Origin: Verrucomicrobiota bacterium
Lineage (GTDB): Bacteria; Verrucomicrobiota; Verrucomicrobiia; Limisphaerales; UBA9464
DNA length: 64,000 bases
Assembly: GCA_947471985.1 (NCBI GenBank)
Contig: CANIZL010000009.1
Span: 21,810-85,809 of the forward strand
Reading direction: 5' to 3'
Position 1 is the first letter of the stretch; every line of letters begins with the position of its first letter. The position numbers and the translations under genes were made by a program. Shown here one piece after another: positions 1 through 64,000 of the stretch. Below the pieces are notes generated by a model that saw only the letters and a program-made list of their open reading frames with translations, was not told where the DNA came from and made no database searches.

Positions 1-1256
1 TGGGCGAAGTCCAGGGTGGCGTACAGGGGAGAAATCGGTTTGATCACCGGGAAGTAAATGCTCACCCCGTGACAGCCGGTGTGCAGCTTGCCTCGTGCTC
101 CGTTGGCCACGATGAAGCCGGATTCCAGGACCGCCTTGGTCAGTGCGGCGGCGGCGGCCTTCACTTTCGCGTCCTTGCTGTGGACCCCGAGCTTTTCCGC
201 GAAATCCAACAGGTCGACGTACTCCGGGGTGTCAAAGGCCTGCGTGCTATTGCGGGCGCGCAGGATTCCCAAGGTTTTGGCGGGTTCGGCCACGGCGGCC
301 GTCAGGACCTTGCAGAAATCGTCCAACGCCTTGATTGCTGGGGCAATGCGGGTGAGATCGAGAGCGCTTTGGGTGACCGCGTCCGTGGGTTTGTAGCTCG
401 CGAGGTAGGCCTCGACGCAGTGCCGGGCGAATTCCGCGGCCGTGGGCACTTGGGGCCCACCCAGGACCTTGAAGGCCTGATCGTAGGGCCAGCCGTCACT
501 GGGTTCCGTTTCCTCGGATCCCACCATCATCCCGACGGCGTCCTTCAATTGGTACGCCACTTCGAGCATGTTCATCATGCACGCGTCCATGGCCACCAGA
601 TCAATGCGCCGCCCGAGTTTGGCGGCGGTGCCGGTGAGAACCGTCTTCAACTCGACGTTGTCGAGGAAATCCATCGCCTGGTCATCAAAGGCAATGGCCC
701 GATCCCGGACACCCCGCGTGATGCTGGAGGAGAAGAAGGCCTGCTGACTGCGGCGGCCCAGGGCCCGCAGATGTCCGGCTTTCGGCCCGAAAATCCCCTT
801 CCGGGCGATCTTGGCCCCGAGCTTGTTGACGGCCTTGTAGACATTGGCGTCATCCCAGCCGCTGCCGTGGTTCCACAGGATGATGCAGGTCTTTTCCGAG
901 GGATACGTCGTGAGGCCCCATTCAAGAAATCCCGACAGGACCTTGGAATCCCCCATGTTGGTTTCGCCCAGATTGGTCACGGCGTCGGCGTCGATCAGCG
1001 TGCCTTTGCGCAGGAAGAATCGACGCGTGCCGCCGCCTCCAGCAGGATCGTATTGCGCCAGGAGATTCAATCCCGTGCGCGAACCGATCCGCTTCATTTC
1101 CCCGAGATCGGTCTTGCCGTAGGGGCTGAGATTGTTGTCGCCCGAGACATAGGCGAGCACCGTCCAATGCGCCGGCTTGGTGGGCGGTGCGCCCGGCGGG
1201 GCCGCGGTGGCAGGTGCGGGCGGCAACGGCGGGCGGGGCGTCACATTCGGTGGCAT
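1..1256 (-). CDS. Clostripain-family (peptidase C11) cysteine peptidase, 3' end runs off the window
   Basis: Manual reverse-strand translation from ATG at 1256: WTVLAYVSGDNNL..DLGEMKRIGS, ETNMGDSKVLSGFLEWGLTTYP, IILWNHGSGW (catalytic His), DLVAMDACMM-MLEVAY (catalytic Cys), GVSIYFP. Not in the ORF track because no stop falls in the window; + ORF 69..1268 is its shadow. Confidence 0.9.
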   Translation of the reverse strand, partial: MPPNVTPRPPLPPAPATAAPPGAPPTKPAHWTVLAYVSGDNNLSPYGKTDLGEMKRIGSRTGLNLLAQYDPAGGGGTRRFFLRKGTLIDADAVTNLGETNMGDSKVLSGFLEWGLTTYPSEKTCIILWNHGSGWDDANVYKAVNKLGAKIARKGIFGPKAGHLRALGRRSQQAFFSSSITRGVRDRAIAFDDQAMDFLDNVELKTVLTGTAAKLGRRIDLVAMDACMMNMLEVAYQLKDAVGMMVGSEETEPSDGWPYDQAFKVLGGPQVPTAAEFARHCVEAYLASYKPTDAVTQSALDLTRIAPAIKALDDFCKVLTAAVAEPAKTLGILRARNSTQAFDTPEYVDLLDFAEKLGVHSKDAKVKAAAAALTKAVLESGFIVANGARGKLHTGCHGVSIYFPVIKPISPLYATLDFA

Positions 1257-1569
1257 AGACTCTTTTAATCCTGACCGCACCCCGAAAGGATGTGGCAGCC
1301 GGTCAACCGGCCCGCACGATCAGACGGAGCGGGGGACTTCGTCGAACGAGCGCTAGTGATGGCTGGGCTTATACGGCTTGGCGATGCTGGGAGCAAATAT
1401 GTCGAGGCCTAAGTCACGGATATATTCCTTGACCGAGGTGGCCTCCTAGGGCGCGCCCCGGCGGCTTTCGCCGATCCCGGGCCGATTCCTCAGGCCCCTC
1501 TTCGGGTGGGGCACAATGCGCTGTAAATTCGGTTGGGCACTTCCCAGCCCCGGAATTAGCGTGCCGCCA

Positions 1570-1902
1570 ATGGACGAAATGATGGGCGGCGACTCGCTGC
1601 CAAATGACACGTTGCTGAAGGTGCTGCAGGCTGCCGTGGCAGTGGCCTTGTTGTCCACCTTGGGACTTTATCTCAAAGGAAATCAATGGGCGCGGGAGGC
1701 GGCGCTGGTGAATCCCCTCACCCTGGATGTGCAGCGGAATGAATTGGCGGTGCGCTCCCTGCTTTTTGAGGCGTATCAGTGGAATCAGACGCATCAAAGT
1801 CCCGAGCTGACCGACCTTCTGCGACGTCTGAATGTCACAGTTCAGAGCCCGTCCGCCCACCCAGTCGCGCCGGCCAGTCCCCCAAAAGCCCCCAACCGCT
1901 GA
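1570..1902 (+). CDS. Small single-pass membrane protein, unknown function
   Basis: One hydrophobic helix (LLKVLQAAVAVALLSTLGLYL), amphipathic region, Pro-rich tail; resembles the next ORF. Start uncertain (1570/1579/1582). Confidence 0.6.
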   Translation: MDEMMGGDSLPNDTLLKVLQAAVAVALLSTLGLYLKGNQWAREAALVNPLTLDVQRNELAVRSLLFEAYQWNQTHQSPELTDLLRRLNVTVQSPSAHPVAPASPPKAPNR

Positions 1903-1906
1903 TATT

Positions 1907-2269
1907 ATGGAGACTTCGAATCCGATTCCGGCGGTTTCCGCTACGTCCGCGGCAGCGTCCCCGTTGCCGCAGCAGTTTCGCCAGATGCTCCGCGCCGTCG
2001 TCGTGCTGGCGATCCTCATGGCCGCGGTGCAATCGCTGGAGATGTGGCGTTGCTGGCAGACGCGGGAGGCGGCGCACCGTGCCGCCCAATTGCGGGCCAA
2101 CATGCAGCAGTTGTTTGCCACCATTGAGGAATATCGGCGTGCCTCAGCCCGCTATCCGGATCTGATTGCCATCGGACGCAAGTACGGCGTGGAGCCCCTC
2201 GCGGCCGGTTCGAACTCACCCGCCGTCTCCGGGCCGGCGACGACCAATCGGGCCGCGGGGCGTCCGTAA
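1907..2269 (+). CDS. Small single-pass membrane protein, probable paralog of the preceding gene
   Basis: ATG at 1907, 4 nt after the previous stop; TM MLRAVVVLAILMAAVQSL; shared W..REAA and P[DE]L..+.R+..V motifs. Confidence 0.6.
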   Translation: METSNPIPAVSATSAAASPLPQQFRQMLRAVVVLAILMAAVQSLEMWRCWQTREAAHRAAQLRANMQQLFATIEEYRRASARYPDLIAIGRKYGVEPLAAGSNSPAVSGPATTNRAAGRP

Positions 2270-2293
2270 GCGTCCGCGTAGGATTCCCTGAAC

Positions 2294-4609
2294 ATGCGCC
2301 CTTGGTTTTTCTCGATCGGCCGCGCCTGGGGCGGGGGCCGGATGCGCCGCTTCGCCACGCTGGTGGGGTATCTGGTACTGTTTTTGGCCATCCGCCCAAG
2401 CCAGGGGGCGCAGATCGCGGGTTATGGCCTGCCGCTCATCGACCTGGCGGGTGAGTCGCAGCGGAGGGTCGTGGTGGACCGCGAACCGGGCCAATACCTC
2501 GGACATCCCACCACGGTTTTGTTGGAAGACGGGCGCACCCTCCTGTGTGTCTATCCCCGGGGGCATGGCCGGGGATCCATCCTTTATCAACGCAGTGCTG
2601 ATGGGGGGCGCACCTGGAGCGGCCGGCTGCCGGTGCCGGATAATTGGGCCACCTCGTTGGAAACCCCCACGATTCATCGGGTCACGGACGCGGCCGGGAA
2701 ACGGCGATTGATTGTATGGTCGGGACTTTATCCCGCCCGGCTGGCGGTTTCCGAGGACGACGGTGCCTCGTGGTCGCCCCTGCGGCCCGCCGGGGATTGG
2801 GGCGGCATTGTCGTGATGGGCAGTGTCGAGGCGGTGCGGGGAAAGCCGGGGCATTATCTGGCCTGGTTTCACGACGATGGACGCTATATCCGGGCCGGGG
2901 CAAAGGCGGAGCAGCCCCCGGTGTTTCATCTGTACCAGGTGGCTTCCGCCGATGGTGGGTTGACGTGGAGTGCGCCCCGGGAGATTTGGTCGGGCGCAGA
3001 CGTGCATCTCTGCGAACCCGGTGCGGTGCGGTCCCCGGACGGTCATCAATTGGCCCTCCTGCTGCGGGAGAACCGTCGTCGGAGCAATTCCCACGTGATG
3101 TTCTCCGACGACGAGGGGGCGACTTGGAACGCGCCACGGGAATTGCCGGCGGCGCTCACGGGCGACCGTCATACGGCCCGCTATGCGCCGGACGGGCGCC
3201 TGTTCATATCCTTCCGGGACACCACCCGGGAGTCCTCGACGCAAGGCGATTGGGTGGGATGGGTGGGAACCTACCAGGACATTCAACAGGGACGTGAGGG
3301 ACAGTACCGGGTGCGCTTGGCGGACAATCAACACGCCTGGGATTGTGCCTATCCCGGCGTGGAGGTCCTGCCGGATGGCACCTTTGTGACGACGACCTAC
3401 GGCCACTGGGTGGCGGATCAGCCCCCGTATGTGATCAGTGTTCGCTTTACCCTGGCGGAGTTGGACGCCCGAGCGTTGGCGGGAGCGGTGCCGGTTCCGC
3501 CGGCGCTCCCGCCCGGAGTGGTGGTGGCCCATTCGCCTCCGAGCACCCGAAGTTTTCTGGGGTCACCGAGTCTGGCCGTCCTCAATGACGGCGGCCTGGT
3601 GGCGAGTCATGATTTCTTTGGACCGGGAAGTACGGCGGACACGATTCACCTTTACGGATCGGTGGATGGAGGGGCGAGCTGGCAGCGTCGCGGTGCGACC
3701 AAGGGATTCTGGTCGACCCTCTGGGTGCATCAGCGGGCGCTCTATCTGTTGGGTTCCAGTCGGCAGGATGGCTGGGTGGTGATCCGGCGATCGGCGGATG
3801 GCGGTCGTACGTGGACGGAACCGGTGGATTCTCGGAATGGTTTGCTTCGGGCCGACGGAAAATTTCATGGGGCCCCGATGCCGGTGGTGGTGCACGGCGG
3901 ACGGGTTTGGCGGGCCATGGAGGATTTGGGTGGCCCGGGGGGCTGGGGAAGTTACTTCCGGTCGTTCATGATGTCGGCGCCAGCGAACGCGGATCTGCTA
4001 ATTGCGACCAATTGGACGTTCAGTAATCCGTTGGGGCGCAATCCGGAGTGGCTCGGCGGAAAGTTTGGCGGTTGGTTGGAGGGCAATGCGGTCGTCACTC
4101 CGGACGGCCGTCTGGTGAACCTTCTCCGGGCCGACTTCCGGTATCCGGACGAACAGGCGGCGCAGATTGAGATCAGCGCGGACGGAAAGATGGCCCAATT
4201 TGATCCGAAAACGGGCTTCCTGCCGTTTCCGGGTGGTTGCAAGAAGTTCGTGGTGCGGGCGGATCCCCGCGGCGACGGCTATTGGGCGCTGGCCAACTGG
4301 ATTCCCCCGGGGCAACGGGGGGCGAATGTCGAGCGCACGCGCAATACACTGGCGCTGCTCCATTCCACGGATCTGCGGGCGTGGGAGATTCGCTGTGTGC
4401 TCCTGCATCATCCGGATCGGATCCGGCACGGTTTTCAATACCCGGATTTCCAGTTTGCCGGCGATGATTTGTTGGGGTTGGTGCGGACGGCGTTCGACGA
4501 CGAAGAGGGCGGGGCGGGGCAGAATCATGACGCCAACTATATTACGTTCCATCGCTGGTCGAATTTCCGGCGATTGACTCGCGCGAACGACGCCACGCCG
4601 GGGCTATAG
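2294..4609 (+). CDS. Secreted tandem sialidase-like (BNR/Asp-box) beta-propeller protein
   Basis: Signal-peptide-like N-terminus; Asp-boxes RSADGGRTW, VSEDDGASW, ASADGGLTW, FSDDEGATW in domain 1 and GSVDGGASW, RSADGGRTW in domain 2; Pro-rich linker. Start may be 2342. Confidence 0.8.
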   Translation: MRPWFFSIGRAWGGGRMRRFATLVGYLVLFLAIRPSQGAQIAGYGLPLIDLAGESQRRVVVDREPGQYLGHPTTVLLEDGRTLLCVYPRGHGRGSILYQRSADGGRTWSGRLPVPDNWATSLETPTIHRVTDAAGKRRLIVWSGLYPARLAVSEDDGASWSPLRPAGDWGGIVVMGSVEAVRGKPGHYLAWFHDDGRYIRAGAKAEQPPVFHLYQVASADGGLTWSAPREIWSGADVHLCEPGAVRSPDGHQLALLLRENRRRSNSHVMFSDDEGATWNAPRELPAALTGDRHTARYAPDGRLFISFRDTTRESSTQGDWVGWVGTYQDIQQGREGQYRVRLADNQHAWDCAYPGVEVLPDGTFVTTTYGHWVADQPPYVISVRFTLAELDARALAGAVPVPPALPPGVVVAHSPPSTRSFLGSPSLAVLNDGGLVASHDFFGPGSTADTIHLYGSVDGGASWQRRGATKGFWSTLWVHQRALYLLGSSRQDGWVVIRRSADGGRTWTEPVDSRNGLLRADGKFHGAPMPVVVHGGRVWRAMEDLGGPGGWGSYFRSFMMSAPANADLLIATNWTFSNPLGRNPEWLGGKFGGWLEGNAVVTPDGRLVNLLRADFRYPDEQAAQIEISADGKMAQFDPKTGFLPFPGGCKKFVVRADPRGDGYWALANWIPPGQRGANVERTRNTLALLHSTDLRAWEIRCVLLHHPDRIRHGFQYPDFQFAGDDLLGLVRTAFDDEEGGAGQNHDANYITFHRWSNFRRLTRANDATPGL

Positions 4610-4731
4610 GCGACGGAGCGTGGCAGAAAGCTGCGACCGCGGGATCACGGCACGAAAACGCCCCGAGCTGCCAGCCTCTGGCCTACCCGGGGCGCCACAC
4701 ATTAACAGCTACTAACCCGCAAATTGATTGG

Positions 4732-5310
4732 TCACTTGGCGCCCTGATCGATCCAGGCACGAACCAAGCCGACCTCTTCGGCGGTCAACGGCTTCGGAGC
4801 CGGACCGCGCCCTCCTGGGCCACCACCGCTCGGACCGCCCGGGCCCCCAGGACCTCCGGGGCCTGCCGGGCGGGCACCGTCACGACCGCCCTCGCCGCCA
4901 CCCGGGCGGGCACCTTCCGGACGTTTACCACCGCCGGGGCCGCCGGGGCCGCCGGGGCCGCCAGGGGGACCCTTGTGTTTCGGCGGCATGGCGGATTCGT
5001 CATTCAATTGAGCCACGGCCACCACCAAGGAGCTTTCCTTGCTCTTGCCCGCGACGATCACTTTGCCGTCTTCACCGCCCTTGAGCACCGCTTCCAGGGT
5101 ATCGAGACGCAGGTCGCCCTTTTGCCGCTTTTCACCATGGCAATTGAAACAGGAGGCTTCGAAAAGCGGGCGGATATCCTTGGCGTACGTCAGCCCGGTC
5201 TTGGTGGATGCCGGGGGCAGTTTGCTGAGATCCGGACCGGCCGCGGACGCCAATGAGGCGGCCATTCCCAAGCCGAGCATCTGGCAAAGAATCTGTTTTG
5301 CTGAGTTCAT
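4732..5310 (-). CDS. Planctomycete-type cytochrome c domain protein with Gly/Pro-rich insertion
   Basis: Signal peptide; YAKDIRPLFEASCFNCHG (CxxCH), KGDLRLD, MPP...LTAEEVGLVRAWIDQGA. Confidence 0.85.
   Translation of the reverse strand: MNSAKQILCQMLGLGMAASLASAAGPDLSKLPPASTKTGLTYAKDIRPLFEASCFNCHGEKRQKGDLRLDTLEAVLKGGEDGKVIVAGKSKESSLVVAVAQLNDESAMPPKHKGPPGGPGGPGGPGGGKRPEGARPGGGEGGRDGARPAGPGGPGGPGGPSGGGPGGRGPAPKPLTAEEVGLVRAWIDQGAK
4931..4966. repeat. 9-bp tandem repeat CCGCCGGGG x3 plus a degenerate fourth copy, encoding (PGG)n
   Basis: Read directly in sequence, within the cytochrome gene. Confidence 0.85.
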
Positions 5311-5482
5311 GGAGATGTTCGGTGCTACGTCGTGATTGACTGACGATCACTGGGCTGGTTACAAAAGACGGCTGCCGGGGAACAATTTTTGATTGACTGA
5401 GGTCGGCGCGTCCCGGGGAAGGCGCCGTTTGCGAAGTACTTTCAAGCCGTCCATTGACCCGCCAAGCTGGCGGGCCTTGGGC

Positions 5483-6241
5483 ATGAGCAATACCGTTGAA
5501 CCCCGTAAAGAGACCCCGCCGTCCGTCCCACCGGAAAACGTCTGGGTCAGCCTGATTTGTAATGTGGCCTTGCCCGGATTTTTGCTGGGTTGGCTCAGCA
5601 AGCCCGAACGGTTGGGCCCCCAGTGGGGACTCGTGGCCGGTCTCGCCATTCCCATCGGGTACGGCATCTGGGATTTTTTCCACCGCCGGCAGGTGAATCT
5701 GCTTTCCATCCTCGGGTTCGTCAGTGTTTTCATGACCGGAATATTGGGCCTGTTGAAGACGGATCCGTTCTGGTTTGCCGTGAAGGCCGGGGCCTTCTCC
5801 GCCCTCATGGGCCTGGCCATTCCGCTGACCTTGAAAACCCGGCGGCCGTTGGTGAAGCAATTGCTCTATAATGATCAGATTATGGACACGGTGCGGGCCG
5901 ACGCGGCCCTGGCGGAACGTAAACTGGAACCGGAATTTGACGCGGTTCTGCGTCGGGTTTCCTGGGTGCTGGCGATTTCCTTCATGATCAGCGGGGTGGT
6001 GAATTTTGTGATGGCCCGGTGGCTGGTGACCGCCACTTCCGGGACCCCGGAATTCAACGATCAAGTCGGCAAACTGCACTGGATCGAATGGCCGGTGATC
6101 ACGATTCCCTTCCTGGGGGTGATGATGTGGTGCCTTTTCAATTTCCTGAAATCGCTCACGCGATTGACCGGCTTGACGCAGGACGAGTTGTTGCGGCAGC
6201 CGCCGGCCAAGGACAAAAATCCGCAACCGTGGAATCGGTGA
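5483..6241 (+). CDS. Multi-pass inner membrane protein (VC0807 / YciB septation-protein-like)
   Basis: About 6 TM helices; SLICNVALP, KTDPFWFAVK, RPLV motifs recognised from this family. Start placed at ATG 5483. Confidence 0.65.
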   Translation: MSNTVEPRKETPPSVPPENVWVSLICNVALPGFLLGWLSKPERLGPQWGLVAGLAIPIGYGIWDFFHRRQVNLLSILGFVSVFMTGILGLLKTDPFWFAVKAGAFSALMGLAIPLTLKTRRPLVKQLLYNDQIMDTVRADAALAERKLEPEFDAVLRRVSWVLAISFMISGVVNFVMARWLVTATSGTPEFNDQVGKLHWIEWPVITIPFLGVMMWCLFNFLKSLTRLTGLTQDELLRQPPAKDKNPQPWNR

Positions 6242-6411
6242 GACCGCGAGCCAGCGAGCTCGGATGACGGAACGAAAGGCCGGGTTTGGCCTCGTCCTTC
6301 CGGTGGGAGGGCGGGCGGCGAAAAAACGGCGGAGCGGTAATGTCGCAACCGCGCGGTGCCGCCCGCCAAATCGGGATTTCCTTCGTCGATTCGATGCCTA
6401 TGATGGACGTC

Positions 6412-8577
6412 ATGAACTGCCGTTTACGCACCCTTTGGGTGGGCTCCGTGTTGCTGGCCGCAACCGCCGCCCTAGCCGCCGGTCCCCGTATCCTGCCCGA
6501 CGGTGACACGCCGCTGGACCAACGATTGGAGCCCCTCAAAGACCTGGATGGGTATTTTCCGTTCACGCCGCCCGCGAGCAAAGCCGTCTGGGAAGTGCGG
6601 GCGGACGAGGTGCGACGACGGGTCAAGGTGGCCACCGGTTTGTGGCCCGAACCGGAAAAGACGCCCTTGAACGCGGTTATCCACGGACGCGTGGATCGCG
6701 AAACCTATACGATCGAAAAGGTTTATTTTGAAAGCCGCCCGGGATTCTTTGTGACGGGCAATTTGTATCGGCCGAAGAACCGCACCGGAAAGATGCCGGC
6801 GGTGTTGTTCGCGCATGGTCACTGGACCGACGCCCGCTTGTCCGAGGCCACCGATGCGGAATTGCGGCAGGAAATTGCGACGGGTCAGGAGCGATTTGTT
6901 CAGGGCGGGCGGAGCCGGTTTCAGTCCATGTGCGTGCAGTTGGCGCGGATGGGCTGCGTGGTCTTTCAGTTCGACATGCTGGGGAATTCCGATTCCCAGC
7001 AGATTCCCATGGCCGTGGCGCACACGTTTGGGAAGCAGCGTCCGCACTTGAACACGGTGGCGGATTGGGGCCTGTACAGCCCGCAGGCGGAGGCGCACTT
7101 GCAGAGCATCATGGGCCTGCAGACCTGGAATGCCGTGCGGTCTTTGGATTTTGTGCTGTCGCTGCCTGAGGTGGATTCCGAGCGGGTCGCCTGCACGGGC
7201 GCGAGTGGCGGTGGAACGCAGACGTTTCTGCTGGGGGCCATTGATCCGCGGGTGAAGTTGTCCTTTCCGGCGGTGATGGTGAGTACGGCGATGCAGGGTG
7301 GATGCAGCTGCGAGAACACGAGTCTGCTGCGCATCGGCACCGGGAATGTCGAATTGGCCGCCCTCTTCGCGCCCAAACCGCAGGGGATGACCACGGCCAA
7401 CGACTGGACGAAGGAGATGGCCACCAAGGGCTTCCCGGATCTGAAAAAGCTCTATGGACTCTATGGGGCCGCCGATTCGGTGATGTTGCACCGCGGGGAA
7501 CATTTTCCGCATAACTACAACGCGGTTTCGCGCACCGCTTTCTATAACTGGCTGAACCGTCACTTCCACCTCGACCAGAAGGAGCCGGTTCTCGAAGAAG
7601 ACTATAAGCTGGCGACGAAAACGGAACTTAGCGTTTGGGACGCCACTCATCCGCAACCGGCGGGCGGCGAGGAGTTCGAGCGACGGCTCCTGCGCGAGCA
7701 GAATGCGGCCGACCAAAAGCAATTGGCCGCCGCCGCGTTGAAGGCCGACACCTTCCGTCAGACGTTCCCCCCGGCGTGGGAGATTCTGCTTGATTCCAGT
7801 AGCCCGGGAGAGGGCAAGGTCAGCTGGGATCAGAAGACCAAGACGGACCATTCGACGTGGCTGGAAATGGGCGGTTTGATCAAGTCTTCCGCGGGCCAAC
7901 AGGAGATCCCCGTGTTGTTCCTGTACCCCAAGAAGTGGAACGGTCGCTCGGTCATCTGGCTGACCGGCCACGGGAAGGGCGGACTTTATGGCACCGACGG
8001 AAAGCCATTGCCGGCCGTGCAGGCGTTGGTGGACGGCGGGACGACGGTGGTCGGAGTGGATCTGATTTATCAGGGTGAATTCACCGCGGACGGAAAGCCC
8101 GTGACGCGCGCTCCGGTGGTGGCCAATCCCCGCGAAGTGCCGGCCTATACGTTTGGTTATAACGACGCCGTACTGGCGTGGCGGATGCAGGATGTCCGGG
8201 CCGTCGTGCGCTACATCCGCGGTGACCAACGGAAAACGACCTGGCTGGGTTTGGCCGGGACGGACGGGGCGGCCCCCGTGGCTGCCGCCGCCCGATTTGC
8301 GCTGGGCAAAGCGGTGGATCGTACCGTCCTGGACACTGCGGGTTTCCGCTTCGGGAAGTTGCTGGACTACCGCAGCCTGGATTTTCTCCCGGGCGCGGCG
8401 AAGTACGGTGATTTGCCGGGGCTCCTTGCCGCCGGTGGCGGAGGTGAGGTTCGTGTGGCCGGCGAGTCGGCCGCGGAACTGGCGGCGTGGCGCGCACGGT
8501 ATCCTCACTCTGGCACCCAATGGCAATCCTTGTCGGAAAGTTCACCGGCCGTGGTGGGCGCAGCGCTGAATCCTTGA
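6412..8577 (+). CDS. Secreted alpha/beta hydrolase (acetylxylan esterase-like) with a second degenerate hydrolase domain
   Basis: Signal peptide; IEKVYFESRPGFFVTGNLYRP, HGH, nucleophile elbow CTGASGGGTQT, CSCEN; second domain lacks the GxSxG serine (GTDGAA). Confidence 0.8.
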   Translation: MNCRLRTLWVGSVLLAATAALAAGPRILPDGDTPLDQRLEPLKDLDGYFPFTPPASKAVWEVRADEVRRRVKVATGLWPEPEKTPLNAVIHGRVDRETYTIEKVYFESRPGFFVTGNLYRPKNRTGKMPAVLFAHGHWTDARLSEATDAELRQEIATGQERFVQGGRSRFQSMCVQLARMGCVVFQFDMLGNSDSQQIPMAVAHTFGKQRPHLNTVADWGLYSPQAEAHLQSIMGLQTWNAVRSLDFVLSLPEVDSERVACTGASGGGTQTFLLGAIDPRVKLSFPAVMVSTAMQGGCSCENTSLLRIGTGNVELAALFAPKPQGMTTANDWTKEMATKGFPDLKKLYGLYGAADSVMLHRGEHFPHNYNAVSRTAFYNWLNRHFHLDQKEPVLEEDYKLATKTELSVWDATHPQPAGGEEFERRLLREQNAADQKQLAAAALKADTFRQTFPPAWEILLDSSSPGEGKVSWDQKTKTDHSTWLEMGGLIKSSAGQQEIPVLFLYPKKWNGRSVIWLTGHGKGGLYGTDGKPLPAVQALVDGGTTVVGVDLIYQGEFTADGKPVTRAPVVANPREVPAYTFGYNDAVLAWRMQDVRAVVRYIRGDQRKTTWLGLAGTDGAAPVAAAARFALGKAVDRTVLDTAGFRFGKLLDYRSLDFLPGAAKYGDLPGLLAAGGGGEVRVAGESAAELAAWRARYPHSGTQWQSLSESSPAVVGAALNP

Positions 8578-8600
8578 AGTCGTTTCCCGTAATTGATCGC

Positions 8601-9770
8601 ATGAATTCCCGAGTTCTTTTGGCCTGCGTGGTGGCGGGTTGCCTTACCGGTTGCGCGGGTCTGGTCTTTGAACCTGCCCCGGGTGGATCGGCCCCGTCGC
8701 CGACGCCCGAGCGTCCTCCCAGCGCGCCGGCTCCGGCGCCTTCCACCTCCTCCAAATCGGGCGCCAGCAGCGGCGGTGGACGGCGAACTCCGTCGACTCC
8801 CACGCCACCGCCAGCCAGCCCTTCGGCTCCCGCTCCTGCGCCGGTTCCGGTGCCGGCGCCCAAATCTTCGGCCGATGTCCCGGGATCCGTGGGCGACGCC
8901 ATTCGCCGCAATCGCGGGGCGGATCGGCTGGTGCTGCGGGATGCCAATCGCCCGGTGCTGGAGTTCCAGGCGCGGCCGTTGCTGCCGGCGGGTGTGCCCG
9001 AGCTGTATCGCCGCGGGGGGTACGTCGCCCGGATCTTTACGCCGAGCGGTCGTTTGATCAGCGATGATTTTGCCCCGAAGCACATTCATCATCACGGCCT
9101 TTGGGCGGCCTGGACCAAGACGGCTTTTGAAGGGCGGCACCCGGACTTCTGGAACATGGGCGAAGGCAAGGGCCGCGTGCAGTTCCTGGATTTGGATGTG
9201 TCCACCGCCACGCACGTGCGTTCCCGCCAGCGGTATGTCGATATGACCGTGGTGCCGGAAAAAGCGGCGCTGGAGGAAACCTTCGACGTGCAGCTGCGGC
9301 CATCGATCGCGGGCGCCCGTCCGGCGCACGTGTTTGATGTCACCCTGACCCAGAATTGCCTCACGGCATCACCGCTGGAGCTTTCCGAGTATCTGTACGG
9401 CGGATTGGGTTTCCGGGGCAACCGGGATTGGGACGGGGCGGCGAACTGCCAGTTCCTGACCAGTGAAGGGATTTCGGATCGGGTCCAGGCGCACGCGACC
9501 AGGTCCCGTTGGTGTCACATCAGTGGGTTGGTGGACGGACGACGCGCGGGGATAGTGATCCTCTGTCATCCGGGCAATTTCCGGGCTCCGCAGCCGATGC
9601 GGGTGCACCCGAACGAGCCGTTTTTCTGCTATGCCCCACCGGCCGGCGGGACCTTCAGCATTCAACCGGGGAAACCGTATTCCGCTCGGTATCGCTGTGT
9701 GACCTTCGACGGCGAGCCGGACCGGGCCTGGCTCGATCAACTCTGGCAGCAATTCGCGGCGGGGCAGTAA
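8601..9770 (+). CDS. Lipoprotein with Pro/Ser-rich linker and DUF6807 ('PmoA family') domain
   Basis: Lipobox LTGC; long P/S/A linker; DDFAPKHIHHHGLW, DFWN, YGGLGFRG, HPxNFRAPQP motifs. Confidence 0.75.
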   Translation: MNSRVLLACVVAGCLTGCAGLVFEPAPGGSAPSPTPERPPSAPAPAPSTSSKSGASSGGGRRTPSTPTPPPASPSAPAPAPVPVPAPKSSADVPGSVGDAIRRNRGADRLVLRDANRPVLEFQARPLLPAGVPELYRRGGYVARIFTPSGRLISDDFAPKHIHHHGLWAAWTKTAFEGRHPDFWNMGEGKGRVQFLDLDVSTATHVRSRQRYVDMTVVPEKAALEETFDVQLRPSIAGARPAHVFDVTLTQNCLTASPLELSEYLYGGLGFRGNRDWDGAANCQFLTSEGISDRVQAHATRSRWCHISGLVDGRRAGIVILCHPGNFRAPQPMRVHPNEPFFCYAPPAGGTFSIQPGKPYSARYRCVTFDGEPDRAWLDQLWQQFAAGQ

Positions 9771-9776
9771 GTCGGG

Positions 9777-9797
9777 GCGGGTGGGTCAGCCACCCGC
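9777..9797. terminator. Hairpin between convergent genes, possible bidirectional terminator
   Basis: GCGGGTGG-gtcag-CCACCCGC 8-bp stem; no strong U-tract. Confidence 0.4.
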
Positions 9798-9807
9798 ATC
9801 CCGGCGC

Positions 9808-12015
9808 CTAGTGCAGTTGGCCTTCGTGCTCCTTGATGTAGTCCTGCTTGAGGCCGAGCTGCTCCGGCGCGTGCAGGACGAGCATCTTCATCCGGATGTC
9901 CGCCGGTACCGCCGCGCGCGTCAGTTTGGAGATGACGACCATCAACAGGATCGCCAGTGGCACGCACCAGATCGCGGGTTGCTCACAGAGGATGCGGAGC
10001 AGGGGATGGTTGGCCCAGAAAGCATTGAGCGGCTTGAACCCGGCGAACAGGCGGCCCATGGCCCCGGGATCGGTGGCCAGCGAACTCGCGTTGGTCAGGG
10101 CGACGGCGATCAGGGAGCAAATCCCCCCGGTCAACATGCCGACGGCAGCCCCCATCATGGTCATGCCGCGCCACCAGACGCTCATGAAGAGCAGCGGGAA
10201 ATAGCTCGCGGCAGCGATGGCAAACGCCTGACCCACCATGAAATTGATTTCCAGCTTTTCGACAAAACAGCCGAACAGAACGGCGACGCCGCCGACCACC
10301 ATGGCGCACCACTTGAACATCTGCATCCGCTCCGTGGCCGTGGATTTGGGGTACAGAATGCGGCCGTAAACATCGTGGGCCAGGGCACCGGTCATGGACA
10401 CCAGCAATCCCGAAAACGTGGACATAAACGCTGCGAAAGCCCCGGCGCAGGCGATGCCCGAAAGGACCGATCCGAGCACACCATAACGCGCCTTCAGGAT
10501 GGTCGGGAGCTTCAGAACAACGGCATCCGTTCCCTTCACGCCGGTAAGGCCGGTGTACAGATCCGGCATCAAATTGCGTCCGAGCACGCCAAACACCGGC
10601 GGGAAGACGTAGAAGATGCCAATCAGGATCATCACCCACATGGTGGTGCGCTTGGCGGCCGCGCCGTCGGGATTGGTGTAGAACCGGACCAGAATGTGCG
10701 GCAGACCCGCCGTGCCGCAGACGAGGGCGATGATGAGGGAATAGGTGTACAGCAGAGCGTATGGCCGTGCGGCCTCACCTTCGATCTTCGCGGCCTTCGC
10801 CGCCTTCGAGGTCAGGGGACCAAACGGATTGAGCCAGGTGGCGTCGGCAGCCGCTTTGGCCGGGAGGGGAGCGCGCAGGACGGATCCATTCGGAGCCGCG
10901 ATCAGGCGTTCGGCGTCCGCCGTGCTGAGAGCGATGGTGCTGTTTTTTGGTCCGGCCACCAACGTGATGTGGTTTTGGAGCAACGCCTTTTCGAGCCGAC
11001 TCACGATTTCCGCATCCGGGGTGTTCGTCGTATACCGCATGTCGATCGGAAAAGCTGGTAGCGACGCGAGAGTGGTATCCCAGAAGGTGCGTCGCCCCGT
11101 CGCCGATTGATAGATCATGAACGGTACCGGCATGACCATCATCGTGGTTTCACTCGTGGGCGACGTGAATGTTTGGCGCCACGGAGTGATCTCGCGGGGA
11201 ACGAGGGCGTCGTAGGAGCTAAGCAGGAACTGTGCGGAGGTGTTCAGCGCGCCCCCCGGAGTTGCTCCGAGCTGGACCCTCCGGCCTCCACCCACTGCCG
11301 GCTGGATCCGTCGCGCCAGTTCGGGATCGGCATCCAGGGCCGCGACCACCTTCTCCGCGCCGGATTCACCCTGAACCTGCAATTGTTTGCCGTAGCTCCC
11401 GTAAACCAGCACCAGCACGAACACGGGGACCGAGATCGCGAACATCTTCAGCCAGTATTGAAAGGCCTGAACCATGGTGATGCCCTTCATGCCGCCGAGG
11501 GCGACATTGAAGGTGATGACGGCGCCCACCAACACGACGCCGACCCAATACGGCAGGCCTTCGAAGATGTAGGCGAGCGTGGTGCCCGCGCCTTTCATCT
11601 GCGGCATGGTGTAAAAAATGCCGATGAAGAGCACGAAGATGACCGCGATCTTCCGGAACAGCGGCGAGTCGTAGCGTCCTTCGGCAAAGTCGGGGATCGT
11701 GTACGCCCCGAAACGTCGCAGCGGTCCCGCAATGAACAGCAGGAGAAACAGGTAACCGCAGGCGTAGCAGACCGGATACCAGAGGGCATCGTAGCCGCTG
11801 GACATCACCATCCCGGCCACACCCATGAAACTGGCGGCGCTCAGGTATTCGCCGGAAATGGCGGAGGCATTCCAACCAACGGAAACCCCCCGGCCGGCGA
11901 CGAAGAAGTCGGCGGCGGATTTGGATTTCCGGGAGGCCCAGAATCCCATGAAAATGGTCGCCAGCACCGTGATGGCGCTGAGAACTACGATGGACGGATC
12001 AACAGCGGCGAGCAT
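9808..12015 (-). CDS. Sodium:solute symporter, ActP (cation/acetate symporter)-like, with large insertion
   Basis: FFVAGRGV..NASAISGEYLSAASFMG, LRRFGAYTIPDFAEGRY, GGMKGITMVQAFQY, GTAGLPHILVRFYTNPD, AAFMSTFSGLL. Confidence 0.88.
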   Translation of the reverse strand: MLAAVDPSIVVLSAITVLATIFMGFWASRKSKSAADFFVAGRGVSVGWNASAISGEYLSAASFMGVAGMVMSSGYDALWYPVCYACGYLFLLLFIAGPLRRFGAYTIPDFAEGRYDSPLFRKIAVIFVLFIGIFYTMPQMKGAGTTLAYIFEGLPYWVGVVLVGAVITFNVALGGMKGITMVQAFQYWLKMFAISVPVFVLVLVYGSYGKQLQVQGESGAEKVVAALDADPELARRIQPAVGGGRRVQLGATPGGALNTSAQFLLSSYDALVPREITPWRQTFTSPTSETTMMVMPVPFMIYQSATGRRTFWDTTLASLPAFPIDMRYTTNTPDAEIVSRLEKALLQNHITLVAGPKNSTIALSTADAERLIAAPNGSVLRAPLPAKAAADATWLNPFGPLTSKAAKAAKIEGEAARPYALLYTYSLIIALVCGTAGLPHILVRFYTNPDGAAAKRTTMWVMILIGIFYVFPPVFGVLGRNLMPDLYTGLTGVKGTDAVVLKLPTILKARYGVLGSVLSGIACAGAFAAFMSTFSGLLVSMTGALAHDVYGRILYPKSTATERMQMFKWCAMVVGGVAVLFGCFVEKLEINFMVGQAFAIAAASYFPLLFMSVWWRGMTMMGAAVGMLTGGICSLIAVALTNASSLATDPGAMGRLFAGFKPLNAFWANHPLLRILCEQPAIWCVPLAILLMVVISKLTRAAVPADIRMKMLVLHAPEQLGLKQDYIKEHEGQLH

Positions 12016-12024
12016 GGCGGGAAA

Positions 12025-12354
12025 TTAGGGCTGCGGACGGGAGTTGCTTTTCTGCGCTTGGACGGCCGTGACCTCGGCGTTTTCCAAGGCAATGGAGCGC
12101 CGGATGAAAACCCAGGCGATGAGCCAGACGAACGGAAAGAACAGGACTCCGAGCAGCAGCCAGGTCAGCGTGAATCCGCCCACGCGTCCCGACATCAGCT
12201 CGGGCGCGAAATAATTCAACAGGGGCAATCCCAGCAGGGCGCAGAGAAACGCCGCCGCGCAGGCGATGGACAGGCGCAGTTGGCGCCGCATCAACTGACG
12301 CAGGAACGCTTCCGAGTGCAGGTGTTCCGCCGACTGAGGCTCGCGGGAGTTCAT
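12025..12354 (-). CDS. DUF485 (YjcH-like) small membrane partner of the symporter
   Basis: 2 TM helices, immediately upstream of the ActP-like gene as in yjcH-actP. Confidence 0.75.
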   Translation of the reverse strand: MNSREPQSAEHLHSEAFLRQLMRRQLRLSIACAAAFLCALLGLPLLNYFAPELMSGRVGGFTLTWLLLGVLFFPFVWLIAWVFIRRSIALENAEVTAVQAQKSNSRPQP

Positions 12355-12532
12355 GGCCGCGAAATGAAGCGGAGAATCGCGGTCGGGGAAAGAAAACGGG
12401 GCGGCACGCTTCAGGATTCCTTTGCCGACGGGTGACCCGCAGCGGAGCGTGGTTCGGGGCTTTTTCGACGGTGCGACGCCGGATCAATTCGAGGCGTGCG
12501 AGATCCGACGAAGGAAGCCCGGTGGAGAAAAA

Positions 12533-13606
12533 ATGATGAAAGCCGAGCGTCGTTTGCGGGTGGGTCTCTTGGGAGGTGGCCCCATCGCGCAAATCGCCCA
12601 CTTCGATGCGCTGCACAAGGCGCGCAATGCCGAGCTGTACGCCCTGTGCGAGGCGGCACCGGATTTGCGGGCGCGCATGTCCACCGTGCACGCACCGACG
12701 GTGGCGTACGCCGACTATGCGGAAATGCTCGCGGATCCGCGGGTCGAGGCGGTGCTCATCGGCATCGCCGACGCGTATCATGTGCCGCGGGCGTTGGAGG
12801 CACTGGCCGCCGGGAAACATGTCCTGGTGGAGAAACCCCTCGGTGTGTCCGTCGAGGAAGTGGAGGCCCTGCGGGATCGCGTTCGCCAGCGGCAATTAAT
12901 TCTGCAGGTCGGGAACAACCGGCGATTCGATCCCGGCGTGGCCTTTGCCCGCGATTTCCTGCGGAGCGAAGTCGGAGCCCTACTGGCGTTCAAGGCGTGG
13001 TATTACGATTCCACCCGCCGCTACACGATGACGGACAATCTCCAGCCGATTCCCGTGCTGAGCGAATCGGCCCAGCGACCGTCCGGGAATCCCAAGGCCG
13101 ACAAACGGCGCTACTTTCTACTGACGCATGGCAGTCACCTGGTGGACACCGCGCGGTTTCTCGGGGGCGAACTGATCGCCGTGCGCGCGCGGCGATTGGA
13201 ACGGGCCGGGGCCTATTGCTGGTTCGTCGACGTGGACTTTGCCAGTGGCGCATTGGGCCATTTGGATCTGAGTGTCCCGGTGCGGGGCGACTTTGAGGAG
13301 GGCTTCCAAATTCACGGCGAGGGCGGGAGCGTTCAAGGCCGGGCGGCACTGCCGTGGTTTCATAAATCCAGCGTGGTGGAAGCCTACTCCGAAGCGGATC
13401 GGCAGTATCGTCGGCCGCTCGGCGAGGATGCCCACACGTACAAGCTGCAGGTCGAGGGATTTGCCGACACCATTCTGAACGGCACACCGCAACACGGGGC
13501 CAACGTCGACGATGGTGTGGCGGCTGTGCGGGCCTTGGTCGCGATTGCCCGTTCGGCGGAATCGGGCGAATGGGTGCGCCTGTCGGAAGTCACCGGGACC
13601 GTCTGA
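12533..13606 (+). CDS. Gfo/Idh/MocA family oxidoreductase
   Basis: VGLLGGGPIA Rossmann motif, HVLVEKP, GNNRRFDP, HGSHLVD. Confidence 0.9.
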   Translation: MMKAERRLRVGLLGGGPIAQIAHFDALHKARNAELYALCEAAPDLRARMSTVHAPTVAYADYAEMLADPRVEAVLIGIADAYHVPRALEALAAGKHVLVEKPLGVSVEEVEALRDRVRQRQLILQVGNNRRFDPGVAFARDFLRSEVGALLAFKAWYYDSTRRYTMTDNLQPIPVLSESAQRPSGNPKADKRRYFLLTHGSHLVDTARFLGGELIAVRARRLERAGAYCWFVDVDFASGALGHLDLSVPVRGDFEEGFQIHGEGGSVQGRAALPWFHKSSVVEAYSEADRQYRRPLGEDAHTYKLQVEGFADTILNGTPQHGANVDDGVAAVRALVAIARSAESGEWVRLSEVTGTV

Positions 13607-13626
13607 ATTCACACCGCTCCGGGACC

Positions 13627-14460
13627 ATGCAACTGGGCATCTTCGCCAAAACCTTTGCTCGTCCAACGCTCGGCGAAATTTTGGATGCGGTGGTGCGGCA
13701 CGGGGTCACCACCGTGCAGTTCAATTTTGCGTGTGCGGGATTGGACACCCTGCCTGAGGTGGTGACCGCCGCACAGTTGGAGGCGATCCGGGGCGAACTC
13801 GTACGCCGACAGCTCCACGTCGCGGCGGTTTCGGGCACGTTTAATCTCCTTCATCCGGATGCCGACGCTCGGCGTGCGGGTTTTCGGCGGTTCCCGGAGC
13901 TGCTGCGGGCTTGCGCTGCGCTGGCCGTGCCGGTCGTTACGTTGTGCACTGGAACCAAGGATCCGGACGACATGTGGCGGGCCCATCCGGCGAACGGATC
14001 GCCTGCCGCCTGGCGCGAGATGCGGGCGGGGTTGGAGAATCTGCTGACCGCCGCCGAGGCGGCGGGCATAACGCTGGCCGTCGAACCGGAAGCCGGGAAT
14101 GTGGTCGGCACGGCTCGCCAAGCCCGGCAGTTGCTCGATGAACTCCGATCCCCGCGGCTGGGCATCGTGCTGGATGCGGCCAACCTGGTGACCCCGGCCC
14201 TACGGTCGCGACAGCGCGAGGTGGTGGATGAGGCGTTTGACCTGCTGGGGCCGGACATTGTCCTGGCGCATGCGAAGGAATTGGGTCCGGAGGGCCATCC
14301 TGATGGGCGGGGGGCGGGTCGCGGAATTCTTGAATGGGAGCATTTGCGCGAACGTTTGTGTCAGGCAGGGTTTGCCGGCGCCTGGATATTGCACGGACTG
14401 CCCGAGGAGGAGGTGCCCGCAAGTGTGGACTTCCTCCGTGACCAATTGATAAAGAGCTGA
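13627..14460 (+). CDS. Sugar phosphate isomerase/epimerase (xylose isomerase-like TIM barrel)
   Basis: LAVEPE, LDAAN, HAK metal-ligand motifs; follows the oxidoreductase. Confidence 0.85.
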   Translation: MQLGIFAKTFARPTLGEILDAVVRHGVTTVQFNFACAGLDTLPEVVTAAQLEAIRGELVRRQLHVAAVSGTFNLLHPDADARRAGFRRFPELLRACAALAVPVVTLCTGTKDPDDMWRAHPANGSPAAWREMRAGLENLLTAAEAAGITLAVEPEAGNVVGTARQARQLLDELRSPRLGIVLDAANLVTPALRSRQREVVDEAFDLLGPDIVLAHAKELGPEGHPDGRGAGRGILEWEHLRERLCQAGFAGAWILHGLPEEEVPASVDFLRDQLIKS

Positions 14461-14463
14461 ATT

Positions 14464-15306
14464 ATGCGTCGGTTCCAACACGAGGGTTTGAGCTTTCATT
14501 ACCGCGAAGCGGGCGAAGGGACGCCCTTCATCTTTCAACACGGGTTAAGCGGCGACATCAGCCAACCCTTCGGCCTGTTTCAACCTCCCCGCGGTTTCCG
14601 GATGCTGGCCTTCGACTGCCGGGGCCACGGCAAGACGTGTCCGCTCGGGGATTTGTCCCGGATCAGCTTCACCACCTTTGCCGACGACCTGCGGGCCTTC
14701 ATGGATCACGCGGACATTGATCGGGCGATCGTGGGCGGTGTCTCCATGGGGGCGGCGGTGGCCTTGAACTTTGCGCTCCGGTATCCGCGGCGCGTGCGCG
14801 GATTGGTGCTGTCGCGGCCCGCGTGGCTGGAGGCGCCGAATCCCTGGAACGTGGAACATTTCTCCCTGGTGACCCGCCTGATCCGCGAGCACGGGCCCAA
14901 GGAAGGGATGGAGCAATTCAAGGCGACGGAAGCGTATCAGCAATTGGCGAAATCCTCACCGGCGGTGGCGTCCTCGCTGGCGGCGCAATTCGATTCCCCC
15001 AATAGTCAGCAAAGTGCGGCGTTGGTTGATCGGATCATTCATGATCGACCGCATCCGGATCGCCGGGCCTGGGGCACGATTCGGGTACCGACGTTGGTGC
15101 TCGCGAATCTTCAGGATCCGGTTCATCCCTTTGAGTACGGCCAGGCGCTGGCCGAAGCCATCCCGGACGCCTGGTTCCGGGAGATCGCTTCCAAATCGGT
15201 CAGCCCGCAACGGCACGCCGTGGAGACGGCACGGTCGCTGAAGGAGTTTTTCGACGCCTATTTCAGCGGGGGCGCTGATGAGGATTCGGTGCTCGACGAA
15301 TTTTGA
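14464..15306 (+). CDS. Alpha/beta fold hydrolase
   Basis: FQHGLSG, FDCRGHG, GGVSMGA, DPVH. Confidence 0.88.
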   Translation: MRRFQHEGLSFHYREAGEGTPFIFQHGLSGDISQPFGLFQPPRGFRMLAFDCRGHGKTCPLGDLSRISFTTFADDLRAFMDHADIDRAIVGGVSMGAAVALNFALRYPRRVRGLVLSRPAWLEAPNPWNVEHFSLVTRLIREHGPKEGMEQFKATEAYQQLAKSSPAVASSLAAQFDSPNSQQSAALVDRIIHDRPHPDRRAWGTIRVPTLVLANLQDPVHPFEYGQALAEAIPDAWFREIASKSVSPQRHAVETARSLKEFFDAYFSGGADEDSVLDEF

Positions 15307-15366
15307 TCCGCCGGGTTTCCCGGGTGGACTTGGCCGGATTGGGCGGCGAGCGTTCGGGCATTCCCC

Positions 15367-16287
15367 ATGAACATTCATCATCTCGAGCTGTTCTACTATG
15401 TAGCGCGGCACGGTGGGATCATGCCCGCAGTTCGCAACATGCCCTACGGGATCCAGCAACCCGCGGTCAGCGGACAGATTATTCAATTGGAAGGCGATCT
15501 CGGGCTTAAGCTTTTCAATCGCCGACCCTTTGAACTCACCGACGCGGGGCGCGAGCTGTTTGAGTTTGTGCAGCCATTTTTTGCGACGGTGGATCAGTTG
15601 GCGGAAAAGCTGCGCGGAGGCGTTGCCCAGAGCCTTCGCCTGGCGGCACCGGACATGGCGCTGCGGGAGCATCTTCCGGAGGTGCTCAAGTTTGTCCGCA
15701 GCAAATTTCCCAAACTGACGCTGACCCTGCGGGCGGCCCATCAGCCGCAGGTCGCGGATTGGCTGGTGCGTCACGAGATCGATTTCGCCATCACGCTGAT
15801 TGAAGGGCGCCCGGCTCCCGGGGTGAACTCGGAGGTGTTCCTGGAATTTCCCGTGGCGTTGATCGTCCCGCAGGCGCATCCGGGCAAGACGGCGGATCAA
15901 ATCCTGGATGCCTTCGCGGCCGGTCAATCGGCTGGCGAGCGGGCGGGCAAGGCGGCTCCAGCCCTGCCATTGATCGCGCTGCCCGCCAATGAAACCGCCA
16001 CGCGACGCTTTCGGGAGTTTCTCAACAAACGCGGTCTGGAATGGCCGACCAGTATCGAGGTCACCGCCTTGGAATTGATTGGTACCTATGTGGCCGCCGG
16101 ATTTGGGTTGGGCATATCGCTCGCCATTCCGGGAGCGCGTCTACCCGCCGGGGTGCGGGTCCTGCCCATTGAGGGGATTCCCCTGGTGAAACTGGGTGCG
16201 TACTGGCGGGGCAAGCCGACCCCGGTGATGGAACTTTTGCTGCAAGGGCTTCGCGGCCGGGCGGCAGCGGCGAAGCGGTTGCCCTAG
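15367..16287 (+). CDS. LysR family transcriptional regulator
   Basis: N-terminal HTH (LELFYYVARHGG..QQPAVSGQIIQLEGDLGLKLFNR..LTDAG) plus substrate-binding domain. Confidence 0.92.
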   Translation: MNIHHLELFYYVARHGGIMPAVRNMPYGIQQPAVSGQIIQLEGDLGLKLFNRRPFELTDAGRELFEFVQPFFATVDQLAEKLRGGVAQSLRLAAPDMALREHLPEVLKFVRSKFPKLTLTLRAAHQPQVADWLVRHEIDFAITLIEGRPAPGVNSEVFLEFPVALIVPQAHPGKTADQILDAFAAGQSAGERAGKAAPALPLIALPANETATRRFREFLNKRGLEWPTSIEVTALELIGTYVAAGFGLGISLAIPGARLPAGVRVLPIEGIPLVKLGAYWRGKPTPVMELLLQGLRGRAAAAKRLP

Positions 16288-16393
16288 TTTCCTGGGAGCG
16301 GCCGGGCGAATGCCGCGACATCACTGGCCAGCGAACCTGGCTCCTTATATCCGTGCCGCGGAAGTGGCGCAGAAGCATTGAGATCAACCCGGG

Positions 16394-17068
16394 ATGAATT
16401 TCGATTTGAATCGCGATGGATACGGTTGGGTTCATCAAGCCATGGATCCGGGCGCCGTGCGGCAACTCCTGATGGAGCTCGGACCCAGCGTCGGGGCCGG
16501 GCGTCGCGGATTGCTGTCGGTGCCGCAAGTTGAGGCTCTCGCCCGGTCCAAGGCGTGGCTCGATTGGGTTCGTCCTCATCTGCCACTCCCGCCGGTTCCT
16601 GTGCGGGCGATCTATTTTGATAAACACGCGGACGCGAATTGGCTCGTTACCTGGCACCAGGATCTCACCCTGGCGGTGCGGGAGCGCGTGGAAGTGCCGG
16701 GCTTTGGTCCCTGGAGTTTGAAGGGCGGCGTGCCCCATGTGCAGCCGCCGATTCCCTTGCTGGAACAGATGTTGACCGTGCGATTGCATCTGGATGCGGC
16801 GGCGGAAACCAACGGAGCCCTCTGCGTGCTGCCGGGCACGCATCGGCTGGGGCGATTGAGCCCGGAGCGGATTCAGGCGCTGCGGACGGAACAGTCGGAA
16901 GTGGTCTGCCGCGCGGCGGCGGGGGATGTGCTGCTGCTGCGACCGCTCTTGCTCCACGCGTCGGGGCGGTCGCACGTGGGCGGGCGACGTCGCATTCTGC
17001 ACGTGGAATACGCCGGGTTTGCGTTGCCCGCCGGACTTCAGTGGGCGGAAACGGCCGGAGAGGGGTGA
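16394..17068 (+). CDS. Phytanoyl-CoA dioxygenase (PhyH) family Fe(II)/2OG enzyme
   Basis: WHQD (HxD), RLHLD, NGALCVLPGTH, LLHAS, RRILHVEY. Confidence 0.88.
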   Translation: MNFDLNRDGYGWVHQAMDPGAVRQLLMELGPSVGAGRRGLLSVPQVEALARSKAWLDWVRPHLPLPPVPVRAIYFDKHADANWLVTWHQDLTLAVRERVEVPGFGPWSLKGGVPHVQPPIPLLEQMLTVRLHLDAAAETNGALCVLPGTHRLGRLSPERIQALRTEQSEVVCRAAAGDVLLLRPLLLHASGRSHVGGRRRILHVEYAGFALPAGLQWAETAGEG

Positions 17069-17201
17069 GGTGGGGCCTGCGGCGCCGGAAGGAACCGGAC
17101 CCGGGACGGCTTCGCCAGGAGCCTGTTTCCGCAGCGAAACTCTCGAATTGAGAAAAATGCTTATTACCTGAAACTTATTCTTAGATGTTCCTAGTAGTAC
17201 T

Positions 17202-17310
17202 GGTGGCGTGAATGAGTCATTCAACTGCCACGACTGAGCGGGTGTCCTACCCCACTCCTTGGTCGCCGATGGGCCGCCCGGCTCCCCCTGTCCGGGCGGC
17301 CCGTTTTTTT
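17202..17310 (+). ncRNA. Candidate ~110-nt small RNA or structured leader
   Basis: AT-rich promoter-like upstream (tagtagtact); three hairpins, the last a perfect terminator. Not matched to a family I recognise. Confidence 0.45.
17271..17310 (+). terminator. Rho-independent terminator
   Basis: GGGCCGCCCGG (17271-81) / CCGGGCGGCCC (17292-302) 11-bp stem followed by gTTTTTTT. Confidence 0.88.
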
Positions 17311-17526
17311 GTCCGATACTGATTGATTCCAGTAGTCACGCCCTGCGTCGCTGAATCGCATCCGGTGTGCTTAAATATTGAAAATCAAATGTTTGTAGCG
17401 CTTCCCGGGCCGCAATGAATGAGGAGTGAACGGGCCCGGGAGGACGATCCGGATCCGGGAAAATCGGGGGAATCGGCAGATTTCCGGGGCGCGGAGGCGG
17501 AACGCCTGCTTAGTTGGTGCGACTCG

Positions 17527-19260
17527 ATGAAGTTTCGCTGGAACATCGCTGTAACGCAGCCGTTGCTCACCCGTGCCCTTGTGGCCGAGGTGAAGGTGAC
17601 TCCGTTGCTGGCGCAATGTTTGGTGAATCGCGGCTTTTCCGCCCCCGAATCCGCCCGCTCCTTCCTGGAGCCGCGGCTCAAGACTCTGAGCGATCCCTTC
17701 CTGCTGCCGCAGATGGATCGCGCGGTGGAGCGGCTCTTCGCCGCTCGCGAACGGCGCGAGGAACTGGTGATTTTTGGGGACTATGACGTGGACGGCGTGA
17801 CCGCCACAGCCCTGCTGACCACCGTCCTCCAACCCCTCGGTTGGACCGTCCGACAGTTTGTACCGGACCGCTTCGATGAGGGCTACGGCCTGACTCAGGC
17901 CGGGGTGGAGAATTGCCTGGAGCAACATCCGTCCACCCTCCTGGTGGCGGTGGATTGCGGTTCCACGGCCGTCGACCAGATCGCGTGGCTCCGGGATCGC
18001 GGCGTCGATGTCATCGTGCTGGATCATCACCAATTCGGTCCGGTGCACCCGGCGGCGACCGCCTTGGTGAACCCGCAATTGGGCGACACCTTTCGGGAAC
18101 TGTGCTCCGTCGGTCTGGCCTTCAAGCTCGCGCACGCGGTGCTGAAGCACGGTCGGGAAGTGGGCCTGCCGGGCTTCGATCGCTTTGAGCTGAAACCGCT
18201 GCTGGATCTTGTGGCGCTCGGCACCGTGGCGGATCTCGTGCCGCTGACCGGCGAGAATCGCATCCTGGTCGCCGTGGGTTTGGAACGGTTGTCGTCCACG
18301 ACGCGGCCGGGGTTGGTGGCCCTGAAGGAAGTCGCCGGCGTCAGTGGCGATTGCGCGCCGTACAATGTCGGTTTTCAACTCGGTCCGCGTTTGAATGCGG
18401 CGGGACGGATCGAAACCGCCCGGGCGGCCCTCGACCTCCTGCTGGCGCCGGACCTGGAGACCGCCCGCCCGTTGGCCGAAGCGCTGGATCAGACCAATCG
18501 CGAGCGGCAGAACATCGAACGGCGCATGGCCGACGACGTCGTGGGCATCGTCCGCTCCAAATTCGATCCGGAGCGCGACGTGGTGATCGTGGAAGGCGCT
18601 CCGCTGTGGCACATCGGCGTGGTGGGGATCGTGGCGAGCCGGGTGCTGCGGGAATTCTATCGGCCGACCCTGATCATCGGCGGCGATGGCAACTACTGGC
18701 GCGGGTCTGGTCGCAGTGTTCCGGGATTCGATCTGGCGGCGGCGCTGCGGGATTGCGGGGACCTGCTGGTAAAACACGGCGGCCATGCCATGGCCGCGGG
18801 CGTCACCCTCGAGCCCGCCAATCTGCCGGCGCTTCGTGACCGGTTAAACGTGCTGGCCCGGCGGGTTTTGACCGTGGAGCAATTGGTGCCGGAGCTGCGC
18901 CTCGATGCGTCGATTGTCCTGGGCGATTTGACGACCGATTGCCTGGCGGAGCTGGGCCGGCTCGAACCCTTCGGTCAGGGCAACGCACCGATTCAACTGG
19001 TGGTCCGCCAACTGCGCCATGCCCGTCCGCCGCAACGGATGGGGAAGGAGCAGCAGCACTGGAAACTTTGGGTGACTGAAGTGGGTCGCGCCGGATCCAA
19101 TCCGGTGGAGGTCGTCTGGTGGGGCGCCGGGGAAACCCCCGCGCCGGCCAGCGCATCCTTCGACCTGGCCGTGGTTCCGGAGATCAACGCCTACAACGGG
19201 GTGCGGCGGCTGCAGTTGAAGATGCTGGATTGGCGTCCGGCTTCCGGCGGCGATCTCTGA
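17527..19260 (+). CDS. recJ: Single-stranded-DNA-specific exonuclease RecJ
   Basis: GDYDVDG, VDCGS, LDHH, LGTVAD, GPRLNAAGR, GSGRS, HGGHAMAAG. Start placed at ATG 17527. Confidence 0.95.
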   Translation: MKFRWNIAVTQPLLTRALVAEVKVTPLLAQCLVNRGFSAPESARSFLEPRLKTLSDPFLLPQMDRAVERLFAARERREELVIFGDYDVDGVTATALLTTVLQPLGWTVRQFVPDRFDEGYGLTQAGVENCLEQHPSTLLVAVDCGSTAVDQIAWLRDRGVDVIVLDHHQFGPVHPAATALVNPQLGDTFRELCSVGLAFKLAHAVLKHGREVGLPGFDRFELKPLLDLVALGTVADLVPLTGENRILVAVGLERLSSTTRPGLVALKEVAGVSGDCAPYNVGFQLGPRLNAAGRIETARAALDLLLAPDLETARPLAEALDQTNRERQNIERRMADDVVGIVRSKFDPERDVVIVEGAPLWHIGVVGIVASRVLREFYRPTLIIGGDGNYWRGSGRSVPGFDLAAALRDCGDLLVKHGGHAMAAGVTLEPANLPALRDRLNVLARRVLTVEQLVPELRLDASIVLGDLTTDCLAELGRLEPFGQGNAPIQLVVRQLRHARPPQRMGKEQQHWKLWVTEVGRAGSNPVEVVWWGAGETPAPASASFDLAVVPEINAYNGVRRLQLKMLDWRPASGGDL

Positions 19261-19336
19261 ACCCTTTCCCGGCGCCTTTTGAGCACGTCGTCCTCCGGCT
19301 GGCGGATCCCGTATTTCCGGGCCATTCTGATCGCGC

Positions 19337-21274
19337 ATGAGTAAGATTGTCGGCATTGATCTCGGAACCACGAACTCGCTGGTGGCGATTGTGGATTCCG
19401 GGATTCCCTATGTGCTCGCAGATCGTGAAGGCCAACGGCTGACGCCGAGCGTCGTTCATCTGCCCGGTTCCGGGGAACCGGCGGTGGTTGGTCACGCGGC
19501 CAATCGCATCCGCCTGCTCAAGCCGCGCGAAACCGTCTATTCCGCCAAACGCTTCATGGGGCGTCGCGGAGGCGATGTTTCCGGTGATGAAATGCGCGTC
19601 ACGTTTCCGGTCTCCGGGACCGGCAATGGGCCGGTCACCTTTGAAATCCATGGGCGCGCCTGGACCCCCGAGGAGATCGCCGCCGAGGTCCTCAAGAAAC
19701 TCAAGACCGAAGCGGAGGCCAGTCTGGGCGAGCCGGTGACGCGGGCCGTGATCACCGTGCCGGCGTACTTCAACGACGCCCAGCGCAATGCCACCATCCG
19801 AGCGGGCGAACTGGCCGGATTCACGGTGGAGCGGATCGTCAACGAACCCACCGCCGCGGCCCTGGCCTACGGTCTCGACAAGCTCGGGCAACAATCCAAG
19901 GTGGCGGTCTACGATCTCGGCGGGGGCACGTTTGATCTTTCCATCCTGGAACTCAATGCCGGCGTTTTTCAGGTGCTGTCGACCCACGGAAATACGCGTT
20001 TGGGTGGCGATGATCTCGACCAGCGGGTCACCGACTTTTTTGCGGCCGCCATCCTGGAGGCGGGCGGACCGGATGTTCGTTTGCCCGCGGAAATGCCGTT
20101 GTTGTCCCGGGTGCGCGAAGCGGCGGAACTCGCCAAGATCCGGCTGAGCACCGAGCTGGAAACCGAAGTCGCCCTGCCGTTCCTGACCGCCACGTTCAGC
20201 TTTCGACTGGTCTTCACCCGCGAGAAGTTGGAGGCGCTGACCCGCGATATCATCGAACGGACCCGCGAGCACTGCTTGCGGTCGATCGCTGACGCGAAGC
20301 TGACGGCAGCGGAGCTGGATCAGGTCATTCTCGTGGGCGGCCAGACGCGCATGCCGCTGGTGCGGCGATTGGTCTCGGAGTGGTTTCAATGCGTGGACTT
20401 CGAAGAGACGCGGGGCGATTTGCGCTTGGGTGATGGGTTTCATCGGGCGAAAGGTCCGCAACTGAATACGTCGCAGAACCCCGACGAAGCAGTGGCCATT
20501 GGCGCGGCCATCCAGGCGGAAATTCTGCGGGGCGGCATCCGCAATCTGTTGTTGCTCGACGTCACGCCCTTGTCGCTCGGTTTGGAGACGTTCGGGGGCT
20601 TGATGAATGTCATCATTCACCGGAACTCCACCATCCCCATCAAGGCGGGTGAGGTCTTCACCACGGCGGTGGATCGGCAGAAATCGATGCTGATTCACGT
20701 CCTGCAAGGCGAGCGGGAGCGGGCCCGGGATAACTGGTCGCTGGGGCGCTTCGAAATCGAATTTGAGACCGCGCCCAAGGGGGTGCCGCGCGTCGGGGTG
20801 CAGTTTGAAATCGATGCGAACGGCATTTTGCACGTGCTGGCGCGGGATCTGAAGACCGGACACCAGAAGGTCGTGGCGATGAAATCGGCGGTGGATGTCG
20901 ATGACGCCGACGTGCAGCGGATGGTCGAGGAATCGGTCGAGCACGCCTTCGATGATTTGCGCGCCCGGCAATGGATTGAAGCCAAGCTGCGGGCGGGTGA
21001 GACCCTGGGGGCCACGCGCAAAACCATGGCCGAGTACGACGCCCAATTGGACGACACCTACCGGCTGCAACTCGAACAGGCGATGACGGCGGTGGAGGAG
21101 GTGCTCGCGCAAGAGCATCCGAAGACCAAGACCGGCGATCCGCAAAAGCTAAAGGCGGCCGTAACCGAGTTGGACCAAGTGACCTTGCCCTTGGCGGAGC
21201 ACGCCATGGATCAGGCGATGGAAGCGATGTTGCGGAAGCAGGGTGGATTGCCGGCGGCCGGCCCGGCGGCGTGA
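19337..21274 (+). CDS. Hsp70-family chaperone (DnaK/HscA-like paralog)
   Basis: [58 protein letters not shown]. Confidence 0.92.
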
Positions 21275-21378
21275 GGCCCGGGTAGGGTTGGAGAAAGCGT
21301 CGGATCGTTAAGCGGGGAAATCCGATTCCCGAAAACTGATCTCTTCCCCCGTCGGTCTCCAATCCTACGGTAGCCTTC

Positions 21379-23781
21379 ATGGCTTGGATTCGTGGTCTGA
21401 TTTGGTTGCTGGTGTCGGGTGCCGGGGCATTGGCGTACGCCGTGCTCGCGTTTCGCCGGGGGGAGTCGATCAACTCCGCCTACCTCGTATTGGCGGCGGT
21501 GTGTACGTATGCCATCGGCTATCGCTTCTATTCCAAATGGCTCGCTGCGCGCGTGCTGATGCTGGATGATCGGCGGGCCACACCGTGTCACGTGCACGAG
21601 GATGGACGCGACTTTGTTAAGACCGACCGATGGATTGTTTTCGGTCACCATTTTGCGGCGATTTCCGGGCCGGGACCGCTGGTTGGTCCCGTGCTGGCCG
21701 CCCAGTTTGGCTATCTCCCCAGCGCACTGTGGATTCTGATCGGGGTGGTTCTCGGAGGGGCCGTGCAGGATTTTATCATTCTGTTCGCGTCGATGCGGCG
21801 CGGCGGTCGGTCGCTGGGCCAGATGGTCCGCGACGAACTCGGGGCCTTTGCGGGTCAGTTGGCGATGGTCGCCATTTTGGTGATCATGGTGATCCTGCTG
21901 GGCGTGCTGGCGTTGATCGTGGTCAAGGTTCTGGCCGACAGTCCGTGGGGAGTTTTCACGGTGGGGGCCACGATTCCGATTGCGCTGGGCATGGGCGGGT
22001 ACCTGCGTTTCGTGCGACCGGGCCAAACGTTGGAGGCATCGATTGGCGGCGTGATCCTTTTGTGTGCGGCGGTGTGGGGCGGTCAGTACGTGCATTCCCA
22101 CGCGGAGCTGGCGCGGCAATTTACCTGGGCCGCCCAACCGCTCGCGTGGATCATCATTGTCTACGGCTTTGCGGCGAGTGTGCTGCCGGTGTGGTTGCTC
22201 CTCGCGCCGCGGGATTACCTGAGCACCTTCATGAAGCTCGGCACCATCGTGGCCCTCGCGCTGGGTGTCGTGCTGGTCTGGCCGGAATTGCACATGCCGG
22301 CCGTGACCAAATTCGGGGATGGCTCGGGGCCAGTCGTGCCGGGCACGTTGTTTCCGTTCTGCTTTATCACCATCGCGTGCGGCGCCATCAGTGGATTTCA
22401 CAGTCTGATCTCCAGCGGCATCACGCCGAAAATCGTGAACTCCGAGTCCGACACCCGGGCCATTGGTTACGGCGCAATGTGTTTGGAATCGTTGGTGGCC
22501 ATCATGGCGTTGATCGCGGCGTGCGCGTTGGATCCCGGCGTTTATCTGGCCATGAACATCGCCGGCACGGGACCGGATGCGGCGGCGATCGCGGCCGACA
22601 CGGTGGCCAAGGTCAATGCCACGGGCTTTCCGGTCACGGCGACGGTGATGGATCAACTCGCGGCGAGTGTGGGCGAGAAGAGTCTGTATGGGCGCACGGG
22701 CGGTGCGGCGACGTTGGCCGTCGGCATGGCGACCATTTTCGCCAAGGTGACGGCGGGGCGCTGGCTAGATATTTGGTATCACTTCGCCGTTATGTTTGAG
22801 GCGTTGTTTATCCTCACCACGCTGGATGCGGGAACGCGGGTGGGCCGATATCTATTGCAGGATTTTCTGGGACACCTTTCGCCGAAACTGGGGAACACCC
22901 GCTCGTGGCCGGCCAACGCGTTCGCGTCCGGGCTGATTGTCGCGGGTTGGGGTTTTGTGTTGGTGAACGGAGTGATCAATCCGGAGGGCGGCACCAAGGC
23001 GTTGTGGCCAATTTTCGGCATCGCCAATCAGCTCCTTGCGGCCATCGCCTTGTGCCTGGCGACGACGATCCTGCTGAAGATGTGCCTGGTGCCGCCGACG
23101 GCGGGCGGGAAGCGACGGCATCCGGCGCTGGCCTTGGTGACGCTGATTCCGCTGCTGTGGTTGTTGGCCGTGACGTTTACGGCGGGGTGGCAGAAGATTC
23201 ATCATGTGTCGCCGCGGATTGGTTTTATCGCGGGCGGCCAGGCGGCAGCGGCCCTAACGCCCAAGCTGGAGTCCGCGCTGGCAACGGCGGAGACTGGCGG
23301 CAATCCGGACGTCCTGAAGACGGCCAAGGCCGCGCTGGCCCGCAATCGCATCATTCGCTTCAACGCCCAGTTCGACTGGATGATCACGGCCTTGTTCCTC
23401 GTTTTCGCGGCGGTTTTATTCCTGCTCAGCCTCGTGGTCTGGCTGCGGCTGCTTTCGGGTCGATTGGTGGCCCGCTTGAGTGAAGATCCGCCGACTTGGC
23501 TGCCCGCGGGCGCTTTGTCGAAGGGCGCACGCGGGCCGGGCTTAGCGGGCGTGGCGACCTTGGCGATCGCCTTGCTCCGGGTGTGGAGCGGTCAGGACGA
23601 AGTGGATCGGGAGGCCACCCGAATCGCGGCCTGTGCGCACCGGGCGGAAGGGCAGGTCGGCGTTCCGCGGCTTCTGATCGACGTCGCAGAAGTGCGCGAA
23701 GACCTACGTCGTACGACGGCGCAACAGGCGTACGTCGACGCGGCGGAGCAACGACTTTCCGGCACCGGCCGGTGTTGCTGA
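21379..23781 (+). CDS. cstA: Carbon starvation protein A (CstA) transporter with C-terminal YbdD/YjiX-like extension
   Basis: FGHHFAAISGPGPLVGP, PVWLLLAPRDYLS, IACGAISGFHSL, FILTTLDAGTRVGR, LWPIFGIANQLLA; ends EQRLSGTGRCC. Confidence 0.92.
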   Translation: MAWIRGLIWLLVSGAGALAYAVLAFRRGESINSAYLVLAAVCTYAIGYRFYSKWLAARVLMLDDRRATPCHVHEDGRDFVKTDRWIVFGHHFAAISGPGPLVGPVLAAQFGYLPSALWILIGVVLGGAVQDFIILFASMRRGGRSLGQMVRDELGAFAGQLAMVAILVIMVILLGVLALIVVKVLADSPWGVFTVGATIPIALGMGGYLRFVRPGQTLEASIGGVILLCAAVWGGQYVHSHAELARQFTWAAQPLAWIIIVYGFAASVLPVWLLLAPRDYLSTFMKLGTIVALALGVVLVWPELHMPAVTKFGDGSGPVVPGTLFPFCFITIACGAISGFHSLISSGITPKIVNSESDTRAIGYGAMCLESLVAIMALIAACALDPGVYLAMNIAGTGPDAAAIAADTVAKVNATGFPVTATVMDQLAASVGEKSLYGRTGGAATLAVGMATIFAKVTAGRWLDIWYHFAVMFEALFILTTLDAGTRVGRYLLQDFLGHLSPKLGNTRSWPANAFASGLIVAGWGFVLVNGVINPEGGTKALWPIFGIANQLLAAIALCLATTILLKMCLVPPTAGGKRRHPALALVTLIPLLWLLAVTFTAGWQKIHHVSPRIGFIAGGQAAAALTPKLESALATAETGGNPDVLKTAKAALARNRIIRFNAQFDWMITALFLVFAAVLFLLSLVVWLRLLSGRLVARLSEDPPTWLPAGALSKGARGPGLAGVATLAIALLRVWSGQDEVDREATRIAACAHRAEGQVGVPRLLIDVAEVREDLRRTTAQQAYVDAAEQRLSGTGRCC

Positions 23782-23790
23782 ATTGAGCGC

Positions 23791-24510
23791 ATGAGTTTGA
23801 CCCTCGAACGCATCGTGCCTTGGGGTCGGACGGCCGACGAGTACCGTCGGATGTTTGCGCTCACGCCGGCGGATCTGGCGGACGGAGTGTTGGATTGCGG
23901 AGCAGGTCCGGCGGGTTTCGTAGCGGAGGTGGCCGCGGCAACGGCGGCAACGGGATTATCCTCCGCGGGATTGGATCCGCGGCCGGTGGTGGCGGTGGAT
24001 CCCCTTTACGCGTTTACTGGCGAGGAGATCGGGCAGCGCTTTGCGGAAGTGGCGGAATCCATCATGATCCAGGTCCGGGCGGCGCCGGAGCGCTGGTGCT
24101 GGTCCTATCACGGAACTCCGGAGGGACTTTTGGCCAACCGCCGTTCCGCGTTGACGACATTTCTGGCCGACTACGAGGCCGGTCGCGCGGAGGGACGCTA
24201 TGTGGCGGCGCAGTTACCCAACTTACCCTTTGCGGACGGCCACTTCGGTTTGGCGCTGAGTTCCCATCTTCTGTTTCTGTATTCGGATCTGCTCACGGCG
24301 GAATTCCATGTGCAAGCGGTGCGCGAGCTGGGACGCGTGGCGCGGGAGATCCGAATCTTTCCCCTGCTCAATCTGGATGGCCAGCCGTCCCCGCACGTGC
24401 CCGCGGTGGAATCCGCTGCTGCGCAATGGGGATGGCCGACGGAGCGGGTGCGGGTGGACTACGAACTACAGCCCGGTGGTAATCAAATGCTGCGGATTCT
24501 CTGCCGCTGA
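23791..24510 (+). CDS. Class I SAM-dependent methyltransferase-like protein
   Basis: VLDCGAGPAGF, VAVDPLY, LPFADGHFGLALSSHLLFLY, EIRIFPL. Confidence 0.8.
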   Translation: MSLTLERIVPWGRTADEYRRMFALTPADLADGVLDCGAGPAGFVAEVAAATAATGLSSAGLDPRPVVAVDPLYAFTGEEIGQRFAEVAESIMIQVRAAPERWCWSYHGTPEGLLANRRSALTTFLADYEAGRAEGRYVAAQLPNLPFADGHFGLALSSHLLFLYSDLLTAEFHVQAVRELGRVAREIRIFPLLNLDGQPSPHVPAVESAAAQWGWPTERVRVDYELQPGGNQMLRILCR

Positions 24511-24527
24511 AATTTCGGCGATGGGGT

Positions 24528-24544
24528 GTTGGAAATTTTCCAAC
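24528..24544. promoter_or_regulatory. Palindrome GTTGGAAA-t-TTTCCAAC, possible operator
   Basis: Perfect 8-bp inverted repeat in the AT-richer intergenic region upstream of the LURP-one gene. Confidence 0.3.
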
Positions 24545-24682
24545 CTGAGTTTTTGGATCCTGGATTTTCTCGGGCCGCGGGCCGGCGATTTGAATCGGGC
24601 GTGGGTTTAAACCGAATCAGGTTTGGAAAGATTCGACCGGTTTCGTATCGCCTGAAAAGTGATTTCCGCGTAAAAATCGGGC

Positions 24683-25174
24683 GTGATTTACGTACTGAAA
24701 CAGAAGTTTTGGAGCCTGTCCGATACTTTCAAAATCCGGGATCTCGAGGGCCGTGATTTGTTCGTCGTGAAGGGACGATTCTTCAGCTTGGGCGATAAAT
24801 TATCGTTTCAGGATTTGAACGGCCAGGAACTGATCTTCATCCGGCAGAAGCTGATGTCTTGGGGGCCGACCTACTACTTGGAACAGGGCGGACGCGTAGT
24901 CGCCGAGGTGCGGAAGCATCTGTTCACCTTCTTTCATTGCAAATTCACGGTCGATGTCCCTGGCCCGGATGACTTTGAGGCGCGCGGTGGATTCCTGGAT
25001 CATGAGTACACCTTCACCCGCTCCGGGGAGACCGTGGCCACCAGCAGCAAACGTTGGCTCTCATGGACCGACACCTACGCCATCGACATCCCGAACGACA
25101 ACGACGCGATTTTGCTCCTGGCCGCCGCCGTGGTCATCGATTTGGTGTGTCATCAAAACGACCGAAAGCACTGA
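24683..25174 (+). CDS. LURP-one-related / scramblase (Tubby C2-like) protein
   Basis: YVLKQKFWSLSDTFKIRD, ARGGFLDHEY, SKRWLSWTDTYAIDI, LLAAAVVID. Confidence 0.85.
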   Translation: MIYVLKQKFWSLSDTFKIRDLEGRDLFVVKGRFFSLGDKLSFQDLNGQELIFIRQKLMSWGPTYYLEQGGRVVAEVRKHLFTFFHCKFTVDVPGPDDFEARGGFLDHEYTFTRSGETVATSSKRWLSWTDTYAIDIPNDNDAILLLAAAVVIDLVCHQNDRKH

Positions 25175-25561
25175 GCCCGCGGGGCCATGAACCGACTCGC
25201 AACGCGGGTATTTTCGCTCCGCCATTCCCGCTGACGGGGCTGGTTTTTGTCGGTCCAAGGGTTGAGTGACCGCGACTTGGGAAGTTAGCGGGGGCTCCGA
25301 TTTGTGACCGCGGATGGCGCGGATATCAGGGATAAGAAACGCCGATTTGGCCCGACTCAGCGGCTTCCTTGCCCACGCCCAATTCGCCAGTGTCTACGGA
25401 AGGAAAAGTCTCCGGTCCAAGTAACGCCCCTTCCGACATGGGATGGTGTATCGGGCGATCCTGTGACGATGACTCGCTTGAACGCCTCCGGAGGGTGATG
25501 CGCTAATTCGGCTGTGGCCCCGGCCTTGATGGGACTGGGGCGGTCGTGACAGAATGGCGGG

Positions 25562-26560
25562 ATGGAAATTCCCCGGTTTTGGGCGGAGCATCGGGAGTTC
25601 CGCGTCCTGGCGGGACGCCGAAGGGTGACCCTGCGCCGTTTCGGTTGGTCGTCCAGTTCCGCCGAAGCCGCCGCCGCGCACGCGCGCCAACGGGTGGCGG
25701 AAGCCTGGACGGCGTGGTCGACCGGACAAAAGCCATCGCGCCGGGAGGCCAAATTGGCGTACGGCGGAGCCGACGGTCTGCCGATTCGGGAGGAGATTTT
25801 ATCCGAGCATCCCACGTGCGGTGGGATCGTCACCCGCAACGGCTACGGTGCCCGGTGTCTGAATGTGCCCGATGTGCTCTTTGCCGATATCGACCTGGAA
25901 AACCGCCGGGAATGGGCGGCGCGACTGTGCGGCTCCCTACTTCGCGGCTTGATTTTGTGTGGCCTGCTGGGGTGGTTTTGGTGGAGTGGTGGACTGCTTC
26001 GAGCGACAACGCCTTGGAGTTGGATCGGGGCGGGCTTTCTGCTGCTCAACCTTTTTGAAATCATCCGTCGCTGGCGTCGCTGGCAGCGGGCCCGAACGGC
26101 GGAGCAGGTGCTGGGTTCGCTCCGCGCCTGGTGTGCCGTCCGCCCGGATTGGTTGCTGTGGGTCTACCGGACACCGGCCGGGATACGAACCCTCGCTGCG
26201 CATCGCCTCTTCGATCCGAGATCCACGGAAACGGACGAGTTCTTCGCGGCAGTTGGAGTGGATCCGGTCTATCACAGGATGTGCCGGCTGCAGGATTGTT
26301 TTCGCGCCAGGGTAAGCGCGAAACCTTGGCGGATTGGCATCACCGCACGCATCGGTTGGGGGACCTGGCCCCCGGTTCGAGCAGTGTCGGCTGATCGTCG
26401 GAAGACTTGGGTGGCGACCTACGAGCAGAAGGCCAGCGAATATGCCGCTTGCGAATTCCTCGAAAAACTGGGAGCGGGACCGGAGCACCCGCGGGCCCGC
26501 GCGGTCCGGGAATGGCACGATCAACTCTCTCAAGTAGGGAGGAATCTGCCGGTGGCGTAG
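25562..26560 (+). CDS. Hypothetical membrane protein with a two-TM hairpin
   Basis: Protein-like composition; RRFGWS, PIREE, TRNGYGARCLN, LFADID, YRTPAG, CFRARVSAKPWRIG. Confidence 0.75.
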   Translation: MEIPRFWAEHREFRVLAGRRRVTLRRFGWSSSSAEAAAAHARQRVAEAWTAWSTGQKPSRREAKLAYGGADGLPIREEILSEHPTCGGIVTRNGYGARCLNVPDVLFADIDLENRREWAARLCGSLLRGLILCGLLGWFWWSGGLLRATTPWSWIGAGFLLLNLFEIIRRWRRWQRARTAEQVLGSLRAWCAVRPDWLLWVYRTPAGIRTLAAHRLFDPRSTETDEFFAAVGVDPVYHRMCRLQDCFRARVSAKPWRIGITARIGWGTWPPVRAVSADRRKTWVATYEQKASEYAACEFLEKLGAGPEHPRARAVREWHDQLSQVGRNLPVA

Positions 26561-26580
26561 GCGGGGGGATTCGGACGTTA

Positions 26581-26608
26581 CTTGGTTCTTGGTTCTTGGT
26601 TCTTGGTT
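26581..26608. repeat. Heptamer tandem repeat (CTTGGTT)x4
   Basis: Read directly; lies between convergent genes. Confidence 0.9.
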
Positions 26609-26753
26609 GGGCAAAAAGGGGATTCACGGGGCCTGTCGTTCCTTTCGAGCAGGGGCATGGCCGGTTGCTACAGGCGTCACGCCATGGAGTGAATTCCGTC
26701 GTCTATAGCCCATGATCAACCGCAGGAGCCATGGGTCCTGGAGCGCCGCTGCC

Positions 26754-27974
26754 TCAGGTGGTACGGATGACGGTACGTGCGAGCCCGTTGTCCGGGCTCA
26801 GCGGGCGGGCGGCGTCAAAGTTCATCCGGCGCAGCACCCGGTCCCGCCCGGCAAACATGGGACGCTCCACCAGCCAGTGCAGCATCACGCCGACTGCAAT
26901 AAACGTCGCGAAACAGGCCAGCATCAGCGTCCAGCTCTTGGCCTCCAGTCCCTGCGCGATCAGCACCCGCTGCGTCACGTGACCCACCATTTTATGGCTC
27001 AGGTAGACACCGTACGAAAGCGTCGCCAGCCAGCGGATTGGGAAGAACACCGGGCCGGGGAGATACAAGCGGGGCGATATCACCGCGATGAGCAGGCAGC
27101 CGTACGAAAGAGCGATCAGTGGGTAGCCAAACAGCGCACACGCGTGGTTGTAGAACGGTGAGCAAAACGTGGTGGCCCACCAAAGACCCGCCCCGCCGGC
27201 GACGGCAAATCGCCACGGGCGATCCAGGCACCATCGCTTCAGGTCGTCCCGAAAATGGAAGAGACTGGCGATCCCGACGCCCGTGAGCAGTCCGTCCAGC
27301 CGGGTCTGCGTGCAATAGTAGATCCAGCGGGCCCAGCCCAGGGACCAGGTGGAACCCGGTGCCGCGACGGGTTTTCCTTGAGGATCCAAGGCCACGAAGT
27401 GTTCCCACGAGAACCAGCGAATTCCGAAGCCCAACACCATGAAGGCGGCCACGCTGAGTAATGTCCCCCGGAGGGTTAGTCGGCGTCCCACCCATAGGAG
27501 CACCAACGGCAGCACCAGATAGAACTGTTCCTCGATGCAGAGCGACCAGGCGTGGGAGAACGTCCCGTTTCGACCGGCGTCAAAATAGATATTCTGCGTA
27601 AACGTCAGGTACTTCCACAGCGGGGCCAACGACTCCCGCTCGCGCCAAGACGGCGCGGCGAAATACGCCAGCACCGTGAGCCAGTAGAGCGGCAGGATCC
27701 GAAAGCTCCGCTTGATGAAATAGCTCCCCAGAGAAATCCCACCCCGGGCCCGGGCGGCCAGCAATTGGGACGAGATCAGATACCCGCTGAGCACGAAGAA
27801 GAGATCCACCCCCGTCCAGCCAAACGAGGCCCACCGGGACATCCCGTCCGGATGCGCGAAGAAGACCGAGTAGTGAAAGAGCAGGACCAGCCCGATGGCC
27901 ACGGCACGGAGCAGATCGAGCCCCGGCAGATGTGCCTTGGGAGATTGTGCTTCGTTCGCGGTGTTTACCGGCAT
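26754..27974 (-). CDS. Acyltransferase family 3 (OafA/YrhL-like) membrane O-acyltransferase
   Basis: LDLLRAVAI, GVDLFFVLSGYLI, RILPLY, HAWSLCIEEQFY, SYGVYLSH. Start placed at ATG 27974. Confidence 0.92.
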   Translation of the reverse strand: MPVNTANEAQSPKAHLPGLDLLRAVAIGLVLLFHYSVFFAHPDGMSRWASFGWTGVDLFFVLSGYLISSQLLAARARGGISLGSYFIKRSFRILPLYWLTVLAYFAAPSWRERESLAPLWKYLTFTQNIYFDAGRNGTFSHAWSLCIEEQFYLVLPLVLLWVGRRLTLRGTLLSVAAFMVLGFGIRWFSWEHFVALDPQGKPVAAPGSTWSLGWARWIYYCTQTRLDGLLTGVGIASLFHFRDDLKRWCLDRPWRFAVAGGAGLWWATTFCSPFYNHACALFGYPLIALSYGCLLIAVISPRLYLPGPVFFPIRWLATLSYGVYLSHKMVGHVTQRVLIAQGLEAKSWTLMLACFATFIAVGVMLHWLVERPMFAGRDRVLRRMNFDAARPLSPDNGLARTVIRTT

Positions 27975-28167
27975 CGGAAAAGCTGCGGGCTGCGCCCGGG
28001 GACGCGCAAACGCAAACCAGGGCGAAGGCAAACTCCCGTTGCAGCGTTGCCAGCGGAACGTGGTGGCGCTGGATCATTCGGCGCCGTGTCGCATCTCGTC
28101 CGGGCAATCTGGGCCGCACCTGGGCCGCAGGCCCTTGCGAAGCTGACTCGCATCAGACGTGGAAATA

Positions 28168-29190
28168 TCAGGGTGCTGGAGTAACTCCTCCGTCTGGTGG
28201 AGCTGGGTTGGGGGAATCGCTCGGTGGTGAACATTGGGGCGGTGCCGCGACGGTAAAGGCATCGTATTCCGGACCGAACTGGGCGAGCAGGCTCAGGGAA
28301 AACGAGCGATGGAACACCGGGATCGGCAGGAGCACCACGGTGCCCACGAGCGGAATCATCTGGATGATCCCGAGCAGGCAGCAGGTCAGGAGCGTGGCGG
28401 CTCCCAGAGCCAGGCTGGTGACGATTTCGATGAGAAAGACCAGGAGGAGGTAGCGTAGGAAAACCATCCGATCGGAATTCAGCAGGGCGTGAAATTCCTG
28501 GCAGGCGTCGAGGCAACTCGAACGACGGAGCCACATCAGGGGAATGACGAACGCGTCGAACAGGACGACCGCAATGAGGCCGGCGACGATCAGTCCCAAC
28601 CCGAACAGGCCGCTCAGGACGGAGACCGTTATCGTGAGCCCGCGGGAAATGGCTCCCGCGCTGTCGAGTTGAGCAATGCCAAAGCCAAGGCCGAGGCCGA
28701 CCAGAAGAAAGGCCAGCAGGATGGCCAGCGCAGCCAGGTAGCAGCGGAAGAGGCTGTTTCCCTCGGCGGCAAATTCCTTCCAGGGTTCGGTCACGGCGGC
28801 ACGATTTTGGATAACGCCGTCCAGGAAGAGGAATTGGCTGCGGCTGGAAATCCATAGAGCGCATCCCCAGAGTGCCAGCACCATGAGAACGGCCACTACC
28901 GCGAGTGGTATCAGCCAGACCTGGTTGGTGGCGAAGTACGCCTTCGCCTGCGGCATCCAATCGGCGACGACTTCGTTAAACGAGGCTCGCGGTTTCTGCT
29001 GGTATTGGCTGCCGAAGGGTCTGCCGGCGAACCCGAAATTGCCCAAAGTGGTCAGCCACGCGCAGAATCCGAGCACGATCCATTTCTCGAATTGAAAGGG
29101 GCGGAACAAGACGTTGACCATGTGGGCCCAGCCGCGTTCGAGGGCGGGCAGGCACTCAGCCGATGGGGTCGGTTCATACGTCGGTCGCAT
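28168..29190 (-). CDS. Multi-pass membrane protein, unknown function
   Basis: 6-7 hydrophobic helices; LFRPFQFEKWIVLGFCAWL N-terminal motif; CC and Pro-rich tail. Confidence 0.75.
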   Translation of the reverse strand: MRPTYEPTPSAECLPALERGWAHMVNVLFRPFQFEKWIVLGFCAWLTTLGNFGFAGRPFGSQYQQKPRASFNEVVADWMPQAKAYFATNQVWLIPLAVVAVLMVLALWGCALWISSRSQFLFLDGVIQNRAAVTEPWKEFAAEGNSLFRCYLAALAILLAFLLVGLGLGFGIAQLDSAGAISRGLTITVSVLSGLFGLGLIVAGLIAVVLFDAFVIPLMWLRRSSCLDACQEFHALLNSDRMVFLRYLLLVFLIEIVTSLALGAATLLTCCLLGIIQMIPLVGTVVLLPIPVFHRSFSLSLLAQFGPEYDAFTVAAPPQCSPPSDSPNPAPPDGGVTPAP

Positions 29191-29426
29191 GGGGTTCGTT
29201 GGGATTTTAATGCCTCTTGGTTTCCGTCAACGGAACGGCCGTTGAAGGGTGGTCAAACGGCCGACGTTTGCGCGTTGAAAGTTCTGTGAACGGTAGCCGC
29301 AACGGCGGGCCATTGGCTACCGCAAAATTGCGGTTCGAAGCGGGCGGCGGCCGTGGGTGAATTCAGGCGAGGCGACGAAAATGCGATTTCTCGCACGCCT
29401 CAGTCTTTCCCCTCGATGCGGCCCGA

Positions 29427-29801
29427 TCAATCAAGGAACCATGCCGTAAAAGTTGTTGGGTCGTAGCGGGGCGCGAGGAAAATGAGCAGCCAGCCCAAGC
29501 CGTAGACCGCAACCTGAGTGATACGAATCCGCCAGGAATTTCGGAGCCGTTTGAAAAGCAAAAGTACCAACCAGAATGGGGCCGCCGCGTAGGCCGAGAA
29601 AAAACCTAAAGCCACCAGGAGATTTTCGTGGGCGCGAAAAGCAATCGTCGGGTAGTTGTCTGCCATGGGTGTGGGCCAATGTCCCAGCCCCAGCCGGATG
29701 TGGAGGGCCAGGGTGACGAAGGTCAGCCAAAGAACCACCGGTGAAAGGCTGCACATCCATGTCCCCACGGGCGTCCATTCGCTGATCGATGGCTTTTTCA
29801 T
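29427..29801 (-). CDS. Small 3-TM hypothetical protein
   Basis: Three hydrophobic segments, LALHIRLGLGHWP; 49 nt downstream of the DUF1501 stop on the same strand. Confidence 0.55.
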   Translation of the reverse strand: MKKPSISEWTPVGTWMCSLSPVVLWLTFVTLALHIRLGLGHWPTPMADNYPTIAFRAHENLLVALGFFSAYAAAPFWLVLLLFKRLRNSWRIRITQVAVYGLGWLLIFLAPRYDPTTFTAWFLD

Positions 29802-29850
29802 CGGTGACCGGTTGGGTGCGCGAGTTCCGGAAAAGAGCAGCGCCGGCAGG

Positions 29851-31296
29851 TCACGCCAGCACGGCTTTGAGGACGTTGCCGTGGACGTCGGTCAGGCGGT
29901 AGTCGCGGCCCGCGTGGTGGAAGGTCAGCTTTTCGTGATCGAAGCCGAGGCAGTGCAGGATTGTGGCTTGGAGGTCGTGCACATGGACGGGATTCTCGGC
30001 CACGTGGAAGCCGAGGTCGTCCGTGGCGCCATAGTTGAAGCCCGACTTAATCCCGCCGCCCGCCATCCAGACGGAATAGGCTTGGGGATGGTGGTCGCGA
30101 CCCTGACTCCGGCCCAACGCCGAATTGGATTCCACCATCGGGGTGCGACCGAATTCACCGCCCCAAATGACGAGCGTCTCGTCCAGCAGGCCGCGTTGCT
30201 TCAAATCGGTGACCAACGCAGCACTCGCCTGATCAGTTGCCGCCGCGTTACCCCGGACGTTGCCGGCGACGTCGCTGTGGGCGTCCCAACCTTCGTGATA
30301 AATGTTCACGCACCGGACGCCACGTTCGATCATGCGCCGGGCCAGAAGACAGGCGCGGGCATACGACGGTTTATCAGGATCGCAACCGTAGAGTTCGAGA
30401 GTGGCTTTGCTCTCGGTCTTGAGATCCATCAATTCCGGGGCGGAGGTCTGGAGTCGGAAGGCCATTTCATACGACGCAATCCGGGTGGCGATTTCGGGAT
30501 CGCCCTCGGTGACGAGGCGTCGCTGGTTGAGCGCACTGACGACGTCGATGGTGTCGCGCTGGAGGCGTTCGTCGACGCCCTCGGGACGGGTGACGTCGAG
30601 GATGGGCGGTCCTTGATTGCGGAAGCGGACGCCGTTGTAAATGGTCGGGAGAAAGCCGCTCGACCAAAGCGCACCGCCACCACTTAACCCGCCGGCGGTG
30701 CTCATCACGACGAAGGCCGGGAGTTCCTGCGAGATGGCGCCGAGGCCGTACAAAACCCAGGAGCCGAGACTAGGTCGGCCGGGTTGTTGGAATCCGGTAT
30801 TGAAGAAAATTTGGGCCGGGGCGTGGTTGAATTGATCCGTGTGCACCGAGCGGATCACGCAGATGTCATCCACAATTTTCGCGAGGTGCGGCAACATCTC
30901 GGACAACTCGGTTCCGGCCTGTCCGTGTCGGGCGAATTTGAAGCACGGTCCGAGCACCGCGGCGTCGGGCCGGATGAACGCGTAGCGCTGGCCGCCGATG
31001 ACCGATGGGGGCAAGGGTTTGCCGGCCAGGCGGGTCAATTCGGGCTTGTAGTCGAAGAGTTCCAGTTGGCTCGGGGCGCCGGCCATGAAGAGATGAATGA
31101 CGCGCTTGGCTTTGCCGGGGAAGTGGGACTGGCGCGGGCGAAGCGGATCCACGGCCGCCGGGCCGGCGGCCAACGTTCGCGGATCGAATTGACCGCTCAT
31201 CAGGCCGGCGAGGGCAATCTTGCCGAGGCCCACGCCGCAATCGCGCAGGAAATGGCGGCGGGAATGTTCCAGGCCGTTTTGTTGGAGAAGAATCAT
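29851..31296 (-). CDS. DUF1501 domain protein (Tat-exported, PVC-type)
   Basis: SRRHFL twin-Arg signal; AKRVIHLFMAGAPSQLELFDYKP, GWDAH, LVIWGGEFGRTP, GRDHH, VHDLQATILHCLG. Confidence 0.92.
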   Translation of the reverse strand: MILLQQNGLEHSRRHFLRDCGVGLGKIALAGLMSGQFDPRTLAAGPAAVDPLRPRQSHFPGKAKRVIHLFMAGAPSQLELFDYKPELTRLAGKPLPPSVIGGQRYAFIRPDAAVLGPCFKFARHGQAGTELSEMLPHLAKIVDDICVIRSVHTDQFNHAPAQIFFNTGFQQPGRPSLGSWVLYGLGAISQELPAFVVMSTAGGLSGGGALWSSGFLPTIYNGVRFRNQGPPILDVTRPEGVDERLQRDTIDVVSALNQRRLVTEGDPEIATRIASYEMAFRLQTSAPELMDLKTESKATLELYGCDPDKPSYARACLLARRMIERGVRCVNIYHEGWDAHSDVAGNVRGNAAATDQASAALVTDLKQRGLLDETLVIWGGEFGRTPMVESNSALGRSQGRDHHPQAYSVWMAGGGIKSGFNYGATDDLGFHVAENPVHVHDLQATILHCLGFDHEKLTFHHAGRDYRLTDVHGNVLKAVLA

Positions 31297-31333
31297 AGTC
31301 GTAGCGGAGCGAAGTCGACGTCGTGGTTTGGGA

Positions 31334-34300
31334 TCAGCCCTTGGTGATGGTTTCGTCGAGGTTCAGCAGGGCGCGGGCGAGAGTGATCCACGCGGCCCAC
31401 TCGGCGGCCCGATCGGAGTTCTCGCCGGTGAGGGTTTTGGAATTGAGTTCACCGCTCGCGACCCGTTGCTGTTGTGCCTGGAAAAAGCGCGTTAGGGCGG
31501 CGGTTTCCTCCTCGGTTGGTGGACGCGAGGTGCAACGGCGGAACCCGTAGCGCACCCGTTCTTCCACGGTTCCCTCCCGGGTCATCAGCAGGCGGCCCAG
31601 GGCGCGGGAGGCGTCCACGAGCAACACATCGTTCAGCAGGGTGAGCGCCTGCATGGGCGTGTTGGAGACATCACGGCGGGCAATACAGGCTTCGCCGCTC
31701 GGAGCGTCGAAGGTGTTGAACAGGGCGAAGGGGGCGCTGCGTTTCATGAAGGTGTAAACGCTGCGCCGATAGCGATCCTCACCGGAGCTGGCGGGCCACG
31801 ACGCGCCGCCGTACGCCGCCTCGGTGACGCCGGAAGGTTGTGGCGGATAGACGCTTGGGCCGCCCATTTTCGAGGAAAGCAATCCGCTGGCCTGCAGCAC
31901 ACTGTCGCGGATCGCCTCGGCATCAAGGCGGGACCGGGGACCGCGGGAGAGCAGTCGGTTTTCGGAGTCGCGGGCGAGCCGATCCGGTGTGGTGCGGGAG
32001 GCTTGTTGGTACGTCGCGCTCAGAACCATTAGGCGATGCAGTTTTTTCAGAGACCAACCCTGGTTCATGAATTCCACGGCCAGCCAATCGAGCAATTCCG
32101 GGTGCGAAGGCGCTTCGCCCTGCAGTCCGAAATCATCCGTGGTGCGCACCAGGCCGCGGCCGAACAGGGCCTGCCATTGCCGATTTACGGTGACGCGGGC
32201 GGTGAGGGGATTGCTGCGCGACACCAGCCAGCGGGCGAGTCCGAGGCGATTGCGGGGCAGGTCGGGAGTAAACTCGGCCACCGCTGCGAAGGCGCCGGGC
32301 GTAACAACTTCGACGGGTTGCAGATATTCGCCCCGGTTATGTCGATGGGTCAGCCGGGGGTTCTCCGGCGGGCGTTCCCGCAGGACCATCGTCGTGGGAT
32401 ACGGGGCGGGACGACGGAGCTTTTGAATTTCGGCCGCGGCGGTCGCCAATTCGGGAAGCTGCAGCAGACACTGTTCGCGCAAGGCCTGTCGCTGACGGGG
32501 GGTGAGTTGGGCATCGGGCACGGCCAGCAGGGCTTCGATATCCTCGGGGAGATCCAGGGCCTGCGCACCGCCGGGGCGGGTGGTGACGGAAATGCGGAAG
32601 CGTCCCAAGGAACACGCGTAGTGTCGGCCGAAGAAAAGCTTCAGCTGCCACGGAGCGATTTGGGCGGTGGGCTCGGCGAGATTGAACACGGCCGAATGGC
32701 GTTCGCCTTCGCGACCCGCCGTCGACCAACCGGTCTGTGGATCGCCATCGACGGCGAGGGAGGCGCTGGCGTTGCTGCCGAAGTTGTTCTTGGCGTAACT
32801 GTGCGTCGCGCTGGCAAATTTAACCGGTCGATCACCGGCGGTGAGTTGGAATTCGCCGAGGAAGAAATCGCCCTTGGGACCTTCGTAGTACGCCAGACCG
32901 GGACCGTGCCGGGGCAGCCGTTCGTCCGGCAGGGCTTCCAGTCGGACGGCCGTAATGCCTGTGATTTCGGGCGCAAACGACAGGTCGTAGGTATCGCTCT
33001 TGGTGATATCGCCGCTGGCCAGGACCGAGGCGTCGGGTTGCGGCGTCAGCAGGGGCGAGTTCGACGTGGCCTTGCCGGGGCGCAGGGGAATCCAGGTCGC
33101 GGCGCGGGAACGCATTTCCGTGAGCCAATCAGCGAAGCGCTTTTCCACGGCTTCGGTTCGGCGAGCGGCGAGCGAGCGGCCGCCCCCGTCCGGCGTGCCA
33201 AAACTGACGCGGGGACGACCCACGAGGTGGTGACTGCCAAAAGGCTGTTCCAACCGGATGACCCAGCGGGTGCCGCCGGGAAAGCCCACCGGCTGCGCCA
33301 GCGTCAGGGTAGCCTGGTGCGGGGTGTTGAGGCGGCCTTCCCCGACATCGACCGCCCAACCGGTTTCCGGATGGCCATCGATCAAGTTGGACGCCGGAAA
33401 ATCCTTTTGCTCCACGTCGGCCCGGACACTGGCCACCTTCACCGGTTGCACCTGGTCGGGAGTGGAGCGGGGAGCGGCGGTGATCACGATTTCTCCCAAG
33501 ACGAAGTTGCCGTGCGCCACCCGGCCGGGACCGTGTTTTGGCAGGGCATCGTCGGTCAGGGTTTCCAGACGGAGCGAGTCGATGCCGGTGGCCTCGGTGT
33601 CGATCACGAGAGTGTACACATCGCGCTCGGGCGCGGGCTGATCGAAAAGTACCGATCCGTCTGTCAAAATCCGTCCCCGTTCGCCGCTCGCTGCCTCGGC
33701 GGAAATCGGCGGGGGCGTGTGCCAGAGGATATTCGTAATCGGAAAGCGCTGCGGTAACTCCGCCAGCAGACGATCGGCCTCGAGGAGGTTCCTGGCCTGA
33801 CGGGCCGCGGCACCGGGCGGGGGCAGATCGAGGTCGGGCTCTTCGGCATTGTTGAGCAAGGCCATGAGCTGGTAGTACTCGCGGTGCAGCAGCGGATCGT
33901 ACTTGTGGGTGTGACATTGAACGCAGCCCACGGTCAGGCCCAGCCAGGTGGTTCCGGTGGTGTTGACGCGATCAATGGTGGCGAGGAAGCGGAACTCCAA
34001 CGGATCAATGCCGCCCTCCTCGTTGAGCATCGTATTGCGATGGAACCCGGTGGCGATGCGTTGGTTCAACGTGGGTTCCGGCAATAAATCGCCCGCCAGC
34101 TGTTCCACGGTGAATTGATCGAAGGGCAGGTCGGCATTGATCGCGTTGATGACCCAATCGCGCCAGGGCCAGATGGTCCGCTGACGGTCCTTCTCATAGC
34201 CATTGGTGTCGGCGTAGCGGGCGAGATCCATCCAACGACGTCCCCAGCGTTCACCGTAATGCGGTGATTGCAGCAAGCCGTCGACGAGTTTTTCGTAGGC

Positions 34301-34912
34301 ATCCTTGGCGGTGTCTTGAACGAAGGCGTCCGCCTCTTCGGGCGTGGGGGGCAATCCGATGAGGTCGAGATAAACGCGGCGCACCAGGGAGTGTCGACTG
34401 GCGGGTTCCGATGTTGCCAGACCCTCGGCTTCGAGGCGGGCGAGGACGAAGTGGTCGACGGGATTGTGGGGCCAGTCCTTGGCTTTGACGGCGGGCAGTG
34501 GTGCCTGGCGGGGCGGGACGAAGGCCCAGTGGGGACGGTATTCGGCTCCGTCGGTGATCCATTGCTGGAGGGTTTCCTTTTCGGCGGCACTGAGTTGGGA
34601 CTTGGTACTCGGCGGCGGCATGACCTCGTCGGGATCCGCGCTGAGGATCCGTTTAACGAGTTCGCTTTTAGGGGCTTGTCCCGGAACCAGTGCGATGGCC
34701 CCTGATTTTGCGGGTCGCAGGGCGTCCTCTCGTTGGTCCAGGCGCAACTGGCTCTTGCGTTTGGCGTCGTCGGGCCCGTGGCATTTGAAGCAATGGCGGG
34801 CCAGGATGGGGCGCACCTCACGGGTGAAGTCGGGTGGGCTCGCGGCGGATAAAGCCGCATGGAAGGTGCTGGTGAGAAGCACTCCCAATAATCCCAGACG
34901 TGGCCGAATCAT
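31334..34912 (-). CDS. PSCyt1-DUF1549-DUF1553 (PSD1) planctomycete cytochrome c protein with two inserted beta-sandwich modules
   Basis: CFKCHG, PHYGERWGRRWMDLARYADT, CVQCHTHKYDP, PSHPELLDWLAVEF, RLDAEAIRD, TPMQALTLLN. Start placed at ATG 34912. Confidence 0.92.
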   Translation of the reverse strand: MIRPRLGLLGVLLTSTFHAALSAASPPDFTREVRPILARHCFKCHGPDDAKRKSQLRLDQREDALRPAKSGAIALVPGQAPKSELVKRILSADPDEVMPPPSTKSQLSAAEKETLQQWITDGAEYRPHWAFVPPRQAPLPAVKAKDWPHNPVDHFVLARLEAEGLATSEPASRHSLVRRVYLDLIGLPPTPEEADAFVQDTAKDAYEKLVDGLLQSPHYGERWGRRWMDLARYADTNGYEKDRQRTIWPWRDWVINAINADLPFDQFTVEQLAGDLLPEPTLNQRIATGFHRNTMLNEEGGIDPLEFRFLATIDRVNTTGTTWLGLTVGCVQCHTHKYDPLLHREYYQLMALLNNAEEPDLDLPPPGAAARQARNLLEADRLLAELPQRFPITNILWHTPPPISAEAASGERGRILTDGSVLFDQPAPERDVYTLVIDTEATGIDSLRLETLTDDALPKHGPGRVAHGNFVLGEIVITAAPRSTPDQVQPVKVASVRADVEQKDFPASNLIDGHPETGWAVDVGEGRLNTPHQATLTLAQPVGFPGGTRWVIRLEQPFGSHHLVGRPRVSFGTPDGGGRSLAARRTEAVEKRFADWLTEMRSRAATWIPLRPGKATSNSPLLTPQPDASVLASGDITKSDTYDLSFAPEITGITAVRLEALPDERLPRHGPGLAYYEGPKGDFFLGEFQLTAGDRPVKFASATHSYAKNNFGSNASASLAVDGDPQTGWSTAGREGERHSAVFNLAEPTAQIAPWQLKLFFGRHYACSLGRFRISVTTRPGGAQALDLPEDIEALLAVPDAQLTPRQRQALREQCLLQLPELATAAAEIQKLRRPAPYPTTMVLRERPPENPRLTHRHNRGEYLQPVEVVTPGAFAAVAEFTPDLPRNRLGLARWLVSRSNPLTARVTVNRQWQALFGRGLVRTTDDFGLQGEAPSHPELLDWLAVEFMNQGWSLKKLHRLMVLSATYQQASRTTPDRLARDSENRLLSRGPRSRLDAEAIRDSVLQASGLLSSKMGGPSVYPPQPSGVTEAAYGGASWPASSGEDRYRRSVYTFMKRSAPFALFNTFDAPSGEACIARRDVSNTPMQALTLLNDVLLVDASRALGRLLMTREGTVEERVRYGFRRCTSRPPTEEETAALTRFFQAQQQRVASGELNSKTLTGENSDRAAEWAAWITLARALLNLDETITKG

Positions 34913-35173
34913 GCGGACAAGCTTCGCGAAGCTGACCGGAATGCGAAACTGTTTTGGCGGCGGAGGACGCAGGAATCCGGAAACTCCCCGGCCGCGGGGC
35001 GGGCAAAAAACGGGGAGCAGGTGGGGGCGGCGAAGTTGGCCCAAGTGGAGTGGTGGATGGCCGTAGCCCTCATCCGCTTTCGCGCCGGGACGGTTGGGCT
35101 GAATGATTGCCGAAATTCCCACGGCGGAGGCGTTGCTCTTCTTCGGGCGCAGAGGTTCCCGTCGGCCCTCATT

Positions 35174-35209
35174 CCAAAGCGGTAGAGGGCAACCGCAGTC
35201 CAGGACGCT
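35174..35209. repeat. Probable REP-like palindromic element
   Basis: CCAAAGCGGT-agagggca-ACCGCAGTCCAGGACGCT with GCGGT/ACCGC stem; resembles an intergenic repeat class I recall from PVC genomes. Single copy in the window. Confidence 0.4.
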
Positions 35210-35482
35210 ACCGCGATTTCTCTTGCGGCGGATAAATTCCGCGGGGGCTTTGATGGCTGTGGTCCTTAGCCCGTTCGCCCGCCGAGAGAGGAGCTGAGCT
35301 AGTGCCGTGCGACTTGCCTATTCCACGTCGTCCTTTCCAGGGGCGCTGGCCGAGTGCACGTTCAAGTCGTTCATCGACGCGTTCGCAGCGCAACTGAGCT
35401 TGGATCCGCTGGGACGCATTAGGGGAAGTTGGCCATCCCAATACGGACCGTGAGGAGCGAAGAAGGGCAATACGTGTAATCT

Positions 35483-36157
35483 ATGAATAGAAAAACTCGA
35501 ACCTGGATGCGGACCTGTGGCTGGGTGGTCGCGCTTTCACTTGTCCGGGCGGATTTGCGGGCCCAAACGGTCATCAACGGGAGCTTTGAATCCGGCGTGG
35601 CGATTTTTCCCAATTCCAATATCGGACTCTACTCCCCGGATTCCACCAGCGTCCCGGGTTGGACGGTCGCGGGGGGTACGGTGGATTACATCGGCAGCCT
35701 GTGGGCGGCCGGGGACGGAAATCGATCATTGGATCTGAGCGGCGTTTCCGCCGGGACACTCACCCAGTTGGTGACTGGCTTCATTTTGGGCGGGACCTAT
35801 CGACTGGAGTTTCTCCTGGCGGGCAATCCTACGGGTGGCAACGACCTCAAAAGTGTCGTGGCGAGCCTCGGGGCCAACTCCTGGACTTTCTCCTTCAATC
35901 GGGCCGGTGCCACTTATGATTCCATGGGGTGGACGTCCCAAGGATTCGAATTTACCGCGGACGCTACGAGTATGGCGTTGTCCTTCACCAGCCTGGATCC
36001 GACGGCTTCCGGCCCGGCACTGGATCTGGTGCGCATTTATCCGACGCCGGAGCCGGCGACGCTGGCCTTAGCGTCGTTGGGAGCGCTGGCGGCGGTGGCC
36101 GGCGGGATCGTTCGCCGACGGACTGATCGTCGGCCGCCCGCGGGGCCGTTGCGCTAG
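35483..36157 (+). CDS. Choice-of-anchor C / DUF642-like domain protein with PEP-CTERM sorting signal
   Basis: Signal peptide; INGSFE, GWTV.GGTVDYIG..W.AGDGNRSLDL, GPALD; C-terminal TPEPATLALASLG-TM-RRR. Confidence 0.85.
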   Translation: MNRKTRTWMRTCGWVVALSLVRADLRAQTVINGSFESGVAIFPNSNIGLYSPDSTSVPGWTVAGGTVDYIGSLWAAGDGNRSLDLSGVSAGTLTQLVTGFILGGTYRLEFLLAGNPTGGNDLKSVVASLGANSWTFSFNRAGATYDSMGWTSQGFEFTADATSMALSFTSLDPTASGPALDLVRIYPTPEPATLALASLGALAAVAGGIVRRRTDRRPPAGPLR

Positions 36158-36167
36158 ACCGGCGGGT

Positions 36168-36926
36168 TCAATCCTGGGCGGGGAATTGGTCTTCCGCGAC
36201 GCCGCGCACATCCATTTCAAATTCAATGTCGATCACCGGCGGTCGGCTGATGTGCCAGCAAAGACCGTGGCGCCCGGCCGATCCGATGCGATCAAGGAGC
36301 AGGGTGCGCAGGGCGTTGTCGAGCGGGTGGATGGTGTAGACGTCGATGGCCGTCACGTGGTTCCAATCCCGGCCCAATCCGTGCAGGCGTTGCGTCATGG
36401 TCTCCAGAACGTACTCGGCCTTTTCCTTCAGGGCGTCGGGCGAGGTTTCGCCACTGCGAACGATACCTTGGGTGACGAGGGTGCCTTCCCGAAGTTCGCC
36501 GGCGCCGGCGACCACGAAGCTCGGGCGTCGCGGCCGGGGGCAGGGCCGCACGTAGGAAAAGGCGTGCAGGGACGGTGTCGCGGGCGGGTGCAGCGCGGGC
36601 GCGACGTTGGTGCGGGCGATGGGATTGAGGCCGCTGATGAGCAGGCGCCATTCCTCGAGAACTGCGCAATAGCCTTGATTGAATTCGATGAAGCCCGCCA
36701 TGGTGAACGGCTGCGGAGAGCGCAATTCCAGCGCGCAGAGGGCGGCACGGGGCAGTCCGGCCGCCGCCAACACGGAGTCCATCCAAGTGAAACCGTCCCG
36801 CCAGGGGAGCCATTCGGGGGGCGTCACCCGGACGATCTCCCATCCGGCGTCGGCGACCACGCCGCAGGAATAGGGGGCGATTCCCTGGAGAAACCGGTAG
36901 TGACCGGCGGGATTATGGATAAGCAC
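36168..36926 (-). CDS. RidA-fold protein, 2-amino-5-chloromuconate deaminase (CnbZ)-like
   Basis: YRFLQGIAPYSCGVVAD, LCALELRSP, NPIARTNVAP, FVVAGAGE, RPPVIDIEFEMDVRG. Start placed at GTG 36926. Confidence 0.65.
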   Translation of the reverse strand: MLIHNPAGHYRFLQGIAPYSCGVVADAGWEIVRVTPPEWLPWRDGFTWMDSVLAAAGLPRAALCALELRSPQPFTMAGFIEFNQGYCAVLEEWRLLISGLNPIARTNVAPALHPPATPSLHAFSYVRPCPRPRRPSFVVAGAGELREGTLVTQGIVRSGETSPDALKEKAEYVLETMTQRLHGLGRDWNHVTAIDVYTIHPLDNALRTLLLDRIGSAGRHGLCWHISRPPVIDIEFEMDVRGVAEDQFPAQD

Positions 36927-37030
36927 CCCCAACGCTAGAATTCGGTGGCGGTTCCCGAAAGGGCATTGTCGGCGCGGCAGGCTTCGCTTTCCCTTTTCGC
37001 AGGAGGGGCGTATGGTTGGGCGCGTAAACC

Positions 37031-37540
37031 ATGAAACCCGCCGCATTATCCCTGTTGGCCGCGACTGGACTTTGGGCCGTCACCTCCACTTTGGCTCCGG
37101 CTCAGAGCATTGGCCGGATCCGGCAGTCGATCAACAACGCCACGGGCGGGGCAGCGGGAGCGCCGGTCAAGCCGCAGTATCCGACGCCGGCCGCGCCGAC
37201 GTTGACCCCGGAGCAGGCTGCCGCGGTGAAGGCGGCCCAACTCAAGCGACAGCAGGAAGCGGCCGCGGCGGCGGATGCCAAGGTCGTGCCGTTTCTGAAA
37301 GAACGGGTGGAAGGCGGCTCGGCGGATGCGGCCTGCGATCTGGCCAAACGCTATGAGACTGGCAAGGGCGTGGCGGCCGACGCCAAAGAGGCCCGCCGAC
37401 TATATCAATTGGGCGCGGATCGGGGCAGTGAGGAGGCCAAGACCTGGTTGAAAGAACATCCGGCGACGGTGGCACCGGCCGCGCCGACGAAACCCGCTCC
37501 CACCCCGGCCGCGGTATCGAAGCCGGCGGATAAGAAGTAA
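37031..37540 (+). CDS. Secreted Sel1-repeat protein
   Basis: Signal peptide; AACDLAKRYETGKGVAADAKEARRLYQLGADRG Sel1 repeat; P/A-rich tail. Confidence 0.8.
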   Translation: MKPAALSLLAATGLWAVTSTLAPAQSIGRIRQSINNATGGAAGAPVKPQYPTPAAPTLTPEQAAAVKAAQLKRQQEAAAAADAKVVPFLKERVEGGSADAACDLAKRYETGKGVAADAKEARRLYQLGADRGSEEAKTWLKEHPATVAPAAPTKPAPTPAAVSKPADKK

Positions 37541-37616
37541 TTGATGCGGCCGCGGGACGGAGCTTTTCCGCGCCGGGGATTGCTTGGGGAACGCGCTCTC
37601 GGTTCGCGTTATCGCG

Positions 37617-39350
37617 TTAAAGCGGCTTCAGCATGTGGTAGCTGTGGCACGTGGCGCAGTTGGCCGGGGCGCCGTTTTCCGTGTGACAGTCGATGCACGC
37701 CTTCAGGCCGGCATTGCGATCGGCCGCGGAAAGCATGGTGGCCGTCTGATGAGGTAGATTGATGTCAGATGTCCGGGTGCTTTGGAGCACGGTGCCATGG
37801 CACTCCAGGCAGGTGATCCGCGGCGACGGATGTTTGGCGTGATTGAAACGTCCACCCGGCAGCCAGCGGTCGGGTATCCGCGGACGGGTCACCTGCGCCT
37901 GCCCCTGCGCGTCACGGGTGACCTCATGACAATATGCGCAGCCCGCGTAATGGGCGCGTTTGCCGGTGCTGCCCTGATCCTCGGGAAACATCCGGGGGCG
38001 GGGATCGCCGGTGAATAAAATCAGGTCGAGCAATTGCTCCCCCGTGCCCAGCAGGCGGCGGACGCGGTCGGCGTTGGCGCGGGCAAAGTCATCGATGCGC
38101 GCGCGGTCCGTCTCGCCGCGGATGCGGGCGAGGTTGGCATACTGGACCTGGAGCGTGGCCAGACTGGCGACTCCCGCCCGCACGGCTGCAGGCGACGCAT
38201 GGGGGAGTTTCATCTCGGGGTTTACCGGATCGAACTGCAGGGAATGACAGGACTGGCAATGCAGGTCGAAGCGGATTCGTGCCATGTAAGCGCCGGTGGA
38301 ATCGGGCTGGTGACAATCACGACAATTGAGTCCGCGGGTCTCGTCGACGCCCGCATCCGCCATCCGGACCGTGGTGCCGAAGTGCAGTTGGTGATTGAAC
38401 TTGAGCGTATTCCCATCCTTGAGCCCGGCCACGTGGAGTCCGAAGTCCGGATGGCCATCCCAGTAGTGGGCGAATTGATTGGTCCGGCCTCCCGCCCGAC
38501 GCGGGGTGATGAAGGCGCTGAGGCCCGGGACCAGGGGGGGATGGAAATCCAGCGGGTCGTCGGTGCTCGGGCGGGTGAACCGCCGGAGGGCGGGGCCGTC
38601 GTTGTGACAACTCGCGCAGGTCTCATCACGGGGTGCGGCCAACTGGCGTCCCTGATGTTCCCGATGACAATCGGTGCAGGAATGCGCCGCTACGACCGTG
38701 GGCTGATGGCGATCGTGATCCGCGTGGCAGGCGAGGCAATTGCGCTCGTCCATTCGGCTGTGGTGATCCGTTTTGGCCAGCGCCAGTTGTTTCCAATCGA
38801 AGGGGCCGGGCCGGGCGCGGAACGCCGTTTGCAACCACTGCCCCAGTCCCCCTTCGGCGGCCTCGTGGCACCCCGCACAACCACTCGAGCCGAAGTGGGT
38901 GAGGGCGTCGTGTTGGAATCCCGGGCTGCCGTGGGGTTGGGAAACCGGGCCGGGCGAGATGAAGGCCCAGCGCCAGGGACCAGCGCACAGCAGCACGAGC
39001 AGTCCGATGGTAAACGAAATGGTGGCCAGCGTCAGCCGGCCGCGCAGGCGCCGCAGCGAGCTTTGAGGGACGCACGGGATGATGGGGCAGCCGCATTGGC
39101 CGTCGGGGCCGGGGCCGGTGGCACAAGGACCGCCCGCCTCCCGGGACCGCGTGCATTTCCAACGTCCCTTGGTTTCACCGGGGCGAACCTCGAGCAGGGG
39201 GCGGCATTCCGCGGTGGAGCGACAGTGTCCGCCCGGGCTGGGTCCCAGGCGGCAGGGTTTCCCCTCGCAGGTGCGACCGCAGACCCAGGCCTGGTTGGGT
39301 CGCTCGTATTGGGAGCGATCAAACTCGGGTGCGGGTAGGGGATCGTTCAT
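37617..39350 (-). CDS. Membrane-anchored decaheme cytochrome c with Cys-rich N-terminal domain
   Basis: Ten CxxCH motifs: CAGCH, CLACH, CTDCH, CASCH, CRDCH, CQSCH, CAYCH, CLECH, CIDCH, CATCH; cytochrome c3-like FNHxxH motifs; one TM. Start placed at ATG 39350. Confidence 0.92.
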   Translation of the reverse strand: MNDPLPAPEFDRSQYERPNQAWVCGRTCEGKPCRLGPSPGGHCRSTAECRPLLEVRPGETKGRWKCTRSREAGGPCATGPGPDGQCGCPIIPCVPQSSLRRLRGRLTLATISFTIGLLVLLCAGPWRWAFISPGPVSQPHGSPGFQHDALTHFGSSGCAGCHEAAEGGLGQWLQTAFRARPGPFDWKQLALAKTDHHSRMDERNCLACHADHDRHQPTVVAAHSCTDCHREHQGRQLAAPRDETCASCHNDGPALRRFTRPSTDDPLDFHPPLVPGLSAFITPRRAGGRTNQFAHYWDGHPDFGLHVAGLKDGNTLKFNHQLHFGTTVRMADAGVDETRGLNCRDCHQPDSTGAYMARIRFDLHCQSCHSLQFDPVNPEMKLPHASPAAVRAGVASLATLQVQYANLARIRGETDRARIDDFARANADRVRRLLGTGEQLLDLILFTGDPRPRMFPEDQGSTGKRAHYAGCAYCHEVTRDAQGQAQVTRPRIPDRWLPGGRFNHAKHPSPRITCLECHGTVLQSTRTSDINLPHQTATMLSAADRNAGLKACIDCHTENGAPANCATCHSYHMLKPL

Positions 39351-39361
39351 GGCCGGGGGAG

Positions 39362-40195
39362 TCAGCGGGTCGTGGCGCCGAGGGAAAAGCCGTGCACGAG
39401 GATCAAATGAAGACCGGTGGCGAGAAGCAGGCTGTAGGTGAGGGGAATGTGTACGAAGAGCCACCACTTGAGGCTCGATTGCAGGGCGTACTGATGATCC
39501 AGGCTGTCCTTTTGCTGAACGAGGGCACCCAGTTCATCGAGTCGCTGTTTCTGTTCCGGAGTCAAAAACCGACCCAGATCCTCCATGCGCGCGCGCAGTT
39601 GGTTCAGGGGTTGATCGCCGGCGAAAAGATGTTGCGAGAAATTGCGGGGACCGCGGAAGAAGTCGGCCAATTGGGTGCTGTAGAAGTCCGCAATGGTCGT
39701 GGTGTGACCGGTGGTGACGGATTCCAGGGCCAGGGCTTCGGCGCGATCCTGCAGGGCGCGGCGGATGAGGGGAATGCGTTCGTAAAGGACTTCGCCGCCG
39801 CGGCTCGTCAGCCGGCCGGGGACATATCGGGACCACCACAAGCCGACCACGCCGGAGCCGGCGACGATGACGAAGAGCAGGGCGAGGGTGATTTCGAAGC
39901 CCCCCTGCGGCAGGCGCCAGGAGACGTGGGCGAGAAACAGGGCCGCGGAAAAATACCCGAGATAGACGTGGAGTTGCAGCCAGAGTCGCGAGCTGCCCAA
40001 GGGAAGGAACGGCAGCTTCTTGCGCGCGTTGTACAGGGTCAGGAAAATCATGAGACCCAGCAGGGCCCAGCCGGTGAAGTAGGCGAGGTGTCGCAGGCTG
40101 GGGACGAAATGCCGCCAGACCCAAACCAGTGCGAGAATCGCGACCAGCAGGACGCCGGTCCGACTCAGGCGGCGGATCCAGAGATGCGCGCTCAT
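39362..40195 (-). CDS. Ferric-reductase-like transmembrane (putative di-heme b) protein
   Basis: Two helices each with a His pair 14 residues apart: LHVYLGYFSAALFLAH and VHIPLTYSLLLATGLH; about 5 TM with a soluble helical insert. Confidence 0.75.
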   Translation of the reverse strand: MSAHLWIRRLSRTGVLLVAILALVWVWRHFVPSLRHLAYFTGWALLGLMIFLTLYNARKKLPFLPLGSSRLWLQLHVYLGYFSAALFLAHVSWRLPQGGFEITLALLFVIVAGSGVVGLWWSRYVPGRLTSRGGEVLYERIPLIRRALQDRAEALALESVTTGHTTTIADFYSTQLADFFRGPRNFSQHLFAGDQPLNQLRARMEDLGRFLTPEQKQRLDELGALVQQKDSLDHQYALQSSLKWWLFVHIPLTYSLLLATGLHLILVHGFSLGATTR

Positions 40196-40222
40196 GCGAT
40201 CCTGCGGAGGTGGTTCATGAGT

Positions 40223-41947
40223 TCAGGGGTTAATCCACCGAGCAAAGCGGTCGAGGCTGGTCATGTCGATGCGCCGGAGCGCGTCGTGCGGGCAGGCGCG
40301 TTCGCAGGCCGGGCCGCCGTATTGCTCCAGGCACAGATCGCATTTGGTGGCCTTCAAGATCGGTTTGAGGGATTCGTCGGTGACAAAAGCCCCCTTGGCA
40401 TTGCGCACTTCCACCATGCGGATGGCCTCGTAGGGGCATTGATTGGAACAGGTGGAGCAGCCGATGCAGGTGGCCTGGTTGATCACCACGTTGCCGCGGC
40501 GGGAATCCCGGTGGATGGCGCCGGTGGGGCAACCGATCATGCAGACGGGATCCACGCAGTGCATACAGGCCTGGGCGATCTGGATGCGGCCGCTGCTGGG
40601 ACCGTGGCGGAGAAACCGGGGATTGTTGCCGTGCGTGGCGGCGCAGGCGCGTACGCAGTCGTCGCAGCGGGTGCATCGATCGAGATCGATGGCCATCGTT
40701 GCCGTACCGTTGAAGATCCGGTTGGCGGTGAGGAACTCCATCATTTCGGGCCCGATGCCCGGCTGCTGGGCGCCCAGGTCCAACGAAGGATCCTCATCGT
40801 CCTCGGCCAATTCCTCGGCGGTGAAGGCTGCGGGGCGCAGGGCAGGGGGCAGACCCGGCAGCACCAGTTCTTCCAGGACTTCGCGAGGAACGAACAAGGT
40901 GTGGGTGTAACCCAAGGCGCGGAGCGTGCCCTGATAAAGTAGGAGCGGAGTCTCCGTCCCGCGTCGCAGCCAATTGTGCAGGACCTCCCGCAGGCCGAAG
41001 ATTTGCCCGGCGCCCAAATAGTTCAGGGTGCGTTGTCCGGCGCCGAAGGAACGTGTAAGGCGGGCGAAGCCGGAGCGCACGATGAAGAGGCCCGCCGCCG
41101 CGGTGTTCTGTCCCGCGATGAGCTGCTCAATCTCCGGGTTTAATGTCCCTTTCTGGGCCAATTTCTTGTATTCGCCCGACCAGCCGTAGGAGCCAAAGGT
41201 GCCGAACTCGACCCGGCTCTTCAGGACTTCGTGCTGGGCTTCGCTGAGATGCTGAAAGAGCGGGATGGCGCGCAGGGCGCTGGAGAGTACGTTTTTGCGA
41301 TAGAGGTCGTCGATGCGGTGCTGGAATTTCTGATCGGCGAGGAGGGCCTTGAGTCCCTGCCACCGTACTTCCAGCAATTCCACCTCGCCCGACTCAGCGA
41401 AGATGGAGGCGGTCCGGGGCATGCGGGAGAGGGCGGCGATTTCGCCGAAGAATTCCCCTTCACCAAGGGTGGCCGTCTTGTGCTGCGAAAGGATGCGGGG
41501 CACGTCCTGGAGGAACACCCGGACTTCGCCGGCTTCGGAGATGGTGCTGCCGACGATGGGGGCGAGCGCGGCGGGTTTGCGGACCTCGGGTTCGGCGGAA
41601 GAGGACCAGAGCTGAGCGATGACGCGCCAGATCGATCGTTGGCGCGCCTCTCGTCGGCCCAGCATGCTTTCCGGGAGACCCGGTTGGAGCACCACGCGCA
41701 CGGAACCGCTGAGCACCAAAAATGCGGAGGACCCGTAGTCGCCGGAACGCACCACAATTTCCCCACTACGGAAACGGCGCACGCGACAGTGGTTCTGCAG
41801 GATTCGCCGAAGTTGGTCGGCGGGCAGCGACATATCCTTGAAGGGAGCAACAGCCAGCAGGCGCTCGGCGTCGGCGTCGGCAAACGCCGGATCAAACGCG
41901 GCGTCCTCCTCGCTTAATCGAGCAATTCGCAGATGCGTGGTTTCCAT
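40223..41947 (-). CDS. Tandem cyclic-nucleotide-binding domain protein fused to a 4x[4Fe-4S] (DmsB/NrfC-type) ferredoxin
   Basis: PBC FGEIAALSRMPRTAS; second degenerate CNB; CTRCDDCVRAC, CMHCVDPVCMIGCP, CIGCSTCSNQCP, CDLC..GPACERACP. Confidence 0.9.
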   Translation of the reverse strand: METTHLRIARLSEEDAAFDPAFADADAERLLAVAPFKDMSLPADQLRRILQNHCRVRRFRSGEIVVRSGDYGSSAFLVLSGSVRVVLQPGLPESMLGRREARQRSIWRVIAQLWSSSAEPEVRKPAALAPIVGSTISEAGEVRVFLQDVPRILSQHKTATLGEGEFFGEIAALSRMPRTASIFAESGEVELLEVRWQGLKALLADQKFQHRIDDLYRKNVLSSALRAIPLFQHLSEAQHEVLKSRVEFGTFGSYGWSGEYKKLAQKGTLNPEIEQLIAGQNTAAAGLFIVRSGFARLTRSFGAGQRTLNYLGAGQIFGLREVLHNWLRRGTETPLLLYQGTLRALGYTHTLFVPREVLEELVLPGLPPALRPAAFTAEELAEDDEDPSLDLGAQQPGIGPEMMEFLTANRIFNGTATMAIDLDRCTRCDDCVRACAATHGNNPRFLRHGPSSGRIQIAQACMHCVDPVCMIGCPTGAIHRDSRRGNVVINQATCIGCSTCSNQCPYEAIRMVEVRNAKGAFVTDESLKPILKATKCDLCLEQYGGPACERACPHDALRRIDMTSLDRFARWINP

Positions 41948-41965
41948 GAAGAATGTCGCGGGGGA

Positions 41966-43270
41966 TCAGGCATCCAGGGTCACATTCCCCACGGGGCAGC
42001 CGACGCAAGTCAGGCAGGAGCCCGCTTCGACGCTGAATCCCGGGGCGTCCTTGTAAACGACTTCGCCGACGCGGACTGCCACGGCGCACGAGCCACAGCT
42101 GCCGGCGCCGCAGCCGTAATCGATCCGCACCTGTTGGGCGGCGGCGAGTTCGTAGAGGTTGCTGACGGAACCGTCCCAGACTGCGGTCTTGCCCGACTTG
42201 GCGAAGGTCACGGTAGCCCGGGCGGTTTCCGGTGCGGCGGTGGTGGCCGGCTTGGCCTGGCTGACGCGTTTGACGCTGGCGGGGCCGAACGCCTCGAAGT
42301 GGATGCGCTCGTCGGGGACACCCCACGCGATGAGTCCCTCGTACATGTCCTTCATGAACGGACCGGAGCCGCACATGAGGAAACTGTAATTATTCGACGG
42401 CAACAGCTCCTTGAGCAGATCCGGGGTCAGGCGGCCCTCGCGGTCGTAGTGCCGGCCCCGGATTTCCTGGGGACCGGGACGGGAATAGCAGACCACGACG
42501 TGGAGGTTCTCCAGCGGCCGCAAACGTTCGATGTCGGCCCGCAGGATGTGTTCCTCACCATTGCGGCAGACGAAGAAAAACCAGGCCTCCCGCTTGGATC
42601 CACTGGCGGCGATGGCATTGGCCATGGTCAGGACGGGGGTGATGCCGACGCCGGCGCCCATCAGGACCACCGGCGTGGTCTGGGCGAGGTCGAGGTAGAA
42701 GTGCCCGCTGGGCGCCTTGACGTTGAGCAGATCGCCGACCTGGGCTTTCTGGGTGAGAAACGAGGAACCGACGCCCGGCGGGATGCCGGGTTTGTCTTTG
42801 GGGGACTTTTCCCACTTAATGGTGAGCCGGTAGTAGTCCTTGACCGCATCGCAGTCGGACAAGGAGTAGCACTTCACCACCTGCTTGGTGCGCCCGGGAA
42901 TGTCGAGGCCGAGCGTCAGGTACTGTCCGGGCTTGAACCCCGGGAGCGGTTTGCCGTCGTGCGGCTTGAGGTACAGGGAGTAAACCCCATCGCATTCGAA
43001 GACCTTCTGATCGACCCGGAATTTGCGATAGCCGTTCCAGGTGGCCTTGCCGGCCTCGGCCTGCTGCAGTTCGGCTTTGGCGGCGCGGACCAGGTGATGG
43101 AGCCGCTCCTGCTCGAGGGTCAACTGGCGGCTGCGGGCGAAGAAGCGCCGGACGGCACTGGCGACGGCCAGACCCGTCTGGATGGCCACCCCGGCGAGAA
43201 TGGCCCAACCGATAAACAATCCCGGATTGCTTCGGAGCCCCTCCGAATTCAAAAAGATAAGGGGTTGCAT
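41966..43270 (-). CDS. N-terminally anchored FAD/NAD(P)H oxidoreductase with C-terminal [2Fe-2S] ferredoxin (FNR/PDR-like)
   Basis: TM IGWAILAGVAIQTGLAVA; FKPGQY, CYSLS, GVGS, GAGVGITP, MCGSGPFM, FEAFG; CGAGSCGSC...C. Start placed at ATG 43270. Confidence 0.92.
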   Translation of the reverse strand: MQPLIFLNSEGLRSNPGLFIGWAILAGVAIQTGLAVASAVRRFFARSRQLTLEQERLHHLVRAAKAELQQAEAGKATWNGYRKFRVDQKVFECDGVYSLYLKPHDGKPLPGFKPGQYLTLGLDIPGRTKQVVKCYSLSDCDAVKDYYRLTIKWEKSPKDKPGIPPGVGSSFLTQKAQVGDLLNVKAPSGHFYLDLAQTTPVVLMGAGVGITPVLTMANAIAASGSKREAWFFFVCRNGEEHILRADIERLRPLENLHVVVCYSRPGPQEIRGRHYDREGRLTPDLLKELLPSNNYSFLMCGSGPFMKDMYEGLIAWGVPDERIHFEAFGPASVKRVSQAKPATTAAPETARATVTFAKSGKTAVWDGSVSNLYELAAAQQVRIDYGCGAGSCGSCAVAVRVGEVVYKDAPGFSVEAGSCLTCVGCPVGNVTLDA

Positions 43271-43332
43271 AATGCGCCGCACTTTGTGTATCCAAGAATG
43301 GTGCGGCTTGTAAACCGCATTGCACATAAACC

Positions 43333-44472
43333 GTGATGATCTTTTTTAACCGGCTTTTTCGGGGAATATTTTTGTCGATCCTGGCCGTGACGGCCACGGC
43401 GGGAGAATCGCCGCTGGCGCGGTTTGTGGGCACCCCGGCCTGTGCTTCGTCGTCCTGTCACGGTGGGGCGGGGCCGCAGCGGAATCAGGTGGGCCGGTGG
43501 GAGTCGCTGGATGTCCATCGGCGGGCGGCCAGTACGCTGCAGGTGGCTCGTTCAGAACAGATTGCCCGGGGATTGGGACTTACCAATTCGCTGGGGCAAT
43601 CGACCGCCGCCCAAAGCCCGCGTTGCACCGTCTGCCACGCCCCCAATGCCCTGGTACCGGCCGCGGCGCGTCGGGTGGAACTGGACGCGACCGAAGGGGT
43701 GGCCTGCGAAACGTGTCACGCTCCGGCGGAACCTTGGTTGCGCAGTCACACGCGCCCCGGTCCGCCGCGGGATGATTTTACCCGGGCGGACAAGGTGGCG
43801 GCCGGGATGCGCGATCTGCGGGATTTGCGGGTCCGAGCCAATGTTTGTGTGGCGTGCCACGAGAATGTGCCGCGCGAGTTGCTGGCGGCGGGACATCCGG
43901 AATTGCTGTTTGAACTGGATGGACAAACCCGGCAGGAGCCCCGGCATTGGGTGGAGCGCGCCGGTCCGCCGGCGGGGTATCAAGGCGCGCAGGCCTGGTT
44001 GGTGGGGCAGGCGGTGGCGTGGCGGGAAGTGGCGTGGCAGTCGAAGGATCCCGCTGAAACCTCCGAGCGCTTGGTCGCCCGGGAGGCGGGATTGGCATGG
44101 CTCGTGAGGCGGGCCGCCCAGTCGGTGGGCGTCACTGATGGCACGCCCGATGCCGTGGCCCGGGCCGTCGCGACGCGGGTTTGGACGACGGCCGATACCG
44201 CCACGGTGCTGCGGGTATTGGCGGGTTCGTCGGAGGATTTTCGGACGCCGGCGACGCCGGTGGCGGTGCAGGCCCGGCGCGCGGAACGCCTCGTTCTGGC
44301 GCTGGATCGGCTCCTGGCGGCCAGCCCGGCGGCCACCGCTCAGGCGGCCGATGAGGCGTTGAGTTCGTTGTTTCAACTCGCTCAATGGTTGCCGGATTTC
44401 GCCCCGGCCCGTTTTGCGGCGGCCCTGGAGGTCCTGTCCGGGAAGCTCCCCGTTTCTCCCCCGGTCCCGTAA
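43333..44472 (+). CDS. Secreted cytochrome c554-like multiheme protein (4 heme motifs)
   Basis: Signal peptide; FVG..ACASSSCH (CX4CH), CTVCH, EGVACETCH, CVACH, AAGHP; helical C-terminal half. Confidence 0.85.
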   Translation: MMIFFNRLFRGIFLSILAVTATAGESPLARFVGTPACASSSCHGGAGPQRNQVGRWESLDVHRRAASTLQVARSEQIARGLGLTNSLGQSTAAQSPRCTVCHAPNALVPAAARRVELDATEGVACETCHAPAEPWLRSHTRPGPPRDDFTRADKVAAGMRDLRDLRVRANVCVACHENVPRELLAAGHPELLFELDGQTRQEPRHWVERAGPPAGYQGAQAWLVGQAVAWREVAWQSKDPAETSERLVAREAGLAWLVRRAAQSVGVTDGTPDAVARAVATRVWTTADTATVLRVLAGSSEDFRTPATPVAVQARRAERLVLALDRLLAASPAATAQAADEALSSLFQLAQWLPDFAPARFAAALEVLSGKLPVSPPVP

Positions 44473-44550
44473 GTCGTCCCAGGGTGGCAACTTCCGCCGA
44501 ATTATTTTTGAACTGCGACATACAAAAGCCGGTCGGGTGGTGTCGTATTC

Positions 44551-45201
44551 ATGAGTGGAAGGGCTTTCAGCGTGAACCATCAATCCCTCAAGGATGACGT
44601 TACGGATGCCGCCCCGGGTCGTTTCCCGGAGGGCGCACTGGCGGCGTTGTACGATGCCTCGGCGGAAAAGCTGGTGCTGTACGGCCGGGCGCTGGGCCTG
44701 GGACACAGTGAGGCAGAGGATGTGTTGCACGACGTTTTTGCCGCCCTGCTCAAGTTGACGGCGGTGCCGGATGAACCGGATCACTACGTGGTCCGGGCGT
44801 TTCGGAACCGGGTCTTCAATTACCGCCGGGGCTGGTGGCGTCGACTGCAACGCGAATTCGAGGCCACCCGTTGGTTTGAACCGACGGAACCCGTGTCTCC
44901 GCAGGAGGCTGCCGCGGTGGCCTGTCTCCGCGGACTGCCGATGGAACAGCGGGAGGTGATTGTCTTGAAGGTCTGGCATGGCCACACGTTTGAGCAGATT
45001 GCCCGGCTGCAAGAGGCCTCGCCCAACACCGTCGCGGGTCGCTATCGCTACGGCCTCCAAAAACTTCGTTCCTGTCTGGCCCGAGACTCTTTCGCTGACT
45101 CTGAAACTACTACTGACGATGAAACCGACTTCCGATCCGGAATTGCTGCTGAACCACTTGAGTGCGTTGCCGCTGCGGTCGCCTGCCGCGGGCATTCGTA
45201 G
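44551..45201 (+). CDS. ECF-type RNA polymerase sigma factor
   Basis: Region 2 (EAEDVLHDVF, RAFRNR) and region 4 (LPMEQREVIVLKVWHGHTFEQIA..NTVAGRYRYGLQKLR). Confidence 0.92.
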   Translation: MSGRAFSVNHQSLKDDVTDAAPGRFPEGALAALYDASAEKLVLYGRALGLGHSEAEDVLHDVFAALLKLTAVPDEPDHYVVRAFRNRVFNYRRGWWRRLQREFEATRWFEPTEPVSPQEAAAVACLRGLPMEQREVIVLKVWHGHTFEQIARLQEASPNTVAGRYRYGLQKLRSCLARDSFADSETTTDDETDFRSGIAAEPLECVAAAVACRGHS

Positions 45202-45502
45202 GCGGCTGTTTGGCCCCCGATTGGGAGAGGCCGCGGTTCGCCGGCGGGAGGTGGATCCTTCCCCGGTGGGGCTGGCGGCTTGGCTGATGCCGGTGGGGGC
45301 GGCGGCCGTGGCCCTGCTGGGGTGGGTGGGGACCCCCGGTTTTCCGCTCCGGGCGGTGGCGGGGGAGACCAATGCGGCGCTGCGGGTGGATTTCGCCGGA
45401 TTCCCCGCCAGCAGCGTGAATTGCGTCCCCGCGGGATGGCTGACCTCGACATTGTCCAACGCCGCCCCGTCGACTAACGTTTCGGTTCATGGTTGGAACT
45501 GA
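45119..45502 (+). CDS. Probable single-pass anti-sigma factor
   Basis: Overlaps the sigma 3' end; short cytoplasmic helix (ELLLNHLSALPLRSP..IRRRLF), one TM, short periplasmic tail. Confidence 0.6.
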   Translation: MKPTSDPELLLNHLSALPLRSPAAGIRRRLFGPRLGEAAVRRREVDPSPVGLAAWLMPVGAAAVALLGWVGTPGFPLRAVAGETNAALRVDFAGFPASSVNCVPAGWLTSTLSNAAPSTNVSVHGWN

Positions 45503-45638
45503 AACGCTCAGCCAACCGCCTCTCGAATGAAACGGTGGTCCAGCGCATTGCCGCGGGCCGGGCGCTTTTGCGGCGCCCGGGCTGGTCGTCATTTGGCGTT
45601 CATCGCTGGTCCGACCGGCCCCGTGCACTCCCTTTTCC

Positions 45639-48600
45639 ATGGATAGTTCCAAGTCTGTCTCTTCCAGCACCGTTGCGGCTGCCGCACCGCCCAAACCGTC
45701 GGCCAAGCCGGTCGTGCCTCCCCCACTTGGTACCGCCTTGGCGGCGCGGGGGCGATTGTACCGGCCGATCGACTGGCTGGTTTTCGCCTTGGTCACCTTG
45801 TTCGTGCTGTGTGGTTACCTCTACACGATCGCGCCGGACCTGACCCTGGAGGATTCCGGTGAGTTGGCGGTGGGATCGATGTACGCGGCCGTGCCGCATC
45901 CGCCCGGATATCCGGTGTGGACGGTGTACAGTTGGCTCTTCACCAAGCTGCTGCCGTTTTCCAATATCGCATGGCGGGTGTCCGTTTCCTCGGCGGTGGC
46001 GGCGGCGCTGGCAGCCGGCTTGGTGGGGTTGCTGATTTCGCGGGGAGCGAGCTTGATTCTCGAAGGCCTCGACTTCGGCCGGGAACTCGATCTGGGTGCG
46101 CAGCGTTTGATCAGTATTACCTGCGGTTTCGTCGGCGGAGCATTGCTGGGCTACAACGGCTATATCTGGTCCCAGGGCGTCATCGTTGAGGTTTACACGC
46201 TGGCCGTGCTGAACCTGATGGGCGTGCTGGCGGCCTTGATGCGTTATATGTGGGCCCCGCACCAGCGTTGGTGGCTCCTGCTCGCCTGGTTCCTTTTCGG
46301 CCTCTGCTTCTGCAATCACCAGACCCTGATCGTGGGCGCCATGGGCATTGAGGTTCTGGTGCTGATGGCCGACAAAAAGGTGGGTCGCGACCTGTTCCTG
46401 GGTAACACGATCATCTGGATCCTGATGTTGATCCTGCACTTTGCCGACAAGGTCGGCACGTTCCGGGACAACCCGGCTATTTTCTTCATCTTCAACCTCG
46501 TTGGGGTGGGATCTGCGATCACCGCCGTGGCCTACTCGGTGATGACCGGATCGGCGTTCACCCGATTCCATTGGGTGATTTTCTCGGGGTTCTGCTTTGG
46601 CATCGGGGCACTGTTTTATTTCTACATGCCGATCACCTCGGCCACGAATCCGCCGATGAACTGGGGGTATCCGCGGACTTGGGAGGGATTTGTGCATGCC
46701 TTCACCCGCGGGCAGTACGAGAAAACCACGCCCTCCACCAATCCGCTGATGTTTTTCCAGCAGGTCTGGATGTATCTCGAGGGCTGTCAGGAGGAGTTCA
46801 ACTGGTCCATGTTGCTGGTGGCGCTCGTGCCGTTCTTCTTCTTGAAAGCCATGCGCCCGCGGGAGCGGGGATGGATCATCGGTCTGACGGCGATTTACGT
46901 CTGTCTGGCGTTCCTCCTCCTGTATCTGCTGAACCCGCAAGTGGACAAGCAATCGCGGGAACTGGTGAAAGTGTTCTTCACCACTTCACACGTCTGCATC
47001 GCCCTTTGCGTCGGTTACGGCCTGGCCATTGTCTGCGCCCTGCTGCTCACCCGCTTCCAGCAGTATCGGCTTCCCATCGTCATTGGCGCCGGGGTGGCGC
47101 TCTTCTTCAATATTTACGACGTGATGGAAACGTGGCGGACCAGCCTGTTTCTCATCAACCGGATGGCGGCCGGACTGTCGCTGCTGATGGTCCTCGCCTT
47201 TCTGGCGATCGTCTTCCTGGGGATTTTTCGCCGCCGCAGCCAGGTGGCGTCGCTGGCGCTGTTTGTGCCGCTGTTTTTGGGGATTCCGCTCGACTCGATT
47301 TTGTCGCACTGGTCGGACAACGAGCAACGCGGGCATCTCTTCGGCTTTTGGTTTGGTCACGACATGTTTGAGCCCGGCCGCGACGCCGGGGCGCCGGCGC
47401 CCAAGGGCAAGAATGGCCAGCCGCTGTATGAGCCCATGACCCAGCACTCGGTGCTTTACGGCGGCACGGATCCGGGCCGGTTTTGCCCGACGTACATGGT
47501 ATTTGCCGAATCCTTCACTCCGCCGCAGCATCGCCGGGATCCGGGATTTGACCGCCGCGATGTTTACGTGATCACCCAGAACGCGCTCGCGGATAACACC
47601 TACCTGGATTACATCCGCGCGCACTACAATCGGAGTGCCCAGAACGATCCGATGTTCTTTTACTCCATGCTGAACGATACGCGTTCGGCAGCGCGGGGGA
47701 AGACCAACGCCCTGGCGAGCCTGATGGCGCCGGTGGACAATTTGGTTTGGAATTATGGCCTGGCGGTGGAGGCGGAACGCCGGGCGGGGGAATCCCTGTT
47801 TCGGGCCGATTCCTTCAAGGATTTTGCGGGTTTTCGCACCCGGGTGACGGCGGCGGCGGAGCCATTGAGCGCGTACTTGAAGGGACGTCTGGGGGCCGCG
47901 GTGAGCGGCGAGGCCCCGGCGATGGCCAAGGCGCTGAACGCCCTGCTGGAGGGGCCTTCACTTTTTGATGACCCGAAGCGCTTTGCCGGCGTGAAGTTGA
48001 GTGAGCATGTGCAGCTCTTCGCCGTGCAGAATCCGGCCACCGCCAATCGCATTCGACTCAATCGAATGCTTCTGGAGGAGGCCTATCCGGGGATGATCGT
48101 CACCAGTCCGGGCGGCCTTTACCCGGATCGGGAGATTTTGATCGCCACGCCTGAGGATGCGCGGCGCTGTTTTGAGGATTACACGATGGATGCCCAACGG
48201 CGTTATTCCCTGAATCAACTGCGTCCCGGAGAGGTGCTCAATCAGATGCCGGATGGCCGGGTGTCGGTTTCCGGTCAGACCGCGGTCATGCAGATCAACG
48301 GCCTGATCACCAAGGTCATGTTCGACAAGAATCCGAGTCACGACTTCTACGTGGAAGAATCGTTCCCGCTGGACTGGATGTACCCGCACCTCACTCCGTA
48401 CGGGATCATCATGAAGATCGAACGATCGCCCGTGGCTCAGCTCAGCGATGAGCAGGTCAACCGGGATCACGAATACTGGAGCCAGTACAGCGCCCGGTTC
48501 ATCGGTAATTGGATTACCTACGATACCCCGGTTTCGGAGGTGTGCTCGTTCGCCACGAACGTGTATCAACTGCGTAACCAGGACGTGATCGCGAAGTACG

Positions 48601-49430
48601 GGGCGGATCCCAAATTCGTCCGCGACGACAATGCGCAGAAGGCCTTCAGCAAGCTGCGCAATGCGATCGGCAAATCGATCTACTACTGGCGCGGTGCCGT
48701 CAGCCCCGCCGCCAACTCGCCCAAGATGATCAAGGAGGCGGATTTCGCGATGAAGCAGGCGTTCGCGTTCTGTCCGTACAGTCCGGAGACGGTGTTCAAC
48801 TACGCCTCGCTGCTGGCCTCGACGGGCCGGTACGCCGATGCACTCATGGTGGTGGAGGCGTGTTCCTCCTTCGATCCCAACAATGGCGGCATTGCCGATC
48901 TGCTGCGGCAACTGCGGTCCTTGGCGGGCAATCCCGCCGCCGCCATGCGCGGAGCTCCGGCTCCGGCGGCTACGGGCGCGGCTGTGGACGCCCCTCCGGC
49001 CTCGCCGGCGGAGATTGCCGAGATTGCCTCCAACCTGACCAACGCCTTCACCACGGCGAGTCTTTGGCTGCAAAGCGGTCGCTCCAACGAAGCCCTACAG
49101 TTGCTGGATGCGGTGTTGGCGGCTCCCCAGGCGGACACACGCGCGATCCTGTCCGTCGCCACCGCGTATCAGCAGTTGCTGCGTTTCGACAAGATGGAGC
49201 CCGCACTACTGCGGTATGTCGAACTTTCCCCGGTATTGCCCGAGGCGTGGTATGACCTCGCCGCCATTCAGGCCCTGCAGGGTAAGAGCGCCCCGGCGCA
49301 AACGTCGCTGAGTAAGGCGGTCACGCTGAGTGATGCCCGGCGGAAAATTTCTCCGACGGCCAAGGATCTTCGGGCCGAATGGGAAAAGGACGCCCGCTTC
49401 GACGCCATTCGCACCAAGTTGAAGCTGTAG
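45639..49430 (+). CDS. DUF2723 / TMEM260-like GT-C glycosyltransferase with C-terminal TPR-like region
   Basis: APDLTLEDSGEL..VPHPPGYP, EVYTL, NHQT, PPMNWG, GGTDPGRF, RRDVYVITQNALAD; about 13 TM; helical repeats at the C-terminus. Confidence 0.85.
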   Translation: MDSSKSVSSSTVAAAAPPKPSAKPVVPPPLGTALAARGRLYRPIDWLVFALVTLFVLCGYLYTIAPDLTLEDSGELAVGSMYAAVPHPPGYPVWTVYSWLFTKLLPFSNIAWRVSVSSAVAAALAAGLVGLLISRGASLILEGLDFGRELDLGAQRLISITCGFVGGALLGYNGYIWSQGVIVEVYTLAVLNLMGVLAALMRYMWAPHQRWWLLLAWFLFGLCFCNHQTLIVGAMGIEVLVLMADKKVGRDLFLGNTIIWILMLILHFADKVGTFRDNPAIFFIFNLVGVGSAITAVAYSVMTGSAFTRFHWVIFSGFCFGIGALFYFYMPITSATNPPMNWGYPRTWEGFVHAFTRGQYEKTTPSTNPLMFFQQVWMYLEGCQEEFNWSMLLVALVPFFFLKAMRPRERGWIIGLTAIYVCLAFLLLYLLNPQVDKQSRELVKVFFTTSHVCIALCVGYGLAIVCALLLTRFQQYRLPIVIGAGVALFFNIYDVMETWRTSLFLINRMAAGLSLLMVLAFLAIVFLGIFRRRSQVASLALFVPLFLGIPLDSILSHWSDNEQRGHLFGFWFGHDMFEPGRDAGAPAPKGKNGQPLYEPMTQHSVLYGGTDPGRFCPTYMVFAESFTPPQHRRDPGFDRRDVYVITQNALADNTYLDYIRAHYNRSAQNDPMFFYSMLNDTRSAARGKTNALASLMAPVDNLVWNYGLAVEAERRAGESLFRADSFKDFAGFRTRVTAAAEPLSAYLKGRLGAAVSGEAPAMAKALNALLEGPSLFDDPKRFAGVKLSEHVQLFAVQNPATANRIRLNRMLLEEAYPGMIVTSPGGLYPDREILIATPEDARRCFEDYTMDAQRRYSLNQLRPGEVLNQMPDGRVSVSGQTAVMQINGLITKVMFDKNPSHDFYVEESFPLDWMYPHLTPYGIIMKIERSPVAQLSDEQVNRDHEYWSQYSARFIGNWITYDTPVSEVCSFATNVYQLRNQDVIAKYGADPKFVRDDNAQKAFSKLRNAIGKSIYYWRGAVSPAANSPKMIKEADFAMKQAFAFCPYSPETVFNYASLLASTGRYADALMVVEACSSFDPNNGGIADLLRQLRSLAGNPAAAMRGAPAPAATGAAVDAPPASPAEIAEIASNLTNAFTTASLWLQSGRSNEALQLLDAVLAAPQADTRAILSVATAYQQLLRFDKMEPALLRYVELSPVLPEAWYDLAAIQALQGKSAPAQTSLSKAVTLSDARRKISPTAKDLRAEWEKDARFDAIRTKLKL

Positions 49431-49680
49431 GTTGTCGGTGGCCGGTGCGGTGGTTGAGGTAACGCGGGTAGCACCGGCTGGACGCCGATTGCGTGGAATT
49501 GGGATTCGACGGGTCACCGCCTTTTACGGCGGTGGCGCCGGAGGCGAACGGGAGCGGCGATGCTAGCCGTGGCGGATTCTACCAACGCCGGGGTGTCCCG
49601 CCGGGGAAACTGTTCGGATTGGCCGAGGAATCGCCGGCTCCGTCCCTGTCCCGGTAGCGGGCATCAAACCTCAAAACGCG

Positions 49681-49718
49681 GCCGGAACATCGGCGGGATG
49701 GACCGCGGATGTTCCGGT
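49681..49718. terminator. Long hairpin between convergent DUF2723 gene and purA
   Basis: CCGGAACATC/GATGTTCCGG 10-bp stem plus inner GCGG/CCGC stem; a second hairpin CACCGCC/GGCGGTG at 49515-49534. Confidence 0.45.
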
Positions 49719-49763
49719 GGCAAGACAAGCTGCGGAGAACCGTTTGGACGGCCCGCGCAGATT

Positions 49764-51144
<1,381 letters not shown>

Positions 51145-51297
51145 CTAGGGGTCGGTCGCGGGCCGTCAATGCCGGGACCGATGCGCGACACGGCCGATTT
51201 TTTTGACGCCGGGATGGGGGCCGGGGCGGGCGTCGGGCGGGGGAACGAGCCCTCGGGGCGTTGGATTCGGGTCGAGAGTCGTGAGCGGATTGAAGGT

Positions 51298-52110
51298 TCA
51301 CCAGAGCCCGAACGCACCGTCCTCGCCCCAGATTTGCGAGGCCCGGTAGGTGTGCATTTGCTGGACGCTTCTCCAACTGGCAGAGGCATCCAGCAGTCCG
51401 ACATGCCCGCCTTGGGCCCCGATGAATTGGGGGGAGTTTTGGAACTCCCGGGGCAAATCGTAGTAGGTCCGGCCTTCGCGAACGGCGGGTCCGCGGGCGG
51501 TGTGCGGGGCCATCATACGGCCAAAACTGGCGCAATAGAGATTGAGGTCGGCCAGCAAGGGCAGGGTGGGGTCGTCGCTGGCTTTTTGCGGGGAGACCCA
51601 GGTGTTGGTGACGCCGTCCGCGGCGGTCCAGGGGGTGCCGGAGTGGCCGCCCAGGTAGTGGTAGCCGATCGCGATGCCGTAGGAATCATGGTTCCGCCAA
51701 CCGGTCTTGCGCTCCATCCAGCGATACAGGTTGGGGCAATCCAACGACTTCAAAGTGCCCGCGTACTGCAGCAGGTTCGTCCGGGTGCGACTGGAGAGGA
51801 CGGGTGTGTGGGTGTCCTTGAGATTGGAATTATCGGTCTCGGGACGCGGTAGGAACTGGTTGTTATCGGCGGCGTACAGGTGAGTGGCGAGCAGGAATTG
51901 TCGCTCGTTATTCAGGCACTGGGCGCGACGGGCCCGTTCGTGGCTGCCGGCCAGCGTCGGCAACAGCAGTGCGGCGAGCAGTCCGATCACCGCCAATACG
52001 ACCAGCAACTCCACGAGCGTCATCCCGCGCGGAGGCGGGAATTGCGGGGGGATAGGTTGGAGGCGCATTGCCGGAAGGATTCCCGACAGACTACGCGGAA
52101 TTTCGTTCAC
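51298..52110 (-). CDS. Prepilin-type N-terminal cleavage/methylation domain protein (PVC expanded pseudopilin-like family)
   Basis: G|MTLVELLVVLAVIGLLAALLLP with Glu5; AQCLNNERQ; C-terminal GGHVGLLDAS. Confidence 0.9.
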   Translation of the reverse strand: MNEIPRSLSGILPAMRLQPIPPQFPPPRGMTLVELLVVLAVIGLLAALLLPTLAGSHERARRAQCLNNERQFLLATHLYAADNNQFLPRPETDNSNLKDTHTPVLSSRTRTNLLQYAGTLKSLDCPNLYRWMERKTGWRNHDSYGIAIGYHYLGGHSGTPWTAADGVTNTWVSPQKASDDPTLPLLADLNLYCASFGRMMAPHTARGPAVREGRTYYDLPREFQNSPQFIGAQGGHVGLLDASASWRSVQQMHTYRASQIWGEDGAFGLW

Positions 52111-52176
52111 GCCAAGGAGCGGGAATTCCGCGGTGGTCTTTGCGGCTGGCGATGGCCGCTGGAGCCCGGGCTTGAT

Positions 52177-54210
52177 TCACAAAATTCGGAGGCGAAAGAA
52201 GCGGGATGGGGCGTCCGTGATGGGGAACGAAATTGCCATCTTCTGCGCGGTGCCGGGGAGGGGATTTCCGATGGCCGTCCACCGGGTGAGGTTGGTGGAG
52301 GCTTCAACCTGGTAGGCGAATCCCACGGTGGACTGAAAGCTGCCCAAAGCGGTGGCGGGGGTAAGTGAATCCAGATGAAACTGAGGGTCCGCCGCGGCCA
52401 CAAGATCCAGGCTGGTGGCGGTGTAGCGGGGGACCCATTGGATTCCGGGTGCCGCCAATCCGGTGAACTCCGTAAATGCGGCGGTACGGCCCGGAGTATA
52501 GCGAACCAACGAAATGGCCTGTCCGACGCTCGGCACGAATCCGTTGGCAAAGTTCGCGGCAATTGTGCCGGCCAAAGGAAAGGCGCCGCCGAGCGCAGTG
52601 AGGATCAGCTGGGGATGGTCGGTTCCGGGGAGGGGGCCGTTGATGGGAAATTCCAGCCGGGCGGATGGTTCCAGAAAAATCGAATCCTCACTCCGGATCA
52701 ACGTGAGGTTTCCCGGATTGAGCCCGGGTCGCAGGATGCAGGCCAAATGTACCGGACTGGAGCTGGAGACCCCTCGGAGGGTGCCGCTGCCGGAGATTAC
52801 CCCGCCGGTAAACTGGGCGCCCGATCCCTGAAACCGGGCTTCCGCCCCCGCGGCCACGCGGAGTTCCCCCGCGGTTTGCGTCAGGCCTTGGAAGCGGAGC
52901 AGGCCGGCCTGAAGGTCGATGAGGCCACGGTTTTCGCAGCGGTTGGCGAGGGGTTGATCATGGTTCAAATTGGAGTTTTGAAGCTTGCGCAGGACCCCTT
53001 GATTCTTCACCAGCCGTGGCCCGAGCCCCCCCGTCGACGTCAGTTCAATGAGCCCGTCGTTGAGGTTTTCCACGGTGAAGACGACCGTGCTGCCGAGGGG
53101 TGTGCGAGGACCGTCTCCCATTTCTTGTCGGACCACTCCGGCGTTCCGGACATTGCGCCCCAGAATTGCGCCGTTTTGATTGGAGACCAAGCGAAGCGTG
53201 GCGGATGCCAGGAGGTTTACCGCGGCCGGTGGCGCGGCCGGGTCTGCGGGGCCCAGCAGGGCTCCACCGTTAAGGAGGAGCAGTCCCGACACCGTGAGGT
53301 CACCGCCGCCGTCAATCACTCCACTCGCGGGGAGTTCGACGTTTTCCATGGTGACGGCGCCCGTCAATGTGGCATGTCGGATCAGCGCCCGGCCGGGGCC
53401 GGTGATCCGGCTTCCGGATTGCAGTTCCGAGGCCGCGCCGTTGATCTCCACAATGGCGTCGGCGGCGGAGACGACGATGGGACGATCGCAAACGAAGCGT
53501 CCCGGCGACGGATTGGGGAATCCCAGTTGCAGCGTGCCGCCCTTACATTCCACCACTCCGGCGGCGGATTGGAGCAAGGTTACGCCGGCAATTTGCGCGA
53601 TGCCTGGACCCGCCAATTTCACCAGCACGCCAGCGCTTTGGATGCTGCCTCCGGCTGAGCTGCCGATGACTGAGCCGTCGCGCAACTCGATTCTTCCGGT
53701 CAGGGGATCATTGATCAGTACGCTGGGAGGTTCTCCGGCCAGGGCGCCCAGACCGACCGCCAAGGGGGCGAAGGTGCCGCGATTGATGACCGTACAACTG
53801 TCGAATCCGTTGAGACCTGCGGCGCTGGAGGTGGCGGTGGCCTGGTCCAGGATCGTTACCGAGCAGGCCCGGAAGGCACCCCCGGACAGGGCCAAACTTT
53901 CGGTCACCGAGAGGAATCCGCCGGTGACACTGCCGGTGAGGATCAGGCTTTTGACGGTGTTACCCGGATTGGTGACTTCGTTGCCGGGTATCACGACCCG
54001 GTCATCCGGTCCGGTTCCGGGCACGCGGCTGGCCGGTTCGCCGTTCAATTCCCAGTTGCGAGGTTTCTGCCAGTTTCGGGGTTCATTGGGGTCCTTCCCA
54101 GTGAATTTGAACAGCGGATCCTGGGGGTGGGCGATGGCCCCCAGGAGGAGGGCCGCGAACAGGCTCCAGCGGACCCAAGCGGGAACCGGCGCGATGTGGG
54201 TTTTCATCAT
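52177..54210 (-). CDS. Secreted beta-helix/passenger-like protein with small C-terminal domain
   Basis: Signal peptide; Gly-rich beta repeats (TQTAGELRV, ILRPGLNPGNL, GTDHPQL); C-terminal YQVEASTNLTRW...SRFFRLRIL. Confidence 0.75.
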   Translation of the reverse strand: MMKTHIAPVPAWVRWSLFAALLLGAIAHPQDPLFKFTGKDPNEPRNWQKPRNWELNGEPASRVPGTGPDDRVVIPGNEVTNPGNTVKSLILTGSVTGGFLSVTESLALSGGAFRACSVTILDQATATSSAAGLNGFDSCTVINRGTFAPLAVGLGALAGEPPSVLINDPLTGRIELRDGSVIGSSAGGSIQSAGVLVKLAGPGIAQIAGVTLLQSAAGVVECKGGTLQLGFPNPSPGRFVCDRPIVVSAADAIVEINGAASELQSGSRITGPGRALIRHATLTGAVTMENVELPASGVIDGGGDLTVSGLLLLNGGALLGPADPAAPPAAVNLLASATLRLVSNQNGAILGRNVRNAGVVRQEMGDGPRTPLGSTVVFTVENLNDGLIELTSTGGLGPRLVKNQGVLRKLQNSNLNHDQPLANRCENRGLIDLQAGLLRFQGLTQTAGELRVAAGAEARFQGSGAQFTGGVISGSGTLRGVSSSSPVHLACILRPGLNPGNLTLIRSEDSIFLEPSARLEFPINGPLPGTDHPQLILTALGGAFPLAGTIAANFANGFVPSVGQAISLVRYTPGRTAAFTEFTGLAAPGIQWVPRYTATSLDLVAAADPQFHLDSLTPATALGSFQSTVGFAYQVEASTNLTRWTAIGNPLPGTAQKMAISFPITDAPSRFFRLRIL

Positions 54211-54439
54211 AAAGGAATCGGTGGTGTTATCCGGTGGTTTTCGTAACGGACCTCTTGGTCAGGACGCCGTCGATGTTCCTCCTCCCCGTGCGCCAAAGGC
54301 CTCGAGAGGTACTTATCCCCAAATTTACGCGCCCTGTCGATGCCAAAAGACGCCCGGTTTTGCCGGTTTCCTTTGATGATCGCGGATCATTTCCAGCGGG
54401 ACGGAACTTTTCTCGCGGACGCAGGGGCAGGCCCCAAAC

Positions 54440-56185
54440 TTGCGGGATATGAGTTGGCTTCCGTTTGGTGAACTTCCCCCGCACACTCCGCGCCGTTTTG
54501 TGCCGGTGGGCCTGCAATTGGGTGATCCGGCGGCGGTCCTGCCGCTGTTCGATCAATTGGAGACGCGGTTGGCGGCCGTGGATTCGCTGGCGTCGCTGGA
54601 GGTCTGGTTGATCGACGCCGGGGAAGTGCGGGCGGGCATCGATGAAGAGCGGGCTCGTCGGTATATTGCGATGACCTGTCACACCGATGATGCGGAGGCG
54701 GAGAAGGCCTACCTGAGTTTGGTGGAACAGCTGGATCCGGCACTGAAACCCCGGATTTTTCAACTGGCCCAAAATTTCCTCGCGAATCCCTGGCGGGCCC
54801 ATCTGCCGGCGGAACGGTACGGGGTTTATGACCGTAACACGGCTCTGAAAGTGGAGCTGTTCCGTGAGGAAAATGTGGCTTTGGAGACGGACGACGAGCG
54901 GCTGCAACAGCAGTACCAAAAGTTGATTGGAGCCCAGACGGTGAGTTTCCGCGGTGAGGAAAAGACACTGGTGCAGATGGGGCGTTTGCAGGAAGAGCCG
55001 GATCGGACGGTGCGCGAAGAGGGCTGGCGACTGGTCGCGGCCCGGCGCTGTGCGGATGCCGAGGCGTGCGAGGTGAATTTTGAGCAATTGCTGGAACTGC
55101 GTCACCGGCAGGCGCGGAATGCCGGGTTCGCGAATTATCGCGATTACGCGTTCAAGCTGCGCGGGCGCTTTGACTATGGTCCGGCGGAGTGCCTCGCCTT
55201 CCATGACGCCATCGCTGCCGAGGTCGTTCCGTTGTTGCGGCGGCTTCAGGCGCGGCGGCGGAATCGGATGGGGGTGGCCTCGTTGCGCCCGTGGGATCTG
55301 GCGGTCGATCCGCTGAATCGCCCCCCGCTGCGGCCTTTTCAGGATCCGGCGGAGTTGGAGGAGAAATCGCAACGGATCTTTGATCGCCTGAGTCCGGATT
55401 TGGCGGCGGATTTTCGCATTCTGCGGCAGCAACGATTACTGGATCTCGCCAATCGAAAGGGCAAGGCGCCGGGTGGTTACCAATACACCCTGAGCGAGGC
55501 GCGGTTGCCGTTTATTTTCATGAATGCCGTGGGCCTGCAGCGGGACGTGGAAACGCTCCTGCACGAGGCGGGGCACGCGTTTCATGCCCTGGCGGCACGC
55601 GAGGAACCCCTCGATGCCTACCGGGATGCGCCGATCGAATTCTGTGAGGTGGCGTCGATGGCCATGGAGTTGTTGTCGGCCGGGTATCTGGAGGAGTTTT
55701 ATGCCCCGGACGACGCCCATCGGGCGCGGACGGTGCATTTGGAAGGCATCGTGGATGTGTTTCCGTGGATTGCGACCATCGATGCCTTTCAGCACTGGTT
55801 GTACACGCACCCCGGTCACTCACGGTCGGAGCGCCGGCAGGCCTGGCTGGAGCTGCGCGCCCGGTTTGGGGGCGACGTCGACTGGAGGGGCATCGAGGAG
55901 GCGCAGGCAATTTTGTGGCACAAGCAGTCGCACCTGTTTCTCAACCCCTTTTATTACGTGGAATATGGGATTGCCCAGATGGGGGCCCTGCAGATCTGGG
56001 CCAATGCGCGACGGGATCAACCGACGGCGTTGGCGGCGTATCGACGCGGCTTGGCGCTGGGGGGATCGCGTCCGCTGCCGGAGCTGTTTGCCGCGGCGGG
56101 CTGCCGCTTTGACTTCTCGTCCACGGCGCTGCGGCCCTTGGTGGCGCTGGTCGAGTCTGAACTTTTTCACAGCAGCGAGGTCTGA
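54440..56185 (+). CDS. M3 family oligoendopeptidase (PepF-like)
   Basis: RKGKAPGGY, FIFMN, LLHEAGHAFH (HExxH), EVASMAMEL, FYYVEY. Start may be 54449. Confidence 0.92.
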   Translation: MRDMSWLPFGELPPHTPRRFVPVGLQLGDPAAVLPLFDQLETRLAAVDSLASLEVWLIDAGEVRAGIDEERARRYIAMTCHTDDAEAEKAYLSLVEQLDPALKPRIFQLAQNFLANPWRAHLPAERYGVYDRNTALKVELFREENVALETDDERLQQQYQKLIGAQTVSFRGEEKTLVQMGRLQEEPDRTVREEGWRLVAARRCADAEACEVNFEQLLELRHRQARNAGFANYRDYAFKLRGRFDYGPAECLAFHDAIAAEVVPLLRRLQARRRNRMGVASLRPWDLAVDPLNRPPLRPFQDPAELEEKSQRIFDRLSPDLAADFRILRQQRLLDLANRKGKAPGGYQYTLSEARLPFIFMNAVGLQRDVETLLHEAGHAFHALAAREEPLDAYRDAPIEFCEVASMAMELLSAGYLEEFYAPDDAHRARTVHLEGIVDVFPWIATIDAFQHWLYTHPGHSRSERRQAWLELRARFGGDVDWRGIEEAQAILWHKQSHLFLNPFYYVEYGIAQMGALQIWANARRDQPTALAAYRRGLALGGSRPLPELFAAAGCRFDFSSTALRPLVALVESELFHSSEV

Positions 56186-56201
56186 TAGAGTTCTGAAGAC
56201 T

Positions 56202-56927
56202 ATGGCCAACGTACTTCCACCCTCGGAGGCCGCCCCGGGGGTGGTGCCGGCACCGGCTGCGGGCGAGATCGTTCAACTGGATCGCGAAGCGACCATGGTG
56301 CTGGTGATCCTGAATGCCGCCGTGTTCTTTGCCGAGCAGATGATGCAGCCGATGCTGCTCGCGCAATTTCAGCATCGGTATCAGTTGAGTCTGGAAGGGA
56401 TTCGGGCCGGGGCGTGGTGGCAGTTGTTATCGTACCAATTCCTGCACGGCGGCTGGTGGCATCTCGCCTTCAATCTGCTGTTTCTACATTCCCTGGGCCC
56501 GGTGCTGGAAGGCACCTTTGGGCGTTGGCGTTTCCTCCTGCTGTATCTGGGCTCCGGCGTGATGGGGGGACTGGTGCACCTGGCGGGGGCGATGCTGTCG
56601 CCAAACCATTTTTCGCATTCGGTCGTGGGGGCATCGGCGGGACTGTGCGGTCTGCTGGCGGCCTTGGGGGCCATTTATGCCGAGGTGCGATTGCCGTTGT
56701 TGCTCTTCTTTATTTTTCCCATGCGGGTCAAGGCCAAGTGGGTGCTGGCCGGATTCGCTCTGCTGACGGTGGTGGGCACGTTGGTGCCGATCGGGCGGGT
56801 GGCGCACCTGTCGCATCTCGGTGGGCTTTTGGGCGGCCTGTGCGCCGTGAATCTGCTCCGGTCGGAACGATTGGAGCTGCTGACGGCGGCCGAGGTGCGC
56901 CAACCGCCCGGAGCCGGCGCGAGTTGA
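56202..56927 (+). CDS. Rhomboid family intramembrane serine protease
   Basis: WWQLLSYQFLHGGWWHLAFN, VGASAG (catalytic Ser), AHLSHLGG (catalytic His). Confidence 0.92.
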   Translation: MANVLPPSEAAPGVVPAPAAGEIVQLDREATMVLVILNAAVFFAEQMMQPMLLAQFQHRYQLSLEGIRAGAWWQLLSYQFLHGGWWHLAFNLLFLHSLGPVLEGTFGRWRFLLLYLGSGVMGGLVHLAGAMLSPNHFSHSVVGASAGLCGLLAALGAIYAEVRLPLLLFFIFPMRVKAKWVLAGFALLTVVGTLVPIGRVAHLSHLGGLLGGLCAVNLLRSERLELLTAAEVRQPPGAGAS

Positions 56928-57093
56928 AGGGGCGTCGCTCTGGCCGACCGGGGCTGGCGGAGGGGCCGGAGGGGCCGGAAGGGCGGTGGCGGGCGGTGGC
57001 GAGCGGCCTTTTGGGAAATTCCCGCGGCGATCTCACTTGGCGGCGGCCGAGTTAGGAGAGATTGTCCGGCCAAGTTTTCATCTCATAGCCACC

Positions 57094-57762
57094 ATGTATC
57101 GCATTCAAGGCGCGGATCAAAAGGAGTACGGTCCCATCACCGCAGAGCAGGTCCGGCAATGGATCGGGGAGAACCGGCTCAATCGCTTCACCCTGTGTGC
57201 CGGGCCGGAGGGTATCTGGAAGCCCCTCGGACAGTTTTCCGAATTTGCCGATGTGCTGACCGTGGTGCCGGGGGTCGCCGGGGCTTCGCCTGTCACGGCC
57301 TCGGGCACCCCCACGGCCACGGCCACGGGTGGGGGCGGGTCTGGCGACGCTCGTGCGCAGGCCTTGGCCCGCGTCAAGGCGCCGGCCCTGTGCCTGCTGA
57401 TTCTGGGCTGCCTCTCGGCGATTTACTCCTTCATCATGCCGTTTCAATTCAAGTCGCAGATTGCCGCGGTCATGAATCAGCCGGGCATGGACGCGAATGC
57501 ACGAGCCATGCTGGCCAATTTTGCCGCGGCTCCCATGGCGGTCTGGCTGGTCGTGGTGCTGTTCTCTCTGGCCCTCAATGGAGCCATCATTTTTGGCGCC
57601 CTGCGCATGATGAAATTGCGCAGTTTTGGCTGGAGCATGACGGCCGCGATCCTTTCCATCGTGCCCTGTGGCTCGGTGTGCTGCTGCCTGGGTATTGTTT
57701 TCGGCGTCTGGGCGGCACTCACTTTGAATCGGCCGGACGTCAAAGGCCAGTTCCAGGCTTGA
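57094..57762 (+). CDS. GYF_2 (DUF4339) domain membrane protein
   Basis: YRIQGADQKEYGPITAEQVRQWIGENRL..W; C-terminal TMs with a CCC motif. Confidence 0.85.
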   Translation: MYRIQGADQKEYGPITAEQVRQWIGENRLNRFTLCAGPEGIWKPLGQFSEFADVLTVVPGVAGASPVTASGTPTATATGGGGSGDARAQALARVKAPALCLLILGCLSAIYSFIMPFQFKSQIAAVMNQPGMDANARAMLANFAAAPMAVWLVVVLFSLALNGAIIFGALRMMKLRSFGWSMTAAILSIVPCGSVCCCLGIVFGVWAALTLNRPDVKGQFQA

Positions 57763-57766
57763 TTCC

Positions 57767-58204
57767 GTGATCGCCGCACCCACCGCGACCCCCACTGGCC
57801 GCCGGCCGGAACCAGGTTCCACGCTGGGAACGCGGCCCACGTGGGTACCGGTTTGGTTGGGCTTGGTGGGTCTGCTGGCGTTGGTCGTGGTGGGGCGATT
57901 CTGGCCCAATGGACAGTTGTTTTATCCGCAGTGTTTTCTGTTCGTGACCACAGGCTGGCAGTGTCCGGGGTGCGGCGTCACACGGGCGACGCATGCGTTG
58001 CTCCACGGTGACCTGCCGGCCGCCTGGCGCTTGAATCCGCTGTGGGTGCTGTTGTTGCCCGTGCTGACCTGGACCTATGTGGCCTGGGTGGTCAATGACC
58101 TGGGCCGGCGTCGTTGGTTCCAGCCGTTGGCCCATCCCTACGTCATTGCGGCATTGCTGGGCTTGGTCGCGGGTTTTGGCGTGGTGCGGAATTTGTCATG
58201 GTAG
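57767..58204 (+). CDS. DUF2752 domain membrane protein
   Basis: CFLFVTTGWQCPGCGVTRATHALLHGD..AWRLNP; GVVRN near the C-terminus. Confidence 0.88.
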   Translation: MIAAPTATPTGRRPEPGSTLGTRPTWVPVWLGLVGLLALVVVGRFWPNGQLFYPQCFLFVTTGWQCPGCGVTRATHALLHGDLPAAWRLNPLWVLLLPVLTWTYVAWVVNDLGRRRWFQPLAHPYVIAALLGLVAGFGVVRNLSW

Positions 58205-58224
58205 CCTGGCTGGGAAACTGAGTC

Positions 58225-59565
58225 ATGACCCGGACCGCTGCCGTACTGGCCGAGCTTCAGCGCTTTGAATCCCGCAATGTCACCTATCAGGATCCGGCCG
58301 GCGGTTGGCCGATTGTCTGGGAGCGGGCTCGTGGTTGCCACGTTTGGGATGCCGAGGGTCGGCGGTACTTGGACCTGACCGCGGCGTTCGGCGTGGCGGC
58401 GGCGGGGCACGCCAATCCACGGGTGGTCGCCGCCGGACAGCGGCAGATGGCGACGCTGCTGCACGCCATGGGCGATGTGCATCCGCACGGGCTCAAGGCC
58501 CAGCTGGCGCGCCGTTTGTCGGAATTGACCTGGGGTCGATGGCAGCCGGGCGGGCAGGGGAAGGTCCTCTTCGGCAATTCCGGTTTCGAGGCGGTCGAGG
58601 CGGCGCTGAAGACGGCGCGGATGGCTACCGGAAAAGCCGGGGTGGTGGTTTTTGGCGGGGCCTACCATGGGCTGGGTTATGGGGCCTTGAACGTCACGCA
58701 CCGGGAGCATTTCCGGGAGCCGTTTCGGGATCAACTCCGGGAATTCGGTCACTTCGTTCCTTTTCCCGCCGGAGCCACCTGGTCGGAGTCGGCGGACGTT
58801 CTGCCAGCCGTCCGGGCTGCGTTGCAGCGGAAGGATGTGGGGGCGATTTTGTTGGAGCCGATCCAGGCTCGCGGCGGCATCCGTATTCCACATCGACGTT
58901 TTCTGCGGGAACTCCGCAAGTGCGCCGACGACCATCAGGCCCTGCTGATCGTGGACGAAATCTACACGGGATTCGGACGCACGGGCGCTTGGTTTGCCTG
59001 TGAACTTAGCCGGGTGATTCCGGATTTGATCTGTCTGGGGAAGGCCCTGACGGGAGGATTCCCGTTGTCGGCGTGCGTGGGACGGGCGGACCTGATGGAT
59101 GCGGCGTGGCCGGTCTCTCACGGAGAGGCAATTCACACCAGCACCTATCTGGGACACCCGGTGGGGTGTGCCATGGCCTTGGCGCAGATTGCTGAATTGC
59201 AGCGGAAAGATTTACCGGCGCGGGCGGGCGCTTTGGGTGAAGAGCTTGCCGTCCTCTTGCGCGGCTGTTGGCAAAACGTTCGGACGTGTTTACCTCAGCT
59301 TCGCGGGACGGTCAGATCCGTCGGTCTGATGTCCGGTTTGGAATTGCGCAACGCACGGGGGGAACCAGCGGGTCAGGAGTCCGTGTGGGTGGTGAAAGAT
59401 CTGCTCGCCCGGGGCGTGATCGCGTTGCCGGAGGGGGAATTCGGTGAGGTGATTGGGCTGACCCCACCGTTGACCCTCACCCGTGCGGAGATGCGCCGCG
59501 CGGTTCGCGATTTGGAGGCGGCGTTGCGGGCGTTGAGCACGCTGTCGTCCGTTCCGCGGCCGTAA
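58225..59565 (+). CDS. Class III PLP-dependent aminotransferase
   Basis: WDAEGRRYLD, NSGFEAVEAALK, GAYHG, LEPIQ, DEIYTGFGRTG, LGKALTGG (PLP Lys), HTSTYLGHP. Confidence 0.92.
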   Translation: MTRTAAVLAELQRFESRNVTYQDPAGGWPIVWERARGCHVWDAEGRRYLDLTAAFGVAAAGHANPRVVAAGQRQMATLLHAMGDVHPHGLKAQLARRLSELTWGRWQPGGQGKVLFGNSGFEAVEAALKTARMATGKAGVVVFGGAYHGLGYGALNVTHREHFREPFRDQLREFGHFVPFPAGATWSESADVLPAVRAALQRKDVGAILLEPIQARGGIRIPHRRFLRELRKCADDHQALLIVDEIYTGFGRTGAWFACELSRVIPDLICLGKALTGGFPLSACVGRADLMDAAWPVSHGEAIHTSTYLGHPVGCAMALAQIAELQRKDLPARAGALGEELAVLLRGCWQNVRTCLPQLRGTVRSVGLMSGLELRNARGEPAGQESVWVVKDLLARGVIALPEGEFGEVIGLTPPLTLTRAEMRRAVRDLEAALRALSTLSSVPRP

Positions 59566-59583
59566 ACCGGGAGATCGGGAGTG

Positions 59584-59626
59584 GCCCGGTGCGTGGCGCC
59601 GGAATGGGCGCGGAAACGCACCGGGC
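59584..59626. terminator. Hairpin between convergent aminotransferase and secretin genes
   Basis: GCCCGGTGCGT/ACGCACCGGGC 11-bp stem with an inner GCGCC/GGCGC stem. Confidence 0.45.
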
Positions 59627-59636
59627 TCGCGGCTGC

Positions 59637-61886
59637 TTACTTGAGCAGCTCCTGGGTATCTTCCTTCAGCTTCTTGGCCTTCTGCTTGATCTTGGGATCC
59701 GCGGTGACGTCGTTGGTCTTGTAGCCGCTGACGCCCACGGAGCCGGCGGCGAGGTCCCAGGCCCGCGGATTGAGGGCGATTTGCTGAGTCACTTCGCGGC
59801 TGATGGCTTCGCCGTCGCTGGGGGTGGCCACGACGAACGGCCGGCAGATCAGGACCAGCTCGGAGCGGGACTTGGATTTCTTGTCCCGCCGGAACGCGGC
59901 GCCGATGACGGGGATGCGACTGAGATAAGGTACCCCCGATTGGCGGACGTTATTTTCGTCCTCGATGAGACCGCCGATCAGGAATGCTTCGGAGTGTTTG
60001 CCGATGAATGTGCCGCTGACACTACGCGTGTTGACGATATCGACCGGAAGATTGCGGAAACCGTTGCCGTCCGGGAAGGGTATGGTCGCCCCGCCGATAC
60101 GGAGGGACGAGGTTTCCTGCACCAATCGGATGGTGACGGTGCGGTCGGAATTGATGTTGGGGGTTAGGATCAGAGTGGTCCCAACCGGTCGTACTTCCGT
60201 TTTGGGAACGATGGAGGAGCCGATGGCGACGCCGTTGGCATTCAAGGCGGCGGTGCCGGCGGTAAACCCGGTGGTGACGGGAACTTCCTCGCCGACAAAC
60301 ACCTTACTAACTTCATTGTTAGCCACCAACATGGTTGGATTGCTGACGGATTCGACGCGGTTTTTGGTCTCCAAAAACTCCATACGGGCGCGGATACGTG
60401 AGCCGAGGTATTGGAAGACCATGCTGTCCGAACCAAAGCCAGTCCCTCCGGGATTGAAGTTTTGAACCGACGGGGTGGAAAGGCCCGTAGCGGGATCCAC
60501 GGAGGGCGGTATAAAGGTGGGTGGCCTAATCTCGCCGCTATTGAACATGCCGTTCACCCCGGTGCCACTGCCGCTGCGGTCATCCATGCTGTAGTCAAAA
60601 GCCCGGGTCAAACCGTCTCCGAGCTGGATGCGTAGGACGCGAAGATCCAGCAGCACCATGGCGGTAGGAACATCCAGCTTGGTGACTAGTTCCCGGATTT
60701 CCTTCATGGCGGATTCATCCGCGGAGCGAACGAGCAGTTTATTTTGCCGCCGCAGCACGGTCACGTGGATGGTGACGCGCCGACCGGTGGTTGCTTGAAC
60801 GGATTCGGCAATCTGGGCGACATTGTTGGTTTCACCTCCAACGGCCGCGTTGGCTACATCTTGAATTTGGTCAGCCGAAAGCACCTCATTCTGAGCTTTG
60901 ATACGGTCGGCGTCCGAGTTTTGCCGGTAGCCGCGCTGCCCCGCAAGGCCACCCCCGCCGAGCCCGCCGCCCCCGCCGCCGCTAAATCCGTTGTAGCCGC
61001 CTCCGGCAAAGCCGCCGCCCCCACCGCCTCGGGCGCCCCCACCACCACCGCCACCACGGCCGCCCCCACCACCGCTGGTTAGGCCTGAAGCGCGCGAATC
61101 CATAATGTCGAATCGATCCAGCCGCTGCTGCAATTCACCGGACAGGATCTGATCATTCTCATTCAGGCTGACTTCGACCCGGGAGCCGAACAGATCCGCA
61201 ATGGAGTTGGCGATATCAAAGGCGTTGGGATACAGGAGCGTGAATACCTCCGTCGTTTCGTCCCGAAAGGAAGCCAAATCCCGGCGAAATTCCTGCACCG
61301 TAAACACCCGCATGATTCCGAACTCCTCGTCATGGCGAATCCACAAGCCATTCGCGTTGCAGAGGGTCTCCAAGACTTGGGACGCCGGCAAATTCTGGAG
61401 GAAGAGGGTGATCTCCTTGTTCTGCGAGGCCGCCGATGGGGCGATGTTCAGGCCGGTCAATTGTCCGATCGTTCGGGCGACATCACCAAAGGGGACCTGC
61501 CGCAATTCAATCGAGTCAATTTTGCGATCCCGCGGAGGGAGCTTGAGGTATTCCTCCACTTCTGCCGGGGTGGCGTTCGTGCCGTAGCCGCGCACGCGGA
61601 GGCGAATGAGCCCGGTCATGGAGCCGCCAGCGACACTGAGCGCCGGCTTGGGGGCCATCTCGCTAATCAAACTCTGCAGGCCCGCACCCGGCTGGGTCGG
61701 ATCCCGCTGCGCGGTGCCGGTCCGAATGGCGGAGGTGGCCAGCGGTCCGGTGGCGGTGGTGAAGGGTCGATCCGGTCCGGCTTTGCCACCGAGGTTCAGT
61801 TCGACTTGTGCGTGCCCGACCAGCGAGAAGCAAACAGTGGTCCCAATCGGCAGGAGCGTCCGGAGGGGAGGGAGTCTGAGTACCAT
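59637..61886 (-). CDS. Secretin (GspD/PilQ family) of a type II secretion / type IV pilus system
   Basis: N domains; LVTKLDVPTAMVLLD, SNPTMLVANNE..VFVGEEVP, GTTLILTPNI, IGGLI, GVPYLSRIPVIGAAF, ELVLICRPFVV. Confidence 0.9.
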   Translation of the reverse strand: MVLRLPPLRTLLPIGTTVCFSLVGHAQVELNLGGKAGPDRPFTTATGPLATSAIRTGTAQRDPTQPGAGLQSLISEMAPKPALSVAGGSMTGLIRLRVRGYGTNATPAEVEEYLKLPPRDRKIDSIELRQVPFGDVARTIGQLTGLNIAPSAASQNKEITLFLQNLPASQVLETLCNANGLWIRHDEEFGIMRVFTVQEFRRDLASFRDETTEVFTLLYPNAFDIANSIADLFGSRVEVSLNENDQILSGELQQRLDRFDIMDSRASGLTSGGGGGRGGGGGGGARGGGGGGFAGGGYNGFSGGGGGGLGGGGLAGQRGYRQNSDADRIKAQNEVLSADQIQDVANAAVGGETNNVAQIAESVQATTGRRVTIHVTVLRRQNKLLVRSADESAMKEIRELVTKLDVPTAMVLLDLRVLRIQLGDGLTRAFDYSMDDRSGSGTGVNGMFNSGEIRPPTFIPPSVDPATGLSTPSVQNFNPGGTGFGSDSMVFQYLGSRIRARMEFLETKNRVESVSNPTMLVANNEVSKVFVGEEVPVTTGFTAGTAALNANGVAIGSSIVPKTEVRPVGTTLILTPNINSDRTVTIRLVQETSSLRIGGATIPFPDGNGFRNLPVDIVNTRSVSGTFIGKHSEAFLIGGLIEDENNVRQSGVPYLSRIPVIGAAFRRDKKSKSRSELVLICRPFVVATPSDGEAISREVTQQIALNPRAWDLAAGSVGVSGYKTNDVTADPKIKQKAKKLKEDTQELLK

Positions 61887-61912
61887 AGGAGTTGGACTGG
61901 GTGATCGAAAGA

Positions 61913-63136
61913 TTAATGCCGGTTCGGGCCGGAATGGGAATAGAGAGCGAGGAAGAAGGAAATATAAACGTAGCCGACGATACCGCCGACGAAGATAATA
62001 ATCGCTGGTTCAATCAGGGCGCTGAGCTGGCGGATCAAAACCTGCAATTGCTGTTCATAGAACTTTGCGATTTCGTCCAGAACGGAATCGAGGGTGCCCG
62101 AGGATTCGCCGACTGCGACCATGCGGGAGAGCATGGGCATGTAGCCGTGGGGCGTATCGAGTGTCGGGGCAAGGGCGCCGCCAGCGAAGACGCGCTGTCG
62201 GGCCTTGGCTATAACCCCGTTAAGATATCGATTGCTCCCAAGCTGTTCCATCGTCCTTAACGCATCCAGGACGGTGACCCCGGAGCCCAGCAATAAAGCC
62301 AGCGCGCGCGCGAACAGGGCCGTGGCGGCCACCCGGATCACTTTGCCAAACAAGGGGAGCCGGAGTAGTGCTCCGTCGATGCGGTAGCGCGCTTCCGGCA
62401 CCGAATAGGCGAAGTACGCTACCAACGGGAAAACCGCGAGGATGGTCGCCAAGGTGACCCCGTGCAGCTGGAGCCAGGTCGAGAGGTCGATCAGTACCTG
62501 CGTTGAGGGCGGGAGTTTCCGGCCCAAGGCATTGACGAATAGTTTCAGCTTGGGGATGACCCCCACCAGCATGAAGGCGGTCACGCCAATAGCGGCCACC
62601 AGCACGATTCCGGGGTAGGTCAGGGCGGTGATGACCTGTTGGATTAGTGTGCGACGGCGCTCCATGGCCTCGGACGCCCGGACCAGCACAATTTCCAGAT
62701 TGCCGGTTTGTTCGCCGACGCGGACCAACTGGATCGTGAGGTTGTTAAAACACTTATGCTCGGCAAGGGCGTCGGCAAAGGTGGAGCCTTCCTGAACCCG
62801 CTGAATAATGCGCTTGAAGACGCGCTTGAGTCGCAGACGCTCGGCATTGTCCCCGACATTGGTCAGGGCGCTCAGCAGAGTCAGCCCGGAGCGCAGCATC
62901 ACCGCGAGCTGCTGTAGGGAAAGTTCCACGTCCACCGAGCGAATGCCCAGCCAAGCTGCCGGATTCAGGGCATCCCCGAAGGATAGCGGATTGATGGTCG
63001 ACGTGGCCTGGATGTCGAGAACGAGCCAGCCCTTCTGCCGAAGTTGAGACGCCAGATCCGCCGGGGAGGCGGCGACCAAGGTGCCGCGCTGGGATTTCCC
63101 GGATCTGTCCCGTGCGGCAAAAGTAAAGGCAGGCAT
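61913..63136 (-). CDS. Type II secretion system F family (GspF/PilC) platform protein
   Basis: QLAVMLRSGL, VGEQTGNL, LTYP, VGESSGTLD, LIEP. Confidence 0.93.
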   Translation of the reverse strand: MPAFTFAARDRSGKSQRGTLVAASPADLASQLRQKGWLVLDIQATSTINPLSFGDALNPAAWLGIRSVDVELSLQQLAVMLRSGLTLLSALTNVGDNAERLRLKRVFKRIIQRVQEGSTFADALAEHKCFNNLTIQLVRVGEQTGNLEIVLVRASEAMERRRTLIQQVITALTYPGIVLVAAIGVTAFMLVGVIPKLKLFVNALGRKLPPSTQVLIDLSTWLQLHGVTLATILAVFPLVAYFAYSVPEARYRIDGALLRLPLFGKVIRVAATALFARALALLLGSGVTVLDALRTMEQLGSNRYLNGVIAKARQRVFAGGALAPTLDTPHGYMPMLSRMVAVGESSGTLDSVLDEIAKFYEQQLQVLIRQLSALIEPAIIIFVGGIVGYVYISFFLALYSHSGPNRH

Positions 63137-63142
63137 GATAGG

Positions 63143-64000
63143 TTACCAAGTGGCCACCACGGCGCGAACTTCTTCCAGCGTGGTGAGTCCGGCGGCCGTT
63201 TTGTCGAGGGCGTCGTCAATTAGGAGCGGCAGCTGTCGCCGCTTCATTTCGCTGATGAGGTTCATTTCTTGAGCCCCATTGCTGATAATCTCGGACCAGG
63301 ATTCATCGAGCGCGAGGAACTCGAACAGGGCGATCCGGCCCACGTAACCTCGACCGCCGCAGTACAGGCAGCCAGCCTGCCGAAAACCACGGCGACCGGC
63401 GATATCCGCCCGGTTCAAGGATAGGGCGTCGGCGGCCGTGTATTCGAGCGGCTGGCGGCAACGGTGGCACAACCGGCGCACGAGACGTTGCGCGATGGTG
63501 AGTCGCAGGGTGCTGGCCACCAAGTAACGCTCGACTCCCATGTCGCTGAGTCGGGTTACGGATCCGGCCGCGGTGTTCGTGTGCAACGAACTGAAAACGA
63601 GATGGCCGGTCAGCGAGGCCTTCACGGCGATACCGGCGGTTTCCGCATCGCGGATTTCGCCGATCATCACCACGTCCGGGTCATGTCGGAGAATACTTCG
63701 CAAGGCGCCGGCAAAAGACGTCTTGTCCGCCGAATCCACGGCCACCTGTGCAACCCCGGAAATATCGTATTCCACCGGATCTTCCACGGTGATGATATTG
63801 AGCGCCTCCAAGGCCAGCAGTCGTCGGATGGCGGCGTACAGTGTGGTGGATTTACCGGACCCGGTGGGTCCGGTCAGCAGGATCATGCCGTAAGAATTGC
63901 CCAAGGCCGCCTCGAAGATGGCCATCTGGGGTGGCGTCATGCCAAGGCGCTCCAAAGTCAGACTGCCGGTCTGCAACCCGAGGAGACGCATGGTGATGCG
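63143..64000 (-). CDS. GspE/PilB family assembly ATPase, 5' end outside the window
   Basis: GPTGSGKS Walker A, TVEDPVEY, LRHDPDVVMIGEIRD, TGHLVFSSLHTN, CHRC/CLYC zinc motif. Confidence 0.95.
   Translation of the reverse strand, partial: RITMRLLGLQTGSLTLERLGMTPPQMAIFEAALGNSYGMILLTGPTGSGKSTTLYAAIRRLLALEALNIITVEDPVEYDISGVAQVAVDSADKTSFAGALRSILRHDPDVVMIGEIRDAETAGIAVKASLTGHLVFSSLHTNTAAGSVTRLSDMGVERYLVASTLRLTIAQRLVRRLCHRCRQPLEYTAADALSLNRADIAGRRGFRQAGCLYCGGRGYVGRIALFEFLALDESWSEIISNGAQEMNLISEMKRRQLPLLIDDALDKTAAGLTTLEEVRAVVATW

Follow-up and report, generated by a model that had tools for sequence, protein, structure and literature searches.

A conserved five-gene redox cluster of Verrucomicrobiota: a candidate cyclic-nucleotide-controlled electron exporter of the Ptd/PCC4 type

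Introduction

What is the function of a bacterial gene cluster which combines (i) a flavoprotein; (ii) a ferredoxin with cyclic-nucleotide-binding (CNB) domains; (iii) a membrane protein; and (iv) two multihaem cytochromes, and in which direction would electrons move through it? The question is raised by positions 37617-44472 of a 64,000-nt stretch of DNA (hereafter, the window, to which all coordinates refer) from a Verrucomicrobiota bacterium (GCA_947471985.1 CANIZL010000009.1:21810-85809). A sequence-only reading had interpreted these five genes as an electron wire with a built-in cyclic nucleotide (cNMP) sensor, and knew of no characterised system with this composition. The latter claim stands for characterised systems. 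As a gene set, however, the cluster is not new, since it has already been described twice, as PCC4 (He et al., 2017, Front Microbiol 8:1584, PMC5566968) and as ptdCDEFG (bioRxiv 10.1101/2023.11.21.568154).

Gene Cluster and Its Conservation

The genes and their main features are the following:

37617..39350, minus strand: gene D (PtdG-like); Cys-rich N-terminus, one transmembrane (TM) helix, decahaem domain
39066..39287, minus strand: N-terminal domain of D, cytoplasmic; two repeats, each containing four invariant Cys
39362..40195, minus strand: gene C (PtdF/PCC4 IMP-like); five-TM protein, predicted dihaem b cytochrome
39407..39463, minus strand: TM5 of C, invariant W245-x3-H249-x13-H263 (homologue alignment; signature from PMC5566968)
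39926..39982, minus strand: TM3 of C, invariant W72-x3-H76-x13-H90 (homologue alignment; signature from PMC5566968)
40223..41947, minus strand: gene B (PtdE-like); two CNB domains fused to a four-cluster ferredoxin
40268..40690, minus strand: four-cluster ferredoxin domain of B; 16 conserved Cys
41408..41452, minus strand: phosphate-binding cassette of the first CNB domain of B (FFGEIAALSRMPRTA), conserved in homologues
41966..43270, minus strand: gene A (PtdC-like); N-terminal TM anchor, FAD and NAD(P)H domains, C-terminal [2Fe-2S]
43271..43332, no strand: divergent A-E intergenic region of 62 nt, presumed shared control region
43333..44472, plus strand: gene E (PtdD-like); secreted c554-like tetrahaem cytochrome

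The co-oriented genes A, B, C and D are separated by gaps of 18, 27 and 11 nt, as the sequence-only reading had described, and all the cofactor motifs that it had claimed for A-E are present according to domain and motif checks. Gene E lies on the opposite strand and, as had been noted, 62 nt from A, counted from the homologue-supported start of the latter (the ORF of A is open as far as 43327, and homologue alignments begin at Met 43270). A consensus promoter was not found in the 62-nt region between them.

The divergent arrangement of E and A-B-C-D is kept, with the same order and orientation of all five genes, in 48 of the 50 related verrucomicrobial loci with enough flanking sequence, and the cofactor ligands of the cluster proteins are invariant across homologues. 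In consequence, the five-gene cluster is real and strongly conserved, far above chance. The verrucomicrobial clade alone comprises 345 loci among GTDB species representatives, and its carriers are MAGs of lake and soil heterotrophs. Three divergent variants retain B-C-D only, the flavoprotein gene being absent beside them, and B and C also occur as one natural fusion protein of 843 aa.

Proteins of the Cluster

Protein A belongs to the FNR family. Profile search detects FAD_binding_6 (PF00970), NAD_binding_1 (PF00175) and Fer2 (PF00111) domains, and the protein resembles the Hmp reductase domain (E 2e-69). It carries a single N-terminal TM helix and a CX4CX2C...C motif, corresponding to a C-terminal plant-type [2Fe-2S] cluster (C406, C411, C414, C444). 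By the positive-inside rule, its catalytic part is predicted to face the cytoplasm.

Protein B (cNMP_binding, PF00027, E 6e-25; PF13247, E 2e-09) joins two PKA/PKG-type CNB domains to a HycB/HydN-type ferredoxin. The 16 Cys of its four [4Fe-4S] motifs are all conserved (425/428/431/435, 461/464/469/473, 494/497/500/504 and 536/539/548/552). It has no export signal and is predicted to be cytoplasmic.

Protein C has no Pfam match at E < 0.01. An AF2 model shows five hydrophobic TM helices and, between TM4 and TM5, a cytoplasmic helical domain of ~120 residues. Both WX3HX13H motifs and S114-G115-x-x-G118 (SGXXG) are invariant in 34 homologues, so that the His-pair membrane protein of the earlier reading is borne out by H76, H90, H249 and H263, with one conserved pair close to each membrane face. 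Weak matches among the 34 members point to two dihaem-b families, DUF4405 (in 29) and Ni_hydr_CYTB (in 17), and C is predicted to be a dihaem b cytochrome; no significant structural match to a solved cytochrome b was found (best Foldseek E 0.17).

Protein D matches multihaem cytochrome families and has one TM helix behind a 10-Cys N-terminus. Ten CXXCH motifs are found here and in 75/75 homologues, together with exactly 10 invariant distal His. The invariant Cys of its N-terminal repeats are C24, 33, 43, 49 and C66, 76, 86, 93. This domain is probably an accessory interaction or regulatory domain: it appears to be missing in a verrucomicrobial variant (L091), whose shorter D-like protein aligns only from D residue 109, and it is replaced by an FHA/YscD-like domain in the D homologue of Sphingobium. 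Protein E, in turn, agrees with the secreted tetrahaem c554-like protein proposed earlier: it has a Cytochrome_C554 match, a signal-like N-terminus, three CXXCH plus one CX4CH motif, and a helical C-terminal part of ~190 residues. In 50 of 51 homologues there are three CXXCH and one CX3-4CH, with exactly four invariant distal His. The haems of D and E must be periplasmic. Judging by the count of conserved His, all haems are six-coordinate and bis-His (10 + 10 and 4 + 4 motifs and distal His), so that D and E are carriers, not enzymes.

Comparison With Known Systems

The ptdABCDEFG operon was identified bioinformatically in marine Alpha- and Gammaproteobacteria and Nitrospinota/Nitrospirales, and also in Planctomycetota, Acidobacteriota, Gemmatimonadota and one Verrucomicrobiales MAG, eight phyla being listed for the family (bioRxiv 10.1101/2023.11.21.568154). 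The match of the present cluster to this set, in terms of gene composition as described, is gene for gene: A corresponds to PtdC (FAD/NAD(P) oxidoreductase), E to PtdD (periplasmic tetrahaem), B to PtdE (CNB and 4Fe-4S), C to PtdF (ferric-reductase-like membrane protein) and D to PtdG (decahaem). Some differences can be pointed out: (i) two 4Fe-4S clusters are counted for PtdE in the preprint, whereas B has four motifs; (ii) the tetrahaem gene is in line in ptd but divergent here; (iii) ptd carriers are saline-habitat bacteria, while the present ones are freshwater and soil Verrucomicrobiota; and (iv) the outer-membrane partners are the pentahaem PtdA, which the preprint relates to cytochrome c552, and the porin PtdB in ptd, instead of the module described below. 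Both PtdA and PtdB are absent from the window and from 58 related loci; the five-CXXCH ORFs of this genome, read by eye only, resemble long planctomycete-type cytochromes, not PtdA.

In PCC4 there are periplasmic cytochromes with 4, 5 and 10 haems, a redox gene adjacent to that of the tetrahaem, and a PF13247 iron-sulfur gene upstream of a five-TM inner-membrane protein with SGXXG on TM4 and WX3HX13H on TM3 and TM5 (PMC5566968). That signature is carried exactly by C, and B, a PF13247 protein, ends 27 nt upstream of it, but the pentahaem and porin of PCC4 were not found beside this cluster. CNB domains are not discussed in that study, which proposed for PCC4 an electron flow into the cell, towards quinone, in the oxidation of Fe(II) (PMC5566968).

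In NOX, ferric-reductase-domain and Fre-MsrQ systems, an NAD(P)H flavoprotein likewise sends its electrons through the membrane via two bis-His b haems, whose ligands are His pairs of TM3 and TM5. Here, however, the parts are separate proteins, five iron-sulfur clusters stand between flavin and haem, and the acceptor is a multihaem chain rather than O2, Fe(III) or MsrP. Membership of C in the NOX/PF01794 family was rejected: only 2 of its 34 members reach Ferric_reduct, at E of 0.05 or worse, the protein has five helices instead of six, and the flavoprotein is encoded apart from it, B lying between the two. The Tmc, Hmc and DsrMKJOP complexes of sulfate reducers share the combination of periplasmic multihaem c, membrane cytochrome b and cytoplasmic iron-sulfur protein, but they use HdrD-like CCG iron-sulfur subunits, NarI-type b cytochromes and often NrfD, with neither flavoprotein nor CNB domains; HmcA gave a weak local match only (E 0.0012). 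The earlier statement that the cluster does not fit Nrf, Dms or ACIII agrees with the absence of Pfam and NCBIfam matches to NrfD-like or catalytic molybdo- or haem subunits in the five genes and with haems that all appear six-coordinate.

The whole system recurs in a cultured bacterium, Sphingobium herbicidovorans MH, on megaplasmid pMSHV (NZ_CP020539.1), where its annotation consists of generic names only. Homologues are found there of the B ferredoxin (36%, E 1e-29), C (28%, E 5e-13), D (26%, E 2e-19) and E (37%, E 7e-31), as well as of the outer-membrane barrel (38%, E 3e-105), the decahaem LVIVD protein (44%) and the HbpS-like protein dealt with below. Instead of a separate FNR-type A and a Cys-rich N-terminus of D, Sphingobium has a Pyr_redox-type flavoprotein fused to the CNB-ferredoxin and the aforementioned FHA/YscD-like domain. 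Since this NAD(P)H flavoprotein is not homologous to A, its fusion to the ferredoxin independently supports NAD(P)H input.

Outer-Membrane Partner Module

The absence of a porin holds within the window but not beyond it. A module that comprises an HbpS-like protein, an outer-membrane barrel (AlgE-like, 18 strands) and a decahaem LVIVD protein adjoins the cluster in ~20 of 58 related loci (about a third) and, in this genome, is located on a separate contig (C74). One genome has the barrel gene in the same orientation as D, the two overlapping by 4 nt. Among 201 sampled genomes, C occurs in 6 and the barrel in 4, all four within those 6. The HbpS-like secreted protein is the commonest neighbour of the cluster (24/58 loci) and follows the E homologue in genome G099 and in Sphingobium. 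The module is likely the downstream partner of the cluster. It differs from PtdAB, and its recognition as a conserved partner is new in this analysis.

The modelled barrel has ~18 strands (pLDDT 66.7) and is closest to AlgE (Foldseek E 6.6e-16). On this model, it is too narrow to sheathe a decahaem cytochrome as the 26-strand MtrB does. The reported lack of fit to Mtr/Pcc systems is thus maintained, both by the window without a porin and by this barrel, in contrast to a 20-26-strand sheath. Among solved structures, cytochrome c552 included, none matches the decahaem LVIVD protein in sequence.

Cyclic-Nucleotide Control

The probable ligand of the first CNB domain of B is cAMP or cGMP from sensor cyclases, to judge from the sequence of the domain: the Gly, Glu and Arg of its cassette are conserved in 41/41 homologues, and the solved structures nearest to the CNB domains of B are of PKG/PKA type, i.e., true cNMP binders. 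The electron route may in this way be gated by cNMP. In 18 of 58 loci, and in a divergent variant as well, the cluster has a CHASE2 class III nucleotide cyclase within 7 kb, although this adjacency is mostly confined to one clade (4 changes on the B tree). An SpdA/CpdA-like gene for a cNMP-phosphodiesterase-like metallophosphoesterase follows D in Sphingobium. That the core is linked to cyclase and phosphodiesterase-like genes, across two phyla, is new in this analysis.

It is unlikely, yet worth weighing, that the CNB domains of B are not cNMP sensors, but take another ligand or play a structural role, in a system not gated by a second messenger. Many domains of the CRP/FNR superfamily bind other ligands; furthermore, the cassette of the second CNB domain of B is degenerate and, in this genome, no cyclase lies beside the cluster, nor was a clear orthologue of the CHASE2 cyclase found. 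What speaks for a sensor is the retained Gly-Glu...Arg cassette of the first domain, its solved relatives, and the presence of cyclase (Verrucomicrobiota) and phosphodiesterase-like (Sphingobium) genes beside the core.

Electron Route

The preferred reading, to which a probability of roughly 0.55 is given, is that the cluster is a cNMP-controlled NAD(P)H-to-periplasm exporter, i.e., the inner-membrane and periplasmic half of a Ptd/PCC4-type envelope system. According to this proposal, A would oxidise cytoplasmic NAD(P)H and pass electrons from FAD to [2Fe-2S]; B would relay them via its four [4Fe-4S] clusters; C would take them through the membrane by way of two bis-His b haems, one by each face; they would then enter the ten-haem periplasmic chain of D, anchored by one helix; and the soluble tetrahaem E would hand them onward, the HbpS-like protein, AlgE-like barrel and decahaem LVIVD protein being the putative downstream partner. 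Binding of cAMP or cGMP to the first CNB domain of B would open or close this route, which would drain NAD(P)H and conserve no energy.

The wire drawn by the sequence-only reading fits the topology, the bis-His carriers, the intact first cassette and the cyclase co-occurrence, while it is inferred that the proteins form a complex, that electrons run outward and independently of quinones, which acceptor comes last, and that cNMP binds and gates the route. In the overall assessment, the B-C fusion, synteny, ligand counts, Sphingobium flavoprotein and co-occurrence of the outer-membrane module were counted in favour of the exporter. Counted against it were the three divergent variants without an adjacent flavoprotein gene, the possible quinone reactivity of C (as in the related FdnI and NarI cytochromes), the degenerate second CNB cassette, the mostly single-clade cyclase adjacency and the narrow ~18-strand barrel.

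Electron flow might also be inward. The PCC4 model takes electrons from an extracellular donor to the quinone pool, as several carriers are Fe(II) oxidisers, and PCC4 comes from Zetaproteobacteria and Hyphomicrobium, i.e., from iron- or manganese-oxidising settings (PMC5566968). Bis-His carriers are able to work both ways, and an uptake route would start at Fe(II), Mn(II) or reduced humics outside the cell or in the periplasm, pass E, D and C, and end in the quinone pool or the cytoplasm. In any case, it is judged improbable for this cluster, whose verrucomicrobial carriers are lake and soil heterotrophs known as MAGs, which has no coupling subunit (NrfD-like, Rieske or proton pump), and in which two unrelated NAD(P)H flavoproteins are joined to the ferredoxin in different lineages, so that NAD(P)H fits best as donor. 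Both potential and membrane voltage favour the passage of electrons out of NAD(P)H (-320 mV) on the N side into c haems on the P side; the reduction of NAD(P)+ from c-type haems, on the contrary, is steeply uphill, and transfer from P to N opposes the membrane potential. Just as improbable is a quinone-reactive C (as FdnI, NarI or CybH), which would make the system an NAD(P)H:quinone and/or quinol:cytochrome c oxidoreductase and not a quinone-independent wire. Such reactivity was suggested by He et al. (PMC5566968); the weak matches of C lie in the dihaem-b clan, and the ferredoxin of B is of the FdnH/NarH/HybA/HycB type, the partner of such cytochromes. Nevertheless, no quinone-site motif was identified in C, solved cytochrome b structures gave no significant match to it, and its conserved cytoplasmic helical domain and decahaem partner suffice for a direct wire.

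A supply of reductant to periplasmic repair, detoxification or iron/haem handling, similar to Fre-MsrQ or DsbD and acting for instance via the HbpS-like protein, with no respiration or extracellular transfer, is very unlikely. The NOX/MsrQ-like architecture, the frequency of the HbpS-like neighbour and a barrel that is an AlgE/Occ-type channel, not an Mtr-type sheath, are compatible with it. On the other hand, fourteen carrier haems plus a further decahaem with a beta-propeller represent a large outlay for repair, and a conserved repair enzyme (MsrP, peroxidase) was not found nearby.

Significance

The exporter might extend to nine genes and span the envelope, a possible but rather doubtful reading. 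Electrons would pass, independently of quinones, from NAD(P)H to FAD, five iron-sulfur clusters, two b haems, 14 c haems and, finally, the HbpS-like protein, AlgE-like barrel and decahaem beta-propeller protein; throughput would be switched directly by cAMP or cGMP, bound to the iron-sulfur subunit and produced by a periplasm-sensing CHASE2 cyclase with FecR-like and small barrel partners. If true, an electron-transfer chain would for the first time be known to be under allosteric control by a cyclic nucleotide, and extracellular electron transfer would be seen to start in a new way.

In Verrucomicrobia, the inner-membrane step has been drawn as an unknown (He et al., 2017, mSphere, PMC5615132), and the cluster bears on how electrons exit the cytoplasmic membrane in bacteria beyond the Shewanella and Geobacter models. 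Cultured carriers for genetics exist: Sphingobium herbicidovorans MH, found here, and several species in the preprint (bioRxiv 10.1101/2023.11.21.568154). The Ptd/PCC4 family is widespread and may bypass quinones, with a second-messenger sensor that would sit on the wire itself.

Gene layout and cofactor motifs

The cluster consists of five open reading frames, here called A to E:

41966-43270, minus strand: A, flavoprotein reductase (frame open to 43327; homologue alignments begin at the Met at 43270)
40223-41947, minus strand: B, two cyclic-nucleotide-binding (CNB) domains and a four-cluster ferredoxin
39362-40195, minus strand: C, five-helix membrane protein, predicted dihaem cytochrome b
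37617-39350, minus strand: D, decahaem cytochrome
43333-44472, plus strand: E, tetrahaem cytochrome, divergent from A-D

The gaps from A to D are 18, 27 and 11 nt, and the spacer between A and E is 62 nt. This arrangement and the cofactor motifs, as described in the sequence-only reading, were confirmed by ORF analysis, Pfam/NCBIfam searches and motif counts. Protein A combines FAD_binding_6, NAD_binding_1 and Fer2 domains, strongly resembles the reductase part of flavohaemoproteins (E 2e-69) and has a single N-terminal transmembrane (TM) helix and a CX4CX2C...C motif. Protein B matches cNMP_binding over three stretches (E 6e-25) and the four-cluster ferredoxins of HydN/HycB/DmsB type; it has four cluster motifs (16 Cys), lacks an export signal, and its closest solved relatives are CNB domains of PKG/PKA type and ferredoxins of HycB type. 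Both D and E match multihaem cytochrome families: D has an N-terminus with 10 Cys, one TM helix and then 10 CXXCH motifs, while E, a Cytochrome_C554 member, has a signal-like N-terminus followed by three CXXCH and one CASSSCH.

A promoter and terminator scan of 37000-45300 gave nothing beyond shuffled expectation. None of the RNA runs contained the gene, and the DNA runs showed no more than a lake-water habitat for the organism. As to the surroundings, an ECF-type sigma factor (Sigma70_r4_2; 44551-45201, plus strand) starts 79 nt downstream of E, is not conserved there among relatives and is overlapped by an ORF (44978-45502, plus strand) that could encode an anti-sigma factor. Further along the same strand, 45639-49430 encodes 1263 aa, the first half rich in hydrophobic segments and the C-terminal half long and soluble. 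Judged from its sequence, which has CFKCHGPD close to the N-terminus, a 1262-aa ORF on the minus strand (31334-35122) resembles planctomycete-type cytochrome/DUF1553-class proteins; several long ORFs apparently of that kind, with five CXXCH, occur in the same genome.

The membrane protein

Protein C has five hydrophobic helices and no Pfam match at E < 0.01. Its AF2 model is confident (pLDDT 88.6) and presents five long TM helices plus a helical cytoplasmic insert. In a Foldseek search against the PDB, the best E was 0.17 and the matches were meaningless helical bundles, none of which identified a solved cytochrome b as fold relative. When 34 family members were scanned singly, weak matches appeared to DUF4405 (29/34) and Ni_hydr_CYTB (17/34), both of which belong to the dihaem cytochrome-b clan. 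The elements W72-x3-H76-x13-H90, S114-G-x-x-G118 and W245-x3-H249-x13-H263 are all invariant, including the four histidines H76, H90, H249 and H263. By the positive-inside rule, H76 and H249 would lie near the cytoplasmic face and H90 and H263 near the periplasmic one, with the insert in the cytoplasm.

Conservation and distribution

Database relatives number more than 1000 for each of B and C and carry generic names only. Among GTDB species representatives, 345 loci have a relative of C, and the best 80 of these are almost all from Verrucomicrobiota MAGs (Limisphaerales/Pedosphaera, some Opitutae). The family is patchy, as only 6 genomes with C turned up among the 201 sampled from the phylum. 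The order E<-|->A-B-C-D was found in 48 of the 50 loci with enough flank. The exceptions are L021, which lacks E and has about 1.1 kb inserted between A and B, and L030, with C and D but without the upstream E, A and B; since neither contains runs of N, they are real rearrangements or assembly joins.

All 75 D homologues have 10 CXXCH motifs and 50 of 51 E homologues have four, and the extra invariant His residues number exactly 10 and 4, respectively; hence, both proteins look like pure bis-His carriers without an open catalytic haem. In B homologues, the 16 Cys and the phosphate-binding cassette of the first CNB domain (Gly-Glu...Arg) are conserved; the cassette of the second is degenerate. 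The cytoplasmic N-terminus of D contains two repeats with four invariant Cys each, and its loss or replacement in other lineages makes it an unlikely obligatory redox centre.

Three divergent variants retain B-C-D only, which therefore constitute the invariant core. Divergent variants L092 (genome G141) and L093 (G144) have a much longer decahaem (874 and 726 aa), still with 10 CXXCH. A single natural B-C fusion (P0350, 843 aa, metagenomic) joins two CNB domains, ferredoxin and membrane protein; it could be a frameshift or gene-calling artefact, given the frequent 4-nt overlap of the B and C genes.

Neighbouring genes: outer module and cyclase

Clustering of the flanking ORFs of 58 loci yielded two recurrent neighbourhoods: (i) an outer module of a secreted tandem HbpS-like protein (24 loci), an outer-membrane protein of about 740 aa (18) and a decahaem LVIVD protein of about 1400 aa (15); and (ii) a group formed by a small barrel-like protein (13), a FecR-domain protein (16) and a CHASE2 class III nucleotide cyclase (18). 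The co-occurrence with nucleotide cyclases, put forward as a check in the sequence-only reading, is thus observed. On the B tree, cyclase adjacency requires 4 changes (essentially one clade plus one outlier) and outer-membrane adjacency 10, scattered over the tree. A CHASE2 cyclase also stands two genes away in a divergent variant from another family. B is present once in the window's genome, which also encodes four class III cyclases.

The second neighbourhood lies 0-7 kb downstream of D at L038, L042, L048, L050, L060, L061, L074, L076, L078, L090 and other loci. This three-gene sensor module, which may resemble the NsrA/CHASE2-cyclase arrangement of Sinorhizobium, begins with a small barrel-like protein (about 340 aa, the last residue aromatic), continues with secreted FecR-domain proteins, either one or two, and includes a divergently oriented CHASE2 class III cyclase.

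In genome G099, A-B-C-D, the barrel and the decahaem gene follow one another on one strand, with D and the barrel overlapping by 4 nt, and E and the HbpS-like gene on the opposite strand. The window's genome has the three genes of the outer module together on another contig, next to an ECF sigma gene:

C74:6287-16750: L095, outer module locus of the same genome (HbpS-like gene on the minus strand)

The order at L095 is ECF sigma, HbpS-like secreted protein (592 aa, minus strand), outer-membrane protein (868 aa; N-terminal third Pro-rich, then an AlgE-like barrel), decahaem with an LVIVD repeat (1365 aa) and NHL-repeat protein (423 aa). The window's cluster probably has this module as its outer partner. 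Of the 201 sampled genomes, 4 carry the barrel, and all four are among the six with C. It is absent from G141 and G144, where the decahaem extension might replace the outer module.

The C-terminal 539 residues of the barrel model as about 18 long strands (pLDDT 66.7), with the alginate porin AlgE as best Foldseek match (E 6.6e-16) and Occ/OprD channels next. It is an outer-membrane barrel, and an Mtr-like (MtrB) sheath was rejected on account of the strand number. In sequence searches against PDB chains, D, E and the decahaem LVIVD protein gave marginal matches or none.

A tblastn search of plasmids found the system on the megaplasmid pMSHV of Sphingobium herbicidovorans MH, as two gene groups close together, each given here in gene order: (i) a c554-like cytochrome (37% identity to E, E 7e-31, with a CX4CH motif common to both), an HbpS-like protein, the barrel (38%, E 3e-105) and the LVIVD decahaem (44%); and (ii) an 825-aa fusion, a C homologue (28%, E 5e-13), a D homologue with an FHA/YscD-like N-terminus (26%, E 2e-19) and a metallophosphoesterase whose top NCBIfam matches, under their cut-offs, are the cyclic-nucleotide phosphodiesterases SpdA and CpdA. 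In consequence, nine genes travel together in two phyla. The fusion unites two CNB domains and a four-cluster ferredoxin with a Pyr_redox flavoprotein; the ferredoxin is thus physically joined to a second and unrelated type of NAD(P)H flavoprotein. With the phosphodiesterase-like gene here and the cyclase in Verrucomicrobiota, the core is accompanied by genes of cNMP turnover in both phyla.

Relation to the Ptd and PCC4 gene sets

The ptdABCDEFG operon encodes a pentahaem (PtdA), a porin (PtdB), an FAD/NAD(P) oxidoreductase (PtdC), a periplasmic tetrahaem (PtdD), a CNB protein with 4Fe-4S clusters (PtdE), a ferric-reductase-like membrane protein (PtdF) and a decahaem (PtdG); its function, according to the authors, "remains completely unknown", and the 20 carriers of their Table S7 span eight phyla and include several cultured species and one Verrucomicrobiales MAG (bioRxiv 10.1101/2023.11.21.568154). 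Before this preprint, the cluster had been called "PCC4", with a membrane protein likened to NOX/FRD and defined by five TM helices, SGXXG on TM4 and WX3HX13H on TM3 and TM5 (He et al., 2017; PMC5566968). Protein C carries both WX3HX13H motifs and SGXXG, all invariant; hence A, E, B, C and D, matched by description and signature motifs, correspond to PtdC, PtdD, PtdE, PtdF and PtdG. PtdA and PtdB, in contrast, have no counterpart adjoining the window's cluster. The porin-cytochrome clusters of two verrucomicrobial papers (PMC5615132; bioRxiv 10.64898/2026.05.27.727921) are other outer-membrane clusters and not this inner-membrane module. The earlier statement that no characterised system has such a composition is correct in that the set is uncharacterised, but the gene set itself was already known. 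To that set, the cluster adds a new freshwater representative from Verrucomicrobiota, found in a lake-water MAG and with a different outer-membrane partner.

Proposed mechanism and alternatives

The cluster had been read as an NAD(P)H-to-haem transmembrane wire with a built-in cNMP sensor, a view partly supported by the invariant cofactor ligands, the synteny and the cNMP-turnover neighbours. Protein A would pass electrons from NAD(P)H through FAD to [2Fe-2S], B onwards through four [4Fe-4S] clusters, C through two b haems, D through ten c haems and E through four, after which the HbpS-like, barrel and LVIVD module would follow. In this scheme, the first CNB domain of B would serve as a cAMP/cGMP switch.

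Given the established redox potentials and the sign of the membrane potential, the route from NAD(P)H to c haems is downhill both chemically and electrically, and the cluster has no coupling device for reverse flow; outward flow, from NAD(P)H to the outer module, is therefore favoured. As such a drain would conserve no energy, a switch would be worth having. Inward flow to quinone has been proposed instead (He et al., 2017; PMC5566968). Apart from the direction of flow, C may be quinone-reactive, and a periplasmic-supply role via the HbpS-like protein is possible.

The idea of an electron wire gated by a second messenger is attractive, and cultured carriers such as Sphingobium herbicidovorans MH, Roseibium aggregatum and Tistlia consotensis now allow it to be tested, but it is neither a new discovery nor a rarity.

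Follow-up and report, generated by a model that had tools for sequence, protein, structure and literature searches.

A tandem cyclic-nucleotide-binding ferredoxin protein as a candidate gated relay in a probable membrane electron-export module

What would tandem cyclic-nucleotide-binding (CNB) domains control when they are carried on the same polypeptide as a ferredoxin? The question is raised by a gene in a 64-kb stretch of the genome of a Verrucomicrobiota bacterium (hereafter, the window). The initial annotation described its product as cNMP-binding domains fused to a 16-Cys ferredoxin, and the open reading frame, the Pfam domains and the Cys motifs all agree with this description. The CNB-ferredoxin architecture is not new: a preprint of 2024, the only report that our literature search for this architecture found, already includes it under the name PtdE. 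In that work, a ptdABCDEFG operon from saline habitats was named and its function left unassigned; PtdE appears as a list entry (cNMP-binding plus 4Fe-4S, credited with two clusters) alongside the FAD/NAD(P) oxidoreductase PtdC, the tetrahaem PtdD, the ferric-reductase-like PtdF and the decahaem PtdG (bioRxiv 10.1101/2023.11.21.568154, 2024). The best reading of our analysis is that the PtdE-like protein of the window is a cytoplasmic Fe-S relay of a membrane electron-export module.

Domain structure of the PtdE-like protein

The gene and its domains are arranged as follows.

40223..41947, minus strand: PtdE-like protein (574 aa, cytoplasmic), comprising CNB1 (split), CNB2, a linker and a ferredoxin with four predicted [4Fe-4S] clusters
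41363..41827, minus strand: CNB1, a canonical beta-roll including its insert (residues 41-195)
41489..41686, minus strand: 66-aa insert in the beta4-beta5 loop of CNB1 (residues 88-153), of low pLDDT
41408..41458, minus strand: phosphate-binding cassette of CNB1, GEFFGEIAALSRMPRTA (residues 164-180)
40883..41251, minus strand: CNB2, divergent (residues 233-355)
40910-41008, minus strand: lengthened cassette of CNB2, GQIFGLREVLHNW...TLRALG
40754..40831, minus strand: variable acidic linker of 26 residues (residues 373-398)
40268..40687, minus strand: HycB/HydN-like ferredoxin domain, four predicted [4Fe-4S] clusters (residues 421-560)

In Pfam searches, cNMP_binding was matched at E 6e-25 over three stretches that make up two domains, CNB1 being split, and Fer4_7/Fer4_11 were matched at residues ~458-557. 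The beta-roll fold of the CNB domains is borne out by the PF00027 match, the structural model and Foldseek matches to PKA-R and PKG, whose CNB-A/B pairs are matched by the N-terminal, tandem CNB half at E 7e-15 to 1e-13. An AlphaFold2 model of the full protein, built from a 30-sequence alignment, has a mean pLDDT of 62.8; the CNB cores reach 70-90, and the poor placement of the insert and of the ferredoxin leaves no interface between sensor and ferredoxin that could be read from it. The protein has no hydrophobic segment and no twin-arginine motif, and its N-terminus (METTHLRIARLSEEDAAF) bears out the earlier observation that a signal or Tat peptide is lacking.

CNB1 has the features of a candidate cyclic-nucleotide site. 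Its cassette had been recognized at the outset, together with an insert then put at ~70 aa. The pattern G-E ... R-[TS]-A occurs in CNB1 as FGEIAALSRMPRTA and does not occur in CNB2, and with the insert removed CNB1 aligns without gaps to the cGMP sites known to function in Plasmodium PKG, as well as to PKA-R, Epac, SthK, MloK1 and HCN4. The R-T-A element alone is insufficient to tell a preference for cAMP from one for cGMP. Non-conservation of the Glu and Arg of the cassette had been named beforehand as evidence that would count against a sensor; E169 and R178, like G168 and R175, are kept in 100% of 83 orthologs. In a broader set of 123 diverse family sequences (at most ~50% identity), E169 is present in 102 (83%) and R178 in 105 (85%). 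As ~15% of these diverse members lack the cassette Arg or Glu, any nucleotide control cannot extend to the whole family. Conservation extends into the insert (P89, L91, G97, R98, Q112, W114, E121, L146, Q147, D148 and P150). Four class III cyclase genes are present in the same genome.

CNB2 is remodelled. It reads FGLREVLHNW..., with the Glu displaced (G-L-R-E) and a cassette ~12 residues longer than the canonical one, and it contains a 20-aa insert with invariant W256, Y260 and K261. The initial annotation was right to call this domain degenerate, and wrong to describe it as devoid of the Arg: R343, at the start of beta7, fills the place of the canonical cassette Arg, and 92% of orthologs and 67% of diverse relatives have it. 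Measured by mean majority-residue frequency, the linker that follows is the least conserved part of the protein (0.31, versus 0.69-0.75 for the CNB cores and 0.82 for the ferredoxin), and constraint on the CNB domains nearly equals that on the ferredoxin.

The tandem CNB arrangement resembles that of PKA-R and PKG, the best structural matches being 6rsx, 4z07 and 2qcs. The PtdE-like protein differs in having neither a kinase partner nor a pseudosubstrate, in its C-terminal ferredoxin, in the inserts of CNB1 (66 aa) and CNB2 (20 aa), and in the remodelled CNB2 cassette; the TM-scores are low (0.2/0.4), so the relative orientation of the domains cannot be deduced from these matches.

In the ferredoxin domain, 16 of the 17 Cys of the protein fall in four cluster motifs, at 425, 461, 494 and 536, in the order CxxCxxCxxxC, CxxCx4CxxxC, CxxCxxCxxxC and CxxCx8CxxxC. 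All 16 are kept in 100% of the 83 orthologs, and each is present in at least 119 of the 123 diverse sequences. These invariant Cys indicate four [4Fe-4S] clusters rather than the two with which PtdE was credited in the preprint. The ferredoxin, at first assigned to the DmsB/NrfC type, proved closer to cytoplasmic HycB3/HycB/HydN (7qv7_A, E 3e-16; HydN, 3e-18) and lacks the twin-arginine signal of the exported subunits. Subunits of this kind, from hydrogen-dependent CO2 reductase and formate hydrogenlyase, are likewise cytoplasmic and share the order of the four motifs and the long loop before motif 4; the PtdE-like protein is set apart by its other partners and by an N-terminal sensor extension of 420 residues. 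None of the NCBIfam equivalogs was adopted, because scores were far under the cut-offs for HydN (65.8 vs 260 bits), DmsB (59 vs 214) and NrfC (36.9 vs 378), as they were for AegA, HybA, DsrO and other ferredoxin equivalogs.

The five-gene module and its distribution

The PtdE-like gene does not stand alone: it is the third gene in a five-gene module, the other members of which are listed below.

37617..39350, minus strand: PtdG-like decahaem cytochrome c, ten CxxCH outside, one TM helix
39362..40195, minus strand: PtdF-like 5-TM protein with a cytoplasmic helical domain, candidate dihaem b protein
41966..43270, minus strand: PtdC-like reductase with Hmp-like FAD/NAD(P)-binding domains, an N-terminal TM helix and a C-terminal plant-type 2Fe-2S
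43333..44472, plus strand: PtdD-like c554-family tetrahaem cytochrome with a signal peptide, transcribed divergently

The PtdC-like reading frame is open to 43327, its likely start being M20 at 43270, and the protein matches the Hmp reductase module at E 2e-69. The PtdG-like cytochrome has a cytoplasmic N-terminal domain with 8 invariant Cys. For the PtdF-like protein, a confident model (pLDDT 90) contains five TM helices, and four His are invariant, H76 and H90 in TM3 and H249 and H263 in TM5. They form i/i+14 pairs on two parallel helices, a pattern like that of NOX proteins, where the spacing is i/i+13-14 on two parallel helices. This arrangement suggests two bis-His haems b. A Foldseek search of the PDB with the model returned only non-significant helical-bundle matches (best E 0.17), and Pfam matches were weak and sub-threshold (DUF4405 in 19 of 31 members, cytochrome b561/Ni_hydr_CYTB in 13 of 31). 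The NOX/ferric-reductase fold (PF01794) was considered and set aside, having been matched in 2 of 31 members at E 0.69, with five TM helices and no PDB match. A scan of 36.8-44.8 kb for promoters and terminators gave nothing above shuffled background.

By gene order and content, the product of 40223..41947 is PtdE and the module is ptdC-G. The protein is 49% identical to its counterpart in locus L081 (residues 1-573) and 47% identical to that in L082 (residues 15-573), and both of these clusters contain genes for a pentahaem cytochrome and a putative porin followed by C, D, E, F and G in the published order. The locus of the window departs from the published A-G operon in that the genome has neither ptdA (pentahaem) nor ptdB (porin) and that ptdD is inverted; it is a core ptdC-G variant. 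Searches for PtdA found none in the window and only a weak 26%-identity fragment in the genome (E 2.6e-5), and those for PtdB found no match in either. An outer-membrane barrel and a decahaem-propeller protein encoded on contig C74 were considered as PtdB and PtdA, and rejected for lack of BLAST similarity.

The five genes occur in fixed order at 82 loci of Verrucomicrobiota, Planctomycetota, Poribacteria and others, with full-length PtdE-like orthologs of 46-83% identity. The reductase (FNR) gene is found at 79 of these loci, the membrane protein at 78, the decahaem at 76 and the tetrahaem at 69, partners being missing mostly where the locus runs off the end of a contig. Natural fusions (P0136 and P0202) join the PtdE-like protein to the 5-TM membrane protein, and in them the ferredoxin sits at the N-terminal, cytoplasmic end of the latter. 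The ferredoxin is thus not the sole output that it had initially been taken for, the protein being a subunit of the module. In other relatives (P0128 and P0194), FHA domains are added N-terminally or inserted, which also points to the PtdE-like protein as a regulated subunit.

Relatives were found in at least 527 species genomes, and the family comprises ~515 clusters at 50% identity (E below 1e-30). In contrast to the saline habitats of the published operon, most relatives of the protein come from Verrucomicrobiota of freshwater, groundwater, peat and soil. Cultured carriers include Verrucomicrobia bacterium IMCC26134, Ca. Uabimicrobium amorphum and the proteobacterial hosts given in the preprint.

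A proposed electron path, its possible gating and the alternatives

On balance, we think it somewhat more likely than not that the PtdE-like protein is a cyclic-nucleotide-gated Fe-S relay in a quinone-independent conduit from NAD(P)H to the periplasm. In the path that we propose, NAD(P)H would reduce the FAD of the membrane-anchored, Hmp-like PtdC-like reductase, whose 2Fe-2S cluster would pass electrons to the four [4Fe-4S] clusters of the PtdE-like protein. From there, electrons would cross the membrane through the two putative bis-His haems b of the PtdF-like protein and arrive at the periplasmic PtdG-like decahaem and the c554-like PtdD-like tetrahaem, bypassing the quinone pool. The outward direction is suggested by analogy with FNR-type reductases.

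Parts of this path have precedents. In formate dehydrogenase-N (1KQF), FdnH, a four-cluster ferredoxin, likewise feeds a dihaem b membrane subunit, FdnI; FdnH is among the sequence matches of the ferredoxin, and the FdnI family (Ni_hydr_CYTB) is the one weakly matched by the PtdF-like protein. The topology here is inverted, however, with the ferredoxin cytoplasmic and the flow presumably outward; in addition, the ferredoxin has no TM anchor, and there is no evidence of a quinone site. In the NOX/ferric-reductase proteins and Fre-MsrQ, a cytoplasmic NAD(P)H flavoprotein likewise delivers electrons to two stacked bis-His haems without quinone. The PtdF-like protein differs from these in having 5 TM helices rather than 6, and the module differs in the 2Fe-2S and four [4Fe-4S] clusters interposed and in its multihaem cytochrome acceptors.

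The tandem CNB would be the regulatory input to this path, CNB1 taking up a cyclic nucleotide made by a class III cyclase. The suggestion in the initial annotation that a second messenger may act on electron transfer agrees with all of the computed evidence. Ligand binding would change how the flexibly tethered sensor docks on the ferredoxin or its partners, or exposes them, turning the wire on or off, and what is switched would be the flux through the transmembrane conduit. The poorly conserved 26-residue linker makes rigid allostery a less likely mechanism than docking or occlusion of the kind seen in PKA-R. A gate would be physiologically sensible because electron export drains NAD(P)H and opposes the membrane potential. 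We infer both the identity of the ligand and the gating. That a cyclic nucleotide on CNB1 directly switches a quinone-independent, NOX-like conduit to the periplasm or the cell exterior is a proposal that we put forward tentatively, as somewhat less likely than not. Our literature search for second-messenger gating of respiratory or redox electron flow found no such mode.

The first alternative is that the Fe-S relay is the same and the CNB domains are a structural adaptor without sensing. It would keep the ferredoxin in place on one of its partners (the reductase, the membrane protein or the decahaem, at its Cys-rich N-terminus), electron flow being constitutive. The degeneracy of CNB2, the large conserved inserts in both CNBs, which resemble interaction surfaces, and the diverse members that have lost a cassette Arg or Glu yet keep all 16 Cys are what such an adaptor would be expected to display. 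We nevertheless regard it as improbable, though by no means negligible, because the cassette positions that contact the cyclic phosphate and ribose are all invariant in 83 orthologs from several phyla, which is unexpected for a purely structural beta-roll, and because the best scores of CNB1 are to proven cNMP sites.

A real sensor might instead respond to another nucleotide or to a metabolite: pyridine nucleotides, cyclic dinucleotides and 2',3'-cNMPs are candidates, as are nucleosides, which trypanosome PKA-R binds. CNB folds accept varied ligands, structures of the nucleoside-binding trypanosome PKA-R are among the Foldseek matches, and the pocket could be given a different shape by the conserved insert and by R175, an extra invariant Arg inside the cassette. 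This is an unlikely reading, given that Gly-Glu...Arg-Thr-Ala marks a site for 3',5'-cyclic phosphates, that the cassette Arg has been lost from the nucleoside-binding trypanosome proteins (to judge from how the converting mutants are named), and that the genome encodes class III cyclases.

Electrons might also flow inward, from an external donor to the periplasmic multihaems and on through the membrane protein and the ferredoxin to NAD(P)+; their uptake would then be under the control of the CNB module. Formally, the chain can run in either direction, and the membrane potential would assist inward flow by the redox-loop principle of Fdh-N, whose 1kqf_B is among the ferredoxin matches. However, NAD(P)H oxidation is the usual reaction of Hmp-, PaaE- and GbcB-type FNR/2Fe-2S reductases, and haems c and b generally have potentials far higher than NAD(P)+ does, so that we give inward flow little credence.

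The reverse logic was raised in the initial annotation as redox tuning of cNMP binding. In this reading, the Fe-S clusters would sense redox state, O2 or NO and set the affinity for cNMP, the protein being a redox-dependent nucleotide buffer or signalling adaptor and not a wire. The CRP-family protein FNR, whose Fe-S cluster serves as a sensor, is a precedent, and in both FNR and CooA a CNB-type beta-roll shares its polypeptide with an Fe-S cluster or a haem; there the cofactor does the sensing and an HTH provides the output, whereas the PtdE-like protein has no DNA-binding domain and its clusters are taken to be the wire. We consider this reading very improbable, since the HycB-type arrangement of four clusters is that of a wire, the strict synteny with reductase, candidate dihaem protein and cytochromes and the membrane-protein fusions favour through-transfer, and gene context offers neither a downstream signalling output nor other support.

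Implications of a possible nucleotide-gated relay

If the proposed gating is real, a second messenger would, for the first time, be found to have an Fe-S electron relay as its direct target, in place of transcription, a kinase or a channel, and the gating would give bacteria second-messenger control over electron export to the periplasm or the cell exterior. The PtdE-like family is large, cleanly delimited and represented by cultured carriers, and the gating hypothesis is therefore directly testable. To our knowledge, the role of Verrucomicrobiota and Planctomycetota in metal, humic and nitrogen-oxide redox cycling is poorly understood. With the module, a path around quinone from cytoplasmic NAD(P)H to multihaem cytochromes would be defined, one widespread in these two phyla in lakes, groundwater, peat and soil.

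The five-gene module and the ptd operon

The gene encoding the PtdE-like protein lies within a tight same-strand run of a five-gene core module, arranged as follows:

Transcribed divergently from the run: PtdD-like tetrahaem protein of the c554 family
Same-strand run: PtdC-like reductase, 453-aa ORF (435 aa if begun at M20, its likely start), with a single TM helix, a FAD/NAD module resembling that of Hmp (2e-69) and, at the C-terminus, a 2Fe-2S domain
40223-41947, minus strand, directly after the reductase gene: PtdE-like protein, 574 residues (ORF translation)
Minus strand, after the PtdE-like gene: PtdF-like membrane protein, 277 aa, matching no Pfam family
Minus strand, last of the run: PtdG-like decahaem protein, which has a single TM helix and, on the cytoplasmic side, an N-terminus rich in Cys

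A tblastn comparison of 82 related loci recovered the same order of the five genes almost everywhere, with few gaps, mostly in loci ending at a contig end. Only ~62 bp (43271-43332) lie between the probable start of the reductase gene and that of the divergent tetrahaem gene; this spacer contains a 7-bp inverted repeat (GCCGCAC ... GTGCGGC), and no sigma-70-like promoter was detected in it. A PSCyt1/PSCyt2/PSD1 (DUF1549/DUF1553) protein of 1,327 aa is encoded 2.3 kb downstream of the module (31334-35317, minus strand). Such proteins are typical of Planctomycetes and Verrucomicrobia, and no association of this gene with the module was seen in the other loci. Eight public records (L010, L011, L018, L026, L031, L033, L069 and L074), titled as Klebsiella pneumoniae, Akkermansia muciniphila, Chitinophaga pinensis or Bifidobacterium MAGs of lake and environmental origin, carry typical verrucomicrobial versions of the module, and their organism names look like placeholders or errors.

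The ptdABCDEFG operon, reported from saline habitats and given as of unknown function, encodes the pentahaem PtdA, the porin PtdB, the FAD/NAD(P) oxidoreductase PtdC, the tetrahaem PtdD, the ferric-reductase-like PtdF and the decahaem PtdG (bioRxiv 10.1101/2023.11.21.568154). Two of the related loci, L081 (a Phycisphaeraceae MAG) and L082, have exactly this gene order, and their proteins in the PtdE position are 49% and 47% identical, respectively, to the window protein over the full length. Judged by this order and sequence identity, the window gene is a PtdE ortholog. In L081, an N6/N4 DNA methylase gene (8780-9604, plus strand) splits ptdE from ptdF in an otherwise tight operon. In contrast to the ptd operon, the window has ptdD inverted and contains neither ptdA nor ptdB, which are also absent from the source genome, and most relatives of the window protein belong to Verrucomicrobiota of freshwater, groundwater, peat and soil. 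The preprint assigns two clusters to PtdE, whereas the 16 invariant cysteines found here indicate four. Within the literature searched, no further publication mentions the PtdE architecture. The window protein adds to a type that has been given a name a single time but has never been studied.

Architecture and conservation of the PtdE-like protein

Pfam detects three cNMP_binding stretches in the PtdE-like protein (E 6e-25) and, at residues ~458-557, families of the 4Fe-4S dicluster type. Of its 17 cysteines, 16 fall in four cluster motifs, at 425, 461, 494 and 536, and neither a hydrophobic segment nor a twin-arginine motif was found in the sequence. Residues ~414-569 align with the NCBIfam models of HydN, the AegA N-terminus, DmsB, HybA, DsrO and NrfC, all scoring far under the cut-offs, so that none of these identities was accepted. 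Among solved structures, the ferredoxin part comes closest to two proteins: HycB3, which is cytoplasmic and belongs to hydrogen-dependent CO2 reductase (7qv7_A, E 3e-16), and HycB of formate hydrogenlyase. The initial annotation, which described cNMP-binding domains fused to a 16-Cys DmsB/NrfC-type ferredoxin lacking a signal or Tat peptide, therefore stands with one refinement: within the DmsB superfamily, the ferredoxin is, by sequence, of the cytoplasmic HycB/HydN flavour.

CNB1, the first cyclic-nucleotide-binding domain, is canonical yet split. Strands 1-4 finish at residue 87 and are followed by a 66-residue insert at the beta4-beta5 position (residues 88-153), strand 5, the phosphate-binding cassette GEFFGEIAALSRMPRTA (164-180) and strands 7-8, bearing out the earlier account of a retained cassette and a ~70-aa insert. 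Without the insert, CNB1 aligns gap-free with the cGMP sites of Plasmodium PKG and with PKA-R, Epac, SthK, MloK1 and HCN4. A ligand other than a 3',5'-cNMP is rather improbable in our estimate. An insert of 20 residues in CNB2 (residues 233-355) includes W256, Y260 and K261, all invariant, and the cassette of this domain is ~12 residues longer and reads G-L-R-E in place of G-E. CNB2 had been called degenerate and devoid of Arg; the alteration holds, but a conserved arginine, R343, opens strand 7. The AlphaFold model is of only moderate quality (mean pLDDT 62.8, with 70-90 in the CNB cores and low values in the insert and the ferredoxin), and the best PDB matches of its N-terminal half are the tandem CNB-A/B domains of PKA-R and PKG (E 7e-15 to 1e-13).

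The PtdE-like protein matches over 4,800 clusters at 90% identity, the best 120 all full length, and 515 clusters at 50% identity (E < 1e-30). Relatives occur in at least 527 species genomes (GTDB r232); their distribution in the phylum is patchy, with 11 carriers among 301 genomes sampled. One genome of the phylum, G290, encodes, besides a full-length copy, a shorter paralog comprising CNB2 and the ferredoxin only (C1:272125-273153, a 349-aa frame matching residues 226-572).

Majority-residue frequencies by region
CNB1 core: 0.74-0.75
CNB2: 0.69
Linker, residues 373-398: 0.31
Ferredoxin: 0.82

All 16 cysteines and G168, E169, R175 and R178 are invariant in 83 orthologs. Among 123 diverse sequences (at most ~50% mutual identity), each cysteine is kept in at least 119, E169 in 102 and R178 in 105. 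Loss of the cassette Glu and Arg in homologs had been named as evidence against nucleotide sensing; the residues are instead largely kept, and the cassette Glu or Arg is gone in a minority of ~15% of the diverse sequences. The sensor half is under selection and flexibly tethered. A purely structural, non-sensing role of the CNB domains, the strongest of the alternatives, is unlikely. In P0202, one of the diverse relatives, His replaces the cassette Arg.

FHA domains, N-terminal or internal, occur in P0128 and P0194, by sequence a second kind of signalling input. Among P0136, P0202, P0128, P0194 and P0189, some variants carry a pair of FHA domains at the N-terminus, and in others FHA domains or further large inserts separate CNB1 from CNB2.

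Membrane partners and the outer trio

In P0136 (843 aa) and P0202, the ferredoxin runs straight into a PtdF-like homolog, which places it at the cytoplasmic N-terminus of the PtdF-like protein. The predicted PtdF-like model is confident (pLDDT 90), with five TM helices and a cytoplasmic helical domain. Invariant His 76, 90, 249 and 263 form i/i+14 pairs on TM3 and TM5, both running from inside to outside by the positive-inside rule, and would hold one haem close to each membrane face, as in ferric-reductase domains. No significant PDB neighbour of the model was found and the profile matches, to DUF4405 and cytochrome b561, are weak; the protein is therefore a putative dihaem b, and membership in the NOX/FRD family is unsupported. 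On the cytoplasmic side of its single TM helix, the PtdG-like protein has two repeats with eight cysteines invariant in 66 orthologs (39050-39350, minus strand; C24, C33, C43, C49, C66, C76, C86 and C93, counted from M40), which may form a metal site or a ferredoxin docking domain.

Three extra genes border the core at 25-33 of the 82 loci (L002, L017, L049, L059, L061, L062, L075 and others). In the source genome, they lie together on a separate contig, C74, at 6950-8926 (minus), 8395-11379 (plus) and 10821-15482 (plus). The trio comprises:

HbpS-like secreted protein with two domains, ~590 aa
Protein whose C-terminus (...NFTY) resembles an outer-membrane barrel, ~870 aa
Decahaem protein with a C-terminal LVIVD beta-propeller, ~1,300 aa (~1,365 aa)

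No similarity of the trio to PtdA or PtdB was found; it has the same formal role as these and may be another exit for electrons at the outer membrane. This supports the view of the core as feeding a porin-cytochrome-like device on the outer side.

A proposed gated electron path

Composition, motifs, conservation, synteny and fusions are the observed parts of the scheme proposed here, and haem b, the direction of flow, the ligand and gating are its inferred parts. Electrons would pass from NAD(P)H through FAD to 2Fe-2S within the PtdC-like reductase, then to the four [4Fe-4S] clusters of the PtdE-like protein, the inner and outer haem b of the PtdF-like protein and, outside, the PtdG-like decahaem and PtdD-like tetrahaem proteins. 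Inward flow is very improbable. The tandem CNB domains would be the control input, and four class III cyclase genes are present in the source genome. Least probable of all is that the clusters are the sensor and cNMP affinity the output.

Given the flexible, variable linker, we favour docking or occlusion over rigid allostery as the way in which the path would be gated, much as PKA-R binds its partner and lets it go; the conserved beta4-beta5 insert of CNB1 is a candidate contact surface. The proposed second-messenger switch of electron transfer gains partial support and a place in its system, its ligand and gating being presumptive. We infer a rationale for the gate: if left open, such an export path would drain NAD(P)H and oppose the membrane potential. 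As a hypothesis, gating of this kind is unusual, and it can be tested directly.
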